IMG/VR virus record: IMGVR_UViG_3300036783_000190
Location: 1-61,746 of that record
Reading direction: 5' to 3' (one strand)
DNA length: 61,746 bases
Source of the DNA: a virus
Lineage: Duplodnaviria; Caudoviricetes
In this document: piece after piece, positions 1 through 61,746 of the stretch
Position numbering within the stretch: position 1 is the stretch's first letter
How the letters are laid out: the number at the start of each line of letters is the position of its first letter
Program-made: the position numbers and the translations under genes
Notes under the pieces: generated by a model
The model's input: only the letters and a program-made list of their open reading frames with translations
Told to the model about the DNA's origin: nothing
Database searches by the model: none

Positions 1-511
1 CGTATTTCTGAGCACCTTTTAATGATCTTTCTTGTGTTTGTAAAATAACCATTACATAGTCACTAGCGACTAATGCACTGTCTGCAAATTTATTTAATTG
101 TGGTGGCACATCGATAAAAATGTAATCATAATTTTCTTTGATTGCACTTAATTGTTTTGCGAAATATGTATCTTGTGAGAAGTCATCCTCAAAATTTCTG
201 AACAAGAACTTTTCGTATGTTTGTAAATCTTCGTAAGAAGGAAGTAAGTCTAAGTTAGGCAGTACATTAATTAGCGCACTCTGTAAGTTTGCATCTATAA
301 GTGACATAGCTAATGTTCTTTTGAATTCTGGCTCGATTGAATATATTTTTTTCATTGTGTTAAATAGTAAATCAGTCGCATTTGCTTGGGGATCTAAATC
401 TACTAATAGAGTTTTCTTTCCTTGTTTTGCGAATGTATAAGCTAACATTACAGCGTTGGTAGTTTTTCCAACTCCACCTTTGAAGTTCCCAGTTGTGATA
501 ACCTTGCACAT
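1..511 (-). CDS. parA: ParA/Soj-family partition ATPase, 5' part (runs off window start); copy 1
   Basis: Near-identical to the 5' part of ORF 51743-52570 (deviant Walker A KGGVGKTT); ATG at 511. Confidence 0.9.
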   Translation of the reverse strand, partial: MCKVITTGNFKGGVGKTTNAVMLAYTFAKQGKKTLLVDLDPQANATDLLFNTMKKIYSIEPEFKRTLAMSLIDANLQSALINVLPNLDLLPSYEDLQTYEKFLFRNFEDDFSQDTYFAKQLSAIKENYDYIFIDVPPQLNKFADSALVASDYVMVILQTQERSLKGAQKY

Positions 512-534
512 TTTCCGTCACCTCGTAAAAAAAG

Positions 535-825
535 TTTTTTTATACTTTTATAAATTTATAATTTGATTTTATAACACAACAAACCAACGGTAAAGTATAA
601 TTTTATAATTTTATACTTTTATAAAAAGTTTAAAATTAAGTTGTAAATAGATGATAGTTTTTAAAAGCTATTTTCAAAATGTTATATTATCAGGCTTTAT
701 CAGCGTATTTTTTATAAAAATATACTTTTATACTTTTATAAAAGTATAAAAGTATAAAAAAAATTACGTTCTCTTTTTGAAAAACTAGTTTTTTATAAAA
801 GTATAAATTTATAAAAGTATAAAAA
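535..825. repeat. AT-rich TATACTTTTATA/TATAAAAGTATA repeat cluster, candidate parS centromere/operator
   Basis: Many direct and inverted copies upstream of parA; also at 51300-51350 and 52595-52885. Confidence 0.6.
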
Positions 826-874
826 TGAAATTAGAATTTTGTATATAGGGGAATGCAATAGGCTCATAGAGGTA

Positions 875-903
875 TTTACAAAGAAAAAAGCTTGTTGTAA
901 CGT
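875..903 (+). promoter_or_regulatory. SigA-type promoter for long leader/primer RNA
   Basis: TTTACA-17nt-TAACGT, conserved in copy 2. Confidence 0.55.
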
Positions 904-989
904 AGTACACAACAAGCATCATTCTACAAAACAAAACATAATTTGATATTTTACATAAACGAAGTTCGATAAAACAATTGAATATGAAC

Positions 990-1169
990 ACAAAACAAAA
1001 AGCCACTCCCGTATGCTAACGGCTACTAACCATTAGCGGGAATGACTCTTCTAGCTAGTGTACCACCACTTGGCTAGAAATGAACTGTATTAACCCACAG
1101 TGTTGACGTTTAAGTAGTGTACCACCACTAACCTTAAACAACTATGCCTTTTCACGAGGCTTCTTTGAT
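990..1169 (-). ncRNA. Antisense (countertranscript) RNA, ~180 nt, three stem-loops
   Basis: Minus-strand TTGATA(1204-1199)-17-TAAAAT(1181-1176); ends in hairpin + U-run at ~1001-990; sense-strand loops CTACTAA and GTACCACCAC x2. Confidence 0.7.
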
Positions 1170-1253
1170 ATACCCATTTTATCTATTGTTTGGATAAATA
1201 TCAACTAGTAAATACTAGTTTTGATTATTTTATAGTCCAAAAGATATATAACG

Positions 1254-1328
1254 GGCATCTCTAATCCTAGAAGTCTTGTGAATGTACAGGTCATTTAGGA
1301 ATTGGAGATGCCTTTTTGTTTTTTGTTC
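1254..1328 (+). terminator. Intrinsic terminator/attenuator
   Basis: GGCATCTCTAATCCTA...TAGGAATTGGAGATGCC followed by TTTTTGTTTTTTG; 3' side complementary to 986-1005. Confidence 0.75.
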
Positions 1329-1885
1329 GCGTGGAATTGCCTGATACCACGTAAATAAAAACTGATAAGCCGTAATTCCGTGCTTCTATATAGAGGGAAC
1401 GTGTTACGGCGTGGCTAGCTGTTGGTCGTGCAGGGGGTACAGAGTATGCGCCTACAAAAACAGCACCCCTCGCTGGAATCCTGTTCTTCTGGTGAGGGTG
1501 GGCGAGAACTTGCCCAGGGACGATTCTCTAAAAGGTTCGGGTGGTTATCGTTAGCATCACGGTGCTAGGGAGTACATTCAGTTTGTCGTGTAGGGACGAT
1601 ATTACAAGGACAAGCCATAGAAAAAGGATGTATGCGGTGAAGATCGCTGAGTGAACAGGGTCTATACATACGGAACACTGACTAAGCAAGGCATGAACCA
1701 AAGACACTTATCCATTCTATTCTGATTGATTACTTTTTTGTAGTCTTTCAGCACAGGGGATAACTCTGCCAACCAGCCGTTTTCCTAACTTCGCTGCGGC
1801 ATGATAAAAACCCTCAAAACCTTCAGTCAAGGATAATTACGAAGATATGATGAAAAATATGAGATTGTTTAAGACCTGGGGGAAG
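1329..1885 (+). ncRNA. Conserved GC-richer structured non-coding RNA downstream of attenuator (putative replication primer/origin)
   Basis: No ORF >=60 aa; many hairpins; conserved with 53395-53952 with pairing-preserving substitutions. Confidence 0.6.
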
Positions 1886-2023
1886 CACTTACTAAGATAG
1901 AGGAATAAATAAAGAGATTATAACTTACGTGGTTAGAGGATAAGGGGACGGACTGTTAAAATATCCCCTATTTTTGAATTTGGTTTTATCAGTCAGATAC
2001 AGTATGTGAAATTTTAAAGACAA

Positions 2024-2146
2024 CATAAAGAAAAGACACCCTAAGGTGCCTTCCTCCGACTTGAACCACTTTACTTTTAATAATATGAGTGTTGGATTCC
2101 CATCCAAATATTATTTTACCATGTTAAGTTATATTTTTCATTGAGA
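2024..2146 (-). repeat. Dispersed AAAGAAAAGACACCCTAAGGTGCCTT repeat/sRNA unit (full-length copy)
   Basis: Near-identical to 55799-55900 and 59176-59297; minus-strand TG-N-TAAAAT and terminator GGCACC-TTAG-GGTGTC-TTTT. Confidence 0.8.
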
Positions 2147-2160
2147 AAAAAGATTCAAAT

Positions 2161-3075
2161 CTATATTTTGTTCCCTTTTACTTCATTTGCTTTTTTTGTT
2201 CTGGATTCTTCAATTTGTTCAGATTTACTTTTAATTTCATCGGTAATTGCTATCTTGATACTTCCTTGTGCTTTTTTATATTCTTGAATTAAAGAATTAA
2301 CATTCTGATTAAATGAAATTAAGCTGCCAGTTGGGGAAGTCATTTGTTCATTGAGCGCCGTTATAATACTATATATCTTTTTATATTCTTCATACACTTC
2401 TTTATATTCTTTTGGGTGTTCTTTTGAAGCCTCTGAAACTAGTTTTAATTGCTGTCCCATTGCCGTATGAAGTAAATCAGCATGTTTGATCATAGGTTCA
2501 GATTCCACTTTTTTAGAAACTAATTCCACATTAAAGTCTTTTCGATTAGTAATTGCTTCGGACCATGTAGTGGAATACCCAGATAAAACTAACGTTGAAA
2601 ACATTTCGAAGGAATCAATGTCATTGTAAAAGTTAGCTGCAGCCATTAAATATTCATTATCTTTCTTTCTCTGTTCGGCCGCTTCTTGATGTTCTCTTTC
2701 TATATTCCCGACTGCAAAACTAATTCCTGTAAGTATAGCGATCGCTGCAACAGACGTTGCGAATGAAACAGCTGATTTAATAATTAACTTTCTGGATTCT
2801 GTCTTTTTTATTTTTTTCACAATGCCGATAGATAGAAAAATTAAAGATGCGACAAATGCGATAATACTGAACCACGCTAAGGTTCCTCCTACCGCTTGAC
2901 CTAAAATATATCCAAATCCATATTCAGCATCGCCAAACATATTGAAACTATTATAGATTCCTCTTACAAAAAGTATTAAAAGTATTCCTATACTGCTTAA
3001 AATAAGCGTTTTATTAGATATTTTCATTTGCAGTCCTCCAAAATTTATATGTATTAATCTACAAAACAAAAGCAC
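2161..3075 (-). CDS. Membrane protein (3 N-terminal TM helices, helical C-terminal domain); start probably later (MKISNK)
   Basis: Hydrophobic segments in translation; GGAGG before internal ATG. Confidence 0.75.
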   Translation of the reverse strand: MLLFCRLIHINFGGLQMKISNKTLILSSIGILLILFVRGIYNSFNMFGDAEYGFGYILGQAVGGTLAWFSIIAFVASLIFLSIGIVKKIKKTESRKLIIKSAVSFATSVAAIAILTGISFAVGNIEREHQEAAEQRKKDNEYLMAAANFYNDIDSFEMFSTLVLSGYSTTWSEAITNRKDFNVELVSKKVESEPMIKHADLLHTAMGQQLKLVSEASKEHPKEYKEVYEEYKKIYSIITALNEQMTSPTGSLISFNQNVNSLIQEYKKAQGSIKIAITDEIKSKSEQIEESRTKKANEVKGNKI

Positions 3076-3112
3076 TCCTTCTTTCGAGCGCCATTGTCAC
3101 TTCTCTATTTTT

Positions 3113-3649
3113 TTATCCATTCTTGATTATTAAAGTACTTCTACACTTTAAACATTTAATTTTCTTGTGTTTGAATAACGTAATATTTTCTTTGTTGCAA
3201 GCTGGGCAAGTAACCGATTGTGGTACTTTAATATTTTTGTAACACAAGATGGCTATAAGCGCGAAGGGAATAGCAAACCAGAATTCCATTAGGACAAAGA
3301 AAGTAACAGATAATATACTCATAAGAATAAAAAATGGTTTCATTAATTTTCTAGCCCCATGATTCAATTTATTATCTTTTGTTTGAAAAGTATTTACTTC
3401 ATATGTACCAGGATAATATTGTTGTTGCTGATATTGAGAGTTTGATTGGGCAGCTTCTCTCTTTTTATTACTGATACGTTTTTCATAAGATAATCCAGTA
3501 CCAGGAATTGATGATGTAAGTCTAGTTCCAGATGGTCCTACACTAACACGAGCACCTTTTCCTCCTACGCTCATTCCAACGCCCTTGCTACTTAGATTAA
3601 CTTTAACTCCAGGAGCAACTTTGATACTTTTGCGAAATTTAAAGCCCAT
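3113..3649 (-). CDS. DUF4236-family protein with TM pair and C-terminal CxxC..CxxC zinc ribbon
   Basis: MGFKFRKSIKVAPGVKVNLS...PGTGLSY signature. Confidence 0.8.
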   Translation of the reverse strand: MGFKFRKSIKVAPGVKVNLSSKGVGMSVGGKGARVSVGPSGTRLTSSIPGTGLSYEKRISNKKREAAQSNSQYQQQQYYPGTYEVNTFQTKDNKLNHGARKLMKPFFILMSILSVTFFVLMEFWFAIPFALIAILCYKNIKVPQSVTCPACNKENITLFKHKKIKCLKCRSTLIIKNG

Positions 3650-4163
3650 AACATTGCACCCTTTCTTTAAAAAATGTAAGATTTCAACCCAAGCATAACA
3701 AAAACAGTTACATCTTTATTGTCGTATTTTGTCGAATGAAAATAAAAAAAGCCCTCAACAAATAGTTAAGGGCTGCGGTATACTCCCGCAATCTAGGAAG
3801 CTACGCTCCTAGCATGTGAATGATGGACCACTAAACGTTAGCAATAGCGGTTCATACTTGCGTATCGTAGCATATCTGTAACTAACATGTTATCAGCAAA
3901 ATAAGGGTCGTATTACAGTTAATGGATATGCAATATTGCATATTTCTAACGAACCGCATAAAATCAATACAAATAGTCATAATTTCACTAATTTCTGACT
4001 TTAGAAGAATATTTTACCGCTTTTATTGGAAAATGACGGGATGTAAGATATAGTCAAACGGACAGATAGTAAGCGTTTTACTTCGGTGTAAATGTAAAAA
4101 AGAGAGCGATTTGCCCTCTTACCACTGGTCAATGGAAAAGATTTCTTTTATGATGAAATCAAA

Positions 4164-4511
4164 TCACAGTATGTCTTTGTTGTTTTGCAACATTTTCACG
4201 TACAATGAAACTTGTTTTGCAAAACGCCCTTGCTGACGTCCGTCGAGCTCCTCGTAAGCTCTTTGGATATCGTTAAATAGTAATCCTAGCAACTCATCTT
4301 CTTTCTTGTTCTCGAAGTTAAGAAGCACGTCTGTGGAGGTGTTAAAAAACGACGCAAGTACCTTTAAGCTTTCAAGATCAGGTTCGTGACGATCAGTTTC
4401 CCAATTTTTGATCTGTCCGCGTGATAACCCTGTTCTATCAGATAATTGTTCTTGCGTTAAACCGAAAGATTTTCTGAGATTTTTAATGTTTTGTCCGACT
4501 GTAGTTTTCAT
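4164..4511 (-). CDS. XRE-family HTH regulator
   Basis: LRKSFGLTQEQLS...IKNWETDRHEP. Confidence 0.9.
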   Translation of the reverse strand: MKTTVGQNIKNLRKSFGLTQEQLSDRTGLSRGQIKNWETDRHEPDLESLKVLASFFNTSTDVLLNFENKKEDELLGLLFNDIQRAYEELDGRQQGRFAKQVSLYVKMLQNNKDIL

Positions 4512-4612
4512 AGTTTGAGTATAATAATTGCCTTATCACTATACCATAATTGGTCGATACTCTGACTTTTTAAATGCATAAAGGTATTTTTACAACCTGA
4601 GCAAATATCTAT

Positions 4613-4626
4613 AGAACAAATGTTTG
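4613..4626 (+). promoter_or_regulatory. Possible LexA (SOS) box at promoter facing aimR
   Basis: AGAAC-AAAT-GTTTG resembles CGAAC-N4-GTTCG; TG-G-TAAAAT at 4632-4640. Confidence 0.4.
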
Positions 4627-5005
4627 TTTAGTGGTAAAATATTCATATGGGTTCTTAAAACGTCTAAATGCATAATTGCATATTCAAATTATTTTAATTC
4701 GAGAAACGTTGTTACAGAGCGGTTTCTCAACTTTCTCAATAATAGTCAGATAACTCCACGACTGAATTTTGGGAAATTTATGTTATTATGAATATAACTA
4801 AAAACGGACGTAAAAAAGACTCACAGCGTGTACTAAGGTGCAACGAACACCATAGTACCGCTTTCCCTAAAGCGCTAGGGAAAACACCTACTGCAAGTCT
4901 TACATAAATTATAACACATCTTTTGAATGTAGTGACGCGTTTTCCTGTAAAAGTTAAAATTTGGGTATAACGTGTCTTTTGTTCCGAAAAAAGGGGAGCA
5001 AAGTT

Positions 5006-6163
5006 ATGCAAAAAGTGTTAAGTAAAATATCTGATGATATGAATAGTAAGAATATCAATAGAACCCAACTCGTGAAGAGGATAGATATTGATGGAGCGAC
5101 ATTATCAAGATTCTTAAAAGGAAAACATCAACTCATTTTTAACAAATACGGAGTGATTTTAAAGGAAGTTTATCCCGATGATATTAATGCGAGAAGGAGT
5201 TTTTGTCGCGAATATTCCAGCGTCTTGAAGAGACAGGGTAATAAAAAGATAGCTGTATATTATTTACTAGCACACGGTGAATTAGACACTGTATCGGAGC
5301 TGTTAAATGAATCAACAATTAAACATGATTGGGAAACGGTATGCAGATTAATATATTTGCGATACAAAGGTGATTTATCTGGAGATAGCTTATTAAAAGT
5401 TTATAAAGAAAAAGTAGAGGGTATTAAGTCAAAAAATGTTGAATTTGAGATTCTCAAGGGTATAGTTCTTCTTCATATTAGGTATGACCAGAAAAACTAT
5501 AAGTCGATGATTCGACTTTCTGAGGAATTACATGAGAAGGTCGAAGAATTAGAAGACGATTATGCTAAGGCCTTTTTAAAATTTAAAATACAAGAAGCTA
5601 CTATTTATGGATTGTTAACATGTAATGAAATCCAAAAACTAAGAAGTATATGCCATGGAATAATCAATGATGATAACTCAGACATGTTATTCCCTATCTT
5701 TAAAGCAACAGCGTATGGTGTACTAGGAGAATCGTATATTTTTACGGATTATCACAAATCGTTAGGTTATTTAAACTCTGCTACTAGCATTATAGTAAAT
5801 GGTCCTGGCAATCAAATGATGAAGCGGAAAAATATGATATTGAATACGGTCGACTTCTTGAAGATACATTGGAAGGTAGATCTGAACGATATTGAACCTA
5901 AAGATGAAGTTGAAAAGGCTTATTTAGAAATACAAAAAGGCAATGCAAAAAAAGCAATAAGTATTTTAGAAGAGGTATTGAAAACTAAAGGGAAGCTAGG
6001 TGCTTTTGGCTTAACTTATCTAGGAATAGCGAAGGGGAATGACCCACAAATATTAAGCGATGCTTTGGATTTATTCGAGCGATCTTCCGATATTTTTTAT
6101 TCGTATTTGGCGAAGAAAAACCTAGGCATAATGTCCCAAAAATGCTATAATTTAGTTGGGTGA
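5006..6163 (+). CDS. aimR: AimR-family arbitrium receptor (N-terminal HTH, TPR-like helical C-terminus)
   Basis: 385 aa from ATG 5006 after AAGGGGAG; HTH DGATLSRFLKG; followed directly by a secreted peptide gene and the repressor. Confidence 0.85.
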   Translation: MQKVLSKISDDMNSKNINRTQLVKRIDIDGATLSRFLKGKHQLIFNKYGVILKEVYPDDINARRSFCREYSSVLKRQGNKKIAVYYLLAHGELDTVSELLNESTIKHDWETVCRLIYLRYKGDLSGDSLLKVYKEKVEGIKSKNVEFEILKGIVLLHIRYDQKNYKSMIRLSEELHEKVEELEDDYAKAFLKFKIQEATIYGLLTCNEIQKLRSICHGIINDDNSDMLFPIFKATAYGVLGESYIFTDYHKSLGYLNSATSIIVNGPGNQMMKRKNMILNTVDFLKIHWKVDLNDIEPKDEVEKAYLEIQKGNAKKAISILEEVLKTKGKLGAFGLTYLGIAKGNDPQILSDALDLFERSSDIFYSYLAKKNLGIMSQKCYNLVG

Positions 6164-6169
6164 TGCTAA

Positions 6170-6319
6170 ATGAAAAAAGTACTATCGCTAATCACAAGCG
6201 TAGCGTTAGCTGGCGGTTTTTTATTCGCTCCTGCTGACAACAAAGAGCAACCGAAACAAGTTGCTAAAGAACCACAAAATACAATTATGTTTATGTCTGA
6301 TCCTGGGACAGGAATTTAA
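6170..6319 (+). CDS. aimP: AimP arbitrium pro-peptide MKKVLSLITSVALAGGFLFAPADNKEQPKQVAKEPQNTIMFMSDPGTGI
   Basis: Hand-translated; signal peptide plus C-terminal xSDPG motif typical of B. cereus-group arbitrium peptides. Confidence 0.85.
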   Translation: MKKVLSLITSVALAGGFLFAPADNKEQPKQVAKEPQNTIMFMSDPGTGI

Positions 6320-6335
6320 TTTAATAGATATATAA

Positions 6336-6378
6336 GAATGACGTCTTCTCTTGCAGAAGACGTCATTCGTCATTTTTG
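6336..6378 (+). terminator. Terminator after aimP
   Basis: GAATGACGTCTTCT..AGAAGACGTCATTC then T-run. Confidence 0.7.
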
Positions 6379-6383
6379 GGGTT

Positions 6384-6438
6384 ATTGAACTTTTTATCAG
6401 AAACGAAGTAAAGTTCAATGAATGTGAATTAATTCACA
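6384..6438. promoter_or_regulatory. Candidate AimR operator (36-bp spaced inverted repeat) plus 16-bp palindrome
   Basis: ATTGAACTTT-N16-AAAGTTCAAT (6384-6419); TGTGAATTAATTCACA (6423-6438). Confidence 0.5.
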
Positions 6439-6469
6439 AACTACTATGAGAACATTGGAGGATTTAGGG

Positions 6470-6607
6470 ATGGAACAAACTAACATCGAGAAAGAATTGG
6501 TAGAAATTGAAAATAACTTACAAGGTATCTTTAATGCGGCTCAAAATGGGGATGCAGAGTCTTATGAGATGCTATTAAAAATAAAAGAGGCGATCGGTAG
6601 CATTTGA
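6470..6607 (+). CDS. 45-aa AimX-position protein MEQTNIEKELVEIENNLQGIFNAAQNGDAESYEMLLKIKEAIGSI
   Basis: GGAGG RBS; lies after aimP terminator, convergent with the repressor. Confidence 0.6.
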   Translation: MEQTNIEKELVEIENNLQGIFNAAQNGDAESYEMLLKIKEAIGSI

Positions 6608-6612
6608 TGCTA

Positions 6613-6963
6613 TCAATCGCCTGATATTTTAACTAGTTGTTTTATCATCTCAATTAGTTCTTTTTGTTTGTCTGGGTTTTTAGAACGTATATCTATCATT
6701 ACTTGTTCTAAGTCGTCTTTAGCTACTGATTCAGGATTCTTTTCGTCAGATTCTCCTAATACATAAGAAACCGATACATTAGCAAGCTTCGCGATTTCTA
6801 AGCTCATCTTTTTAGATGGGCATTTTGTACTTTCTTCATTCTCCCACATAGAAACAGCAGATCTGCTCTGTATTCCTAACGCTTCAGCGAATTCTCTTTG
6901 GCTAAGTTTTAGTATGTCAGTCCTTATCTCTTTAACACGTCTACTAATTAATTTGTAGTCCAT
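6613..6963 (-). CDS. cI-like phage repressor (XRE HTH, no visible autopeptidase domain)
   Basis: HTH LSQREFAEALG..AVSMWEN; divergent from cro. Confidence 0.85.
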   Translation of the reverse strand: MDYKLISRRVKEIRTDILKLSQREFAEALGIQSRSAVSMWENEESTKCPSKKMSLEIAKLANVSVSYVLGESDEKNPESVAKDDLEQVMIDIRSKNPDKQKELIEMIKQLVKISGD

Positions 6964-7061
6964 TCTTTTTATTCCCCTTAATATTTATTAGTAACTTTTA
7001 CTTACTAACACTAAAAATAATTATATAAATACATTTCCTATATCTTAAATTTAACAAATTT

Positions 7062-7410
7062 GTTCTCAAAATGACAACACTTTTAAAAAAATTTATTTTT
7101 TTAAATTTAGGGGTTCTCAAAAAGAGACTCCCTATGTTATACTCAAATCAACGAAACGAACAAAGGGTGATACCGAATGAAATTAAACACGGAAAAGATT
7201 AGGGAGCTAAGACTTTCTAAAGGTTTCACGCAGGTTGAAGTAGCTGAAACAATGGGTTACACGAACAGAAACTCATATTCTCAAGTAGAAACAGGGAAGC
7301 GTGAACCTAACTTACATAGATTGTCTTTACTCGCTGGTTTGTATGAAGTTACTATTGATGAATTAACAAAGTAGTCTCTTTTTTTACCTCGCAGGTCTCA
7401 AAAAGAGACG
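7062..7410. promoter_or_regulatory. Three 17-bp repressor operators
   Basis: GTTCTCAAAATGACAAC 7062-7078, GTTCTCAAAAAGAGACT 7113-7129, GGTCTCAAAAAGAGACG 7394-7410. Confidence 0.65.
7177..7374 (+). CDS. Cro-like HTH protein
   Basis: 65-aa XRE HTH, first gene of the lytic operon. Confidence 0.85.
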   Translation: MKLNTEKIRELRLSKGFTQVEVAETMGYTNRNSYSQVETGKREPNLHRLSLLAGLYEVTIDELTK

Positions 7411-7439
7411 TCTCAAAAAACGAATAAGGAGGAAAGAAA

Positions 7440-8114
7440 ATGAATCAATTACAAGTTGTACAGCATCCAGCAAGTGAGTTGGTTTTCACGAAAGATAATG
7501 AAGTTGTAACTGATAGCACAATCGTAGCTGAAGTTTTCAACAAACGTCATGCAGATGTTTTGAAAAGCATTGAAACACTAAGTTGCACTAACGAATTTAG
7601 CGAACGAAATTTTTCGTTGGCCGAATACAGAGATGCACAAGGGAAACCGAGACCTAAATACTTGCTTAAACGAGATGGACTTATGTTCCTGGTGATGGGC
7701 TACACAGGAGAGAGAGCGGCGCAAATGAAAGAATCGTTTATAGATGAGTTTAATCGAATGGAACAATACATTAAACAGCAAATGTCTCCATTACAAATGA
7801 TCAACATTATGACATCAGAAATGATGAATCATGGTGATCGGTTAGGGAAATTAGAACAAACGGTAAATGAACGAATGACAGTGAATTACAGCCAACAACT
7901 TTCTATTAAAAATGCAGTGGCTCGCAGAGTATACAAGCTTTGGGAAGACGGAACAATCAATCAAGCGGTACATGACAACAAAAAGAAGTTATTCTCAGCC
8001 ATATGGAAAGACGTAAAAGCAGCATTCGCTGTAAATAGTTATTGTAACATCCGCCAAAAAGACTTCGATGAAGCTATTGGGTATATAAACGCATGGCGAC
8101 CAAGATTAGTTTAG
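7440..8114 (+). CDS. Rha-family regulator/antirepressor with ORF6C-type C-terminus
   Basis: TDS..VAEVFNKRHADVL..YLLKRDG..GYTG; C-terminal SYCNIRQKDFDEAI. Confidence 0.85.
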   Translation: MNQLQVVQHPASELVFTKDNEVVTDSTIVAEVFNKRHADVLKSIETLSCTNEFSERNFSLAEYRDAQGKPRPKYLLKRDGLMFLVMGYTGERAAQMKESFIDEFNRMEQYIKQQMSPLQMINIMTSEMMNHGDRLGKLEQTVNERMTVNYSQQLSIKNAVARRVYKLWEDGTINQAVHDNKKKLFSAIWKDVKAAFAVNSYCNIRQKDFDEAIGYINAWRPRLV

Positions 8115-8128
8115 GGAGAGAATTGAAA

Positions 8129-9118
8129 ATGACACATACAAAAATCGGTAATAAAGAATACAACGTTGTGACACCAAACGAACTTAAAGGCCTTTATGGG
8201 AATGAAGCAATTAAGTTTATGGAAATGTTATACGGCGAAGTAATGGAAATAAATTCTCCATTAGCGTATATGGCTTTTATTAAGATGTTTTCTTACTTCT
8301 CGTTTAACGAAAAGGGAAATGCACCTTATGAAAACATCATTGAAGAATACAACAAACATTTTATCAAAAAGTTCGGCGAAGAACTTGAAGAAGAAATTGA
8401 GGCTAAGAGAATGGCAGGTCATTTGGTTAACAACTCACCGTTTTTGTTTTTCAATGAAAAAGTTAACGACTACTTGATATCTAATCAACATCAAGAAGCT
8501 CTTAAAAAGATTGAACATACTTATCAATTTACAAAAGAGAGTTATTTAGAAGACTCAATTTATGAGGAAATTGAAAATTGGGATCATGACTACATAGTTA
8601 AAAGACAAGTGAAAGTCAATGGTGGAAGATTAGACCTTTTGATTGAAAGTAAAAACGAACTAATAATAATAGAGCTAAAAAAAGACAAGGTAAAAGGCAG
8701 ACATTTATATCAAACTTTGGACTATATGCTTAGTTATCCAGAAGACTACCCTAAGAATATTGAGATGGTTGTAGTAGGATACGAATTCACAGAACACGCT
8801 ATAAGGGTTGCTAAAAGATTAGGTATTACTTGTGTTAAATACGATGTATTCCAGTGTATCGACAGTAGATTTTTATTTCTAAGTTTCAATTTTGAAATAC
8901 TCCCGATTAAATTCTCAGGGTTTAAAAACTTTATAACAGATGTGTGTCAAGGAGATACAGGAATGTTGATTGAACATCCGTTTTTCAAAGAGAAAAATTC
9001 GGACTACGCAAGAAGAATCATCAAGGAACAAGGAAAAATACTAGAACAACAACAGGAGCATGTAGAATTTCTTATTGGAAAACTTCAAAATCATATCAAT
9101 AAGAATGGAGCGGTGTAA
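8129..9118 (+). CDS. Protein with NucS-like PD-(D/E)XK endonuclease domain
   Basis: RQVKVNGGRLDLL..IIIELKK..HLYQTLDY; RBS GGGAGAG before ATG 8129. Confidence 0.65.
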   Translation: MTHTKIGNKEYNVVTPNELKGLYGNEAIKFMEMLYGEVMEINSPLAYMAFIKMFSYFSFNEKGNAPYENIIEEYNKHFIKKFGEELEEEIEAKRMAGHLVNNSPFLFFNEKVNDYLISNQHQEALKKIEHTYQFTKESYLEDSIYEEIENWDHDYIVKRQVKVNGGRLDLLIESKNELIIIELKKDKVKGRHLYQTLDYMLSYPEDYPKNIEMVVVGYEFTEHAIRVAKRLGITCVKYDVFQCIDSRFLFLSFNFEILPIKFSGFKNFITDVCQGDTGMLIEHPFFKEKNSDYARRIIKEQGKILEQQQEHVEFLIGKLQNHINKNGAV

Positions 9119-9121
9119 GCA

Positions 9122-9235
9122 ATGGAAGAAAGCACATTCTCACATTTCATGATACTGGTTATATTCATTGGGATTGCAGGATTCATTCGTCTGATGGATT
9201 GGATAGATAGACGGTATATAAGGGATGAAAGTTGA
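9122..9235 (+). CDS. 37-aa single-TM peptide
   Basis: Hand-translated MEESTFSHFMILVIFIGIAGFIRLMDWIDRRYIRDES. Confidence 0.55.
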   Translation: MEESTFSHFMILVIFIGIAGFIRLMDWIDRRYIRDES

Positions 9236-9372
9236 TGGATAAACAGCAACGTGATGAATACGAACAAAAGAAACTCGTGTGGATCATAAAGGATTTAAGA
9301 GCTAGAGAGATACATAACAGCGCAGATAAGGTTGAGGAAATGCATAAGGAGTTTATCACTCTAGCTAAATAG
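9235..9372 (+). CDS. 45-aa hypothetical phage protein
   Basis: TGATG coupling; MDKQQRDEYEQKKLVWIIKDLRA... Confidence 0.6.
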   Translation: MDKQQRDEYEQKKLVWIIKDLRAREIHNSADKVEEMHKEFITLAK

Positions 9373-9387
9373 AGAGGGGAATGGGAA

Positions 9388-9537
9388 ATGAGATACGTCA
9401 GAAGAAGACAATTACACAAATCATACAAAACATCGTACCCATCGTATTGGGGCGACGCGGTTCTATCTAAAGAAAAGAATAAAACTATTGAATATATGAT
9501 TGGTCTCCATACATTCTTTCGAAGATTAAGCAAATAG
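9388..9537 (+). CDS. 49-aa hypothetical (MRYVRRRQLHK family)
   Basis: RBS GAGGGGA; N-terminus resembles ORFs at 16046 and 16589. Confidence 0.55.
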   Translation: MRYVRRRQLHKSYKTSYPSYWGDAVLSKEKNKTIEYMIGLHTFFRRLSK

Positions 9538-9544
9538 GACAAGC

Positions 9545-9626
9545 CTTCGCTTGTCGGAATATTCAGGAATCTAATGGTATTCCCCACCTAGCAAATGGGT
9601 TCCTGGATATTCCGATGCGCGAAGCA
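9545..9626 (+). ncRNA. Long intergenic RNA hairpin with C-rich loop
   Basis: CTTCGC..TCGGAATATTCAGGAATC..CCCCACC..GGTTCCTGGATATTCCGA..GCGAAG. Confidence 0.55.
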
Positions 9627-9649
9627 TCAACAAATGAGAGAAATGGGGA

Positions 9650-10102
9650 ATGAAAATGAGAGAAATTAAGTTTCGTTTGTTCAGTCAAGACACAAAAAAG
9701 GTGATTTATCCAGATGATAGAGGCTGGTTCCACAAATCGTTTGTAGGTAAAAATGGAGTTTGGCAAGATATCAGAATCGATACAGCACTTATGAACCCTG
9801 AAAAGGTAGATATCATGCAATACACAGGATTAAAAGACAAGAATGGTAAGGAGATTTATGAAGGGGATATTATCAGAAAAAAATTCAAGGACAGAGAAAT
9901 AGGTGAATTTTATGCGGCAGGCGAGGTTGTATTCGGTAAATGGTTCGCGGGATTTACGGTCCCTTATAACTATCATGGATATAACAAGCTAGAAAGACTT
10001 AGTAGTAATGACGATAGAGACGGTTGGGTTGTTGCTAATCGAGAGATGGAAGTCATCGGAAACATTTACGAAAACCCAGAGTTACTGGAGAAAGGTGAAT
10101 GA
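9650..10102 (+). CDS. YopX-family phage protein
   Basis: REIKFR...MQYTGLKDKNGKEIYEGDI...EVIGNIYENPELL. Confidence 0.92.
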   Translation: MKMREIKFRLFSQDTKKVIYPDDRGWFHKSFVGKNGVWQDIRIDTALMNPEKVDIMQYTGLKDKNGKEIYEGDIIRKKFKDREIGEFYAAGEVVFGKWFAGFTVPYNYHGYNKLERLSSNDDRDGWVVANREMEVIGNIYENPELLEKGE

Positions 10103-10293
10103 AAATGTCACCGTGTTTCGAACCAACATATTGCAATGATTTAGAAGGAAACAAGTACTTATGCAGATTTGAGCATTATGAAGTGGATAGTCGTTTTGAA
10201 GGTGAACCGCCGGAATGGAAGGCTGACATCATCGAATTTATGCCAATCATCCCCATTTATAAATGCTGGGGAAAAGGAATCAAAACAAAATAA
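10099..10293 (+). CDS. Hypothetical phage protein
   Basis: ATGA overlap with YopX. Confidence 0.6.
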   Translation: MKMSPCFEPTYCNDLEGNKYLCRFEHYEVDSRFEGEPPEWKADIIEFMPIIPIYKCWGKGIKTK

Positions 10294-10316
10294 AAAACCG
10301 CGAAGGGGAATGAAAA

Positions 10317-10451
10317 GTGAATGATATTCAAAAGGCAGTTAATGAAGCAGTGCTGATTTTGAGGGAATGTCCTGAAGGATCATCTGAGGATGATTTAAAC
10401 GGTGCGATTAACGAGGCACTAGAAGTTCTTGCGAAATTTGAAACAAAATAA
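10317..10451 (+). CDS. 44-aa hypothetical
   Basis: GTG start after AAGGGG; hand-translated. Confidence 0.45.
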   Translation: MNDIQKAVNEAVLILRECPEGSSEDDLNGAINEALEVLAKFETK

Positions 10452-10562
10452 AAAGAGCCGACTACACCTAATAATCGACTCTTTTTGAAGAAATGACGCA
10501 ATATTATGTACCTCTATTATAGCACAGTCGTTTCTTCCAAGTAAATAAGGAGGAATGTGGAA

Positions 10563-10712
10563 ATGGTTGATATTCAAGATAAACAAGTAGAACGTGCAAT
10601 CGAAACTTTAAAACAAATGTCTGATAAAGAACAAGACAGCGCAAGGAAGTTAGACCTTGACTATGTAATCACAGTTTTAACAAATAAACCGCATGGCGGA
10701 ATGCCTTTCTAG
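10563..10712 (+). CDS. 49-aa hypothetical
   Basis: AAGGAGG RBS; MVDIQDKQVERAIETLKQM... Confidence 0.6.
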   Translation: MVDIQDKQVERAIETLKQMSDKEQDSARKLDLDYVITVLTNKPHGGMPF

Positions 10713-10726
10713 GAGGAAATGAAACT

Positions 10727-11209
10727 ATGAACTTATATACATTAGCAATCAATTATAAACAAGTGCAAGAAATGATAGAAGATGGAGCCGATTATGAGGT
10801 TGTAAAAGATACATTGCAGTCGATTGAAGAAAGCATTCAAGATAAGTCCCAAAACATAGCGTTACTTATTAAAAATATCAATGCAGATACAGAAGCTATC
10901 AAGGTTGAAGAAAAACGCCTGAGCGAACGGAGAAAGGCACTAGAAAACAAATCAACAAGATTAAAAGATTACTTAAAAGAACAAATGGAGTTTTGTGGTG
11001 TTGACCGGATAAAGAGCACGATTGTTTCAATTGGGATACAGAAGAATCCACCAGTTTTAAACATACAAGATGGAGCAGATATCCCAGAGGAATATTACAG
11101 ACAACGTGATCCAGAAATCGATAAACGTAAATTGATGCAGGACATCAAAGAAGGATTTGAGTTTGACGGAGTAACGATAACGCAAACAACTGGGGTGCGT
11201 ATCCGATGA
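10727..11209 (+). CDS. Siphovirus Gp157-family protein
   Basis: MNLYTL..coiled coil..IQKNPP..IPEEY..IDK motifs. Confidence 0.9.
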   Translation: MNLYTLAINYKQVQEMIEDGADYEVVKDTLQSIEESIQDKSQNIALLIKNINADTEAIKVEEKRLSERRKALENKSTRLKDYLKEQMEFCGVDRIKSTIVSIGIQKNPPVLNIQDGADIPEEYYRQRDPEIDKRKLMQDIKEGFEFDGVTITQTTGVRIR

Positions 11210-11889
11210 ATAGAAGCGAAACGATTACTGAATTAGCTAAAGCATTGGTGAAATTCAATTCAGAGGTTACAAAAATAGCAAAGGATGCAGACAATCCTTT
11301 CTTTAAAAACAATTATGCAACGCTAGACACGATTATAGATGAAATTAGACCAATCCTTTCTAAACACGGATTAAGTATCATGCAAATACCAAGTGGTGAC
11401 GGTCAGAACGTGACGTTAAAAACACTTCTCCTACATGAAAGTGGTGAATGGTTAGAAAGTGATGCATTAACAATGAAGCCAGTTAAAAACGATCCGCAAG
11501 CCGTAGGTAGTTGCATAACATACGCTCGCCGCTATTCGTTAGCAGCGTTCCTCAGCTTGAATACCGGTGAAGATGATGACGGAAACGGTGCTACTTATGG
11601 AAAAGGTAACAAACCAAATCAGAAAAGTAACAGTGGACAAAGTTCAAATAAACCGCCAAGCAATGGAAATAACGGTGGTAACGGCAAAGCATCCGAGAAA
11701 CAGTTAAAAATGATACACGCGAAAATAGCGCACATTTCAGCTTTAGCAAAGACGGATAAACAAACTATTGAGGATACATTGAAAGGCAACATCGGAACTG
11801 AAAACCTAAGTGAGATTAGCTCACAGATTGCATCAAAAGCAATTGAGTTACTGATGGGATGGGAAAAACAATATAGTCAAGCAGGATAA
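11206..11889 (+). CDS. ERF-family single-strand annealing protein
   Basis: GSCITYARRYSLAAFLSLNTGEDDDG. Confidence 0.93.
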   Translation: MNRSETITELAKALVKFNSEVTKIAKDADNPFFKNNYATLDTIIDEIRPILSKHGLSIMQIPSGDGQNVTLKTLLLHESGEWLESDALTMKPVKNDPQAVGSCITYARRYSLAAFLSLNTGEDDDGNGATYGKGNKPNQKSNSGQSSNKPPSNGNNGGNGKASEKQLKMIHAKIAHISALAKTDKQTIEDTLKGNIGTENLSEISSQIASKAIELLMGWEKQYSQAG

Positions 11890-11901
11890 GGAGATGAAAC
11901 C

Positions 11902-12078
11902 ATGTTAGATAAAAATCAATCTAAAGTCGTCCTTCCGGCGTGGGTATGGAAGGGCGCACGAAACGAAAAAGAAGCAAAAATTAAAGCGATTGAGTACATA
12001 ACTCCCGATCGCTACCCAGGATACAAACTATTGAAGATTAAAGACGGTATCGCAGTGTGCGAGAGGGAGAGTGTGTGA
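11902..12078 (+). CDS. 58-aa hypothetical
   Basis: AAGGAG RBS; MLDKNQSKVVLPAWVW...RYPGY. Confidence 0.6.
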   Translation: MLDKNQSKVVLPAWVWKGARNEKEAKIKAIEYITPDRYPGYKLLKIKDGIAVCERESV

Positions 12079-12299
12079 TGTTTCAAGTGCCAGTAAGACG
12101 TGGGTCAATGAAAGAAATGTTAAAAGCAGTTCGTGATCTAGAAGCTAGAGGTTATGACTATATCACGCCAATCAAGAAGGTATACAGAGCAGAAAAAACA
12201 TTTTATAACGATGGAAAGTTCAAAGAAAAGGAAAAAATTCGATTCACAGGCATGGAAGATCGTGCAAGTTATGAATGTTGGATGAAGAAGGTGAACTAA
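12078..12299 (+). CDS. Hypothetical phage protein
   Basis: TGATG-coupled start MFQVPVRRG. Confidence 0.65.
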   Translation: MFQVPVRRGSMKEMLKAVRDLEARGYDYITPIKKVYRAEKTFYNDGKFKEKEKIRFTGMEDRASYECWMKKVN

Positions 12300-13091
12300 G
12301 TGAGTAATTACAACACGATACGTACAATCATTTCTCAAATAAGTGGACAAGAAAACATAGTTGTTGTACCAAAACTGTTCGTTAGGTTAACAGGAGATCT
12401 CACAACAGCAATCCTTTTGAATCAAATCGTATTTTATAGCGATAAATCAAAAAGAACTGATGGTTATTTCTATAAATCGCATAAAGAGTGGGAAGAAGAA
12501 ATTTGTTTAACAAAACGGCAGGTTAGTTATTCTACAGCAAAATTAAAAGAAATGGGCCTTGTAGAAACTAAGCTGATGAAAGCGAATGGAGCACCTACTC
12601 TTCACTATAAATTGGATTATGACAAATTGGTGCAATGGATAGTAACAAATTGTAACAATGGAAAATCACAAAATGTAACTATTGATTCTAACAAAATGTC
12701 ACTTTCTTTAACAGAGAATACTACAGAGAATACAACAAAGAAAAAGACTTCTTGTCACAAGTTTTCAACTTCTGACCTGGAGAATGCTCAATTGTTATTC
12801 AAATTAATGTTACAAAACAATCCATCAGCAAAAGAACCTAACTTAGATAAATGGGCAAATGACTTTCGTTTAATGAGGGAGCGTGACAATAGAACGGATG
12901 AACAAATTAAGTACCTTATCAATTGGTCACAGAATGATGAGTTTTGGAGAGCTAACATTCTTTCTCCATCAAAATTAAGAAAGCAATTCGACACTCTAAT
13001 TGCAAAGATTAAGAGTGAAAGAGAGAAGAAAAAGCCAAAAGCAACTAAAGGTAAAAAAGAATTAAGAGAGGAGGACTTTGACCTTGAATAA
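12300..13091 (+). CDS. Phage replication initiator (N-terminal wHTH, lambda-O-like C-terminus)
   Basis: W..NILSPSKLRKQFD C-terminal motif; precedes loader and helicase. Confidence 0.8.
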   Translation: MSNYNTIRTIISQISGQENIVVVPKLFVRLTGDLTTAILLNQIVFYSDKSKRTDGYFYKSHKEWEEEICLTKRQVSYSTAKLKEMGLVETKLMKANGAPTLHYKLDYDKLVQWIVTNCNNGKSQNVTIDSNKMSLSLTENTTENTTKKKTSCHKFSTSDLENAQLLFKLMLQNNPSAKEPNLDKWANDFRLMRERDNRTDEQIKYLINWSQNDEFWRANILSPSKLRKQFDTLIAKIKSEREKKKPKATKGKKELREEDFDLE

Positions 13092-13440
13092 GAAGCAAAC
13101 GTTTGAATTATTAAAGGCAATTAGTGCATTGTATCCGATATTTGAAGTGACACAAATGAAAATTGATTTATGGACTACTATTCTATCGGAACAAGAATAT
13201 GAGGAAATGCTAAAGAACCTTTCTAACTATGCAAAATATAATCAATTTCCTCCTAAACCAGCCGACTTATTAAAAGAAGATCATGAAGTGAAATATACAG
13301 GACCAACTGTTTCGGAGACAAAAACAATGTTCAGTCGGTGGGATGAAAATAGCAAAGACGTGGCGCCGCCAGAGGAACGGGAAAAGCATTTAAAAGACAT
13401 AGCGAAGATATTGGGGATTAAGCGGAGGGGAAGAAAATGA
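13078..13440 (+). CDS. Helicase loader/inhibitor (SPP1 G39P-like)
   Basis: LLKAISALYP..W..L..FPPKPADL; position before DnaB. Confidence 0.75.
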   Translation: MTLNKKQTFELLKAISALYPIFEVTQMKIDLWTTILSEQEYEEMLKNLSNYAKYNQFPPKPADLLKEDHEVKYTGPTVSETKTMFSRWDENSKDVAPPEEREKHLKDIAKILGIKRRGRK

Positions 13441-14768
13441 CGCAGACATTAGATTACACGGGACTATACAGCATTCAAGCGGAGCAAGGTCTTTTAGGGG
13501 GACTAATATTAGATCCAGACAAGATAAAAGATATCAATTTACAACCTGAGCAGATGTATCGTCCTCAACACGTCCATATCTTCCGTACAATGCTCGAAAT
13601 TGATAACGGAAACGAACCAGTAGACTTCGTAACAATGACCGCTAGATTAGCTGAGAAAGGGCTTATAGATGATGTCGGTGGAATCGCTTATCTCGCTCAA
13701 TTATCTGAGACAACACCAAGTACTTCTAATATTAAATACTACGAAAAAATCGTGTGGAGTAAATGGCGAGATCGAGAGGTTGTTAGAAATACAGAAACGT
13801 TAAAACAGGCAGTTCATAGCGGTGACGATACAGAACTTGCTATTCAAACTCAAATGGCAGCACTACTGAATTTAAGTAGGGAAGACAAAAATAGTGATGG
13901 GCGAATTAAGGATGGGCTTATAGAAGTTTTTGGAGAGTTAGAGAATCCTATTCGCGGATTGGCTGGAATGAATACAGGTTTTACGGAACTAAACCGCATG
14001 ACGGCAGGATTCAAACCACAGGAGTTCATAATTGTTGCGGCTCGCCCGTCTGTAGGGAAGACAGCATTTTGTTTAAACGTAGGAAATAATGCAGCAGGGG
14101 AACAAGGTGAAGGTGATGTGGTTGCTATTTTCTCACTCGAAATGGGAAAAAAAGAACTACTAAAGAGAATGGTCAGTATTAACGGGAACATTGATGGGAA
14201 TCGCATGAAAACAGGAGAGCTAAATCCAGAAGATTGGACGAAGTTAACACAAGCTATGGGAGTTTTAAACAACAAAAATATTCGAATATTCGATGATGCG
14301 GGGATTTCAACAAATTTCATTTGGTCGAAAGTTAAAAAGTTATGTGACGAGTTTCCAGGCAGACAAATCATGGTAATTATTGATTACTTACAGCTCATAA
14401 CAGGAAATCCGGTACATAAAGGAAATCGAACACAAGAAATCGGAGAAATTAGCCGAACGCTGAAAACAATGGCTCGTCAATTAAATGTATGTGTGGTTGC
14501 TCTATCTCAGCTGAGCCGTGGTGTAGAACAACGTCAAGACAAACGCCCTATGATGTCCGATTTACGCGAGAGCGGGCAAATAGAGCAGGATGCGGACGTC
14601 ATAGCGTTCCTGTATCGAGAGGATTACTACGACCGAGAAACAGAAAATAAAAACACGATTGAAATCATTATAGGGAAGCAAAGGAATGGCCCTGTTGGAT
14701 CAGTAGAATTGGCATTCATTAAGGAATACGGGAAGTTCGTTAACTTGGAAAGAAGGTTTGAACAATGA
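13437..14768 (+). CDS. dnaB: Replicative DNA helicase
   Basis: AARPSVGKT, IIDYLQL, LSQLSR, DLRESGQIEQDAD. Confidence 0.97.
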   Translation: MTQTLDYTGLYSIQAEQGLLGGLILDPDKIKDINLQPEQMYRPQHVHIFRTMLEIDNGNEPVDFVTMTARLAEKGLIDDVGGIAYLAQLSETTPSTSNIKYYEKIVWSKWRDREVVRNTETLKQAVHSGDDTELAIQTQMAALLNLSREDKNSDGRIKDGLIEVFGELENPIRGLAGMNTGFTELNRMTAGFKPQEFIIVAARPSVGKTAFCLNVGNNAAGEQGEGDVVAIFSLEMGKKELLKRMVSINGNIDGNRMKTGELNPEDWTKLTQAMGVLNNKNIRIFDDAGISTNFIWSKVKKLCDEFPGRQIMVIIDYLQLITGNPVHKGNRTQEIGEISRTLKTMARQLNVCVVALSQLSRGVEQRQDKRPMMSDLRESGQIEQDADVIAFLYREDYYDRETENKNTIEIIIGKQRNGPVGSVELAFIKEYGKFVNLERRFEQ

Positions 14769-15037
14769 GAAGTCAATTAAGCTTTGACGACATATTGGGT
14801 ACTTTCGATTACAAAGCAAAGAGCACGGCCGAGCAATTCCTAGCAAAGCCTAGCGTCATAACGACATACGCTGTGGAATTCTATGACAAGGAAGAAAAGC
14901 AACGTATTGATTGGTTCGATGTAAAAACAGAGAGCAAAGCATGGAGCGCGGCAGTGAAAGAACATGGTAAAGGTATTCAGAAGATTGGGATAACTAGTTC
15001 TGAACGTACGAGAGATGAAATCATGGCGTTGGATTAG
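14765..15037 (+). CDS. Hypothetical phage protein
   Basis: Coupled to dnaB. Confidence 0.7.
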   Translation: MRSQLSFDDILGTFDYKAKSTAEQFLAKPSVITTYAVEFYDKEEKQRIDWFDVKTESKAWSAAVKEHGKGIQKIGITSSERTRDEIMALD

Positions 15038-15049
15038 GAGGGAGAAGTA

Positions 15050-15499
15050 GTGGCATTAAATCGCTGGTTAACTAGTGAGGAATATGCAAGGGCAGCAGCT
15101 AACGGGGTAAACAGAGAAAGATTGAACAGTCGTGTCTATGATTTTGAATGGGATTTAGAGAAAGCAATAACAGCTCCGATCGGTACAGTTAGGCATGAAT
15201 ACGAAAGGAAACATGCAAAATGGCTCAAAGTAGCATCAGAAAACGGTATAAACATTAGCACTTTTTACAGCAGATTATGGTTAGGGTGGGAGTGTCAAGA
15301 AGCAGCAACGAAGCCTGTAAGACAAAAGAGCAAAGCAGAAAAGAAGTGGTTGAATATCGCTAAACAAAATGGAATTAGCTATCAAACTTTTATGTCACGA
15401 ATTCATACACGGAAATGGGAGTTGGAAAAAGCGGCGACTACACCGCCAATTAATACGGGAAGGCGTTGCTCAGTAAAAGTTAAGGAGGAAGCGTTGTGA
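15050..15499 (+). CDS. Protein with three A..NGI...TF..R...GW..E.A.T.P repeats
   Basis: Internal repeats; paralog of next ORF. Confidence 0.75.
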   Translation: MALNRWLTSEEYARAAANGVNRERLNSRVYDFEWDLEKAITAPIGTVRHEYERKHAKWLKVASENGINISTFYSRLWLGWECQEAATKPVRQKSKAEKKWLNIAKQNGISYQTFMSRIHTRKWELEKAATTPPINTGRRCSVKVKEEAL

Positions 15500-15903
15500 A
15501 TTATTACGAAACTTTCATCACTGATGAGGATTACGAGAAAGCTGCTAAGAACGGCATTAGCAAATCAAATGTATATCAGCGGGTTAATGAGTATGGATGG
15601 GAGTTAGAGCGCGCTATAACGGTACCTGTAAGAAAGAAGAAAGGCGGAATTTACGCTGGGATGATAACTTTCGCTGAACAAAACGGAATAAGCAAACCGA
15701 CTTTTTTCAAAAGAGTTAAAAACGGTATGGATCTATATGAAGCGGCTACAAAACCAGTAGGGTACGCAACGTATTTGGAATTAGCAAGAAAGAACGGAAT
15801 TAAGGACGTTACATTTTATCAACGGATTACTAGAGGAATGAAACCTTACGAAGCAGCTACAAAGCCAGTGGTGAGTCGTAAGAAAGTACAGCAGATAAGC
15901 TAG
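15496..15903 (+). CDS. Paralogous NGI-repeat protein
   Basis: Same repeated motif. Confidence 0.75.
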   Translation: MNYYETFITDEDYEKAAKNGISKSNVYQRVNEYGWELERAITVPVRKKKGGIYAGMITFAEQNGISKPTFFKRVKNGMDLYEAATKPVGYATYLELARKNGIKDVTFYQRITRGMKPYEAATKPVVSRKKVQQIS

Positions 15904-15911
15904 GAGGCAAC

Positions 15912-16049
15912 ATGGAGCAAGAGCAAGACGTTTTAATCAACAAATTAATCGATAATCACATATACAAGCTACCGGATGGGCGCGATCTCTTTGAGGGGAG
16001 TTGCGAGGAACTGGCCGGGCTACTAAAAGGAGATGGGGAGAAGGAATGA
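15912..16049 (+). CDS. FbpA-like (Fur-regulated basic protein family) 45-aa protein
   Basis: AGGAGG RBS; DVLINKLIDNHIYKLPDGRDLFE..EEL. Confidence 0.55.
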   Translation: MEQEQDVLINKLIDNHIYKLPDGRDLFEGSCEELAGLLKGDGEKE

Positions 16050-16270
16050 GACATACACGCAATAGACAACTAATAAAGCTAGGTATTGATGGTGATTTAA
16101 ACAACATCAGAATAGACGAGAAGAGAAACCCAAATAGTTTCTGGTTTAGTTGGCACAACTTAGACCCTACATTCAAGTGGCACCGAGATTTTCACGGGAT
16201 GAACATAGTGTCTTTTAACCGTAAAGGTGAATCATTTAAAACTTATGTGATAAAGGGGAGAAAACAATGA
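16046..16270 (+). CDS. MRHTRNRQL-family hypothetical
   Basis: Shares N-terminus and LD..FKWHRDF with 16589-16834. Confidence 0.7.
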   Translation: MRHTRNRQLIKLGIDGDLNNIRIDEKRNPNSFWFSWHNLDPTFKWHRDFHGMNIVSFNRKGESFKTYVIKGRKQ

Positions 16271-16336
16271 AATATACACAGCATGGCACGTTTGAAGTAA
16301 CTCAAATATTAGCGGAAACAAAGGAGACTGAAGAGA

Positions 16337-16576
16337 ATGGCAACTAAGATCATTGTTTATACGAAGAATAATTGTGGAGATTGCAAACGAGCAAAATTCA
16401 TGTTGAAACATTGTCCGGTTGATGTGGAAATTGAGGAAATTAATGTTGAGTTAAAAGAAAATGAACACCATATAAAGCAACAAGGATTAATGACATTACC
16501 TGCTTTTCTGATGGAAGACGGAAATATCATACACGGATTTCACGAAGGGAAGATCATGAACGCATTAGGACTGTAG
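16337..16576 (+). CDS. Glutaredoxin/NrdH-like protein
   Basis: VYTKNNCGDC..TLP..IHGF. Confidence 0.85.
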   Translation: MATKIIVYTKNNCGDCKRAKFMLKHCPVDVEIEEINVELKENEHHIKQQGLMTLPAFLMEDGNIIHGFHEGKIMNALGL

Positions 16577-16588
16577 GAGGTTTTTATA

Positions 16589-16834
16589 ATGAGACATACT
16601 CGAAATAGACAATTAGCAAAAGCTCATAAGGATCCATTATTCATGTGGATGAATGAACCAACTGACAAGATCGAATTACAAAGGCATTGGATGAAGTTAG
16701 GGCTTAACCCTATTTTAGACAAAAATTTCAAATGGCATCGTGATTTCGTCTGGGAGATAGAAAAATACTGGGAGAGTTACATTACTGTAGGTACGTACGG
16801 AAGGGATGACTTCAAAGAAATTCCAATTAAATAG
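16589..16834 (+). CDS. MRHTRNRQL-family hypothetical
   Basis: AGGAGG RBS; paralog of 16046. Confidence 0.7.
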   Translation: MRHTRNRQLAKAHKDPLFMWMNEPTDKIELQRHWMKLGLNPILDKNFKWHRDFVWEIEKYWESYITVGTYGRDDFKEIPIK

Positions 16835-16844
16835 GAGGGATTGA

Positions 16845-17012
16845 ATGAAGAAAGAAACCAAAATACAGCTGGAAGGTGAGCTCAAAGTAGTAGAGAGTGA
16901 GATTCGTAAGATGGAATATCACCTAGTTGGATTGGATAACGAGAAGCGGAAGACGAAGCTTTCCTTGGAAGTGTTGAAGAAGCAAAAAGAGAAATTGAAA
17001 AGTTACTTATAA
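16845..17012 (+). CDS. 55-aa coiled-coil hypothetical
   Basis: AGGAGG RBS; hand-translated MKKETKIQLEGELK... Confidence 0.6.
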   Translation: MKKETKIQLEGELKVVESEIRKMEYHLVGLDNEKRKTKLSLEVLKKQKEKLKSYL

Positions 17013-17025
17013 GGAGCGGGATGGA

Positions 17026-17358
17026 ATGAATTTTAAAGATTATCAAACAGCAGTCACAAGAACATTTGCAGTAGGAAGAACATACGAGGAGAATGCTACA
17101 AACTACGCTATGGGATTATGTGGAGAAGCTGGGGAAGTTACGGACCATATCAAGAAGGCAGTATATCATGGCCACAATTTAAATGAAGATGAAGTAGAAA
17201 AGGAATTAGGCGATGTACTTTGGTACCTAGCAGCATTAGCAGAAACGCACCATCTTGATTTAAATGAGATCGCGGAGAAGAACATTTATAAGTTAAAGAA
17301 GCGATTCCCGAACGGATTTAGTGAAGAAGACAGTAAGAAACGGGTGGATATGAAGTAA
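17026..17358 (+). CDS. MazG-like nucleotide pyrophosphohydrolase
   Basis: GLCGEAGEV..KELGDVLWYL..KNIYKLKKRFP. Confidence 0.9.
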   Translation: MNFKDYQTAVTRTFAVGRTYEENATNYAMGLCGEAGEVTDHIKKAVYHGHNLNEDEVEKELGDVLWYLAALAETHHLDLNEIAEKNIYKLKKRFPNGFSEEDSKKRVDMK

Positions 17359-17392
17359 GACCAAATTTGAATTTTGTTAAGAAATGGGGAAT

Positions 17393-17542
17393 ATGAAGAT
17401 GAATAAAATAACTAGAGAAGAATTTTTAAATTTGATGTATGACATGAAATTAGCAGGAATTATAACATTAGAACAATATGCAATTTACAGCGATAAAGGA
17501 TTAAGCACTTTAGAGTTTAAAGAACAAAAGTGTGATTGTTAA
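17393..17542 (+). CDS. 49-aa cassette ORF
   Basis: Hand-translated; stop codon overlaps junction motif at 17541. Confidence 0.55.
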   Translation: MKMNKITREEFLNLMYDMKLAGIITLEQYAIYSDKGLSTLEFKEQKCDC

Positions 17543-17574
17543 CAAAAGCGTTATTTGAATAGACAGGGGATGTA

Positions 17575-17886
17575 ATGATGGAAAAATCCGAGTTGAAAGA
17601 AATTTGTAGGGATACAGTGAAAGGTGTTTACCGTGATGTTGTAGCGTATGACAGTAACGGTTTTTATATGAGGTATATCGGGGAACGCATATCGCCATTA
17701 GTAAGAATAATTAAGGAACAACAGAAAGAAATTGAAAGATTGAAAGGTGAAAATTCAACTGAACAAAAGTGTGAAGACTGCTATAGGTGCGATGGAAAAG
17801 GTGTTGGTCTGGATTGGGGCGCTATGAATTTTTGGGAATGTGATGTTTGTAACGGAACTGGTGAATTGGACTCTGAAGAAAACTAA
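17575..17886 (+). CDS. Hypothetical with DnaJ-type CxxCxGxG zinc finger
   Basis: CYRCDGKG...CDVCNGTG. Confidence 0.7.
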   Translation: MMEKSELKEICRDTVKGVYRDVVAYDSNGFYMRYIGERISPLVRIIKEQQKEIERLKGENSTEQKCEDCYRCDGKGVGLDWGAMNFWECDVCNGTGELDSEEN

Positions 17887-17947
17887 ACAAAATAGTTATT
17901 GTATAGACAAAAGTAAACAGAACCCGTTATAACTAGCGGGTTCTGCG

Positions 17948-18010
17948 TACAAGGAATACAAGGAATACAAGGAATACAAGGAATACAAGGAATACAAGGA
18001 ATACAAGGTA
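17948..18010. repeat. 9-bp tandem repeat (TACAAGGAA) x6 + 1 degenerate
   Basis: Direct reading. Confidence 0.97.
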
Positions 18011-18260
18011 ACTGGTCCAGAGCAACCAGGGTATTCACTTGGATAATATTACTATATTCGAAGGGGATAAAAAGGTTAATGAAAACTAAACAAAATCCTT
18101 ATTTAAATAAAAGAAACCCCGATTGTCTGCGGGGCTCCTAAGGGTAATCGTCAAGTAATGACGTACTCGACTAATTAACAATATCATGAATTTTTTGGTA
18201 AAAATACTGGTAAATGTGTCCAAATGGATGGGGACATTATTTTAAACAAAAACGCTATTT

Positions 18261-19094
18261 GTGCGACACGTTTCCTCATAAGTGTGCAAACACGAAATAG
18301 GAGGGTTATCAACTTGATAACAACAACTTATTGACTGAAAGTAGGAATGAAAGCCGTCAGGTTGAGCTGAAACTACTTATCTGATACTCCTACATGCAAG
18401 GCGTGATAGTAGTCACAAATTGTATGAAGCTAGGTGAAGTCGACTGAACAAAACCTAAGTGAGAAATCATATGGTAATGGATAGGTCGGGGTGCTACAAA
18501 ATATCTAAGGTGAGAATGTCCTAACGGACTGGCAAACTTGCGAATGTACGGGTCTAAACGTTTAATATATCAGAAATGTATATGTCGTTAATGACGACGT
18601 TATCTACCGAAAAGTAAGATTAAATAGTATGAAATTCGGAACATCTAACGATGAGGATGTAAAGATAACAGGCTTAAAGCAAGCACCTAAGGATGTATGT
18701 ATAGCTAGGTCAATCGGAACGTGGTAAGCAAGAAACTGTCATCAACGTCTACTAACGGACAGATGCATATAAGGTTCTAACGAACCGAAATTGCTTCATT
18801 CTTGTGAAGGTGGGGACATAGTACCGAAGAAGCATGTAATAAATGTGGAGGGATAGTCCCTAGTCTTGTTCTTTGAAAACTAAATCAATTAGATGTAACT
18901 CACAGGATCGAGTAAGATGATGTGACCTTTCGTAAGAAAGGGGAATTAATACGTTGGTGAGTACAACATTGTTTGTAATCTAGTTGCTTTAGTATAGAAG
19001 AATAAGATGGGGCGCTGTATGCGATGAAAGTCGCACGTACAGTGTTAAGCGGGGGAAAAGATGGAGATAACTTCAAAGTCTTACCTATCGCAAC
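18261..19094 (+). mobile_element. ORF-less group II intron (~834 nt, bacterial class B-like)
   Basis: 5' GTGCGACACG; D5 GGCGCTGTATGCGAT-GAAA-GTCGCACGTACAGTGTT; D6 ending CCTATCGCAAC; EBS1 AAATAG (~18622) matches 5' exon CTATTT; short D4 with SD remnant and no RT ORF. Confidence 0.9.
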
Positions 19095-19116
19095 TAGTAG
19101 AAAAGGAGAACTTGAA

Positions 19117-19233
19117 ATGAAAGAAACTTGGAATGAGCAAGAACGTTTAGAAATTGAAGCGGAGCAAGAAATGATCGCGCAAGTAGAAAGAGAAAACTGG
19201 ATGGAAGCAAATAATATTAGCTATGAGTATTAA
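19117..19233 (+). CDS. 38-aa cassette ORF MKETWNEQERLEIEAEQE...
   Basis: AAGGAG RBS in the intron 3' exon. Confidence 0.6.
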   Translation: MKETWNEQERLEIEAEQEMIAQVERENWMEANNISYEY

Positions 19234-19408
19234 TGTTCGGAATTTGATTTGAGTTTGCAGCTGCAGTTTAAGGATAATGTTCGGTTTTTAATAAATATTT
19301 CATTTTGTAGAAATCTTTTTTTGAATGAAGTTACTAAAATCAATTGATAATGTTTACCACGAAGAATACAATTGAATAAAGTAACTTTATTCAAAGGAGA
19401 GATATATA

Positions 19409-19744
19409 ATGACTGAACAAAACAATCGTGGCGGTAAACGAGAAGGCGCAGGACGTAAAGCAATTGGTGAGACAAGAAAAGTATCGTTAACTTTACCGAC
19501 TGAGTTATGGAGTGAAATTGAGTTTCTATGTGAATACGATGGAGAGAGTCAATCTAAAGTGATTCGAAAAATGTTAGAAAAGCAGATACCTAATACAAAA
19601 ATGATACAGGATATAAAAGAATTTCAGAATGCTAACATTGGTGCGAATATTACAAGTGATGAGGATGTCGTAGATTTTTGCGTGAAATTGGTTCATGAGA
19701 TCTTTATACAGAAGAAACATAAATATGAACCGGATTTAAAATAA
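19409..19744 (+). CDS. Ribbon-helix-helix-like DNA-binding protein
   Basis: RGGKREGAGRK then KVSLTLP..SQSKVIR. Confidence 0.7.
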   Translation: MTEQNNRGGKREGAGRKAIGETRKVSLTLPTELWSEIEFLCEYDGESQSKVIRKMLEKQIPNTKMIQDIKEFQNANIGANITSDEDVVDFCVKLVHEIFIQKKHKYEPDLK

Positions 19745-19846
19745 AAGAGCAGCTAGCAAAAGCTAACTGCTCTCCAGAAAAGCATTAAGAAGGAAGTTCA
19801 GAACTCAAGTGTATTTATAGTATGGACAAGATTTAGGAATTTATTC
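19743..19846 (-). ncRNA. SigG-promoter sRNA unit 1
   Basis: Minus-strand GAATA-17-CATACTA; terminator GAGCAGTTAGC-TTTT-GCTAGCTGCTC-TTTT. Confidence 0.6.
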
Positions 19847-19854
19847 AAGGAGGA

Positions 19855-20169
19855 ATGGATATGAATTTATATCTCCAAAAGATTAAAGATAAATGTGATG
19901 CATCAGTTGAAAAAGCATACACAAGTAATCCTTTAGTTATGTTAAAAACAGATACAATCTATTGGTTACTAGATCAATCAGAAGAAAATGAGAAACGAAA
20001 AGGTATTATACAAGCAAATTATCATGAATATAGCGAGCTAGAAAAGAAACGGAGAAAGTTACTTGAGGAAAATGAGTTCCTAAAAGATGATGTCCATGTT
20101 AGGAATGAGCGTGTCGATGAACTTGAGAAGGAATTACAAGAACTCAAAAGAGCAGCTAGCAAAAGCTAA
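19855..20169 (+). CDS. Coiled-coil hypothetical
   Basis: AAGGAGG RBS. Confidence 0.7.
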   Translation: MDMNLYLQKIKDKCDASVEKAYTSNPLVMLKTDTIYWLLDQSEENEKRKGIIQANYHEYSELEKKRRKLLEENEFLKDDVHVRNERVDELEKELQELKRAASKS

Positions 20170-20226
20170 CTGCTCAGGTTAAGAAATGGGTTGTCTACAG
20201 TATTGACGGAATATTGAGTTTTATTC
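20146..20226 (-). ncRNA. SigG-promoter sRNA unit 2
   Basis: GAATA-17-AATACTG; 30-bp terminator identical to unit 1. Confidence 0.5.
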
Positions 20227-20242
20227 AGGAGAGGAAGAGAAA

Positions 20243-20431
20243 ATGAGTAAAGAACAAATATTAAAAAAAGAAATAATTAAATGGGTGAAAACCATGAATA
20301 GTGATGACCCAGAACAATTTAATTCATGTGTAATGGAATTGGAAGATATGTTGTTAGGATATATTGAGAAAAATATGGAGGTAGAGGGAAATGAAATCAG
20401 AAATACATCCATTCAGAATGATAGTAAGTAA
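20243..20431 (+). CDS. Hypothetical
   Basis: RBS and ORF. Confidence 0.6.
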   Translation: MSKEQILKKEIIKWVKTMNSDDPEQFNSCVMELEDMLLGYIEKNMEVEGNEIRNTSIQNDSK

Positions 20432-20573
20432 TGAAGATATCGCTGTAGGTAATAAGGTCAAATTCTCGGATGGTGAAGAAGGAACAGTAACTTCGATTAG
20501 ATCCATAAAATTCATAAGTATGACTAAAGTTGAAGTAATTGGCAGAGCTAAGTTTGAAAACTCAACAAAATAA
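20391..20573 (+). CDS. Hypothetical (small beta-barrel-like)
   Basis: GGAGG upstream; stop lies in junction motif. Confidence 0.6.
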   Translation: MKSEIHPFRMIVSNEDIAVGNKVKFSDGEEGTVTSIRSIKFISMTKVEVIGRAKFENSTK

Positions 20574-20602
20574 TCCTTTGAATAGAAAGCGAGGTTAGAA
20601 GA

Positions 20603-20776
20603 ATGGAAGATAACGTAAAGCTATTGGGTGCAGACGGAATGTGTGGAATGGAGTTTACAGGAAGTAAGGTTAATGTTTATAACGTTGAAGGATATGTAAT
20701 GGAATGGATGATAACAAGGGAGCATGTTCAGGAAGTTATTGATTTTCTTGAAGAGCGCAAAGGACAAATGGAATAG
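20603..20776 (+). CDS. 57-aa hypothetical
   Basis: Preceded by GAATAGAAAGCGAGGTTAG, repeated at 20771. Confidence 0.6.
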   Translation: MEDNVKLLGADGMCGMEFTGSKVNVYNVEGYVMEWMITREHVQEVIDFLEERKGQME

Positions 20777-20793
20777 AAAGCGAGGTTAGGAAA

Positions 20794-21051
20794 ATGGATG
20801 ATTTGAAAGTGCAGGACCTAAAAAAACGAATGGCAGCAGCGGTAAATGAACCTGATAAGGACAAGCAAAGGGAAATGGTACAGGAAATCATGGATAGCCC
20901 GGAAATGGTTAGATTTAAGGAGTTATTCCTAAAGGTATGGGATCAGATTAAAGAATTTGTAATTAAATGTGAAAGAACGATAAGGAAGTATAAGCGTACC
21001 GTTTCATTCAAAAGACAACACATTAAACATAAAAGATGGTGTGTTAATTGA
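20794..21051 (+). CDS. Hypothetical
   Basis: Same 19-nt leader as previous ORF. Confidence 0.65.
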   Translation: MDDLKVQDLKKRMAAAVNEPDKDKQREMVQEIMDSPEMVRFKELFLKVWDQIKEFVIKCERTIRKYKRTVSFKRQHIKHKRWCVN

Positions 21052-21470
21052 TTAAAAAGAGAAAAGCTACAACTAAGAAAAAGAACAAACCGCGAATTAA
21101 GCAGAAGAAAGTAACTTATGACGGAATTCATTTCGATTCACAGTCAGAAATGAATTATTACAAGTATTTGAAAAGCAGGGATGATGTTAGTCACATAGAG
21201 TGTCATCCCGCTTTCACTCTTATACCATCTTTTGAGATTAAGAGCAGCATAACGAAGTCAGGGAAGTCGAAAAAGTCAGCTATGAGGTTTACACCTGATT
21301 TTAAAGTAACGTACTCAGATGGGCGTGTAGAAGTGGTTGATGTTAAAGGAAGCAAACGAGCTATCAATGAAGGATTTCCGATAAGAAAGAAATTATGGGA
21401 GTACCTAAACAAACAGGAGTTAATCGTTGTGATATGGGACAAGAAGTTAGGTGAATGGACAAGATCATAA
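21048..21470 (+). CDS. DUF1064 PD-(D/E)XK nuclease (resolvase candidate)
   Basis: DGIHFDSQSE..YY..FTPDF..VVDVKG. Confidence 0.85.
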   Translation: MIKKRKATTKKKNKPRIKQKKVTYDGIHFDSQSEMNYYKYLKSRDDVSHIECHPAFTLIPSFEIKSSITKSGKSKKSAMRFTPDFKVTYSDGRVEVVDVKGSKRAINEGFPIRKKLWEYLNKQELIVVIWDKKLGEWTRS

Positions 21471-21657
21471 AGGGGTGAGTGTCATTAGAAGATACGAAGG
21501 TACACGAGAATATATGTTGTTTCGAAAAGAACCAGGATTTGAACATGACCAAAGAGTTTGGTTGTTTGATGTATTTACGTATCAGGAGTTAATGAACCAT
21601 TTAAATGATGGATGGCAGTTTAGTAGAGGATGTACTGTTAAGAAGGCAACAGCTTAA
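21451..21657 (+). CDS. Hypothetical
   Basis: ORF track; start uncertain. Confidence 0.55.
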   Translation: MNGQDHKGVSVIRRYEGTREYMLFRKEPGFEHDQRVWLFDVFTYQELMNHLNDGWQFSRGCTVKKATA

Positions 21658-21796
21658 TGGATAACGGAACAATGCGCAATAGTGTGGTGGGGGCTATGTT
21701 AATGCGTGATGTTCCCTTATTCAACAATGAGATAGTAAAATTTCACGTACCTTATGTGATGTTAAAAAGACAAATTCGAAATAGGGGGATTCTAGT

Positions 21797-22174
21797 TTGG
21801 GACAAAAACAATTAGTGACTGAAGATGATATTAGAGAAATGGTTATTGAGGAATTGCAGAAGTATCGTGTACTTAAAGTTCGATTTCATAATCAACAAGA
21901 AAGAACAGCATTCGGTGCAGAATTATTGTTTCCTGAATTAAAACCAAAGCCGGATGGTCAAGAGGAAAAGTACATCAGATATATTCAAATAAAAAGAGCG
22001 TTGGAAGAAGCGCTAGATGAGGACGAAAGAAAAATACTCGAAATGAAATATATGAACACAAAAGTGTTGAATGACGATTACATTTATACGGTTATTGGCA
22101 TTAAAAGAAGAACATTCTACCGAAAGAAAAAGTCAGCTGTAATTAACTTTGCAGATGCATTAGGGATGATATGA
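21797..22174 (+). CDS. ArpU/RinA-family late transcription activator
   Basis: ALDEDERKILEMKY..IGIKRRTFYRKKKSAV..A; TGGCAC-like repeats follow. Confidence 0.88.
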   Translation: MGQKQLVTEDDIREMVIEELQKYRVLKVRFHNQQERTAFGAELLFPELKPKPDGQEEKYIRYIQIKRALEEALDEDERKILEMKYMNTKVLNDDYIYTVIGIKRRTFYRKKKSAVINFADALGMI

Positions 22175-22229
22175 AATGGCACTTTTGGGCTACCATATTG
22201 GGTACCTTTCAACAACTAAATAAAAAGTA

Positions 22230-23085
22230 CGATTATCTCATGAAGAAACGCTCTTTGAAAAGAAGATACGCTTCATGGGATAGCGTGCCCATTATAATAA
22301 CGTTACTCGGTGACGCGGAGGCTAGAGGGGATAAGAGCTTCCCGAAATTATTTATATTTTACTTCTCATTGAGTGTATAAGCGTAACGCCTTTCGTTTGT
22401 AGGCTCATAGGTAGTAAAACCACGCCTGTCATGTGGATTCTTGATTTCTATGTTAAAACTGGATCGTTTGCCAAATGGGGATGTTGGTCTGTTCGATTGA
22501 ATGGACCACGTCTCCTAGCAAGAAGAAATAACTCAATTAAATTAGTAATTACTCACAACAATAACTAATATAAGTCAGGTTGTTCTTCTTAAACGATTAA
22601 ACGAGCAGAGAGCTTCCGCTCTTTGTTTGAGCCAATACAGCTGAACCTTCCCCTCAGTCTTGTGTATTGGTTCAAACAAGGCGTAGGAAGAAACATATGC
22701 GTCTGGATATAATCGCATTGTGTAAACGTAAATGGTGAAAATGACATTAAGTAGCCGACTCCACGGAGTATAAACGAGAAATGGTTTCGACTGTTTCCCT
22801 AGCTAAATCAATGATGGTGTAAGGTGCATATTCGCGAAGGTGAGGGTTCGATTCCCTCAAGTTGATTTAGTGAGGGAAGCTGTTGATATCAGCTAAAGAT
22901 TATAAAGAGCATATTCTTGCTCTTCTCCCAGTCACCGACACAGGGCGTGTAGCCATACTATTGATTCGGTGATTTGGAGAAGGTTGAGAGTGCTCAGCCT
23001 TAATCTAAGAGAAACTTTGCCATTTGTTTTCTCTCTTTTCTCCCATCCCCTTTAGAGCTGTCACTTCGGTGATGGCTTTTTTGTT
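22230..23085 (+). ncRNA. Non-coding late leader made of tandem long hairpins, including a tRNA-like domain (22794-22878)
   Basis: At least 7 long inverted repeats; T-arm GAGGG-TTCGATT-CCCTC; terminator GCTGTCAC-TTCG-GTGATGGC-TTTTTT. Confidence 0.6.
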
Positions 23086-23486
23086 CTTTGTAAACTAGAG
23101 ATTAGCCAATATATATGTTAGTTCCTAGTTTAGAAAGAATAAGTTTCTTTGTTATGTAGAAATTACACATTAAACCAGTAAAAATTTGAATGAGACAAGA
23201 ATACATTAATAACTGAGACGTATTCATTCTTTATAATCGTATTGGACGAGCGCCTTATAGGGCTCTTTTTTATTGCACATAAGGAATTCCCAAACATACA
23301 ATATCGAGTCAATGCCAACCAACTTATTCCTTTTCCGAGAGCTATATATATTCCGCTATAAAGCTCTTTTATGTTGCACCATTAGAACGGGCAAGGCATT
23401 GTCGTATACCTTATACTCAGAAGCTTAGGACACTTTATAGTGTTCTTTTTTTATTGAACAAAATGGACATTTGATTAGGAGGATGA

Positions 23487-23765
23487 ATGATGGATTGTAC
23501 ATTTGAACAAATGGAGATTTGCTTTAACTTTGCTATCACTAATAATACGGATTACATAGGTGTGTTAATCGAAATGGAAGGATTCAATGATGCGGAGGTT
23601 ATTATTAATAGTCGAGCTAATATCGCTGATAAGCTAGAGTATTATAAGAAAACGTATGACGAGAATTTAAACCACAAATTCGCTAAAGGTATTCGTATTA
23701 CTGGATTTACTTATGGCGATTCATTTGCTAAAATTCAAAGCTATTTATCTACTTTTAATAATTAA
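23487..23765 (+). CDS. Hypothetical phage protein
   Basis: AGGAGG RBS. Confidence 0.75.
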   Translation: MMDCTFEQMEICFNFAITNNTDYIGVLIEMEGFNDAEVIINSRANIADKLEYYKKTYDENLNHKFAKGIRITGFTYGDSFAKIQSYLSTFNN

Positions 23766-23827
23766 ACCAATAGCAATTCTCGTAGGCGCTGCCGTGATCT
23801 GGGTGGCGTCTTGTTTGTTGTTAAGGG

Positions 23828-24178
23828 ATGATAAGGGGTGAGAGGATGGAACAAAAGTACTTAGGTAAAATCATGAAAGCTGAGTTTGGAACTCATAGAG
23901 ACAGACCGTTTTTAATGGGATTACAATTAGAATTTCGTTTTGATGGTAATAGTGGTGTTAACTGCGGCGGAAGACATTTAATGAATGTGAGTGACCATTG
24001 CAATTGGGATTCCGAAGAACAGAAGAATACAGCTTTCCGAAAGGTCATAAAAGATGTGTATAAGATTCTCGAAGAGGCAAAAGTGCATACTGTATCTGAA
24101 TTAGTTAACAAACCTATTGAAATTACTATTGAAGACCAGATGTATAAGTCATTTCGTATTTTGACAGAAGTTTTATAA
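23828..24178 (+). CDS. Hypothetical phage protein (start may be 23846)
   Basis: ORF track. Confidence 0.7.
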   Translation: MIRGERMEQKYLGKIMKAEFGTHRDRPFLMGLQLEFRFDGNSGVNCGGRHLMNVSDHCNWDSEEQKNTAFRKVIKDVYKILEEAKVHTVSELVNKPIEITIEDQMYKSFRILTEVL

Positions 24179-24220
24179 CAAAACAAACGAACACAACGAA
24201 CGAAAATAGAGGAGGAAGTA

Positions 24221-24544
24221 ATGATGAAAGAAAAAGATTTAAACATTTCAGAAGTACGCGGAGCTAAAAAGAATATTTCGGACCTACAATTGTACGGAGA
24301 TGGTGATACATTCGCTCTACTTTGCAAAGCTAGTTCTCAAGAGCAAGGATGGATGAAGTCCACAAAGGTTTGTAATGTGATTGGTGGTTGTGTAATGCAA
24401 GTAACAACACAACAAAAGAATCCTGACGGAAGCTATTCAGTTGCAGAAGCACTAACTTATGTCCCTGGTGTTCATATCGATAAAGAAAGCGAACCGAGAC
24501 GAATGGTTTCTTGTTTTGATACAACATTCCCTGTTTTCGGGTAA
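24221..24544 (+). CDS. Hypothetical phage protein
   Basis: GAGGAGG RBS. Confidence 0.75.
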   Translation: MMKEKDLNISEVRGAKKNISDLQLYGDGDTFALLCKASSQEQGWMKSTKVCNVIGGCVMQVTTQQKNPDGSYSVAEALTYVPGVHIDKESEPRRMVSCFDTTFPVFG

Positions 24545-24710
24545 AAATATAGATAGTTAACAAAGTGAAGTTTATGCAGGAAATAACGGTGATTAGGTGC
24601 TGAAAACCCGCTAAAATAGGGCGTGCATAAAATCATGCATAAATATATGGAATGATATGTAACGAAAAGTGAGTGGTATCAACGATTTCCCATGATATCA
24701 ACTTTAAACA

Positions 24711-24738
24711 ACTGAGTATAACAATAATTATGTAAACT
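24711..24738 (+). other. dif-like Xer recombination site
   Basis: ACTGAGTATAA-CAATAA-TTATGTAAACT; right arm identical to B. subtilis dif (ACTTCCTAGAA-TATATA-TTATGTAAACT). Confidence 0.75.
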
Positions 24739-24832
24739 AGAAAGAAAGTTATATGTATAACTTATTAATTTCCCTGTATAAATTAGTTTTCCTAACAGAT
24801 TTTTTAAAATAAGATTCTTTTGAGGTGATTTC

Positions 24833-25198
24833 ATGCTGATCTATACAGTTATGATGTGGGACAATGCTGATACGGATATTATGTTGGCTACCACAGATAG
24901 AGAAGAAGCATTAAAAGCATTTGAGTCATGCGTCGCATTCTCTTTGCAAGTGTGGAAAAAAGGTGAAGTGCTGATTGAGATGATTAGTAACGAGGGTGAA
25001 TACTTTGCTGATGGTGGATTAAAAAGATATCCGGAAAAAGGGCAACAGTTATTTCATGAGATAGTTGAACAATTACGAGGTGCGGAGAAATTAAAAGAAG
25101 TTTTAGAAGAAATTAGCAAAGTAAATGAAGTCCATAAAATAGGGATGACTGAAGAAGAAATTGTCGCCGCTGTAATGTGGGCTGATAGATTAGAATAG
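24833..25198 (+). CDS. Hypothetical
   Basis: GAGGTG RBS. Confidence 0.7.
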   Translation: MLIYTVMMWDNADTDIMLATTDREEALKAFESCVAFSLQVWKKGEVLIEMISNEGEYFADGGLKRYPEKGQQLFHEIVEQLRGAEKLKEVLEEISKVNEVHKIGMTEEEIVAAVMWADRLE

Positions 25199-25265
25199 GT
25201 TTTTATTTTATAGAGGAATTACCACAAGGAGGAGTGAGACGAATTACTTCCTATTAATATAGAAG

Positions 25266-25589
25266 GTGGTGGGTGATGTGAAAACAAATGTTATATGTAG
25301 CCAATGCCAACATGAACACAAGATAAAAGAAATCAAGAGCAAGCGTATTACTGAAGATATAGAAGAACATTACTTTGTATGTCCTGAATGTGGTGCAGAG
25401 CAGAATTGCTTCTATGCTGATAAGTTAGTAAGGAAGCTAATGCAACATCAAAAGAATCTACGCTTTAGATTACAGAAGGCTATAAGTGTTAAGCGTAAAC
25501 AAAAAGTATGGGATGAATTGCAAGAGACTAACGAGAAGGTTGCGGCAGAGTTGGATAGAGTGAGGGAAGAAGTAGAAGGCGCCAAGTGA
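25266..25589 (+). CDS. Zinc-ribbon + coiled-coil protein
   Basis: CSQC..CPEC. Confidence 0.7.
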   Translation: MVGDVKTNVICSQCQHEHKIKEIKSKRITEDIEEHYFVCPECGAEQNCFYADKLVRKLMQHQKNLRFRLQKAISVKRKQKVWDELQETNEKVAAELDRVREEVEGAK

Positions 25590-25607
25590 TGGTGTCCTTT
25601 TTTATTT

Positions 25608-26018
25608 TTGGGAGGTAGAATGCAAATGAAACGTTTTAATAAATCTATATGTTTAGCGTGTGGTCATCAGGATAGAGTTGATTATCCATCTAAAGAAGAA
25701 TATCAAGAAGTAACTGTTTGCCCGAAATGTAATGGTGCTTTTGTAGATGCGTTTAAGTTAGCAAAGTACAAACAATTGGATGATACAGATGTTAATGAAG
25801 AGCCATTACTAACGATTACATTAACGGATATAGATGCTGTACCGGTTGTACATTATAAAGGCGAACAGATAGAAAGAAACGTACGGGTGACATTTGATTG
25901 GGAAACAAGGTCCACTAAGAAGATTGATATGACATACATTCATATTGAGCATGTACCGGTTGACAATAAGCGTTTAAATACCGAGATCATTCAACATAAT
26001 CATCCTATTGTGGAGTGA
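25608..26018 (+). CDS. Zinc-ribbon hypothetical
   Basis: CLAC..CPKC. Confidence 0.7.
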   Translation: MGGRMQMKRFNKSICLACGHQDRVDYPSKEEYQEVTVCPKCNGAFVDAFKLAKYKQLDDTDVNEEPLLTITLTDIDAVPVVHYKGEQIERNVRVTFDWETRSTKKIDMTYIHIEHVPVDNKRLNTEIIQHNHPIVE

Positions 26019-26023
26019 TATAA

Positions 26024-26377
26024 ATGCCAAGTAAACCAAAGAAACCGTGCGCTCATCCTAGATGTCCAGAGCTTACAACAGAACGATACTGTGACAACCA
26101 TAAGAAGAATGCTACAAGGTATTACGATAAGGTACAGCGAGATAGTAGATCCACTACATTCTATAACAGTAAGGCGTGGCAAGTAGTAAGACAGCAAGCT
26201 TTGTTACGCGATAATAACTTGTGTCAACAATGCTTTAAGGATGGAATGCTGAAGGCTGCTGATATGGTCCATCATATACAGGAAGTAAGAGATGAATGGG
26301 ACTTACGTTTAGATATAGATAACTTAACGAGCCTTTGTAATGCGTGTCATAACAAGGTGCATGGGAAGAGGGGATGA
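26024..26377 (+). CDS. Terminase-associated HNH endonuclease
   Basis: LCQQC..DMVHH..NLTSLCNACHNKVH, near cos. Confidence 0.92.
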   Translation: MPSKPKKPCAHPRCPELTTERYCDNHKKNATRYYDKVQRDSRSTTFYNSKAWQVVRQQALLRDNNLCQQCFKDGMLKAADMVHHIQEVRDEWDLRLDIDNLTSLCNACHNKVHGKRG

Positions 26378-26757
26378 TAACGATGATTAGATGGTTAGTT
26401 AAAAAGATTATAAATGAAGAAAAAGAGTTCGAGGATATAGTTTTGAACAATCGATTTAGTGTGTTGGAGTATAGAATACATGTATTACAGAAAGATATAA
26501 TGCGTTTAAACAAAAACAGAACAGAAGATAGTAACAATATCAATGTTCATCTAGATACTGGAGAACAGATTAAACTTAATGTAACCAATGACAAACTTAA
26601 TGAACTATATAACGATGTATCAACAGGTAAGTCATGGGTTAAGTTGGGTGATAGAGGCTTAGTTAGACGTGAAGGTATTAGGTTTATTGAAACAATTGAA
26701 CCATTAGAAGAAACTGTGTATGTAGATGGAATGCAGATGGGGTTTAAAAAGAAATAA
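26374..26757 (+). CDS. Hypothetical between HNH and cos
   Basis: ATGA overlap. Confidence 0.65.
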   Translation: MITMIRWLVKKIINEEKEFEDIVLNNRFSVLEYRIHVLQKDIMRLNKNRTEDSNNINVHLDTGEQIKLNVTNDKLNELYNDVSTGKSWVKLGDRGLVRREGIRFIETIEPLEETVYVDGMQMGFKKK

Positions 26758-26824
26758 AAATTACACATTCACTTTTGTATATAGCCCCCCTTATGAATAT
26801 TTGAAGGCAGGCGACCCTCCAGAC

Positions 26825-26833
26825 CGCCGCCCC
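26825..26833. other. cos site CGCCGCCCC
   Basis: GC island upstream of terS; same 9-mer as the 3' cos overhang of gamma/Wbeta-type phages. Confidence 0.75.
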
Positions 26834-26921
26834 GCTTCACGCGCAGAAAATTCCCTAAATGAAATTTTCAAAAATGGCGGTTCGGGCTCCCTAAACTAAA
26901 AATCTGAAAGGAAGATGCTTA

Positions 26922-27110
26922 ATGAGTAACGATCAAATTTTGCTAGGAATGGATTTTGCAAATGGTAATGATGTTACTGTTATCCCACCAGCGTCAGAAG
27001 TAATTCATTCAATGCGTAAAGGTGATATAAGTATAAATCAAGCTAGAGAAAAATTAGGTTTAAAAAAATTAGATATCTCAGGAGCAAATAGCATTTTAAA
27101 ATCAGTTTAA
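26922..27110 (+). CDS. Small hypothetical (ISINQAREKLGL)
   Basis: GAAAGG RBS. Confidence 0.6.
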   Translation: MSNDQILLGMDFANGNDVTVIPPASEVIHSMRKGDISINQAREKLGLKKLDISGANSILKSV

Positions 27111-27143
27111 TAGAAATGAAAAAATCTGAAAGGAGGTAAGAGG

Positions 27144-27677
27144 ATGGCACGACCAAGGCAACCGATTAACTTGTTAGAATTTAAAGGAAAAAAACATTTA
27201 ACAAAACAAGAAATTGAGGAACGGAAGTCACAAGAAATTAAAGCTCCTAATAATAAGGTGAAAGCACCGACTTACCTCCCGAGAGATTTGAAACGTGAAT
27301 TTAAAAAGATTTCTGACGAATTAATCGAAATTGGTATCATGTCTAACCTTGATATCGATGCATTAGCTCGTTTTCTTTTGGCTAGAAAAATGTATTTACA
27401 AATAACCAATATTCTCCTTGAGACAGATCCTGTACTTGAAATAACAGATATAAAAAAGGACGATGACGGAAAAGTCATAAAAACAGATACCTACACAATC
27501 ACAAATGAAGTGTATACAGAACAACTTATTAATCAAGACAAGCTATTTAAGCAATGTAGGCAAGCGGCAAGTGATTTAGGGCTAACAATCACCTCGAGAT
27601 GTAAGCTAGTAGTACCTACAAAACAAGAAGATCAGCCAAAAACAACGGCTGAAAAGAAATTCGGTTCTAAATTATGA
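27144..27677 (+). CDS. terS: Terminase small subunit (P27 family)
   Basis: ASDLGLTITSRCKL. Confidence 0.9.
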   Translation: MARPRQPINLLEFKGKKHLTKQEIEERKSQEIKAPNNKVKAPTYLPRDLKREFKKISDELIEIGIMSNLDIDALARFLLARKMYLQITNILLETDPVLEITDIKKDDDGKVIKTDTYTITNEVYTEQLINQDKLFKQCRQAASDLGLTITSRCKLVVPTKQEDQPKTTAEKKFGSKL

Positions 27678-29374
27678 CGGAACTTACGGCTGAAGAGTTA
27701 TTCAATCAAGTTTATAACTACTCTTTAGACATCATTGAAGGAGAAATAGTAGCTTGCCAAAAGCACATTGCAGCTTGTAATAGGTTTATAAATGACTTAT
27801 CAAAAATTAACCAGGAAGATTATCCTTTTTATTTTGATATATCGGAGTTAGAAGACTTTTACGTTTGGGCGAAAATGTTTAAGCATACAAAAGGAACATT
27901 AACAGGAAAACCCATCGAGCTAACTGATTTCCAGCTATTTGTATGTGGGAATATCTTTTGTTGGAAGTTGAAAGAAGACGATTCGAGACGTTTTCGAAAA
28001 GCATATATCCAATTAGCGCGTAAAAATGCAAAATCACAGTTGTTGGCTATCATAGCGACATATTCAACATTCTTATCTGGGGAAGTTGAAGAATGCTATA
28101 TTGCTGGCTGGGGACGTGATCAATCAGATAAAGTATACTCCGAAATTAATTTGCAATTATCGCCAGTTGAATTGTTTAAAGGGAAATACTCTGATGCATA
28201 CGGAAAAATAAAGCATTCAAAAACGGGTTCCATTATTCAACCTTTATCAAAAGAAGCGCGTAAAACTGGTGATGGAAGTAACCCTAGTTTAGGGATTTTA
28301 GACGAGTATCATTGTCATGAAACATCAGAAATATATGATGTTTTGGATTCGGGTATGATTTCTCGTAAAAGTCCACTACTGGTAATTATCACAACAGCAG
28401 GGTTTAACAAATCATTCCCATGTTTCTCTGAGTATCAATATGTATCTAGAATTCTCGATCAGGAACATCAAACGCAAAACGAAAGTTATTTTGTTATGAT
28501 TTGTGAACTTGATAAGGATGATGATATTAAAGATGAACGGAATTGGATAAAAGCTAATCCTATTGTTTGTACTTATAAAGAAGGTATAAAAAGTATTCGT
28601 GAAAAGCTTGAAGAGGCCCTTGAAGATCCGACGAAAATGCGAAGCTTTCTTACTAAGAATATGAATATATGGGTCGATATGAAAGATAACGGATATATGG
28701 ATATGGCTAAATGGAATAAATGCGGAGATGATTCTCTTCATTTAAAGGATTTTGAAGGCCATGAGGCTATATTAGGTATCGATTTATCAGCAAAAATAGA
28801 CTTAACATCACTTGGAATCATCATAAAAACCGATAAATATAACATTTTTAGTCATAGTTTTATGCCAGAAGATTCAATGAGAGAAAAAGTGAAGAAAGAC
28901 AAAACACGTTATGACTTATGGCACGAGCAAGGATACATTACCACAACTCCAGGCAGTGTTGTGGATTACAATTTCATAAAAACATATATAAAGAATTTAG
29001 AAGAAGAATATGGAATCATTGTTAAAGAGATATGCTATGACCCTTGGAATGCAAGCCAATTTGCACAGGACCTCGAATCTGAAGGATATATGATGATAGA
29101 AATTAGGCAAGGAATAGGCACATTAGGTGAGCCAACTAAAAATTTCAGAGAAGAAGTGTATTCTAAAAACATTGTTCATGATAAAAATCCTGTTTTAGAT
29201 TGGGCGACTGGTAATGCAATAACAAAAGAAGATCACAATGGAAACATTATGTTAGACAAGGCGAAATCGATTGAAAGAATTGATCCAATAGCATCAATGA
29301 TAAATGCTCATGTACGAGCTATGTTATTGATAACATCAGGACCAGTTATTGAAGTATGGAATTTTAATGATTAG
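27674..29374 (+). CDS. terL: Terminase large subunit
   Basis: ARKNAKS, ILDEYH, ITTAG, GIDLS, YDPWNA. Confidence 0.96.
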   Translation: MTELTAEELFNQVYNYSLDIIEGEIVACQKHIAACNRFINDLSKINQEDYPFYFDISELEDFYVWAKMFKHTKGTLTGKPIELTDFQLFVCGNIFCWKLKEDDSRRFRKAYIQLARKNAKSQLLAIIATYSTFLSGEVEECYIAGWGRDQSDKVYSEINLQLSPVELFKGKYSDAYGKIKHSKTGSIIQPLSKEARKTGDGSNPSLGILDEYHCHETSEIYDVLDSGMISRKSPLLVIITTAGFNKSFPCFSEYQYVSRILDQEHQTQNESYFVMICELDKDDDIKDERNWIKANPIVCTYKEGIKSIREKLEEALEDPTKMRSFLTKNMNIWVDMKDNGYMDMAKWNKCGDDSLHLKDFEGHEAILGIDLSAKIDLTSLGIIIKTDKYNIFSHSFMPEDSMREKVKKDKTRYDLWHEQGYITTTPGSVVDYNFIKTYIKNLEEEYGIIVKEICYDPWNASQFAQDLESEGYMMIEIRQGIGTLGEPTKNFREEVYSKNIVHDKNPVLDWATGNAITKEDHNGNIMLDKAKSIERIDPIASMINAHVRAMLLITSGPVIEVWNFND

Positions 29375-29385
29375 GAGGTGAAAAG

Positions 29386-30609
29386 ATGAATTTTATGAAT
29401 AGAATACGGAATGTTTTTCGTGGAAGAAAGATTACTGACGAAGGATTTGTAAAATGGAACCAACTTAATAGCAAACACAGTTGGCAAAACCATGACGTTC
29501 TCGCAAATAACGAGACTATTTTTGCTGCTGTTTCTCGGCTATCAAATTCATTAGCTACATTGCCATTAAAGTTATATAAAGACTTTTATCCTGTTACAAA
29601 AAACAGAATGGCTGATTTGATGAATACGTCCCCTAACCCTAATATGACAAGCTTTGATTTCATTAGGACAATGGAAGTGTTTCGAGATATTGAAGGTAAT
29701 GCGTATGCTTTAAAACGCTATAATTACCGATTCCAAGTTGAAGCTTTGGATATCTTAGATCCTACAAGGGTAAATCCAGTTTTAGAAGAGAAATCAAAGG
29801 AACTTTATTACGAAATACAAGGTGATGATGGTCAGAGGTACTATGTTCATAACATGGATATGATTCATGTAAAACATATCCATACCTCAGGGTACAAAGG
29901 CATTAAACCAATTCATGTTCTAAGAGATTCCATTGACTACGATGCTCAAGTAAAAGAATTCAGTTTAGCGCAAATGGAAAACGGAATTAAAGCATCATTT
30001 GTATTGAAAATAGCGACTAACATGAATGATACGAAGAAAAAGTCAATGCTAGAATCATTTAAAAACTTCTATTCTACAAATGGAAGTGGCGTAATTATAG
30101 TAGATAATGGTTCGGATTTGAAAGAAATCAGTCGTGATTTCATTGATACAAAGGTATTTGAAGTGGAACGTATAACAAGATCGCGTGTAGCCACTGTGTA
30201 TAACATACCTCCTCACATGCTTGGTGATTTTAGTAATGCCAACTTCTCAAGTATGGAGCAACAATCATTAGAATTCGTTCAAAATACATTGATTCCAATT
30301 GTAAGAATGTATGAACAAGAGTTTAATAAAAAGCTTTTATCTAGGGAAGAGCGTTCACAAGGACTTACTTTTAAGTTCAATGTGAACGCTCTTTTGCGTG
30401 GAGATATACAAACCAGAGGTGAATTTTACTCAAAAGGTATCCGTTCTGGTTGGTTTATGCCTAATGAAGTAAGGGCCTATGAGGAATTGCCACCAATAAA
30501 AGGTGGGGACACCTTACTTATTAGTGGTGATTTATATCCAATCGATACACCTATTTCTGAAAGGAATAGTAAAAAAGTACCTGACTCGAAGGGAGGTGAA
30601 GGAAATTAA
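29386..30609 (+). CDS. HK97-family portal protein
   Basis: YNIPPHMLG..NFSSMEQQ..PNEVRAYEELPP. Confidence 0.95.
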   Translation: MNFMNRIRNVFRGRKITDEGFVKWNQLNSKHSWQNHDVLANNETIFAAVSRLSNSLATLPLKLYKDFYPVTKNRMADLMNTSPNPNMTSFDFIRTMEVFRDIEGNAYALKRYNYRFQVEALDILDPTRVNPVLEEKSKELYYEIQGDDGQRYYVHNMDMIHVKHIHTSGYKGIKPIHVLRDSIDYDAQVKEFSLAQMENGIKASFVLKIATNMNDTKKKSMLESFKNFYSTNGSGVIIVDNGSDLKEISRDFIDTKVFEVERITRSRVATVYNIPPHMLGDFSNANFSSMEQQSLEFVQNTLIPIVRMYEQEFNKKLLSREERSQGLTFKFNVNALLRGDIQTRGEFYSKGIRSGWFMPNEVRAYEELPPIKGGDTLLISGDLYPIDTPISERNSKKVPDSKGGEGN

Positions 30610-31342
30610 GAAGTACTGGGAATTCAAAAACCAAACAGATGATACAGCAGATCTTTATTTATATGTAGAAATCGCTTCATGGGGTGGAGGTTATTATGCT
30701 CACTCGGCAAAAAGCTTCAAACAAGAATTAGACAACATTGGTGATATCAACACGCTTAATGTCTATATTAACTCTCCTGGTGGCGATGTATTTGAAGGGG
30801 TTGCGATTTACAACATGTTGAAACGTCATAAAGCACATGTAAATGTCCATGTTGATGGGTTAGCAGCTTCGATTGCGAGTGTGATTGCAATGGCAGCAGA
30901 CACAATTCATATGCCGTCGAACGCTATGATGATGATTCATAATGCATGGCTGTATACAGCAGGTAATTCTAATGACTTGCGTGAAGCAGCAGACATGCTA
31001 GATAAAGTTAACACTTCCATAAGACAGTCATACATGCAAAAAGCTGGTGACGGTATCTCAGAAGAAGATTTAACAAAGTTAATGGATGATGAGACATGGT
31101 TAACAGCGCAAGAATGTTTGGATTATGGCTTATGTAATGTTGTTGAATCAGCAACAGAAATAGCAGCAAGTGTAAATAAAGATATGTTTAATAGATATAA
31201 AAATACACCAAAAGACTTGTTGAATCAGACAAGTAGTTCAAATAAAGCTGATGATGTTAAGGATCAAGAATATAGAAAGCAGCTTATTGCTGAATCAAAA
31301 GCAAGTAGTGAAAAACTGAAGTTAATCCTAGGAGGAATTTAG
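30596..31342 (+). CDS. ClpP-type head maturation protease
   Basis: INSPGGDV, AASIAS, MMIHN, ETWLTA; start GTG 30596 or ATT 30605. Confidence 0.93.
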   Translation: MKEIKKYWEFKNQTDDTADLYLYVEIASWGGGYYAHSAKSFKQELDNIGDINTLNVYINSPGGDVFEGVAIYNMLKRHKAHVNVHVDGLAASIASVIAMAADTIHMPSNAMMMIHNAWLYTAGNSNDLREAADMLDKVNTSIRQSYMQKAGDGISEEDLTKLMDDETWLTAQECLDYGLCNVVESATEIAASVNKDMFNRYKNTPKDLLNQTSSSNKADDVKDQEYRKQLIAESKASSEKLKLILGGI

Positions 31343-32485
31343 ATGAATTTATACGAACTGAAAGCAAGCTTAAAAACTGTAGGAGATCAATTAGTACAAG
31401 TAGAAAACGATATTGTTGCTAAAGCGGCCGATCCTAATGTACCAATTGCAGAAGTGCAACACTTAAAAACTATGAAAAACGAATTAAATGAACGTTTTGA
31501 AGTTCTTAAAGCACAGCACGATGAAAAAGAATCAGCACAACGTGCAGCTTTACAAGCTAAACAAGAGCAAGGTGTTCCAGGATTAAAAAGCGAAGACCCA
31601 AAAGCACGTAAAGCAGCAGCAAAAGCAGAATTAATTCGTGCTACGATTCGCAATCGCCCAATGACAGAAGAAGCAAAAATGGCTTTAGGTGACCGTAATA
31701 ACTCAGGTGGAGAAAAGTTCTTACCATCTACATTAACAAATGAATTATTACATGAGCCATTTGTAAAAAATCCATTACGTGATGTGGCTACATTCACAAA
31801 TATCACGAACTTAGAAGTACCTAAAATCGACTTCACATTAGATGATGATAATTTCGTTTCAGATGAAGCAACAGCAAAAGAAATTAAAACAGAAGGCGAT
31901 GTTGTAACATTTGGACGTAATAAATTCAAAGTAAAAGCTAAAGTATCAGAAACTGTGTTAAACGGTACTGATACAAACTTAGTACAAACTGTTGATGCAG
32001 CACTTGAATCAGGTTTAGCAGCAAAAGAGAAAAAAGTAGCTTTTGCTAAAACTCCTAAAGCCGGAGAGGAATCAATGTCATTCTATAAAGTTGGCATTAA
32101 AGAAGTTAGTGCAGAAAATAAATATAAAGCTATTAAAAAAGCACTTGCTGATCTTCACGAAGACTATCGTGCGAATGCAAAAATCTGCATGGCATACCAA
32201 GATTACTCTGACATTATTGAAATCTTAGCGAACGGAAGTGCAACACTTTATAACGCTCAACCAGAGCAAGTATTGGGACGACCAGTTATCTTCTGTGATA
32301 ATGCAACTGATCCAGTAGTTGGTGATTTCCGTTACTCACATTTTAACTATGATTTAAACATGATTTATGATCGAGATAAAGATGTAGATAGCGGTATGGA
32401 ATTATTTGTTTTAACAGCTTGGTTGGACCATAAAATTAAACTGAAATCAGCATTCCGTGTTGCAAAGGTAGTTGCGCAGCCCTAA
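31343..32485 (+). CDS. HK97-fold major capsid protein
   Basis: N-terminal coiled delta domain, GGEKFLP; position in head module. Confidence 0.92.
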   Translation: MNLYELKASLKTVGDQLVQVENDIVAKAADPNVPIAEVQHLKTMKNELNERFEVLKAQHDEKESAQRAALQAKQEQGVPGLKSEDPKARKAAAKAELIRATIRNRPMTEEAKMALGDRNNSGGEKFLPSTLTNELLHEPFVKNPLRDVATFTNITNLEVPKIDFTLDDDNFVSDEATAKEIKTEGDVVTFGRNKFKVKAKVSETVLNGTDTNLVQTVDAALESGLAAKEKKVAFAKTPKAGEESMSFYKVGIKEVSAENKYKAIKKALADLHEDYRANAKICMAYQDYSDIIEILANGSATLYNAQPEQVLGRPVIFCDNATDPVVGDFRYSHFNYDLNMIYDRDKDVDSGMELFVLTAWLDHKIKLKSAFRVAKVVAQP

Positions 32486-32762
32486 GGATCCCCAAACACC
32501 AACAGGATTAAAAGTTGATGCTACCACAGTAACAACGGCCAACATTAGTTGGTCTCCTGTTGTGTATGATGGGGGCATAAAAGAGTACCAGGTATTCCGC
32601 AATGGAAAACAGGTAGGTACTTCACCAACGGCGACTTATAAGGATACTGGATTAACTGGAGATACAACGTATTCTTACCAAGTTAAAGCTGTAGGAAATA
32701 ATGGATTGATTTCTCCATTAAGCGCTGAATTATCAGTGAAAACAGCAACATCAGGCTCATAG
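32472..32762 (+). CDS. Fibronectin type III domain, probably fused to capsid by +1 frameshift
   Basis: PTGL..ISWSP..YQVFRNG..YKDTGL..YSYQVKA; +1 frame across CCC-TAA; no clear own RBS. Confidence 0.8.
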   Translation: MRSPKDPQTPTGLKVDATTVTTANISWSPVVYDGGIKEYQVFRNGKQVGTSPTATYKDTGLTGDTTYSYQVKAVGNNGLISPLSAELSVKTATSGS

Positions 32763-32773
32763 GTGGTGATTGC

Positions 32774-33034
32774 ATGAGTGAAATGCTTGAACAAGTAAAA
32801 GGATATTTGCGAATCGATGGGAGTGAGGATGATATGAACCTCACTCTTTTACTTGATTCAGCAAAAGAATACTTTCTAAATGCTGGTATTCCTGAAAAGG
32901 AAGAGTCGGCTTTATATAGATTATCAGTAATGATATATGTAGCGCTCCAATATGATCCTGACTCTTACAAGAAGTTGGAGCGCTCCTTACAGAGCAACAT
33001 TATTCAAATGAAGTATGAAGGTGAAGCGTCATGA
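32774..33034 (+). CDS. Head-tail connector (gp6-like)
   Basis: LEQVKGYLRIDGSEDD. Confidence 0.85.
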   Translation: MSEMLEQVKGYLRIDGSEDDMNLTLLLDSAKEYFLNAGIPEKEESALYRLSVMIYVALQYDPDSYKKLERSLQSNIIQMKYEGEAS

Positions 33035-33354
33035 CGTTAGCTAAAATGAATAAGTGGCTCTCCTTCCAAATGAAGGACCCTGATGCAAAAAACCCAGATG
33101 GTGATCCAATTGATGGTTATAAGGAATCATTCACCACTTGGGGGTCATTCATTTTCTTAAAAGGAAGAGAATACTTTCAAGCAGCAGCAACTAATAGCGC
33201 TGTACAAGGAAAAAGTGAAATTCGATACAGAGAAGATGTTACTGCAGATATGCAGATTAAATACAAAGAACAAATGTATGAAATCATATCAGTCATTCCA
33301 ACTGAAAAACATACTCTACTAATCATGTGGAAGCGTGGTGGTATGAATGGGTAA
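33031..33354 (+). CDS. Head closure/head-tail adaptor
   Basis: GREYFQA..IRYR..YEI. Confidence 0.85.
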   Translation: MTLAKMNKWLSFQMKDPDAKNPDGDPIDGYKESFTTWGSFIFLKGREYFQAAATNSAVQGKSEIRYREDVTADMQIKYKEQMYEIISVIPTEKHTLLIMWKRGGMNG

Positions 33355-33781
33355 TAACGTAGATTTCATGGGTTTTGATCAACTTGTTTCAGAACTTAAT
33401 GCTTTGGGATTAAGAGGAGATAAGATTGAAGACAAAGCTCTTGCAGCTGGTGGTGAACCAATTCGGAAGGCTATTTCTGGACTAGCACCAAGAAGTAATA
33501 GTCCAAAACCAGCTTCTAAAAGTGAGCCTTGGCGTACAGGGCAACACGCGGCAGACAATATACGTGTCACTAAGGCGAAAATGGAAAACGGCTTAAAAAC
33601 CGTTAAGGTAGGTATTGATAAAGCCGATAGGTCTCCTTATTTTTATATGAAATTTAAAGAATGGGGTACATCTAAAATGCCAGCCGAACCATTTATTGAA
33701 CCAGGATTTAGTTCTTCAAAATCAGAAGCCATCCGTGCTATGACGGATATCCTGAGAGATGAAATGAGGTTGAGATTTTGA
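33347..33781 (+). CDS. HK97 gp10-family neck protein
   Basis: FKEWGTSKMPAEPFIEP. Confidence 0.88.
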   Translation: MGNNVDFMGFDQLVSELNALGLRGDKIEDKALAAGGEPIRKAISGLAPRSNSPKPASKSEPWRTGQHAADNIRVTKAKMENGLKTVKVGIDKADRSPYFYMKFKEWGTSKMPAEPFIEPGFSSSKSEAIRAMTDILRDEMRLRF

Positions 33782-34140
33782 AGAATCTACGCCCGGTTAT
33801 TTTACAAGCTCTTGAATCTAATCAAGAGCTTGTCTCTATTTTAGGTGGAAAACGAGTTTACTATCAAAAAGCGAAAAACGCTGAAGAGTTTCCTAGAATT
33901 ACATTTTTTGAATTGAATAATGTTCCGGATTCATTTGCTGACGATGAAGAAATAGCAAGTGAAATCACGTTTCAAATAGATATTTGGTCAAAGAACAGCA
34001 CAACAGCAATTCATACAAAAGTGAATGAAATCATGAAAACCATTGGTTTTTCTCGATATGCTGTTGCTGATCTATACGAAGATGATACAAAGATTTTTCA
34101 TTATGCAATGAGATTTCGAAAATTAGAGGAGGAATTGTAA
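33778..34140 (+). CDS. Tail terminator (DUF3168-like)
   Basis: FPRITF..FQIDIWS; synteny. Confidence 0.8.
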   Translation: MKNLRPVILQALESNQELVSILGGKRVYYQKAKNAEEFPRITFFELNNVPDSFADDEEIASEITFQIDIWSKNSTTAIHTKVNEIMKTIGFSRYAVADLYEDDTKIFHYAMRFRKLEEEL

Positions 34141-34141
34141 T

Positions 34142-34735
34142 ATGGCAGGAACTTTAATTGGTTTAAAGGATTTAACTTATGCGAAATTAAAAAATGATGA
34201 TGAAACAGGCGTTACTTATGATGCAGTAAAGAAGATTATTGGTGCAATTAATGCTGCAATCAAACCTAAGAGTTCATCAGAGACTTTGTATGCAGATGAT
34301 GGAGCAGCGGATACTGTATCAGCTCTTGGTGAAACAGAAGTAGAATTTGAAGTTAAAGATATTCCGCTAGCTGTACAGGCTGATTTACTAGGGCATACAG
34401 TTAAAAACGGAGTTCTGATTAAAAATGCTTCGGATATTGCTCCTTATGTAGCAATTGGATTCAAGGCATTAAAATCAAACGGAAAATATCGTTTTATGTG
34501 GTTGTTAAAAGGTCGATTTGAACTGTTAGAGGAAAACTACGAAACAAAAGGAGATAAGGTTAATTTCCAAACTCCTAAAATTAAAGGATCCTTCATTAAA
34601 GTAGAAGCAACGGGAGACTGGCAATATACAGGTGATGAAGATGAGACAGATTTCAAACCTGAAACGGGTACTAATTGGTTTAAAGCTGTTTATAACCCCA
34701 ACGCAACTACAGGTGGTACATCAGGAACTAAATAA
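34142..34735 (+). CDS. Major tail protein (phi13-type)
   Basis: IGLKDL.YA..LYADD..PYVAIGF..WLLKG. Confidence 0.9.
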   Translation: MAGTLIGLKDLTYAKLKNDDETGVTYDAVKKIIGAINAAIKPKSSSETLYADDGAADTVSALGETEVEFEVKDIPLAVQADLLGHTVKNGVLIKNASDIAPYVAIGFKALKSNGKYRFMWLLKGRFELLEENYETKGDKVNFQTPKIKGSFIKVEATGDWQYTGDEDETDFKPETGTNWFKAVYNPNATTGGTSGTK

Positions 34736-34793
34736 AAAAGAGGGGAATTCCCCTCTTTTTTTATTTTTTTATCAATGGAAGGAGCAATAACTA

Positions 34794-35320
34794 ATGAAAA
34801 AAATGAAAATTACATTATTTATAGATGGAAAAGAAAAAACGTTTTACTCACCTAGCTTCATTTCAGGTCGAATCGGACGTGAAGGTGCTGATTTAGAAGA
34901 AAAATACCTAAGAAGCCAACAAATAGACTTTGAAGAAACACAAACAGAAGTGTTAGATATCTTAATTGATTTTGTTTGTAGAGGGTTCGGAAATCAATTT
35001 ACTACAGATGAATTTTTAGACGGAATTGATACGAGATTTATGTATAAAACAATTGCAGCATTCTTCAAATACATCACAACTGGTGTAGTCGAGGCTATAG
35101 GGGCAAACGAAAGTGAAGAAGATATTGACCCAAACGAATAAGCGGAGAGATTACAACTTTAAAAGACTTCTTTGAAGATATGTATCTCTCCTTAATGGAG
35201 CAGGGCTATAAATTAAATGAAATAGATGAAATGGACATCATATATTATTTGCGCCTGGTAAGAAAGAAAGCGAATAAACAAACAGAAAAACAATTCGCAT
35301 ACATCGACCAGATATTTTAA
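34794..35320 (+). CDS. Tail assembly chaperone G (34794-35141) and -1 frameshift GT extension to 35320
   Basis: Slippery CCCAAAC at 35129-35135; -1 frame open to TAA 35318-35320 (..EIDEMDIIYY..). Confidence 0.8.
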
Positions 35321-35329
35321 GGAGGTGAG

Positions 35330-38300
35330 GTGTTGGCGAATGAAATAAATAATTTAGTCGTAAGGCTTTCCTTAGATAATGTTGATTTTCGGCAAGGTAT
35401 CTCTACTTCTGGTCGTGCAGTAAAGACATTACAAAACGAATTGAAATCAGTAAGTACGGGTATGGGTGGATTTGCAAATGCAAGCGATCAGACTAGAGCG
35501 AAGGTCGATGTATTAAATCGTGTTATTGAAGCTCAAAAAGAAAAAGTTAAAAGTTTAAGAACGGCTTATGACCAAAATAAAGCTAAACTTGGCGAAAATG
35601 ATGCAGCTACTCAGAGATATGCAGCGCAGGTAAACCGAGCTGTAGCTGATTTAAATAGATTTGAAAATGAATTGAAACAAGTAAACAGACAGGCTGATCA
35701 AAAAGGTATTGATAAGCTTTCCAATACGATGAAGGCTTTACAAGCTGAGCTTCAATCGGTAAGTACGGGTATGGGCGGATTTGCAAATAGATCCGAACAA
35801 GCACATGCAAAAGTTGATGTTTTAAATAGAATGGTCGAGACACAAAGACAGAAAGTGCAGCAGTTAAGTGATGCTTATAACCGTTCGCAACAAGCTGAAG
35901 GGGCAACTAGTCAATCTACACAGCGATACGCAGAGCAATTGCATCGGGCAACCACTGAATTAAATAGATTTGAAACAGAACTGCAACAAGCTAATAGGCA
36001 TCTTGACGAACAAAGTAATAGAATGATGAATACCGGCAGACGTATGGAAACAATGGGAAATAATTTGCAAAATGCAGGTATGCAAATCGGGTTAGTATTC
36101 GGCGGTATGGCGTATGCTATGGGGCGCGGATTAAAATCAGCAGTTGAAGAATCTATTAACTTTGAACAACAGATGGCCAATGTAAAAGCTGTATCAGGTG
36201 CAACGGGAACCGAAATGGAAACACTTTCGAAGTTAGCGGTTAAATATGGGGAGGATACAAAATATTCTTCTGTTGAAGCAGGAAAAGGTATTGAAGAATT
36301 AATCAAAGCTGGTGTCTCGCTTACTGACATTATAAATGGCGGACTTGAGGGCGCACTTAACTTAGCTTCTGCAGGCGAATTAGAACTTGCTGATGCTGCT
36401 GAAATAGCTTCAACAGCTTTAAATGCATTCAAGGCTGACAATTTATCGGTTTCTCAAGCAGCTGATTTGTTAGCTGGTGCCGCAAACGCTTCTGCAACTA
36501 GTGTGGGAGAAATGAAGTTCGGTTTATCAATGGTTTCAGCAGTTGCAGCTGGTGTAGGACTTAGTTTCAAAGATACTACAACAGCATTAGCTTTATTTGC
36601 ACAGAATGGGTTAAAGGGTTCGGATGCAGGTACTTCATTGAAAACGATGTTAGCAAACTTAATCCCGAAATCAAACGAAGCATACGATATGTTTAAAGAA
36701 CTCGGTTTAGTATCGATTGATACCGGAAAAGCAATGCAGTTTCTTGGAGAAAAAGGTATTAAGCCAGCTTCTACTTCATTTAAAGATGTAACAGGTGCTT
36801 TGGAAAAATACGCAGCAAAGCAGGCTGGAGTAAAGGTTGGTTCAGAAAAGGCAGACAAAGCATTCCAAAAGTTAACGTTTAGCACAGGGATTATGCATAA
36901 TGCATTCTTTGATGCAAATGGGAATTTAAAAGAAATGTCTGATATTGCAGAAGTTGTTCAAATGGCAATGTCAGGATTGACAGCTGAACAAAGACAATCG
37001 TATATGTATACACTTTTCGGATCAGATGCAATTCGTGCAGCTAACATCCTGTATAAAGAAGGCGCCGATGGCGTTAAAAATATGTATACTGAAATGTCAA
37101 AAGTTACGGCGTTAGAAACTGCTCAAACTAAGATGAATACCATGAAAGGGCGCATCGAAGAATTGAGCGGGTCGTTTGATACTATGAAAAAGACGATTGG
37201 TGATGCGTTAATGCCAGTTGTCGGCGTTTTGGTAAGTGGTCTTCAATATCTTGTTGATGGTTTTAACAATCTTTCTCCTGGTGTGCAAAAGTTCATTTCA
37301 ATAAGTGCTGGAGTGATATTCGGACTTACAGCTATAGCCGCAGTCGGAGCAACCATATTAGCAGGAATAGGTGGCGTGATAGCGGGTGTTGGAATATTAA
37401 CAACTTCTATTGCAAGTGCTGGTGGAGTTGTAGCGATATTAGGAACGGCGTTCACCGCATTAACTGGACCTGTTGGTTTAACGGTATTAGGTATAGCCGG
37501 AGCAACAGCAGCTATTGGATATTTTATTAATGAATCACAAAAGGCAAGCGAAGAGACTTCTAAATTCGGTGGAAGAGTAAGCGAAGGTACAAGACAAGCT
37601 GCAGGCGCCTATATAGATTTAAAAGATAAAGCGATTAATAATATGATCGATTTGAAACTAAAAACAGGCGAAGAAGCAAATAAAGCGGCTGACGAAACAA
37701 TCAAAGCTTTCCAACGAATGACAAATGAGGTCATTAAGGAATTAGAAGGCAAAAAAAGTGAATTCAATAAAATGTTTAGTCAGTTAATGGGAAGTGTACC
37801 AGAAAGTGCTCAAAAAACATTAGAACAAGTAAAAAATAATGTGATTGAATCCATTAATAAAGAAATAGAAGTAGCTACACAGGCTGAAAATATTTTAGAA
37901 GAAGGCATAAAAAGGTATCAAGGAGATACCATGAAAATGCCAAAAGACTTCGCTCAAAAGTTTGACCAAGCCTTACAAGTGGCAGATAAAAATGTTCAGC
38001 AGTTTTATACAAAAGCTAAAGAGATAAATTCTATTTCAAAAGAAATTGAATCTGGTGGAATGCTGTCTGTAGATGCAGGTAAAAAACGATTCGAGAGCAT
38101 TATAAAAGTTTATGAAGACGGTGTTAAATCATTAGAGAAACAAACTAAAGGCTGGCGTGAAAATGTAGATAAAGCATTTAAAATGGGCGAAATAAAGCCA
38201 GAAGAACGTAAAGCTACATTGGATGCAATCGCCCTTTATGAATCAAAGCATGTATCTGATCTACAAACTATACGTGGCGATGCATTTAAAAAGTTAGAAG

Positions 38301-40324
38301 AACATTTAAAAGCTGAAGATGCATCTATTGTTTTTGCAAATGCGAATAAAATAGAAGCAGAAAGTAAAGGATGGACCGAAAAAACAAAAGCATTTCTTTT
38401 TGGGAAAGAAACTTATGAAGAAGTTTCAAATCGTTTTAATTCCGACCAAGAACGTGCTGAAAAAGAACACAAGGACAAACTATTAGCATTTGAATTGCAA
38501 TATGGTAATTCAAAGATTGAAAGTATAGGAATGTATGTTGGAGAGTTACAGAAAGGGACAGAATCATCTCGTCTTTTGGCTGAGTCGATGGCAAGAGACA
38601 TTGATGGGCAAATGAAAATCGATTTAGGTCCAGCAGGACAATTCACTATAGATACATTCCTACAAAAACTTCAAAAAGGTGAATTAGATTCAAATGCTGT
38701 TGCAACTGCCAATGCAAATAAATTAAAAGATGTTTATAAAGTAGACCTTTCTCAAAGCGGTATTGAATCCATGCAAAAATGGATTGATGGTATTAAAACA
38801 AAAGATACCAGTCAAGTAAGAGAGTTTTTGAATAAGAATATGCAAGGTGACACTACTATCGATCTTGGAATCTACGGAAAAATGACTATGGATTCTTGGA
38901 TAACAGGTCTTCAAAATGGAACTTTATCTTTCGATACAGTATTTCAATTCTTCCAACAAAACGTTAAAAACGGGATGAATGTTGATGCTACACAAGAAGG
39001 GCAAAACAATATTCAGACAATGATTAACGGAATGCAAATTGGTGCACTATCTTTACCTCAGGTCGCGCAGACTATGGGGCTTGATATCAAAAGCAATGTT
39101 CAGGTAGATCTTGGAGAAGCAGGACAATTCAATGTACAGACACTTGTTCAAGGAATGCAAAATGGTTCAATAAACGCCGAACTAGCAGCTAAAGCTGTCG
39201 CTTTATTAATTCAAAATGGCGCGAAAGTAGATTTAACACAAGTTGGATTTGACACAAGTCAAACACAAGCCAATGGAATTACAGGTAATAAAGCACCAGA
39301 ACAAGCGGCAACAGGTAAGAAACAAGCCGTTGAAGGGATAATAGGGAGCACAACTGATGGTGGTGGCGGTAGTAAAAGTGGTAGCGAATTAGGACAAGGG
39401 ATTATAAGTCAAGATGGCTATATAAGAGGGAGTGCTTTACAAGTTATCGCTAGTGCTCACAGCTCTTTTAATACAATTGACGGTAATCCGGCTGGTAATC
39501 AAGGTGGACAAGGTGTTGCGAGTGGTATTGTTAATCAAAATGGTGTCATTAGAGGTAGTGCACTTGAAGCAGTATCTTCGGCTCATGGTGGATTTAATAC
39601 TATCAATGGTAACCCATCTGGTCAAAAAGGCGGTAGTGAATTTGCACAAGGACTTGAAAATACAAAAGGACAAGCTAGCGCAAGTGGTAAAAACGTAGCT
39701 GAGTCCGGAAAGTCTGGTTTAGGAAGTGTAAGCGCGAACAGTGTAGGTGGAAGCTTTGCAGAAGGATTTGCTTCAGGGATGGATAGCAAAGGTTCGTATA
39801 TTTCTAGAGTAGCATCTGGTTTAGCACAAGGGGCCTTTGAGGCGATGAAAGCTACACTAAATATTAACTCCCCATCTAGATTAGTAAGAGATGGAGCAGG
39901 GAAACCGTTCGGTGAAGGTTTTGAAGTTGGTATTTCTCAAAGTGCTAGAAATGTAGAGAAAGCGAGTGAAAATCTAGCCTTTTCAGCTTATGACTCGTTA
40001 CGTAGTGGATTTAATAAAGGTTCATTCTCGAACATAATGAATCCGTTCACTGATAGCATCCCAGATGGCATTAATTTAAATAGGAATGTTAAATACGTAT
40101 TAGGTCAGTCGTATGAAGAGCCTACAAATGTACCAAGTTTTGCACAAGTATCACGTTCACCACAACAGCCAAATGTACCTAGTCAGAATGAGTTAGCACA
40201 AAGAAAACCGCTTCAAATTGTAATCAACGACAGGTCTTTAGCAGAGGTTTTAATATCACCACTTGATTTGTTACAAGGGAATCAATACAGCACTAGTCTA
40301 TTTGTACAGGGGGTAAAGGTGTGA
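35330..40324 (+). CDS. Tape measure protein
   Basis: 1664 aa; TP901-type core FEQQMANVKAVSGA..GSDAGTSL; NSPSR near C-terminus. Confidence 0.95.
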   Translation: MLANEINNLVVRLSLDNVDFRQGISTSGRAVKTLQNELKSVSTGMGGFANASDQTRAKVDVLNRVIEAQKEKVKSLRTAYDQNKAKLGENDAATQRYAAQVNRAVADLNRFENELKQVNRQADQKGIDKLSNTMKALQAELQSVSTGMGGFANRSEQAHAKVDVLNRMVETQRQKVQQLSDAYNRSQQAEGATSQSTQRYAEQLHRATTELNRFETELQQANRHLDEQSNRMMNTGRRMETMGNNLQNAGMQIGLVFGGMAYAMGRGLKSAVEESINFEQQMANVKAVSGATGTEMETLSKLAVKYGEDTKYSSVEAGKGIEELIKAGVSLTDIINGGLEGALNLASAGELELADAAEIASTALNAFKADNLSVSQAADLLAGAANASATSVGEMKFGLSMVSAVAAGVGLSFKDTTTALALFAQNGLKGSDAGTSLKTMLANLIPKSNEAYDMFKELGLVSIDTGKAMQFLGEKGIKPASTSFKDVTGALEKYAAKQAGVKVGSEKADKAFQKLTFSTGIMHNAFFDANGNLKEMSDIAEVVQMAMSGLTAEQRQSYMYTLFGSDAIRAANILYKEGADGVKNMYTEMSKVTALETAQTKMNTMKGRIEELSGSFDTMKKTIGDALMPVVGVLVSGLQYLVDGFNNLSPGVQKFISISAGVIFGLTAIAAVGATILAGIGGVIAGVGILTTSIASAGGVVAILGTAFTALTGPVGLTVLGIAGATAAIGYFINESQKASEETSKFGGRVSEGTRQAAGAYIDLKDKAINNMIDLKLKTGEEANKAADETIKAFQRMTNEVIKELEGKKSEFNKMFSQLMGSVPESAQKTLEQVKNNVIESINKEIEVATQAENILEEGIKRYQGDTMKMPKDFAQKFDQALQVADKNVQQFYTKAKEINSISKEIESGGMLSVDAGKKRFESIIKVYEDGVKSLEKQTKGWRENVDKAFKMGEIKPEERKATLDAIALYESKHVSDLQTIRGDAFKKLEEHLKAEDASIVFANANKIEAESKGWTEKTKAFLFGKETYEEVSNRFNSDQERAEKEHKDKLLAFELQYGNSKIESIGMYVGELQKGTESSRLLAESMARDIDGQMKIDLGPAGQFTIDTFLQKLQKGELDSNAVATANANKLKDVYKVDLSQSGIESMQKWIDGIKTKDTSQVREFLNKNMQGDTTIDLGIYGKMTMDSWITGLQNGTLSFDTVFQFFQQNVKNGMNVDATQEGQNNIQTMINGMQIGALSLPQVAQTMGLDIKSNVQVDLGEAGQFNVQTLVQGMQNGSINAELAAKAVALLIQNGAKVDLTQVGFDTSQTQANGITGNKAPEQAATGKKQAVEGIIGSTTDGGGGSKSGSELGQGIISQDGYIRGSALQVIASAHSSFNTIDGNPAGNQGGQGVASGIVNQNGVIRGSALEAVSSAHGGFNTINGNPSGQKGGSEFAQGLENTKGQASASGKNVAESGKSGLGSVSANSVGGSFAEGFASGMDSKGSYISRVASGLAQGAFEAMKATLNINSPSRLVRDGAGKPFGEGFEVGISQSARNVEKASENLAFSAYDSLRSGFNKGSFSNIMNPFTDSIPDGINLNRNVKYVLGQSYEEPTNVPSFAQVSRSPQQPNVPSQNELAQRKPLQIVINDRSLAEVLISPLDLLQGNQYSTSLFVQGVKV

Positions 40325-41166
40325 GTGAACAAACATTAACCATTACAAAATCAGATGGACAAAAAAATATTATATCGACAAATAAAGATATGAGAGTACT
40401 AACATTCTTACCTTCATCACCTTTATTCAATGCACAATATGATAAGTTACCTGGTCGCCATGGTGAATTAGATTTACCTGGTGGAAGCTTTGGTTCTCAA
40501 GAGAGTATAAAGTCGCGAATATTCTTTCGTTCGAGAGATATTTACGACTTTTATTTATTTAGAGATGAAATATTTCGCTTGTTTGCTTCACAAGAAGCCT
40601 TCTATATAACTACTAATAGAGAGCCAGGAAAACGATGGAAAGTAAGGGTTGCAGCGAAATATGAAATTGAACCAAAAGGTAATGGTTCTTATGGAGTATT
40701 TGATATTGTATTCAAATCAGCATCTCCGTTTTGTGAATCGATTGGCACAACACTAAGTCCCTTTACTTTTGACTCGGATTTATGGCAAATAGGTCAAGGG
40801 TTAATTGCAGAGGATACAAAGTATACGCATAATACTACGTCATTCCGTATCTATAACGGCGGTGCTGTTGATATTGACCCGAGATCAATGCCTTTGAAGA
40901 TAAAATACACAGGTATGTCTAATAATCTATCAATAAAAAACGTTACTACAGGTGACCTTTGGAATTACGCAGGTATCACAACAACAGAGCACGATATTAT
41001 TACTCTAGATGGTGTCAAATCATATCGAAATGCGGTAGGAAGTATTTTTAGAAATACGAATTGGGGATTAATCACATTAAAATCAGGCTGGAACGACTTT
41101 GTGTTAACTGGTGCAACAGGCACTTTTAAAATTGAATTTGATTTTAGGTTTTATTATTTCTCATAA
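40321..41166 (+). CDS. Distal tail protein (Dit)
   Basis: Follows TMP; EPGKRW..SPF..LKSGWN. Confidence 0.85.
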   Translation: MSEQTLTITKSDGQKNIISTNKDMRVLTFLPSSPLFNAQYDKLPGRHGELDLPGGSFGSQESIKSRIFFRSRDIYDFYLFRDEIFRLFASQEAFYITTNREPGKRWKVRVAAKYEIEPKGNGSYGVFDIVFKSASPFCESIGTTLSPFTFDSDLWQIGQGLIAEDTKYTHNTTSFRIYNGGAVDIDPRSMPLKIKYTGMSNNLSIKNVTTGDLWNYAGITTTEHDIITLDGVKSYRNAVGSIFRNTNWGLITLKSGWNDFVLTGATGTFKIEFDFRFYYFS

Positions 41167-41169
41167 GGA

Positions 41170-42825
41170 TTGATGATTATGCTCGTAGTTACTGGGATTA
41201 ATGGACAAAAAGAATTATTAACAGATTATAAAGATGTTAGAAGGAAGAGGAGGGTGAATGGAGAACACTCTCTTTCTTTTTTTCAATATAATACTCCAAA
41301 TGTTTCTCACGCTTATAATTTGCTAGATAAGCGAGCAAAGATTGAAGATAAATATGGTGACGAATACATCATATTAGGAATTAGTAAAACAGGGCACAAT
41401 GGAAAATCAATTTCGTGCCTTCACATATTCTTTGATGATTTTATGAAATATCAATATGGCAAACTTGATGGATATACAAACTTTAAACAATGTATGGATT
41501 TTATTTTTAAAGATTCTGGTTGGAAATATATAAATCAAGGTGCATTTGAAGCGACACGTTTCGAAAACTTCGGGAGGGATTCAAGGCTCTCTTTATTACA
41601 AACAGCTTTAAATCGTTATAAGGCTGAATTTTCGATTGATAATAAAAATAAAACTATTACGTTCAAAAATCAGATTGGTAAAGAAACAGATGCGCAATTC
41701 CGATACGGGCACAATTTAAAAACATTTGGAGAAGAGACTAATATGAATAACTTTGCCACCTATATCCGTGGTTATGGGAGTAAAGAAATACCGTCAAATA
41801 AACCAGATGAACAGCCGACAAAAGAAGAATTCATGGTGGAATATACTTCGCCACTAGCTAAAGTGTATGGAATTATAGATCAAAAGCCTGTGGAGGATGA
41901 GCGCTATAACTCAAAAGAAACAATGTTACAGCGATTAAAAGAGGAAATAAACGATACCCCGGAGACTAAATTCAATGTAACAATTGCAAACCTTATTGAA
42001 AACGGTCTACCTTTACATGAATTTAATTATGGTGACTATGTATATATGTTTTATGAAGATGCGGGTATCTCTATAAAAATAAGGATAGTAGATATGGTAG
42101 ATGATCCGACAGATAAAACATTTAGTCCCGTTGTTGAGTTATCTTCTTTTAAAGAGTTGAAAACGATGAGTCATATTATGGCGCAGTTTCAACAAACGCA
42201 AAGGCAAGTGCAACAACTTATGGACGATGGTGGTAATTTAACCCTTTCATTAAAACGTTTATATAGAAATTCAAATCACTTTTCTGATCATACTGGAGAT
42301 TGGTATATCTCTCCTGATGATCCAAATGCATACGTCCATATTGGTGCAGGAGGCCTTGATTGTCATCGAGGTCTGATTCGTGTTGAGCGAGAGGACGGTT
42401 ACGCCATTATAATTGGCGGTGTCCTTCAGCATGGGTTTGATATCAATGGTCACGAACCACCATATACAGAGGTAGACAGAGCTAGTTGGTGGTGGGTAAT
42501 GGATAAAGCAGACAGGCTTTATAATTGCCAATACTACACATTTGAACACAAGTCACGCTATTTAAACGTGCTAATCGGACAATTAGCAGAAGAAGGAACA
42601 GCTTGTGAAGTTGCAATTTTGGATGGTGATGGGAATACGGTATTAGCTAGAAATGTATCGAATAACACTAATCAAAATGATCCAATCGCAGTTTACGGAC
42701 ATCGTTTTGAAATAGATTTAGGAGTTCCAACAGGCGAGGAACGAAGCGTGTATATTCGCATGCGTCCTACTGTCGAAGGAAAGAGAGCCTATTGTCGTAA
42801 AATCCGCATGTGGCTAGATCGATAG
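41170..42825 (+). CDS. Tal/tail endopeptidase-family baseplate protein
   Basis: FRYGHNL..TYIRGYG..EYTSP. Confidence 0.85.
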   Translation: MMIMLVVTGINGQKELLTDYKDVRRKRRVNGEHSLSFFQYNTPNVSHAYNLLDKRAKIEDKYGDEYIILGISKTGHNGKSISCLHIFFDDFMKYQYGKLDGYTNFKQCMDFIFKDSGWKYINQGAFEATRFENFGRDSRLSLLQTALNRYKAEFSIDNKNKTITFKNQIGKETDAQFRYGHNLKTFGEETNMNNFATYIRGYGSKEIPSNKPDEQPTKEEFMVEYTSPLAKVYGIIDQKPVEDERYNSKETMLQRLKEEINDTPETKFNVTIANLIENGLPLHEFNYGDYVYMFYEDAGISIKIRIVDMVDDPTDKTFSPVVELSSFKELKTMSHIMAQFQQTQRQVQQLMDDGGNLTLSLKRLYRNSNHFSDHTGDWYISPDDPNAYVHIGAGGLDCHRGLIRVEREDGYAIIIGGVLQHGFDINGHEPPYTEVDRASWWWVMDKADRLYNCQYYTFEHKSRYLNVLIGQLAEEGTACEVAILDGDGNTVLARNVSNNTNQNDPIAVYGHRFEIDLGVPTGEERSVYIRMRPTVEGKRAYCRKIRMWLDR

Positions 42826-42874
42826 ATTAAAAGTATTAAAAAACGAATTTTATATAAATTAGGAGGAATTATTC

Positions 42875-43180
42875 ATGAAATCAGTTCAAATTTACTTAGG
42901 AAAACCTCAAACAAATAAATTAGTAGTATGTGATGTACAACAAAATCAACAAGTTACTGTAAAACAATTAATTTTGAATAACGCATTAGAAACTGAGCAA
43001 ACGGTAACGTTGACACTTAACACTATTGACATCATGACTGTAAAAGTGAAACCTGGATACAATGTACTTGATACATTTATCGTACTAAATTCAGGAGATA
43101 AACTGTTAATTCAACAAGAAACAGAAAACGCAGTAAACGTAATGATTAACGGAACTGCAGAATCTACTACTCAATATTAA
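42875..43180 (+). CDS. Small beta-rich tail-associated protein
   Basis: AGGAGG RBS; synteny. Confidence 0.65.
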   Translation: MKSVQIYLGKPQTNKLVVCDVQQNQQVTVKQLILNNALETEQTVTLTLNTIDIMTVKVKPGYNVLDTFIVLNSGDKLLIQQETENAVNVMINGTAESTTQY

Positions 43181-43259
43181 AAGGGAGCCTTTTGGGCTCT
43201 CTTTCTTTTTAGTAAAAACATGCCGAACAACAATGTTAATGAAAAGATAGGTGATGTAA

Positions 43260-45287
43260 ATGCCAATGAATTTAGATCGATGGGGCAATGATTTATATGA
43301 CAGGAAATTACGGAACGGAACGAATAACAACTGGGATAAAATTGAAGGTTCCTACAGCAATATCGAAAAAACGAGTAATAAAGCGACATTGGATGCCACG
43401 GCAGCAATAACAAAAGCAAGTTCAGCTAATGAATTATCAAAAAATATTCAAGAGCAATTAAATAAAGCGGTAATTCAAGGAGATTCCTCAGTTGAAGCAG
43501 CGCAAGCGCGTGTAGCTTTAAACGGAACAACATTTAACGTCCTGAATGATAGATTGAATTACATGGAAGCGAGCAACCCTGAGACTGGAATCATCGCTTT
43601 TACACACGATGATGGATTTTTTGAAGATCGCTTAACGTATAGCGTTTTTAAGGAATACGGTCTCCCATGTACTTTTGCACTCATTAAAGATAAGGTATTT
43701 AGTTATAACTACATCGATAACTATCGTCAATACCAACAAGATGGATTTACTATTATGTCACACAGTTGCACTCATCAAGATATGAGTACTGAAGCAATGT
43801 CATTGCAAGAAGCAGGATATGAAATTGCTAATAGCGCTAATTGTTTTGGTAAATTTGGATTAAGCGTAAATGGATGGGTAACCCCAAATAGTACACTAAA
43901 TGATAAGTATTTAGATTTAATTAAATCGAACTACGATTATGCGGTTACAAGATTCAACGGAACTTTGGATAGCGACGCTATTGGTCATATAAAAAAGTCT
44001 CATGATCCGTATAAAATGTATCGCTACAGCTTAACTTACAATAGCCTGGATAGAATCAAGAAGGCTATTGACAATTGTATTAAAGAACGTGGGCTACTAT
44101 TGTTTTACGATCACCGTACCGGAGCTGGTTCTGGTCATGTGGAAGAAGCAAAATTAAGAGAGATATTAGCCTATGCAAAATCTAAAGTAGAAAGCAAACA
44201 ATGTCGTGTGCTCAATATGAATGACGCTATTAGTTCGTTTTTCGGAAAACAATTAATTGATAAGACAAAAGGAAGTGCAACAATTAACGTTTCACCAAGT
44301 TTATTTGATAATACAGTGTCAGGATTAACGGAAAAAAAGTGGTTTTTCTCAAAACATGGTAATGATTTAGGTGAGGCTTACAAAACAGTATCGTTGAACA
44401 GCGAAAATATCGGTATGGTTGAGTATTACGGAATGATTCCAAAAGGGAAAGGTAATAGCTTACAAACGAAATTACCATTAAATAATTTAAATATGAATAA
44501 CATCGAAAGTCAGAATGTGTATTTCGCACAAGATGTTTGGGTAGATGGTGATATTTCAAAAGCCAAATTTACATTTGAAGTAAGGTTTTACGCTAAAGAT
44601 GGGAGTTACGACGGTACGCATGTGCATAAAATTAATGTAGGTAATAAACGGATGAGATTCGAGGCTGTTTCAACTCCTTATAAGTTAATGGATTTTAGTT
44701 ATGCAATGGTATACCTTCGGTTTGAGGCTTTAGAAAACATTGAATCGACCTTTAAATTTTATCTAGGAAAACCTGTTATTTCTTTTGGTATTCCTAAAGA
44801 GGATCTTACACCTGTACGGGAAACGCCGAGTTTAGATAATAAAGAAATAAGATTATCTCTCGATGCAAGTACTTCATTAGGGGTACCGTGGTCCCCAAGA
44901 ACTTGGATTAGGTATTCGCTACCAACATATGAAAATAGTTATTTAAAAAGCTCATCCACTTCCACTTTTGAAGTGAAAGTGAGTGGGTTCTACAATATGA
45001 ATTTTAATGTACATTTCAATGTAGATGCATCAGGTTCACCTAATGCATCTTCACGTATGGTATTTGATATTGGCAAGAGTGGATTTGATCCAAACGTAGC
45101 AGAAAGAAGTATTTGTTATTTTAGACCACCGGATGATCGCTTTTCTGTCCAAGCAAATCACCTATTATATTTAGAAAAAGGTGAAAATGTTTATATTCGT
45201 GGATTTTATGATGATACGATAGGAACATGTACAGAGTACAAAGAAAAGGCGACTATAAGTGTAATGTACATGGGATTCAAATCTTAA
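43260..45287 (+). CDS. Receptor-binding/tail protein with NodB-type polysaccharide deacetylase domain and beta-sandwich C-terminus
   Basis: SVEAAQAR anchor; FTHDDG, MSHSCTH, WVTPN, LFYDH motifs. Confidence 0.75.
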   Translation: MPMNLDRWGNDLYDRKLRNGTNNNWDKIEGSYSNIEKTSNKATLDATAAITKASSANELSKNIQEQLNKAVIQGDSSVEAAQARVALNGTTFNVLNDRLNYMEASNPETGIIAFTHDDGFFEDRLTYSVFKEYGLPCTFALIKDKVFSYNYIDNYRQYQQDGFTIMSHSCTHQDMSTEAMSLQEAGYEIANSANCFGKFGLSVNGWVTPNSTLNDKYLDLIKSNYDYAVTRFNGTLDSDAIGHIKKSHDPYKMYRYSLTYNSLDRIKKAIDNCIKERGLLLFYDHRTGAGSGHVEEAKLREILAYAKSKVESKQCRVLNMNDAISSFFGKQLIDKTKGSATINVSPSLFDNTVSGLTEKKWFFSKHGNDLGEAYKTVSLNSENIGMVEYYGMIPKGKGNSLQTKLPLNNLNMNNIESQNVYFAQDVWVDGDISKAKFTFEVRFYAKDGSYDGTHVHKINVGNKRMRFEAVSTPYKLMDFSYAMVYLRFEALENIESTFKFYLGKPVISFGIPKEDLTPVRETPSLDNKEIRLSLDASTSLGVPWSPRTWIRYSLPTYENSYLKSSSTSTFEVKVSGFYNMNFNVHFNVDASGSPNASSRMVFDIGKSGFDPNVAERSICYFRPPDDRFSVQANHLLYLEKGENVYIRGFYDDTIGTCTEYKEKATISVMYMGFKS

Positions 45288-45403
45288 CAAACGCATTTGA
45301 TGTGGGGTAAGTATCTTTTTGAAAGAAAGACTTAGGGAATTAGATTAATAAAAAGTGATTTAACAAACGCTATTCCTAGTGTTCATTAAATCACTAATTT
45401 AAA

Positions 45404-45748
45404 TTAATCTTGTGAATCTGCGTCGTCATACAGCTCTGAATTCGAACTGTGTCTATCACTTTCTGAACTTTCATTAGCGTTTTTCATAGCTGCTGTAACA
45501 AATGCTGTTGTCATTACTGCATTCATCCAACTTGCTTCAGCATCATTAGCATTGGTTCCTGGATGGTTCTGATTACTATTTTCTTGTGTTGAGGAATGAT
45601 TTTTTAATTCTTTTTCAATAGATTTGTTATGTTTTTTCTTCCTACCAAAAATCTTCATAAATACTTTTAATATAAAACACGCAATGAAGACTATTAGAAG
45701 AAAGAAAAAGAAAATTAATGATAAATCAATTATCTCTTCCATATGCAT
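45404..45748 (-). CDS. Single-TM moron protein
   Basis: Opposite strand between tail and lysis genes. Confidence 0.6.
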   Translation of the reverse strand: MHMEEIIDLSLIFFFFLLIVFIACFILKVFMKIFGRKKKHNKSIEKELKNHSSTQENSNQNHPGTNANDAEASWMNAVMTTAFVTAAMKNANESSESDRHSSNSELYDDADSQD

Positions 45749-45908
45749 ACCTGCTTTCTACTTTAAACGATAACAAAGAACGCGGTACAATAAAACATTA
45801 TGAGGAAAATAAATAATAGTAAAATCATTCTGAATAAAATACGGCTTTTATAACAAACCCAAGCGTGCTTATAGCATGCTTTTTTATTTTTAGAAAAGGA
45901 GTGAAAGT

Positions 45909-46148
45909 ATGGCTGAATTAAAACACGATGATATGAAAGAACTACTTGTTGGACTAACAAGAGTAGAAACGAAACTAGATACATTAGGCAATGTAAAAGA
46001 AGTTGCAATTGAAGCCCAGCAATCAGCAAAAAGCGCGCATATGCGTGTAGACAGATTAGATAAGCTAGTATTTTGGCTTGGGACAACAGTTATAGGTGCC
46101 GTGATTGTAGGAGCGATTACGGCGCTATTTAAATTCGGTGGAAAGTGA
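45909..46148 (+). CDS. XhlA-family holin-like protein
   Basis: Coiled N-terminus + C-terminal TM. Confidence 0.85.
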   Translation: MAELKHDDMKELLVGLTRVETKLDTLGNVKEVAIEAQQSAKSAHMRVDRLDKLVFWLGTTVIGAVIVGAITALFKFGGK

Positions 46149-46189
46149 TCGTATACCGGTCGCTTTTTTATTTGAAAGGAATTGAGAAT

Positions 46190-46420
46190 ATGAAAAATCT
46201 AGATACAGCTTCAATTAGTCGCTATGTCGTATTAGTAATTGCTGTGATTAATAGTGTCTTAAATCTTGTTGGATACCAAACGATTGATGACAAAATCACA
46301 AACGATTTAGTGGCTGTCATTAGTGGAGCTTTCACTCTGTATATGGCTTGGAAAAACAACTATTTAAGTAACAAAGGATTACAACAAAAAGATGTATTAG
46401 AAAAACACAATTTACATTAA
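46190..46420 (+). CDS. SPP1-type holin
   Basis: Two TMs; AWKNNYLS.KG. Confidence 0.88.
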   Translation: MKNLDTASISRYVVLVIAVINSVLNLVGYQTIDDKITNDLVAVISGAFTLYMAWKNNYLSNKGLQQKDVLEKHNLH

Positions 46421-46436
46421 AAGGAGATGTTGAATA

Positions 46437-47261
46437 ATGGGACACATTGTAGATATTTCAAAATGGAACGGTAATATTAATTGGGATGTAGCAGCACCGC
46501 AACTTGATTTAGCAATTTGTCGTGTTCAATACGGTTCAAAGAAAGTAGATGAATGGTATCAACGTTATGTAGCAAAATTAGAAGAATGCGGTGTACCTCA
46601 TGCAGCATATGCTTATGGATGCTATATTTCTATTAGTGATGCAGTTGTGGAAGCGGATGATTTTATGTCTCGTACAAGCCCGAATGCTAAGTTCCTTGTG
46701 CTAGATGTTGAAGATGATACATTGCAATCATGTGGAGCTGATAATCTTGCCACAGCATCCCAAGCGTTTATCGATCGCTGTAAATCAAAAGGATGGAAAG
46801 TTGGTTTATATCTGAGCCACCACATGTATAGCAAATATGGTTTGAATGGTGTAAAAGCAGATTTCCTTTGGATTCCACGTTATGGTGGTAAAGAACCAGC
46901 TTATGCTTGCGATATCTGGCAATACACTGAAACAGGTAATGTTCCTGGTATCGGTAAATGTGATTTAAATAAATTGATTGGTAGTAAGCCTTTATCTTGG
47001 TTTACAAATGCAGGAGAAAGTAATGCAGCACCAGTTGAAGGTGATGACGGCCGTAGGAAGATAAAAACAGGTGGTTTAGGATTCGATGCTATTAAAGAAG
47101 TATCTGAAGTCCTTGCGGCAAGAAATATCGAGGGCGCTGTTCGATTTGAAGGTGATGGTTCTGATCCTTATGTACTAACAGAAAAGCTTGCGAATCCTCA
47201 ATTAGATAACTTTACAGCTTGGTTAGATGAGCGTAAATGGCATTGGGATTATTTGAAGTAA
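46437..47261 (+). CDS. GH25 muramidase endolysin
   Basis: VDISKWNG, LDVE, LWIPRY, WQYT, CDLN. Confidence 0.93.
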   Translation: MGHIVDISKWNGNINWDVAAPQLDLAICRVQYGSKKVDEWYQRYVAKLEECGVPHAAYAYGCYISISDAVVEADDFMSRTSPNAKFLVLDVEDDTLQSCGADNLATASQAFIDRCKSKGWKVGLYLSHHMYSKYGLNGVKADFLWIPRYGGKEPAYACDIWQYTETGNVPGIGKCDLNKLIGSKPLSWFTNAGESNAAPVEGDDGRRKIKTGGLGFDAIKEVSEVLAARNIEGAVRFEGDGSDPYVLTEKLANPQLDNFTAWLDERKWHWDYLK

Positions 47262-47265
47262 AAAC

Positions 47266-47294
47266 AAGAGCCGTCCTTTTGGGCGGCTTTTTTT
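47266..47294 (+). terminator. Terminator after lysin
   Basis: AGCCGTCC-TTTT-GGGCGGCT-TTTTT. Confidence 0.8.
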
Positions 47295-47583
47295 ATGCGT
47301 TTAATAATTTTTTAGCGTTCTCATAGACACCTAAAATATTGTTAGCTAAGATATTGTTATTTTGGATATCTTTAAAATCATTTTCAACTTCAGTGTATTG
47401 CTCAAAGAGTTCATAATTATAAATTTGTTCTTTTTTTAATGATCTTTCTACTTGTTTTAATATGTTTTTGATCTCTCTTTTATAAAAATCATTTGTTTGT
47501 TTTTCATCAACCATATCTAATTCCCCCTCTTTGGAAATAACAACCTGTATTTCTAAAATACGCCTATTCCCAAAAAAATTCAA
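47293..47583 (-). CDS. Hypothetical (probable start MVDEK)
   Basis: GAGGGG RBS before internal ATG. Confidence 0.55.
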   Translation of the reverse strand: MNFFGNRRILEIQVVISKEGELDMVDEKQTNDFYKREIKNILKQVERSLKKEQIYNYELFEQYTEVENDFKDIQNNNILANNILGVYENAKKLLNA

Positions 47584-47662
47584 TTATACAAACATAAAAA
47601 TATGTATTTCTTCATATTTTTTTAGATATTTTATGAACAAATTGAAACATTGTACATATTAT

Positions 47663-47902
47663 TTACATCCAGAAATCATGTTCATCTATGTTCTTCCCCA
47701 ATTTCTTCAAACCTTTAACGATTTGAATTATTGTGGAAAATTTAGGTCTATATTTCTTATCATTACACAGCTTAGAAATAGTAGCTGTACTTAGTTTCGA
47801 TGTTTTTTCCAATTCAATTTGCGCTATTCCATTACGATCAAGATAGTGACCAAATTTTGTACGCTTTTTCCCCAATCCAAACACGTTTATCACCTCATCC
47901 AC
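47663..47902 (-). CDS. Small XRE-like HTH regulator of the ftsK module
   Basis: FGLGKKRTKFG..LSTATISKLCND..YRPK. Confidence 0.8.
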   Translation of the reverse strand: MDEVINVFGLGKKRTKFGHYLDRNGIAQIELEKTSKLSTATISKLCNDKKYRPKFSTIIQIVKGLKKLGKNIDEHDFWM

Positions 47903-47977
47903 ATCTTGACCTATTTCTTACTTTTTTAAACTAATGCAAAAAAATAAGAAATTGTCCAAGCTGTACACCATATGCTT

Positions 47978-48095
47978 TATCAAGGTCGCTACCAAAGCAG
48001 CTATCAAAGCAAATAGCTTAATTGCTATCAAGGTAACTAGTATTTGTACTATCAAATTAGCTATCAAGTTAGCTATCAAAGTAACACTACCAAGG
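47978..48095 (+). repeat. Iteron-like (G)CTA(T/C)CAA direct repeats (~8)
   Basis: Direct reading between HTH and ftsK operon. Confidence 0.75.
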
Positions 48096-48159
48096 TATTA
48101 AGCCGATAAACCTATGTATCATTAGGATTTCAAATTCTGTTTATAAAGGGGAGTTTTAT

Positions 48160-48354
48160 ATGTTAACTACATTCATTTCTTTAGGAGCACTAGGAACAAT
48201 TACAATTGGTGGAGCGATATTAGAAAAGAATCTTGTAAAAAATGATCACGTTGCAGCAGCTAAACTTTTAAGTGATGGAATGTATCACGGAATGCGAATA
48301 GGCGGAGTTTGTTTCATTGGCTATGTATTTATCAAAATCTTAATCATGTTTTAG
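48160..48354 (+). CDS. Small 2-TM membrane protein
   Basis: GGGGAG RBS; hydrophobic. Confidence 0.75.
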   Translation: MLTTFISLGALGTITIGGAILEKNLVKNDHVAAAKLLSDGMYHGMRIGGVCFIGYVFIKILIMF

Positions 48355-48365
48355 GGGGTGCTCCT

Positions 48366-49532
48366 ATGGAGATTTTAAAAAAGTGGCTTCATAAACAAAG
48401 TTTAAAGAATCAACTTATAGAGGTATTTGGAAAAGCAGGTTTATATGTGGACCATCAAACAAGAGGTGGTAAAGTACCAATTTATCCAAAAATACATGAC
48501 ATTTCCTCCACACCAGAAAAGGTTCGATATATATTTACAATTCCGAATGGTTTGGATCCTAAGACCATTGAAAAGAAATGGTTTTGCTTTCAACAAATAT
48601 TAGGACGTAACGTTGCCATTCAAGGCGATATTAAACGGTTTGTACTTAATGTATTTCATTCAGATGCAGGGTTAAAACAATACAACTACAGTTATAAGAA
48701 ATGGCAGCCATTACTAAAACAACATCGTCTTCCTGTTGTAGTAGGTCGGGACCAATTCGGAAATATGATTGTGTACGATATGGTTGAAGCCAATACACCA
48801 CATTTATTAATCGCAGGAGAAACAGGTAGTGGTAAAAGTAGTATGGTACGTGTTGTTCTGTCCACACTCATTCAACACATGTCTCCTGATAAATTACATT
48901 TGTATCTGGGCGACTTGAAAAATTCCGAATTTCATTTCTTGAGAAGGGTTAAACACGTAAAAGAAGTGTGTATGGAAGAAATCGAAATGAAGATAATGTT
49001 GCAGAAAGTGTGGAAGGAAATACGAGAAAGAAGAAAATTAATGGAAAAGTATGAAGTGGATCATATTGATGAATACAACAAAACGAATCCTGACAATCAG
49101 AAACCATATATCTTACTTGCGATTGATGAAGTGGCCATGTTACAAGATGAAAAAGAATGTATGTCTACAATAGAAAAGATATCGGCAGTCGGCAGGGTGC
49201 TTGGTGTCTTCCTCATGCTTTCCATGCAACGTCCTGATGCAAAAGTATTAGATGGCAAGTTAAAGTTGAATATGACCGTCAGAATGGGTTTTAAATGCGA
49301 TAGTACAATCAACAGTAATATCACGGGTACACCTGGATCAGAACGCTTGGAGAAATCGGGCCAAATGATTCTAAAACTGAATGGATTAAAGAAAGTGCAA
49401 GCTCCTTATTTAGAATTAAGCAAAGCGAAACAAATTGTTGAGTCGTATCGCATACCAAAAGAGGATATGACAATTCAGAATCCTCCACAAGAAGAGATTC
49501 CATTGTTCGGGGTGTTAGAAGATGAGGAATAG
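48366..49532 (+). CDS. FtsK/SpoIIIE-family ATPase
   Basis: PHLLIAGETGSGKS, DLK, AIDEV, MQRP. Confidence 0.92.
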   Translation: MEILKKWLHKQSLKNQLIEVFGKAGLYVDHQTRGGKVPIYPKIHDISSTPEKVRYIFTIPNGLDPKTIEKKWFCFQQILGRNVAIQGDIKRFVLNVFHSDAGLKQYNYSYKKWQPLLKQHRLPVVVGRDQFGNMIVYDMVEANTPHLLIAGETGSGKSSMVRVVLSTLIQHMSPDKLHLYLGDLKNSEFHFLRRVKHVKEVCMEEIEMKIMLQKVWKEIRERRKLMEKYEVDHIDEYNKTNPDNQKPYILLAIDEVAMLQDEKECMSTIEKISAVGRVLGVFLMLSMQRPDAKVLDGKLKLNMTVRMGFKCDSTINSNITGTPGSERLEKSGQMILKLNGLKKVQAPYLELSKAKQIVESYRIPKEDMTIQNPPQEEIPLFGVLEDEE

Positions 49533-50130
49533 AGATAAAGCGATACTAAGTGATTTGAACCGTTTTAGATGTATGTCTCGCGATGATATTATAGATTTGC
49601 ATTTTAAAGGATTAAATAACGCGGTTACTTGTTGTAATACGGTGATGAAACGATTACGAAGAGATGGCCATGTGGATGCCAATATCTCGCAGCAGCCATA
49701 TATTTATTTCCCCTAACCTAGTACACTACGAAAAACTAGCCAAAAGATTCCTCACTTCCTCGGCATTGTAGACATATATAAACAGCTTATCCATTATGAA
49801 AAACCGAAACTATTTAAAGTGGAACCAAAGTACGGTAAAGAATTCATGGAACCCGATGCATTTACAATCTGGCGTAGATCTCCATTCTTCATTGAGGTTC
49901 AAAAGTCAGTTTACAGTAAAAAGATTATGCAAGATAAAATCAACAGGTATGAGTTATATTTCCACAGTCAGGAATGGCATAACGAATCGTGGCAGCCAAA
50001 AGATAATAAATTCTTCCCGTCAATCCTCATCATTACTGATAAACAGTATGATATTAACTCTTCTAATTTACGTATCTTCCAAGCTTCTTCAATTAGCAGT
50101 TTCATGGATAGTCTTGCGACAAAAATATAG
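49522..50130 (+). pseudogene. Replication-relaxation (Replic_Relax) family gene with in-frame TAA at 49714-49716
   Basis: ORFs 49522 and 49819 share a frame, which reads on (PSTLRKTSQKIPHFL..EPDAF..FIEVQ) past the stop. Confidence 0.75.
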
Positions 50131-50269
50131 TAACTCTTCCCTAACTAAACAGCACACCCAGTTTGACTGTTGAATCTAGGAAGAGTTACAAGGGTAACAG
50201 GAGTAAATATAATATGAGCAATAATTTAAATATAGAACCAGAAGCTCCAAATAGGGGCTTTTTTTCTTT

Positions 50270-50296
50270 GCAGGAATTTAGAAGGCATCATGGAAT
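50270..50296 (+). promoter_or_regulatory. SigH-like promoter
   Basis: GCAGGAATT, AGGA-N17-GAAT. Confidence 0.55.
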
Positions 50297-50323
50297 ACTC
50301 TCACTAGGAGGTGTCGTGACGTT

Positions 50324-50911
50324 ATGACGGACGAAATTGTTTATTCTGCTAGTGAAGTATACAAACGACTAGGAATAAGTGATAGCACCCTTAGAAAGTA
50401 CATGGAAGTTTTGCAGCGCGAAAACTATGTTGTGAAGAAGGATAATCGTGGCAGACGCCAATACACAGAGCATGACGTTATGGTGATTGATAAGTTAATT
50501 GAACTCAGCAAGCATGACGGTATGACGTTAGAGAAGGCAGCGAAGATGATTGCGCAGCGATTAGAAATCGCCAATCCCAATGCGGAGACAGAGGAATCCC
50601 AAGAAACGGATTTAATCCCATTCCACATTCAACAGCAACTCCAACAACAGTACAGCGTTATGGCACAAGAAATGAATCAAGGTATGCTAGAGATGGAAAA
50701 GCGATTGAGTGAGCAGGCAAAGCAAAGTAACGAGGAAATCAAAGCGAGTATAGAGCAACATAATGAACGAGTAGAAAAACGGTTGGAAGCACGAGATGAG
50801 ACGCTTATGAAAACATTGCGTGAAATGCAAGAAGCGAAGAGATTAATGCAGGAATATCGGGATGAGGTTGCTGCTGCAAAAGAGAAGAAAAAGCCGTGGT
50901 GGAAGTTCTAG
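50324..50911 (+). CDS. MerR-type HTH + coiled-coil protein (DUF3967-like)
   Basis: [26 protein letters not shown]; C-terminal KKKPWWKF. Confidence 0.8.
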
Positions 50912-50970
50912 TGAGTGGGAGCATAAAAAAGAAGTATCCTTAATGAAAAACAGGGATACTTCTTTTTACT

Positions 50971-51297
50971 TTATTCATTCTCTAGCGTCTCGTAAAGACG
51001 CTTGTACATATCTTTATATGCTTTAGAATGTCGATTTACTAGTTGAGTATCTACGTAGCTTTCAACAAGTATATTAATGATGTTGTTAATTGATGTTTTT
51101 CCCATATCTTCTTGTTCTTGAATAAACGGTTTAAGGGTATTTAGCTTTAGTAAAACAGCAGGTGAAATTTTAGCTGTTTTAGATGGTACTAAACGTTGAT
51201 CTGGTTTCTCTGGTGTCTGTATTTCCTTTTCCGTGTTAACAGGATTAAGTTGGGCGGTTACTACAAAAGATTTACTTTTACTTTCCAAAGGTACCAC
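50971..51297 (-). CDS. Small par-operon protein (possible RHH)
   Basis: Third gene after parA, preceded by parS-like repeats. Confidence 0.65.
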   Translation of the reverse strand: MVPLESKSKSFVVTAQLNPVNTEKEIQTPEKPDQRLVPSKTAKISPAVLLKLNTLKPFIQEQEDMGKTSINNIINILVESYVDTQLVNRHSKAYKDMYKRLYETLENE

Positions 51298-51390
51298 TCC
51301 TTTTTTTATAAAAGTATAATTTTATAAATTTATACTTTTATAAAATTATAAACGTGTTTATTTAGATAGGAATAAAGTTTAACTTCATTC

Positions 51391-51750
51391 CTATTCTCGA
51401 CTTTTCTTCGATTCAAGCACTTGTTTTACAGCGTTTTTTACTAACTTTTGTTTTGGTGTAGGTAATGAAGCAACTTTTTCTTCGATTAACATATTTATTA
51501 CTTCATAGATTTTCATATCTTCAATTGTAGCAAGTGTTGATATTGCTGTGTGCGTTTCTAATGAGACACGGAAAGATTTCGGTAACTCTTTCGTAGTTAG
51601 TTTTCTCTTTGGTTTTTCAAAGAGCTTATCATCATCAGGGAAACTACGTTCTTGATTTTCTTTACTTTCGGGTGTGAAAGTTACTGATCCTTCAGTTTTC
51701 TTTCTTCTCATACCAAGTTGTTCTTTGTCTATATTCAATTTGTTATCCAT
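51391..51750 (-). CDS. Putative centromere-binding protein (type Ib, RHH-like)
   Basis: Overlaps parA stop; KSFRVSLETH..IYEVINMLI. Confidence 0.7.
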   Translation of the reverse strand: MDNKLNIDKEQLGMRRKKTEGSVTFTPESKENQERSFPDDDKLFEKPKRKLTTKELPKSFRVSLETHTAISTLATIEDMKIYEVINMLIEEKVASLPTPKQKLVKNAVKQVLESKKSRE

Positions 51751-52570
51751 TTACTGTTGTCATTCCTTCCAAAATCTCGATTCTCTTTTCGACTTCACCT
51801 GCAATATTTTGGTATACAGTATGAACGTTTTTATCATGAACATCTTTTAGATTATAAGTGATTCCTGTTCTATCAAATCTCTTTAAGCGTGCCATCTGTT
51901 TAATGATATTACTGAACACATTAGCTTTGCCAAAAATCTCTTCAGCTTCTTGAAGGATATCTTTATCAATTTCATTACCGTTTTGCATTAGTACAGGTAA
52001 AGCCCCAATAATTTCTAATGGTAAATTGTAATCATCTGCTAACGAGAATACATGTTCAACGTATTTCTGAGCACCTTTTAATGATCTTTCTTGTGTTTGT
52101 AAAATAACCATTACATAGTCACTAGCGACTAATGCACTGTCTGCAAATTTATTTAATTGTGGTGGCACATCGATAAAAATGTAATCGTAATTTCCTTTGA
52201 TTGCACTTAATTGTTTTGCGAAATATGTATCCTGTGAGAAGTCATCCTCAAAATTTCTGAAAAGGAATTTTTCATATGTTTGTAAATCCTCGTAAGAAGG
52301 AAGTAAGTCTAAGTTAGGCAGTACATTAATTAGCGCACTCTGCAAGTTTGCATCTATAAGTGACATAGCTAATGTTCTTTTGAATTCTGGTTCGATTGAA
52401 TATATTTTTTTCATTGTGTTAAATAGTAAATCAGTCGCATTTGCTTGTGGATCTAAATCTACTAATAAAGTTTTCTTTCCTTGTTTCGCGAATGTATAAG
52501 CCAACATTACAGCATTGGTAGTTTTTCCAACTCCACCTTTGAAGTTCCCAGTTGTGATAACTTTGCACAT
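51743..52570 (-). CDS. parA: ParA/Soj-family ATPase, copy 2
   Basis: NFKGGVGKTT, VDLDPQAN, IFIDVPP. Confidence 0.96.
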   Translation of the reverse strand: MCKVITTGNFKGGVGKTTNAVMLAYTFAKQGKKTLLVDLDPQANATDLLFNTMKKIYSIEPEFKRTLAMSLIDANLQSALINVLPNLDLLPSYEDLQTYEKFLFRNFEDDFSQDTYFAKQLSAIKGNYDYIFIDVPPQLNKFADSALVASDYVMVILQTQERSLKGAQKYVEHVFSLADDYNLPLEIIGALPVLMQNGNEIDKDILQEAEEIFGKANVFSNIIKQMARLKRFDRTGITYNLKDVHDKNVHTVYQNIAGEVEKRIEILEGMTTVNG

Positions 52571-52934
52571 TTTCCGTCACCTCGTAAAAAAAAGTTTTTT
52601 TATACTTTTATAAATTTATAATTTGATTTTATAACACAACAAACCAACGGTAAAGTATAAATTTATAATTTTATACTTTTATAAAAATTTTATAATTAAT
52701 CTGTAAATAGATGATAGTTTTTAAAACCTATTTTCAAAATGGTATATTATCAAGCTATATTAGCGTATTTTTTATAAAAATATACTTTTATACTTTTATA
52801 AAATTATAAAAGTATAAAAAAAGTATCATTCTAATTTCGGAAAACTAGTTTTTTATAAAAGTATAAAATTATAAAAGTATAAAAATGAAAATGGTTTTTT
52901 ATATAGAGGGAAATGTAACAGGCTTATAGGGGTA

Positions 52935-53952
52935 TTTACAAACAAAAAAGCTTGTTGTAACGTAGTACACAACAAGCATCATTATACAAAACAAAACATA
53001 TTTTGATAAAACAAATCTACATAAATAGATCGAGCAAAACAATTGAATATGAACACAAAACAAAAAAGCCACTCCCATATGCTATTGGCTACCAACCGAT
53101 AACGGGAATGACTTTTCTAGCTAGTGTACCACCACTTGGCTAGAATGAACTGTATTAACCCACAGTGTTTACGTTTAAGTAGTGTACCATCACTAACCTT
53201 AAACAACTATGCCTTTTCACGAGGCTTCTTTGATATACCCATTTTATCTATTGTTTGGATAAATATCAACTAGTAAATACTAGTTTTGATTATTTTGTAG
53301 TCCAAAAGATATATACCGGGCATCTCTAAACCTAGAAGTCTTGTGAATGTACAGGCCATTTAGGAATTTGGGATGCCTTTTTTGTTTTTTGTTCGCGTGG
53401 AATTGCCTGATACCACGTTAATAAAAACTGATAAGCCGTAATTCCGTGCTTCTATTATAGAGGGAACGTGTTACGGCGTGGCTAGCTGTTGGTCGTGCAG
53501 GGGGTACAGAGTATGCCCCTACAAAAACAGCACCCCTCATTGGAATCCTGTTCTTCTGGTGAGGGTGGGCGAGAACTTGCCCAGGGACGATTCTCTAAAA
53601 GGTTCGGGAGGTTATCGTTAGCATTACGGTGCTAGGGAGTACATTCAGTTTGTCGTGTAGGGACGATATTACAAGGACAAGCCATAGAAAAAGGATGTAT
53701 GCGATGAAGATCGCTGAGTGAACAGGGTCTATACATACGGATACCTTATAAGTGACCGCATGGCGAAACAAAGACGCTTATCCATCTATTTTGATCGATT
53801 ACTTTCTTGTAGTCGTTCAAAGTAGGGGATAAATCTGCCTTCCAGCCGTGTTCCATAATCGTTCCCACATGATAAAAACCCTCAAAACCTTCAGTCAACA
53901 CTTAATTCTAAGAAAAGCAGAAAAATATAGGATTGTTTAAGAGCTGGGGGAA
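52935..53952 (+). ncRNA. Second copy of replicon RNA region (leader, antisense RNA ~53055-53234 on minus strand, attenuator 53319-53394, structured RNA)
   Basis: Homologous to 875-1885 with the same promoters and hairpins. Confidence 0.65.
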
Positions 53953-54607
53953 CTATTTACCTGAGTAAGAAGAAAGGGTAGGAGTACCACCGTTAACTTT
54001 ACTAGAGGATAAGGGAAATAGAGAATTATTGAGATATCACAGTTAGTCTGTTATATAGATGATGGAATTTAGTAGTTCACCTTTAGTTAAGGTACTTTTT
54101 GGGTAACGACAGTAATGAATATAAGGTTTAAATTAGATATATGAAGTTAATAAGCAGGAGGATTATTGTTTGGTTTTAAATTGTGTTTTATCAATCAGAT
54201 ATAGTACGTGAAATTTATAGGATATTATAAAAAATATCCTATCTGTTTGCTAAAATCTCAATTAAATTTGTACAATATGTGTGTAAAGAAGAATGATGAA
54301 AAGGAGGGGTAAAAACAAAGTATAAGCTTGTATGATTGGTTATGTTAGTCATTATAAAAATTTCTTTGGAGATGTATTTTTTGATGATTAAGAGCTATTT
54401 GTTTTGTATGTTGAACTTGTTAAGAATGTAGAAGCATGATGTACGTATGTGGTTATTATATATATTCGGTATACCCAGGGATATTTAGGTACTTAACATT
54501 TAGTTAAGGTAAGAAGAGATCATTTTTTATTTATTTATTTCTGCTATACTAAATAAATAAGCCCATCGTATTGGCGTACGAAAGGCTTGAAGGGTGGTGA
54601 ATACATA

Positions 54608-54694
54608 ATGGATGCAAACACCGTTACAGCAATTGCGACATTGCTTTTAGTTGTTATTGGAATTGTACAATTAAGTCAAAAAGAAAACAAATAG
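54608..54694 (+). CDS. 28-aa hydrophobic peptide MDANTVTAIATLLLVVIGIVQLSQKENK, probable type I toxin
   Basis: RBS GGTGGTGA; TM core + charged tail; flanking GTATTGGCGTAC-loop hairpins; convergent TG-G-TATAAT. Confidence 0.65.
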   Translation: MDANTVTAIATLLLVVIGIVQLSQKENK

Positions 54695-55278
54695 TTGTGT
54701 TAAAAAGCTTTTCAGTATTGGCGTACTGAGAGGCTTTTTTATTATACACATGATGTGTTTTTATAATACTACTATGGTAATAATTATACCAGACGCACAT
54801 AAAAAATCAAAGAGCACATAATGGATATAGTGTATAAAAGAAAAGACACCCTAAGGTGCCTTCCTCCGACTTGAACCACGTTTATTTAGTATAAAACCTA
54901 TCCGTATTATCCCTTTGTTATAAGTGTAAACACATCCTATAAAACAGAATCGTCTATATACACCAGATTGTTAGTTCACAAAGTACAAGAGATTTGAGAT
55001 CAGTATTAGAGTGACGCCACACCTTTTATAACGATCGATATGTTACGCCTTTCAAAAGAATCTGCTTTATAGAATGTATCCACAATTTATATTTCACTAC
55101 ATGTAATATTTATTTGGTGTATTTTTTAGAACTATGTATAATTGCATAAAGTTTATAAAAAAATGAGAGTATAATTTGGTATTGTGTAATAAAGATAAGG
55201 CCCACCTACGGAAATAGGTGGGCTTTTTAACGCATAAAGAAAAGACATCCATATAAGAATGTCTTTTCCAATAGTTTT

Positions 55279-55395
55279 TTAGCAGAAGCAGCTAGCTCCA
55301 ACTATGATTAATAAAATAAACAATACAACTAATAAAGCAAAGCCTCCAGCGAAACCTCCGCCGCCACAACTACCGCAACTGCCACCAAATCCCAT
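55279..55395 (-). CDS. YjcZ/SscA-family tiny sporulation membrane protein (38 aa)
   Basis: MGFGGSCGSCGGGGFAGGFALLVVLFILLIIVGASCFC; AAGGAGG RBS. Confidence 0.85.
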   Translation of the reverse strand: MGFGGSCGSCGGGGFAGGFALLVVLFILLIIVGASCFC

Positions 55396-55532
55396 AATAG
55401 ATCCTCCTTTAATAAGAGGAGAAAACAAGGGTGTACGCATGTTTTTTAACGGATTTAATATACTTTATGGTTTTACGAATTAATTGAGCAGGTCCTTTAA
55501 GAAATAAAGAAAAGAAACCCTAAGGTGCCTTT

Positions 55533-55742
55533 CTACTCTGTAACAAATTTAAATATATAGTACATAAAAAATAACAAAGATAGACTTGCTAATCTACCTG
55601 CAATCGATTCTTTCATAAATTTCATAAGTAGCACTTTAACAAGTAATGCTAAGGATAACGGTATAAACAGTATCATAGCAAGTTTGATCGCTAAGTCGTT
55701 TATAGTGGGGTTAAACGCTTCAAAATTAATTATGATATCCAC
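55533..55742 (-). CDS. Small 2-TM membrane protein
   Basis: Hydrophobic; GAAAGG RBS. Confidence 0.7.
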   Translation of the reverse strand: MDIIINFEAFNPTINDLAIKLAMILFIPLSLALLVKVLLMKFMKESIAGRLASLSLLFFMYYIFKFVTE

Positions 55743-56096
55743 TTACCTTTCTTTCATCTTTTTATTTTTATAATACAATTTATATTGTTTTGTCCACTAA
55801 AAAAGACACCCTAAGGTGCCTTCCTCCGACTTGAACCACTTTACTTTTAATAATATGTATTGGACTCCCATCCAAATATTATTTTATCATGTTAAGTAAT
55901 ATTCGGGTACCGCCAGCATTTTTGAAGAAAAACACGCTAAGCAAAAAAATACAATAAGCCGCCCATGTGCTATTTCTTTATGTATCTAATCGTGACGATA
56001 ACAGTGTAGAAATTTATGATATTTCTACTTCTCAAACTCCCGTAAGTCTAGGAGAATTTAATGTAGGAAACTGTCGGAATGGATATAAATAATATA

Positions 56097-56393
56097 TTAA
56101 CTATTATCCTCACTTATAATGTAAGGTTCTATCTTTTTAATCAACTCTACAAAATCAACTTCTAATGCAACAGATAATTGCTTCAATGTAATTAAACTAG
56201 GAATATTATAACCATTTTCTAAATTTATTAAAGTTTTTTCTGAAATCCATCCTGGCTCTACAAGTCCTTTATCCTCTCTATCAGCAATGAAAAATGCACG
56301 AGATGATTTCTTTAAAGTTAATTGTAATCGATAGTCTTGCAATATTTGCCCTATTATACGAGTATTTTGATTTTGTTGTTTTTTCTTAGTCAT
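56097..56393 (-). CDS. XRE-family regulator divergent from AIPR
   Basis: ISEKTLINLENGYNIPSL. Confidence 0.75.
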   Translation of the reverse strand: MTKKKQQNQNTRIIGQILQDYRLQLTLKKSSRAFFIADREDKGLVEPGWISEKTLINLENGYNIPSLITLKQLSVALEVDFVELIKKIEPYIISEDNS

Positions 56394-56406
56394 AAATAAT
56401 ATTATA

Positions 56407-56453
56407 CCATAAAAAACAAAAAAGGAACCTAGGTTCCTTTTTGTTTTTTATGG
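56407..56453. promoter_or_regulatory. ~47-bp near-perfect palindrome operator
   Basis: CCATAAAAAACAAAAAAGGAACCT/AGGTTCCTTTTTGTTTTTTATGG. Confidence 0.7.
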
Positions 56454-56485
56454 TTATGTTAAAGTTATATTAAAGCTTAGTACAT

Positions 56486-57691
56486 ATGCTCAAGCCAAAA
56501 TTCAAATTAAGGAGGTATTCTTTAATGAATACATTTAAAGCAAAAGCCGTCCGAACAGTAACCTCGCCATCAAATGAGGAGGTTACAACTTATTACACTT
56601 GGGTCAATTTTAGGGATCTCCCTTCGGAAATTCCTTTAGAGGTGAATCCTCGAAAACCAAAAATGAACACATCAGTAGCTAAACAATTAATTAACGCAGT
56701 TACAAACCCTGATACAGATTTTGATATAAACAATCGAGGTATCGTTATTACAGCAAAAAATTTCAAATTCCATACAAATAACAGTACGGTTGATTTAGAT
56801 TTAGATAATGATTCAAGTAAATACGGAATTTTAGACGGCGGCCATACGTACACTGCTATCATCGAAAACCGTCATAAACTTCCTGAAAAAGTTGATAAAT
56901 ACGTTAAATTGGAAGTTGTAGTTGGTAAAAACTTGGATGTTTCAGCATTAGCCGATGCCCGAAATACTTCAGCACAAGTGAGTGATATTGCTCTCTTTGA
57001 ATTAGATAGTAAATTCGACATCATTAAAGATGCTATTACAACAGAAAGTTATTGTAATGATATCGCTTATAAAGACAATGACAATAAACGTATACCTATT
57101 GTTGAATTAATTAAATTAATGTTTGCCTTTAATATAAAAAAATATCCTGATGACAGTGGTGCTCCAGTAGCAACTTATTCTGGTAAAGCCATTGTTTTTA
57201 AAGACTATAAAAATGAATATGAACAAGCTGATAATATCTACAAAGGATTAGTAACTCAACTTCCTAAATTAGTAGAGTTATACGAAAAAATCCAAGCAGA
57301 TTTACCTATCAAATATCAAGATTTCAAAAAAGAAGATGGGAAAAATGGGAGGTTTGGATTGGTCCGTGGTGTAGAAGGTGCTGGATCATATTTAACATTA
57401 TTTAATCAAAAACCAATTTCACATGAAATTTCTGTAGGGTTTTTGTTGCCGATCTTTGGAGCTTTCCGAGCATTATTAGAAAAGAAAGGTGATAAAATCA
57501 GTTGGGCTTTCGATCCTATTGAAATATGGGAAAAAGTAGGTACTCGTTTAGTTCAAAATACTTTTGATACCGATACTAATCCTCAACAAACTGGTAAAAG
57601 CAAAACACTATGGCAATCCAATTATCGAATTGTCGATAGTATTCGAAAAGATTTGTTATTAGAAAAACTAATGAAATTACAACAACAATAA
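56486..57691 (+). CDS. AIPR-family (abortive infection phage resistance) protein
   Basis: NPR..F..NNRGIVI..GILDGGHT..ARNTSAQV; probable start 56525. Confidence 0.8.
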   Translation: MLKPKFKLRRYSLMNTFKAKAVRTVTSPSNEEVTTYYTWVNFRDLPSEIPLEVNPRKPKMNTSVAKQLINAVTNPDTDFDINNRGIVITAKNFKFHTNNSTVDLDLDNDSSKYGILDGGHTYTAIIENRHKLPEKVDKYVKLEVVVGKNLDVSALADARNTSAQVSDIALFELDSKFDIIKDAITTESYCNDIAYKDNDNKRIPIVELIKLMFAFNIKKYPDDSGAPVATYSGKAIVFKDYKNEYEQADNIYKGLVTQLPKLVELYEKIQADLPIKYQDFKKEDGKNGRFGLVRGVEGAGSYLTLFNQKPISHEISVGFLLPIFGAFRALLEKKGDKISWAFDPIEIWEKVGTRLVQNTFDTDTNPQQTGKSKTLWQSNYRIVDSIRKDLLLEKLMKLQQQ

Positions 57692-57955
57692 ATTTAAGTA
57701 TAAAAAATAACCTCTTTCAAAAGGGATTATTTTTTATACTTTTCCATAAATTCTTCCAGTGCTAATGCCATTAAATTAGTATCGGAATACATACTATTTT
57801 TTTATTTAAAGTAATAACAAGATATAAAATTATGCAATAAGGGATGGTAATTTTATATTCTTTCAACCGAACAAGTTATGACTAGAAATGTATGGAATAT
57901 ATGGTATTTTTGATATAATTGTAATAAATAATATTAGTAGGGGTAGGGGATTTAA

Positions 57956-58699
57956 TTGGGCTCAGTAAAAACAACACAACAAAAACACAAGGTTAATGGC
58001 TATTATACAAAAGATCGTCGTTTATTACACGAAAAAATCATTGGTTATTTTATGAATGATAATCAAATGATTTCGCAATCGCCAGAAGCCATTTTATTAG
58101 GTGGTGGTACAGCATCTGGTAAAAGTGTAATGGGGAACTTTATCATAATGGGGTATAAAGAGGCAGATATTCCTCTTATTCTTATTGATTCGGATGAAAT
58201 TAAACGCCTTATCCCTGAGTATGAAAAGATAAGTGTATTGAATGTAGAAGCTGCTGCATGTCATGTGCATGATGAGAGTAGTGATATTGTGGATGAATTA
58301 CTGACTCGCTGTATTAAAAATCAAAAAAATTTTATATATGACGGTACTATGAAAAACCTGCCTAAATATCGCGCTTTAATACAAAAGTTAGTTGATCAAG
58401 GTTATAAAGTATCTGCAACTATAGTGGATGTGCCAATTGATGTAGCAACGGAAAGAGAACATCTTCGATTTATTGAGACGGGAAGAAAAGTACCAAAAGA
58501 AATTCTAGTAGAAAGTCATACAAATGTTCCTCGAACTTTCCATATTTTGAAGGAAATGGTGCATGAGTATATTATTTATGATGCTACTGAAGAAGGATTA
58601 CCGATTGAAATTGCAGAAAAAACTGAAGATGGTAAAGAAATTATCTATGATAAAGAAAAATTAGAAAACTTTTACAAGAAATCTGGAATAAAACTTTGA
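57956..58699 (+). CDS. Zeta-toxin-family P-loop kinase
   Basis: LGGGTASGKS, IDSDEIK, IYDGT, GRKVP. Confidence 0.8.
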   Translation: MGSVKTTQQKHKVNGYYTKDRRLLHEKIIGYFMNDNQMISQSPEAILLGGGTASGKSVMGNFIIMGYKEADIPLILIDSDEIKRLIPEYEKISVLNVEAAACHVHDESSDIVDELLTRCIKNQKNFIYDGTMKNLPKYRALIQKLVDQGYKVSATIVDVPIDVATEREHLRFIETGRKVPKEILVESHTNVPRTFHILKEMVHEYIIYDATEEGLPIEIAEKTEDGKEIIYDKEKLENFYKKSGIKL

Positions 58700-58751
58700 T
58701 TTTTCGATAAACATGGTGAGGAAGGGGTAGTGAAAAATGGAGGTGTAGGGA

Positions 58752-58883
58752 ATGAAGAACGGACAAGCCCAAGAAAGCACCATCAAGAAAATAAAAAGCA
58801 TGATGAAAAAAAATGGGAAAGAATACTATGATGAAATTGTGAAAAAAAATAAAAAAACGCGAGAAAATAACAAAATAAAGTGA
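58752..58883 (+). CDS. 43-aa basic micro-protein
   Basis: GGAGGTG RBS; MKNGQAQESTIKKIKSMMKKNGKEYYDEIVKKNKK... Confidence 0.55.
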   Translation: MKNGQAQESTIKKIKSMMKKNGKEYYDEIVKKNKKTRENNKIK

Positions 58884-58953
58884 AAGCTATTAATTTATTT
58901 GTATGGAAAACTTGTCCTCTTAATGTTATCCTTGAATTAAGGGGGCGAGGGAA

Positions 58954-59118
58954 ATGGGAATCAAATTTTTAAAACAAATGATGGCGAAAGACGGTAAAGC
59001 TTATTATGATCAAATCGTCGCCAAAAATGAAAAGATACGCGAATTTGAAAAAGAAATAAAAAGCGCGAGAGTTGAGGTTGCGGCAACAACATCTTATGCT
59101 ATTGCAAATGTAAAATAA
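58954..59118 (+). CDS. 54-aa micro-protein, paralog of 58752
   Basis: MGIKFLKQMMAKDGKAYYDQIVAKNEK... Confidence 0.6.
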   Translation: MGIKFLKQMMAKDGKAYYDQIVAKNEKIREFEKEIKSARVEVAATTSYAIANVK

Positions 59119-59449
59119 TTCATCATAGAATAATATAAATTTTAAAGGCATCTATTAAACATAGATGCCTTTTTTCATAAAGAAAAGACACCCTAAGGTG
59201 CCTTCCTCCGACTTGAACCACTTTACTTTTAATAATATGTATTGGACTCCCATCCAAATAATATTTTACCATGTTAAGTTATATTGTTCATTGAGAAATA
59301 TTACTCAAATTTAACTCTATTAATCTATGAAATTCAAGCAATTTAATGTAAAATTTATATAGATAGTTTTAAAGAAATAATAAAGTTGTTAAAAAACATC
59401 AGTCATTTTATTCTACAATCGGGCTAAATTATAGAATGAAGGCTGTACT

Positions 59450-60241
59450 ATGGCTAAAAATATTGATAAGCATGGGGAGAGGACTACATTGACTATTTAC
59501 GAGCAATTTATAGAAGCTCTTGAAGGAAAAATAGGTGATATTTTAACATCAGCAGAAATACAAGACAGATTAATAACAAAATTTAATACAAATCCGGGGA
59601 GTATTATTCCTGCTGATTATTGTTATAACCGTCACAACAACGGAAGAGTTTCCAATAAAAATCTGTTTATATACATAAGTAGAGGTATGTATAGGTATGT
59701 TGGTGAAAACTATCCTTATACGGGACTAGTTTTTCACAAACCTAAAGGGGCGGATTATGAATCTGTTGTAGGTGAGTGGGATAATGGGCAACTTCATCTC
59801 TATGAGGATAAAGATACAATAGGAATCTCACAAATAAAAAAGTTATATGAATCATATTTTGAAATGTTACGATATGAAATGAACGTCCTTGGATGTAAGG
59901 CAACTGAATTAAGGCATCTTATAGGTCGTCTAGGTGAATTCTTTTGTATTCTTCACACGAATGGTGAGCTATCCAAAGTGACTAACCAGCATGGATATGA
60001 TGTCATCAAAGAGGGGAGAAGAATAAGTGTTAAAACAACTGCCCAAGAAAAAGGTTTTATCACGATCAATCAAAACACATTCGATCAATTTGATGACTTC
60101 TTCGTAGTTCAGTATAAAGATGATGACTTGAAACTATTATTTTATGGGCCGAAGGAAGAAATTCCATCGCTTAGACCATATGGGAATAATTATGAGGTCA
60201 ATATAAGCTCTTTAAAGAGAATAGAAAAGACACTCCTATAA
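59450..60241 (+). CDS. Two-domain protein with C-terminal PD-(D/E)XK-like nuclease fold (DUF6998-like)
   Basis: HLIGRLGE..NQHGYDV..ISVKTT; N-terminal PADYCYNR.N.G. Confidence 0.6.
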   Translation: MAKNIDKHGERTTLTIYEQFIEALEGKIGDILTSAEIQDRLITKFNTNPGSIIPADYCYNRHNNGRVSNKNLFIYISRGMYRYVGENYPYTGLVFHKPKGADYESVVGEWDNGQLHLYEDKDTIGISQIKKLYESYFEMLRYEMNVLGCKATELRHLIGRLGEFFCILHTNGELSKVTNQHGYDVIKEGRRISVKTTAQEKGFITINQNTFDQFDDFFVVQYKDDDLKLLFYGPKEEIPSLRPYGNNYEVNISSLKRIEKTLL

Positions 60242-60264
60242 GGGTGTCTTTTCCAATAGTTTTT

Positions 60265-60378
60265 TTAGCAGAAGCAAGAAGCTCCAACTATGATTAATAA
60301 AATAAATAGTACAACTAATAAAGCAAATCCTCCAGCGAAACCGCCGCCACAACTACCACAACTACCACCAAAGCCCAT
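60265..60378 (-). CDS. YjcZ/SscA-family protein, second copy (37 aa)
   Basis: MGFGGSCGSCGGGFAGGFALLVVLFILLIIVGASCFC. Confidence 0.85.
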   Translation of the reverse strand: MGFGGSCGSCGGGFAGGFALLVVLFILLIIVGASCFC

Positions 60379-61096
60379 TTTAATCTCTCCTTTGAGTAGG
60401 AGGGGAAATTCAAGGTCACTCATGTATTTTAATGGATTCAATTTACTTTATGTTTTTACGGATTAATTGAGCAGGTCCTAAAAAAAAGACGCCATAAGGC
60501 GTCCCCCACAATTGGGTAGATAAGGTTTAGTTTTCCACTTTAAAGAAATTAGGTATCACACCTTGAGAGTATATCATAATATCTATTAAATTTAATATTC
60601 TATGCATTATTACATAAAAGAAAAGACACGCTAAGGTGCCTTCCTCTCATTTGATAATCACTTATGTCCTCGGTTTGTATCATATATTACGATGCTACAG
60701 GGGTCTATTAATGTTGATGGATACCTAGGTTATTTTAATAAATGCCCAGTGAAATCGGAAAATATTATTGTTTTTTTATGTTGTTATATACAATTATAGA
60801 AAAACTTGTAATCGCTATTACTATAAGCATAGTTCTTTCAACAATAGAATTATAATTAGTTAAATAATCTATCAGTAAATATAACGGGAAAAGTAAAATG
60901 AAAAATATAATTTGTTTTTTTGTAAACATTTTGAAAATGCCCCCCTGTTAAATTGTATAATTTTATATTATACTAAATTTAGTATATATAACATAATTAT
61001 ACCTTAATATCTATAAAAAAGAAAAAATATATATAATACCCACTATTGTAAAAATTTTCTATTACATGTTAATATTAACTATGTAGTTATCAATCT

Positions 61097-61657
61097 ATGG
61101 ATGGGGGAAAACTAATGCTAAAAGGTAAAAAAACAATTATTACAATGCTATGCGCAACTATGTTAGGTACAACATCTTTAATAGCTATACCAGCGAAAGC
61201 GGAGACTGACACAAAATTGGAAGATTCAATTACTAATTTTGGTATGAAAGATCTTGAACTAAACGAATACCAATTAAATGAGTTGAAAAATAATAGACCT
61301 ATAACGATTTCTTCTGATGCTGCTGAAATTAGAATAGAACCACAAAAGGCATTTGCAAAACCACAAGTATTTAATATTAAAACTTACTTAAAAAACAGTT
61401 ATTGTAAGGATGTATTGAAAAATTACAATGCTTGGAACTCTACTAATAAATGGGCGAAAACGGTGAAGTATATAGTAAGCCTTGCTCCTGCTGCAGGATT
61501 ATCAATGTTTATGTATGACTTAGGAGCAGATAGAATTATAACACCGATTAAATCTGCAGTTAAACAAGGTAAAGGTGTTGAAATGTCTTATAAATATACA
61601 ATACCTGTTGGAACCAATATAGGAAAAATATCAAATTCAAAAGTTACTGTTAAATAA
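61097..61657 (+). CDS. Secreted hypothetical protein (probable start MLKGKK)
   Basis: Sec signal ending AKA-ET; terminator follows. Confidence 0.7.
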   Translation: MDGGKLMLKGKKTIITMLCATMLGTTSLIAIPAKAETDTKLEDSITNFGMKDLELNEYQLNELKNNRPITISSDAAEIRIEPQKAFAKPQVFNIKTYLKNSYCKDVLKNYNAWNSTNKWAKTVKYIVSLAPAAGLSMFMYDLGADRIITPIKSAVKQGKGVEMSYKYTIPVGTNIGKISNSKVTVK

Positions 61658-61746
61658 AAAAGTAGGACAACCCTATAATAATATGGTTGTCCTACTTTCT
61701 TATTTAATAATTTTATTCTGCACAAAGAAAAGACACCCTAAGGTGC

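Follow-up and report, generated by a model that had tools for sequence, protein, structure and literature searches.

Do phage mosaics form at dedicated conserved linkers, or are they what selection leaves of random illegitimate joining? The question has been debated ever since the modular theory was put forward. The modular theory of phage mosaicism is reportedly due to Susskind and Botstein, and 'boundary sequences' are said to lie at the mosaic joints of lambdoid phages. Stoperators make up yet another family of sites, oriented with transcription and mostly intergenic. As for mobile RNAs, group IIC introns recognize a stem-loop in their target together with a short IBS1, and have no EBS2. 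Conserved sequences at phage gene boundaries are described, in the portions of the papers used here, as the PeSL cassettes of T4-type phages (PMC2839356; PMC4122927). One lineage of group IIC introns targets the attC sites of integrons (PMC3001079, in part) and others target intrinsic terminators (PMC2504315, in part). The B. cereus group has its own multi-copy or ORF-less introns, B.c.I10, B.c.I7, B.c.I1 and B.th.I2, according to excerpts of PMC2504315 and PMC1196294. Group II introns were formerly considered absent from phage, and a survey of 29,015 phage genomes lists 20 of them, two seemingly intergenic (PMC12350094, in the sections available).

The window considered here, that is the whole stretch of 61,746 nucleotides, is a phage record of 61.7 kb, 100% complete according to CheckV; the phage is a temperate, plasmid-type member of the B. 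cereus-group phages. Its early accessory-gene region contains an asymmetric junction element of 16 nt, (A/G)AC(A/C)AAA-N6-TTT, hereafter the linker, sorted into classes by its N6 core. The seven equal-length motifs that the initial annotation had listed are all present on the + strand and all belong to this family; an eighth copy, class TGGACA, precedes the first late gene, at 23457. All eight are on the + strand and are restricted to 17.36-23.47 kb, about 6 kb:

17359..17374, + strand: junction element, class TTTGAA (GACCAAA-TTTGAA-TTT, sequence as read), with the variant left arm GACCAAA
17541..17556, + strand: junction element, class GCGTTA, its left arm overlapped by the TAA stop of ORF 17384-17542
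17886..17901, + strand: junction element, class TAGTTA, ending in TTG, overlapped by the stop of ORF 17575-17886
18089..18104, + strand: junction element, class TCCTTA, with the conserved non-coding unit B on its 3' side
18245..18260, + strand: junction element, class ACGCTA, which is the 5' exon end (IBS2 + IBS1) of the resident intron
19290..19305, + strand: junction element, class ATTTCA, in degenerate form (AATAAAT-ATTTCA-TTT); compare L011:6584 and L018:9174
20564..20579, + strand: junction element, class TAATCC, with the stop codon of the upstream gene inside N6
23457..23472, + strand: junction element, class TGGACA, in the leader of the gene that comes first after the ArpU-like region

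The arms are common to all N6 classes, and weaker conservation extends from -23 to +14, taking in the stop codon 5' of the element and the RBS 3' of it. The element at 17359, for example, lies directly 3' of the stop codon of a MazG-like gene; that at 17541 is followed by an RBS and an ATG at 17575; and the right arm of that at 20564, GAATAGAAAGCGAGG, itself carries the RBS of the next gene. Elsewhere, the TAGTTA element precedes a non-coding unit with a 9-bp tandem repeat, and an orphan gene-end remnant, GAAAACTAA, lies 5' of the TCCTTA element. Two sites look poor, yet both are genuine: that noted at 17360 is a member of the TTTGAA class, the core AAATTTGAATTTTG recurring 34 times among related loci, between varied flanks, and contigs of relatives sharing the island 17353-17392 around it, while that at 19290 represents in degenerate form the ATTTCA class, which is seen in L011 and L018.

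The abundance of the element is far above what the dinucleotide-shuffled background allows, as the initial annotation had asked to be checked. AACAAAANNNNNNTTT matches the window 8 times, against 1.74 +/- 1.32 in shuffles (0/100 reach 8), and AACAAAANNNNTATT 4 times, against 0.30 (0/100 reach 4), with all four of the latter matches on the + strand within 17541-18259. Two parts of the initial description had to be given up. The arms are not inverted: beyond AAA/TTT there is no inverted repeat, and of the 18 inverted pairs detected between 15000 and 23000 not one coincides with a junction site, hence no attC-like palindrome there. Nor is the stretch 19290-20564 a single-gene unit, for it holds four genes. 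A consensus scan found neither promoter nor terminator at the 16-mers. Separate terminator and promoter-like islands lie at 18112-18139, 19744-19775 and 20150-20175.

The same element recurs in relatives, where its strand and order are conserved. The strict motif was found 87 times on the + strand and twice on the - strand in 27 related phage stretches (496,811 nt); a second sample, 80 of at least 120 matching loci, gave 110 further class sites, every one of them on the same strand. The TAATCC 16-mer alone is present in at least 120 IMG/VR contigs. The N6 cores sort into about ten classes, which we shall call addresses. In the first sample their order is kept in 150/150 ordered pairs within loci, with every class present at most once per locus; in the second, 214 pairs are consistent and 10 inconsistent, three classes are duplicated, and 8 of the 46 multi-site loci deviate, partly because similar cores were grouped. 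The element is phage-specific, to judge by a B. thuringiensis genome of 5.4 Mb, where the generic pattern is at background (39 vs 32 for the reversed control); the same genome holds 7 class-type 16-mers, all on one strand in two clusters of about 1-2.5 kb. A likeness of GAAAACTAAACAA to the boxA-like pattern of rRNA leaders, or to antitermination sites, is unsupported, the pattern TTTGAAAACTNAACAA having 0 matches in a B. thuringiensis genome.

What surrounds the addresses is, by contrast, mostly unrelated. Among 474 same-class pairs between loci, both flanks are unrelated in 387, only the right one is shared in 62, only the left one in 17, and both in 8. The near-identical island at same-class linkers has a median length of 23 nt (367 pairs), its left extension tracking the left flank (identity 0.90 vs 0.33) and its right arm the right flank (0.93 vs 0.53). 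Matches of the window to contigs of other organisms are confined to short islands, the joints falling at 17390/17392, 17539/17540, 17560/17561, 17877, 17900, 18081, 19287 and 19313/19314. The breakpoints in relatives thus fall at the motifs, as anticipated if these are junctions between exchangeable units; and since the same addresses appear in the same order while the flanking genes and regulatory units are unrelated, the linkers are mosaic joints.

The rule is not absolute. Of the partners that have the left flank in common, 433 keep the class, 128 have a different N6 and 296 lack the strict motif; for a common right flank the counts are 864, 325 and 980. Genes therefore also change slots or shed the motif. 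If the motif travelled with its left flank, as an attC would, the trace is a slight bias only (51% vs 40% same class). Counting broken junctions, with crude ORF calls and non-independent pairs, provides but a weak contrast: motif junctions are broken in 223/223 informative comparisons and non-motif early junctions in 1413/1780, and within the same spacing class the figures are 183/193 vs 181/181. This statistic shows that the entire early region is mosaic, with little contrast between motif and non-motif junctions.

One linker, as the initial annotation had seen, is occupied by a group II intron:

18261..19094, + strand: ORF-less group II intron, 834 nt, with a 5' GUGCG end (reads GTGCG) and D5/D6 at 19010-19094
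18559..18563, + strand: EBS2 (CGTTT), pairing with AAACG at junction positions -11..-7 and covarying with the first three N6 bases
18622..18627, + strand: EBS1 (AAATAG), pairing with CTATTT at junction positions -6..-1 and covarying with the last three N6 bases
19117..19233, + strand: small gene of 38 aa, 3' of the intron, its RBS in the 3' exon

Rfam RF02004 matches 18322-18500 with 118.9 bits (gathering score 34.5) and RF00029 matches 19010-19094 with 57.1 bits (gathering score 40). A permissive Rfam search of 17300-20700 found only the intron, the four other matches (E 0.00038-4.1) being far below gathering scores and that with E 0.00038 a D5 overlap. The intron boundaries come from empty alleles and from plasmid copies about 96% identical. 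Removing the intron does restore a typical junction: in L152 and L123, which lack the intron, AACAAAAACGCTATTT is joined directly to TATTAGAAAAGGAG and the small gene follows at once (95% identity). A paralogue of this gene follows a TTTGAA junction.

The intron belongs to a family with 17 distinct insertions, of which 16 lie after AACAAAA-N6-NTT, the one in L048 lacking the AAC arm; the 17 sites share no common hairpin upstream. In the predicted D1 fold, EBS2 is in an unpaired loop and EBS1 in a hairpin loop closed by the stem CCGAA/UUCGG. Over 15 copies, EBS/IBS pairing holds at 158/165 positions, and at the N6 positions at 85/90, where shuffles give a mean of 59.9 and a maximum of 82 (0/10,000 reach 85); the covariation spans five target types, with at least five addresses matched. 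The family thus targets the motif specifically, and the data show the 16-nt linker to be its homing site, for RT-bearing and ORF-less forms alike. RT-bearing copies of 2.6 kb, with a 528-aa RVT_1 protein, occur in L031, where RVT_1 is all that Pfam finds in the ORF, and in L039, where the EBS match an empty linker 130 nt downstream and not the occupied one. Between sites and between replicons, copies have about 93-96% identity. In the phage collection the intron has partial matches only, 0 of 15 records having at least 80% coverage. Contigs of RNA libraries from four runs span the intron, and the joint 18260->19095 is absent from them, though contigs cannot show absence. The D5 catalytic triad reads CGC, which is not diagnostic for IIC, as the triad is given as 'usually AGC or CGC' in the available part of PMC12350094.

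In its absence of recombinase genes the phage mostly agrees with the initial annotation. The profile PF00589 (Phage_integrase), which matched in 14/14 control genomes, had 0 matches (E<=1) in a six-frame search of the complete record of 61.7 kb, and neither the Resolvase profile nor the RVT_1 profile (RT) matched that record. The phage being without RT, the window intron would depend on an RT acting in trans. The claim that no recombinase is encoded stands for integrase and resolvase, as does that for RT, but it overlooked an annealase:

10727-11209: Gp157 (PF05565, E 9e-49), upstream of the ERF gene
11206..11889, + strand: ERF-family single-strand annealing recombinase (Pfam PF04404, E 3.2e-33)

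This ERF-family protein is a candidate catalyst for short-homology exchange. In MY192, the annotation places an 'integrase' of 180 aa near ArpU, which has no counterpart in the window.

On balance, we lean towards ordered recombination linkers that mark mosaic joints and that a co-diversified intron family exploits. The early accessory region would be built on a scaffold of short linkers in one orientation, each with its own N6 address, and co-resident phages or prophages would swap modules by homology-dependent recombination between like-addressed linkers. With so short a shared identity, only about 23 nt, an Erf-type phage annealase is the likely catalyst, and the requirement for identical addresses would preserve gene order. 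EBS2 reads AAA+N3 and EBS1 N3+TTT, both having diversified to fit at least five addresses. The intron would splice from the early transcript, restoring the junction before the RBS of the next gene. Against this proposal, the roughly 23 nt of identity do not exceed the minimum length that RecA-type recombination usually needs, and no recombinant has been observed. Homology alone also leaves the shared AACAAAA and TTT arms unexplained, which hints at an additional function or reader.

Such a reader is at the core of the best-surviving alternative, which we hold to be possible but unlikely: the linker would act in cis and be read by a factor of the phage or the host, whether as a stoperator-like DNA site, as a site for antitermination or processing, or as an operator controlling translation of the early mRNA. 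The joints would coincide with it only because both are intergenic, and the intron would exploit a conserved sequence. Strict co-orientation with transcription, the fixed register with the upstream stop and the downstream RBS, and arms that recombination alone does not need would all be expected of such a box, and the TGGACA copy sits in a 5' leader, not after a gene. Asymmetric multi-copy sites across a genome are known as mycobacteriophage stoperators (PMC9283540, as far as its available text goes). The spacer of a protein site should however drift, and N6 is kept in each slot despite replacement of both flanks. Moreover, by eye, about one site in ten (window 17886 and 18089, L014:6434, L018:6874) precedes hairpins or reverse-oriented units and not an RBS, the sites are confined to about 6 kb instead of being genome-wide, and no candidate binding protein is at hand.

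Somewhat less probable still is exchange driven by the introns themselves, a possibility raised in the initial annotation. Resident introns would offer 0.8-2.6 kb of portable homology, or pairs of them would act as a composite retroelement; units made of a gene and its 3' linker would move, the introns being later lost precisely and the linker kept mainly as an intron target. The conserved block from -23 to +14 is about the size of a group II intron DNA target, as known from the Ll.LtrB literature. Joints lie inside the 16-mer or at its borders, intron insertion point included, the family has radiated over at least five addresses with copies nearly identical across replicons, and the mismatch between EBS and occupied linker in L039 would fit recombination between copies. 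The proposal is weakened by occupancy, which is very low (1/83 and 0/191 class sites in two samples), and no gene is flanked by two introns among the loci seen. Further, insertion of an intron cannot create its target site, the AAC arm may not be an intron requirement since the L048 insertion lacks it, and near-identical introns at different addresses should scramble an order that is largely kept.

A more ambitious version, about which we are more doubtful, would make of the linkers and the intron family an RNA-guided cassette-exchange system, the retroelement counterpart of an integron. Each intron variant would recognize a slot by its six-base address and move a gene with its 3' linker between phages and plasmids, by recombination of resident copies or by composite two-intron mobilization, and the address code would hold the array in register, as a natural analogue of heterospecific-site cassette exchange. 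Finally, the integron-like mechanism first proposed is very improbable: a tyrosine recombinase in trans would cross over in N6, core identity restricting exchange to like addresses as it does for heterospecific lox or FRT spacers, which suits the layout (7-nt arm, 6-nt core, arm), the joints inside the 16-mer and, through like-with-like exchange, the fixed order, but neither Phage_integrase nor Resolvase matches anywhere in the complete phage, the arms form no inverted repeat beyond the self-complementary AAA/TTT, there is no attC-like structure, attI or Pc, and classes that keep a fixed order (150/150; 214 vs 10) are unlike capture at a single attI.

For the debate on modular mosaicism, the locus is a clean test case, with about ten addressed linkers in fixed order and mostly unrelated DNA on both sides, an order that spans many phages, prophages and plasmids of the B. 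cereus group. The intron family, with guide loops diversified to related targets, is a natural 'retargeting' series, and the addresses are handles for the engineering of Bacillus phages.

How do these linkers stand with respect to what has been described? With boundary sequences and PeSLs they share being short conserved sequences at the gene boundaries of a hyperplastic region, where flanking genes are swapped between relatives and homologous recombination has been proposed. They differ by their size, about 16-23 nt, by some ten ordered N6 addresses and by serving as intron homing sites; PeSLs, besides, are composite promoter-terminator motifs in the part of PMC4122927 at hand, whereas linkers have no promoter or hairpin. 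Stoperators are likewise short asymmetric sites in many copies (PMC9283540, in part), but they are near-identical, genome-wide and bound by the immunity repressor, while linkers have slot-specific cores in a single region. The phage survey also has ORF-less group II introns in phage, possibly mobilized in trans, and its accessible sections describe no linker family (PMC12350094). In excerpts of PMC2504315 and PMC1196294, introns of the B. cereus group have ORF-less copies presumed to be mobilized in trans, insertion sites conserved only in IBS1, IBS2 and IBS3, and locations on plasmids or prophages of B. cereus, B. thuringiensis and B. mycoides, much as here; those excerpts mention neither a recurrent phage junction motif nor target-matched EBS variants. 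Identity with B.th.I2 is excluded, this intron being 935 bp long in a virD4 homologue, against 834 nt here (PMC1196294, in part). The attC-targeting group IIC introns, last, are also a lineage specialized on a repeated intergenic element between cassettes, inserted in the transcribed orientation and removable by splicing. Their setting comprises an integron integrase, absent in this phage, and they use the attC hairpin, whereas the family described here recognizes a 16-nt linear motif, by means of EBS2 and EBS1 guides that covary over N6.

An oriented, slot-addressed and lineage-specific family of linkers marks mosaic joints in this phage and its relatives, and a family of introns carries guides matched to the linker addresses. 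Each linker is a 16-mer, (A/G)AC(A/C)AAA-N6-TTT, whose six central bases we call its address, or core class. The seven motifs listed by the initial annotation (17360, 17541, 17886, 18089, 18245, 19290 and 20564) are all present, and there is an eighth copy further downstream. The pattern AACAAAANNNNNNTTT has 8 matches in the window vs 1.74 expected, a count that none of 100 shuffles reaches; the tighter AACAAAANNNNTATT has 4 (0.30 expected), all on the + strand and inside 720 bases. A repeat search independently sorts the motifs into families D2-D4. Site 17360, GACCAAA-TTTGAA-TTT, is a true member: its core was found 34 times in related loci, between many different flanks and sometimes with the full AACAAAA arm. 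Site 19290 is a decayed member of the ATTTCA class, like L011:6584 and L018:9174 in two related loci, right arm TGTAGAAA included. The arms had been described as inverted; they are not inverted repeats. Upstream stop codons reach into the left arm at 17541 and 17886 (+), the one at 20564 lying inside N6, and ribosome-binding sites (RBSs) come after the right arm (+).

Further elements of the array in the window
17902-18088: 'unit A', without a + strand ORF
18105-18244: non-coding 'unit B', between the TCCTTA and ACGCTA linkers
23457: eighth linker copy, class TGGACA

With the DUF1064 protein encoded downstream of the array as an anchor, 24 IMG/VR loci were collected which, together with IEBH, MY192 and the window, make up 27 sources and 496,811 bases. 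The gene strand of this set carries 87 strict motifs, the opposite strand 2. The recurrent N6 classes are TTTGAA, GCGTTA, TAGTTA, TTCTTA, TCTTTA, TCGTTA/TCCTTA, ACGCTA/ATGCTA, ACTTCA, ATTTCA, TAATCC and TGGACA/TAGACA. One class order holds in 150/150 within-locus ordered pairs of this set, no class appears twice in a locus, and the window keeps the common order at all eight of its linkers. An independent second set, obtained by scanning with the TAATCC 16-mer, comprises at least 120 loci; the 80 analysed, some of them chance matches in unrelated contigs, add 110 class sites to the same strand and 0 to the opposite one, with 214 ordered pairs consistent, 10 inconsistent and 3 class duplications, the order deviating in 8 of 46 multi-site loci. 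The loose pattern stays at background in a B. thuringiensis genome of 5.4 Mb (39 vs 32 for the reversed control), where all 7 class-type 16-mers fall into two small clusters on the same strand, one of which contains an intron copy as well. Judging by this background level and this confinement, the linker is a property of this phage lineage and not a general host signal.

What linkers of one class share is short. Neither flank is shared in 387 of the 474 same-class pairs between loci, the right one only in 62, the left one only in 17, and both in 8. Near-identity at and around the 16-mer extends over a median of 23 nt (367 pairs), and conservation over 81 non-redundant sites reaches from about -23 to +14 from the end of the TTT, with none outside. 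This conserved block includes AAAA(C/T)T, the stop codon, the 16-mer itself and the sequence (G/T)AATAGAAAGGAG, which resembles an RBS. The left extension tracks the left flank (identity 0.90 vs 0.33) and the right arm the right flank (0.93 vs 0.53), so that the joints lie inside the 16-mer or at its edges. Contigs of unrelated runs, from other organisms, agree with this: they join short islands with edges at 17390/17392, 17539/17540, 17560/17561, 17877, 17900, 18081, 19287 and 19313/19314. Some results run against a simple reading. By crude ORF calls and over non-independent pairs, non-motif junctions were broken in 1413/1780 informative comparisons and motif junctions in 223/223, the figures within the same spacing class being 183/193 vs 181/181; this comparison shows that the whole early region is mosaic. 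Flanks are not bound to a single address. Partners with a common left flank are of the same class in 433 cases, of another N6 in 128 and without a strict motif in 296, the numbers for a common right flank being 864, 325 and 980; in the related locus L152, a TTTGAA junction precedes a paralogue of the small gene that the window has downstream of its intron.

That intron occupies the ACGCTA linker. It gives Rfam group II matches at 18322-18500 (RF02004, 118.9 bits) and 19010-19094 (RF00029, 57.1 bits), is 834 nt long, starts with 5' GTGCG and has no ORF. Its boundaries are fixed at 18261 and 19094 because L152 and another related locus, L123, carry its downstream gene (95% identity) directly behind AACAAAAACGCTATTT joined to TATTAGAAAAGGAG; splicing is predicted to join AACAAAAACGCTATTT to TAGTAGAAAAGG. 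The phage collection holds only partial relatives. Plasmid matches number 722 records, 96 of them over at least 80% of its length, and the best copies, about 96% identical, are in B. thuringiensis and B. mycoides. The contigs L031 and L039 hold longer copies, of about 2.6 kb, with an insert near position 710; in L031 the insert encodes a 528-aa protein with RVT_1 as its sole Pfam match. Multi-copy and ORF-less introns of the B. cereus group, with target conservation only in IBS1-3, are described in passages of PMC2504315. B.th.I2 was considered as the identity of the window intron and rejected, being a different element according to a passage of PMC1196294. Inside the intron, TTGTTCTTTGAAAACTAAA at 18866-18884 resembles the linker left extension TTTGAAAACTCAACAAAA at 20550, a pair also formed by repeat family D20; the likeness may be due to chance.

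Intron flanks from four plasmids, four IMG/VR contigs and six genome contigs, and from additional positions within these records, yield 17 distinct insertion sites. AACAAAA-N6-NTT precedes 16 of these, TATAAAA standing instead in the locus L048, and the last three bases before the intron are TTT in 14, ATT in 2 and CTT in 1. The addresses occupied are ACGCTA, AAGCTA, TAGTTA, GCGTTA and TAATCC. Alignment of nine ORF-less copies reveals two short variable patches, both in predicted loops of domain 1:

18559-18563: first patch, CGTTT, complementary to AAA and N6 bases 1-3
18622-18627: second patch, AAATAG, complementary to N6 bases 4-6 and TTT

Between these guide loops (EBS) and their exon targets in the linker (IBS), 158/165 positions pair in 15 copies. 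At the six N6 positions the count is 85/90, vs a mean of 59.9 and a maximum of 82 for shuffled intron-target combinations, and 0/10,000 shuffles reach 85. Because same-variant copies share descent, this test really carries the weight of five variant types, each fitted to an address of its own. The sole clear exception is L039, whose EBS2/EBS1 (GGATT/AAATAA) fit an empty TCCTTA linker 130 nt downstream and not the occupied TAATCC linker; recent retargeting, ectopic insertion or recombination between copies could account for it. This contig, from Bacillus pfraonensis, has its RT-bearing intron at reverse-strand 4675-7267, and TAATCC before TCCTTA is an atypical order.

The array and its surroundings hold other features. 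Unit B, which is conserved, has copies more than 85% alike in 14 loci; these include long invariant blocks. In the unit lie a hairpin (18112-18139) that reads as a - strand terminator, a promoter-like site (18158-18187, +) and small palindromes (GTCAAGTAATGAC). Its left linker is variable (TCC, TCG, TAG, AAG or none), its right one nearly always ACGCTA, and the unit may serve as a cassette for a regulated promoter or a small RNA. Unit A has a 9-bp tandem repeat of TACAAGGAA type in some 7-8 copies (17948-18010), a hairpin with a - strand T-run (17913-17950) and a promoter-like site on the - strand (18079-18051), and is conserved only in its right-hand 100 nt or so (8 loci, 75-85% identity); its AAGGA-rich repeat might sequester an RNA-binding protein, as a sponge. 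A 30-nt direct repeat with exact copies at 19743-19772 and 20146-20175 forms strong hairpins, terminator-scoring on the - strand, the first copy following a stop codon and the second falling within the end of ORF 19855-20169. Many Bacillus phages with differing flanks conserve the islands around it, 19732-19856 and 20185-20251, at 85-97%; these are a second type of conserved junction island. Two tandem pairs of paralogous small genes, 15050-15499 with 15496-15903 and 16001-16270 with 16589-16834, are joined by tight stop-RBS junctions without the motif, unlike the linker-type junctions further on. Finally, about 1.1 kb from the ArpU-like region to the TGGACA linker (22380-23456) holds no convincing ORF and no Rfam match at gathering scores; TATAGAAATTACACATTAAACGT, just upstream of that linker, is strongly conserved in relatives and may be the late promoter.

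The window is the sole contig of its record (61,746 bases, CheckV completeness 100%). Its early region matches temperate phages of B. cereus, B. thuringiensis and B. anthracis in short pieces, for example IEBH, 250, PfNC7401 and MY192, and 0/34 matching records cover 80% of the query. Annotated genes include AimR, Rha, ParA, FtsK/SpoIIIE, an AIPR protein, a zeta-toxin-family protein, Gp157, an ERF-family annealase, YopX and DUF1064, besides terminase small subunit, tail and lysin genes. Six-frame searches at E<=1 gave 0 matches to Phage_integrase (PF00589), Resolvase (PF00239) or RVT_1 (PF00078). On this annotation and these profiles, the phage is a non-integrating, plasmid-type temperate one, with no site-specific recombinase or reverse transcriptase detectable by the three families. 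An AimR-like receptor (4961-6163; PF22871, E 3.4e-35) is present, and arbitrium-type peptide signalling probably takes part in the lysis-lysogeny decision. Toward the far end lie FtsK/SpoIIIE (48309-49532), ParA (51743-52570), the abortive-infection-type AIPR protein (56486-57691) and the zeta-toxin-family kinase (57956-58699), likely defence and maintenance cargo.

How, then, might modules change hands? We favour homology-dependent recombination between like-addressed linkers, since the array keeps its register, a site-specific recombinase is absent and the short island is the only shared part; the phage Erf annealase would be a plausible catalyst. Homology alone leaves the AACAAAA and TTT arms common to all linkers unexplained, and a 23-nt stretch makes a marginal substrate for recombination, which leaves room for some factor that reads the arms, making of the linker a regulatory box. 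The same two points would allow the introns a greater part, whether as portable homology or as composite mobile units; against this stand the preserved order of linkers and the low occupancy of class sites, 1/83 in the anchor set (the window's own) and 0/191 in the second. The integron-like cassette array first proposed fails on integrase, attC structure and free cassette order.

Full-text literature searches, covering running text, returned no description of the junction-motif family or of address-matched EBS variants, nor did passages of PMC2504315, PMC1196294 and PMC12350094, the last of which reports 20 group II introns in phages, with two in intergenic positions. The known systems with which the linkers and introns were compared are the PeSLs, the IIC-attC introns and the stoperators.
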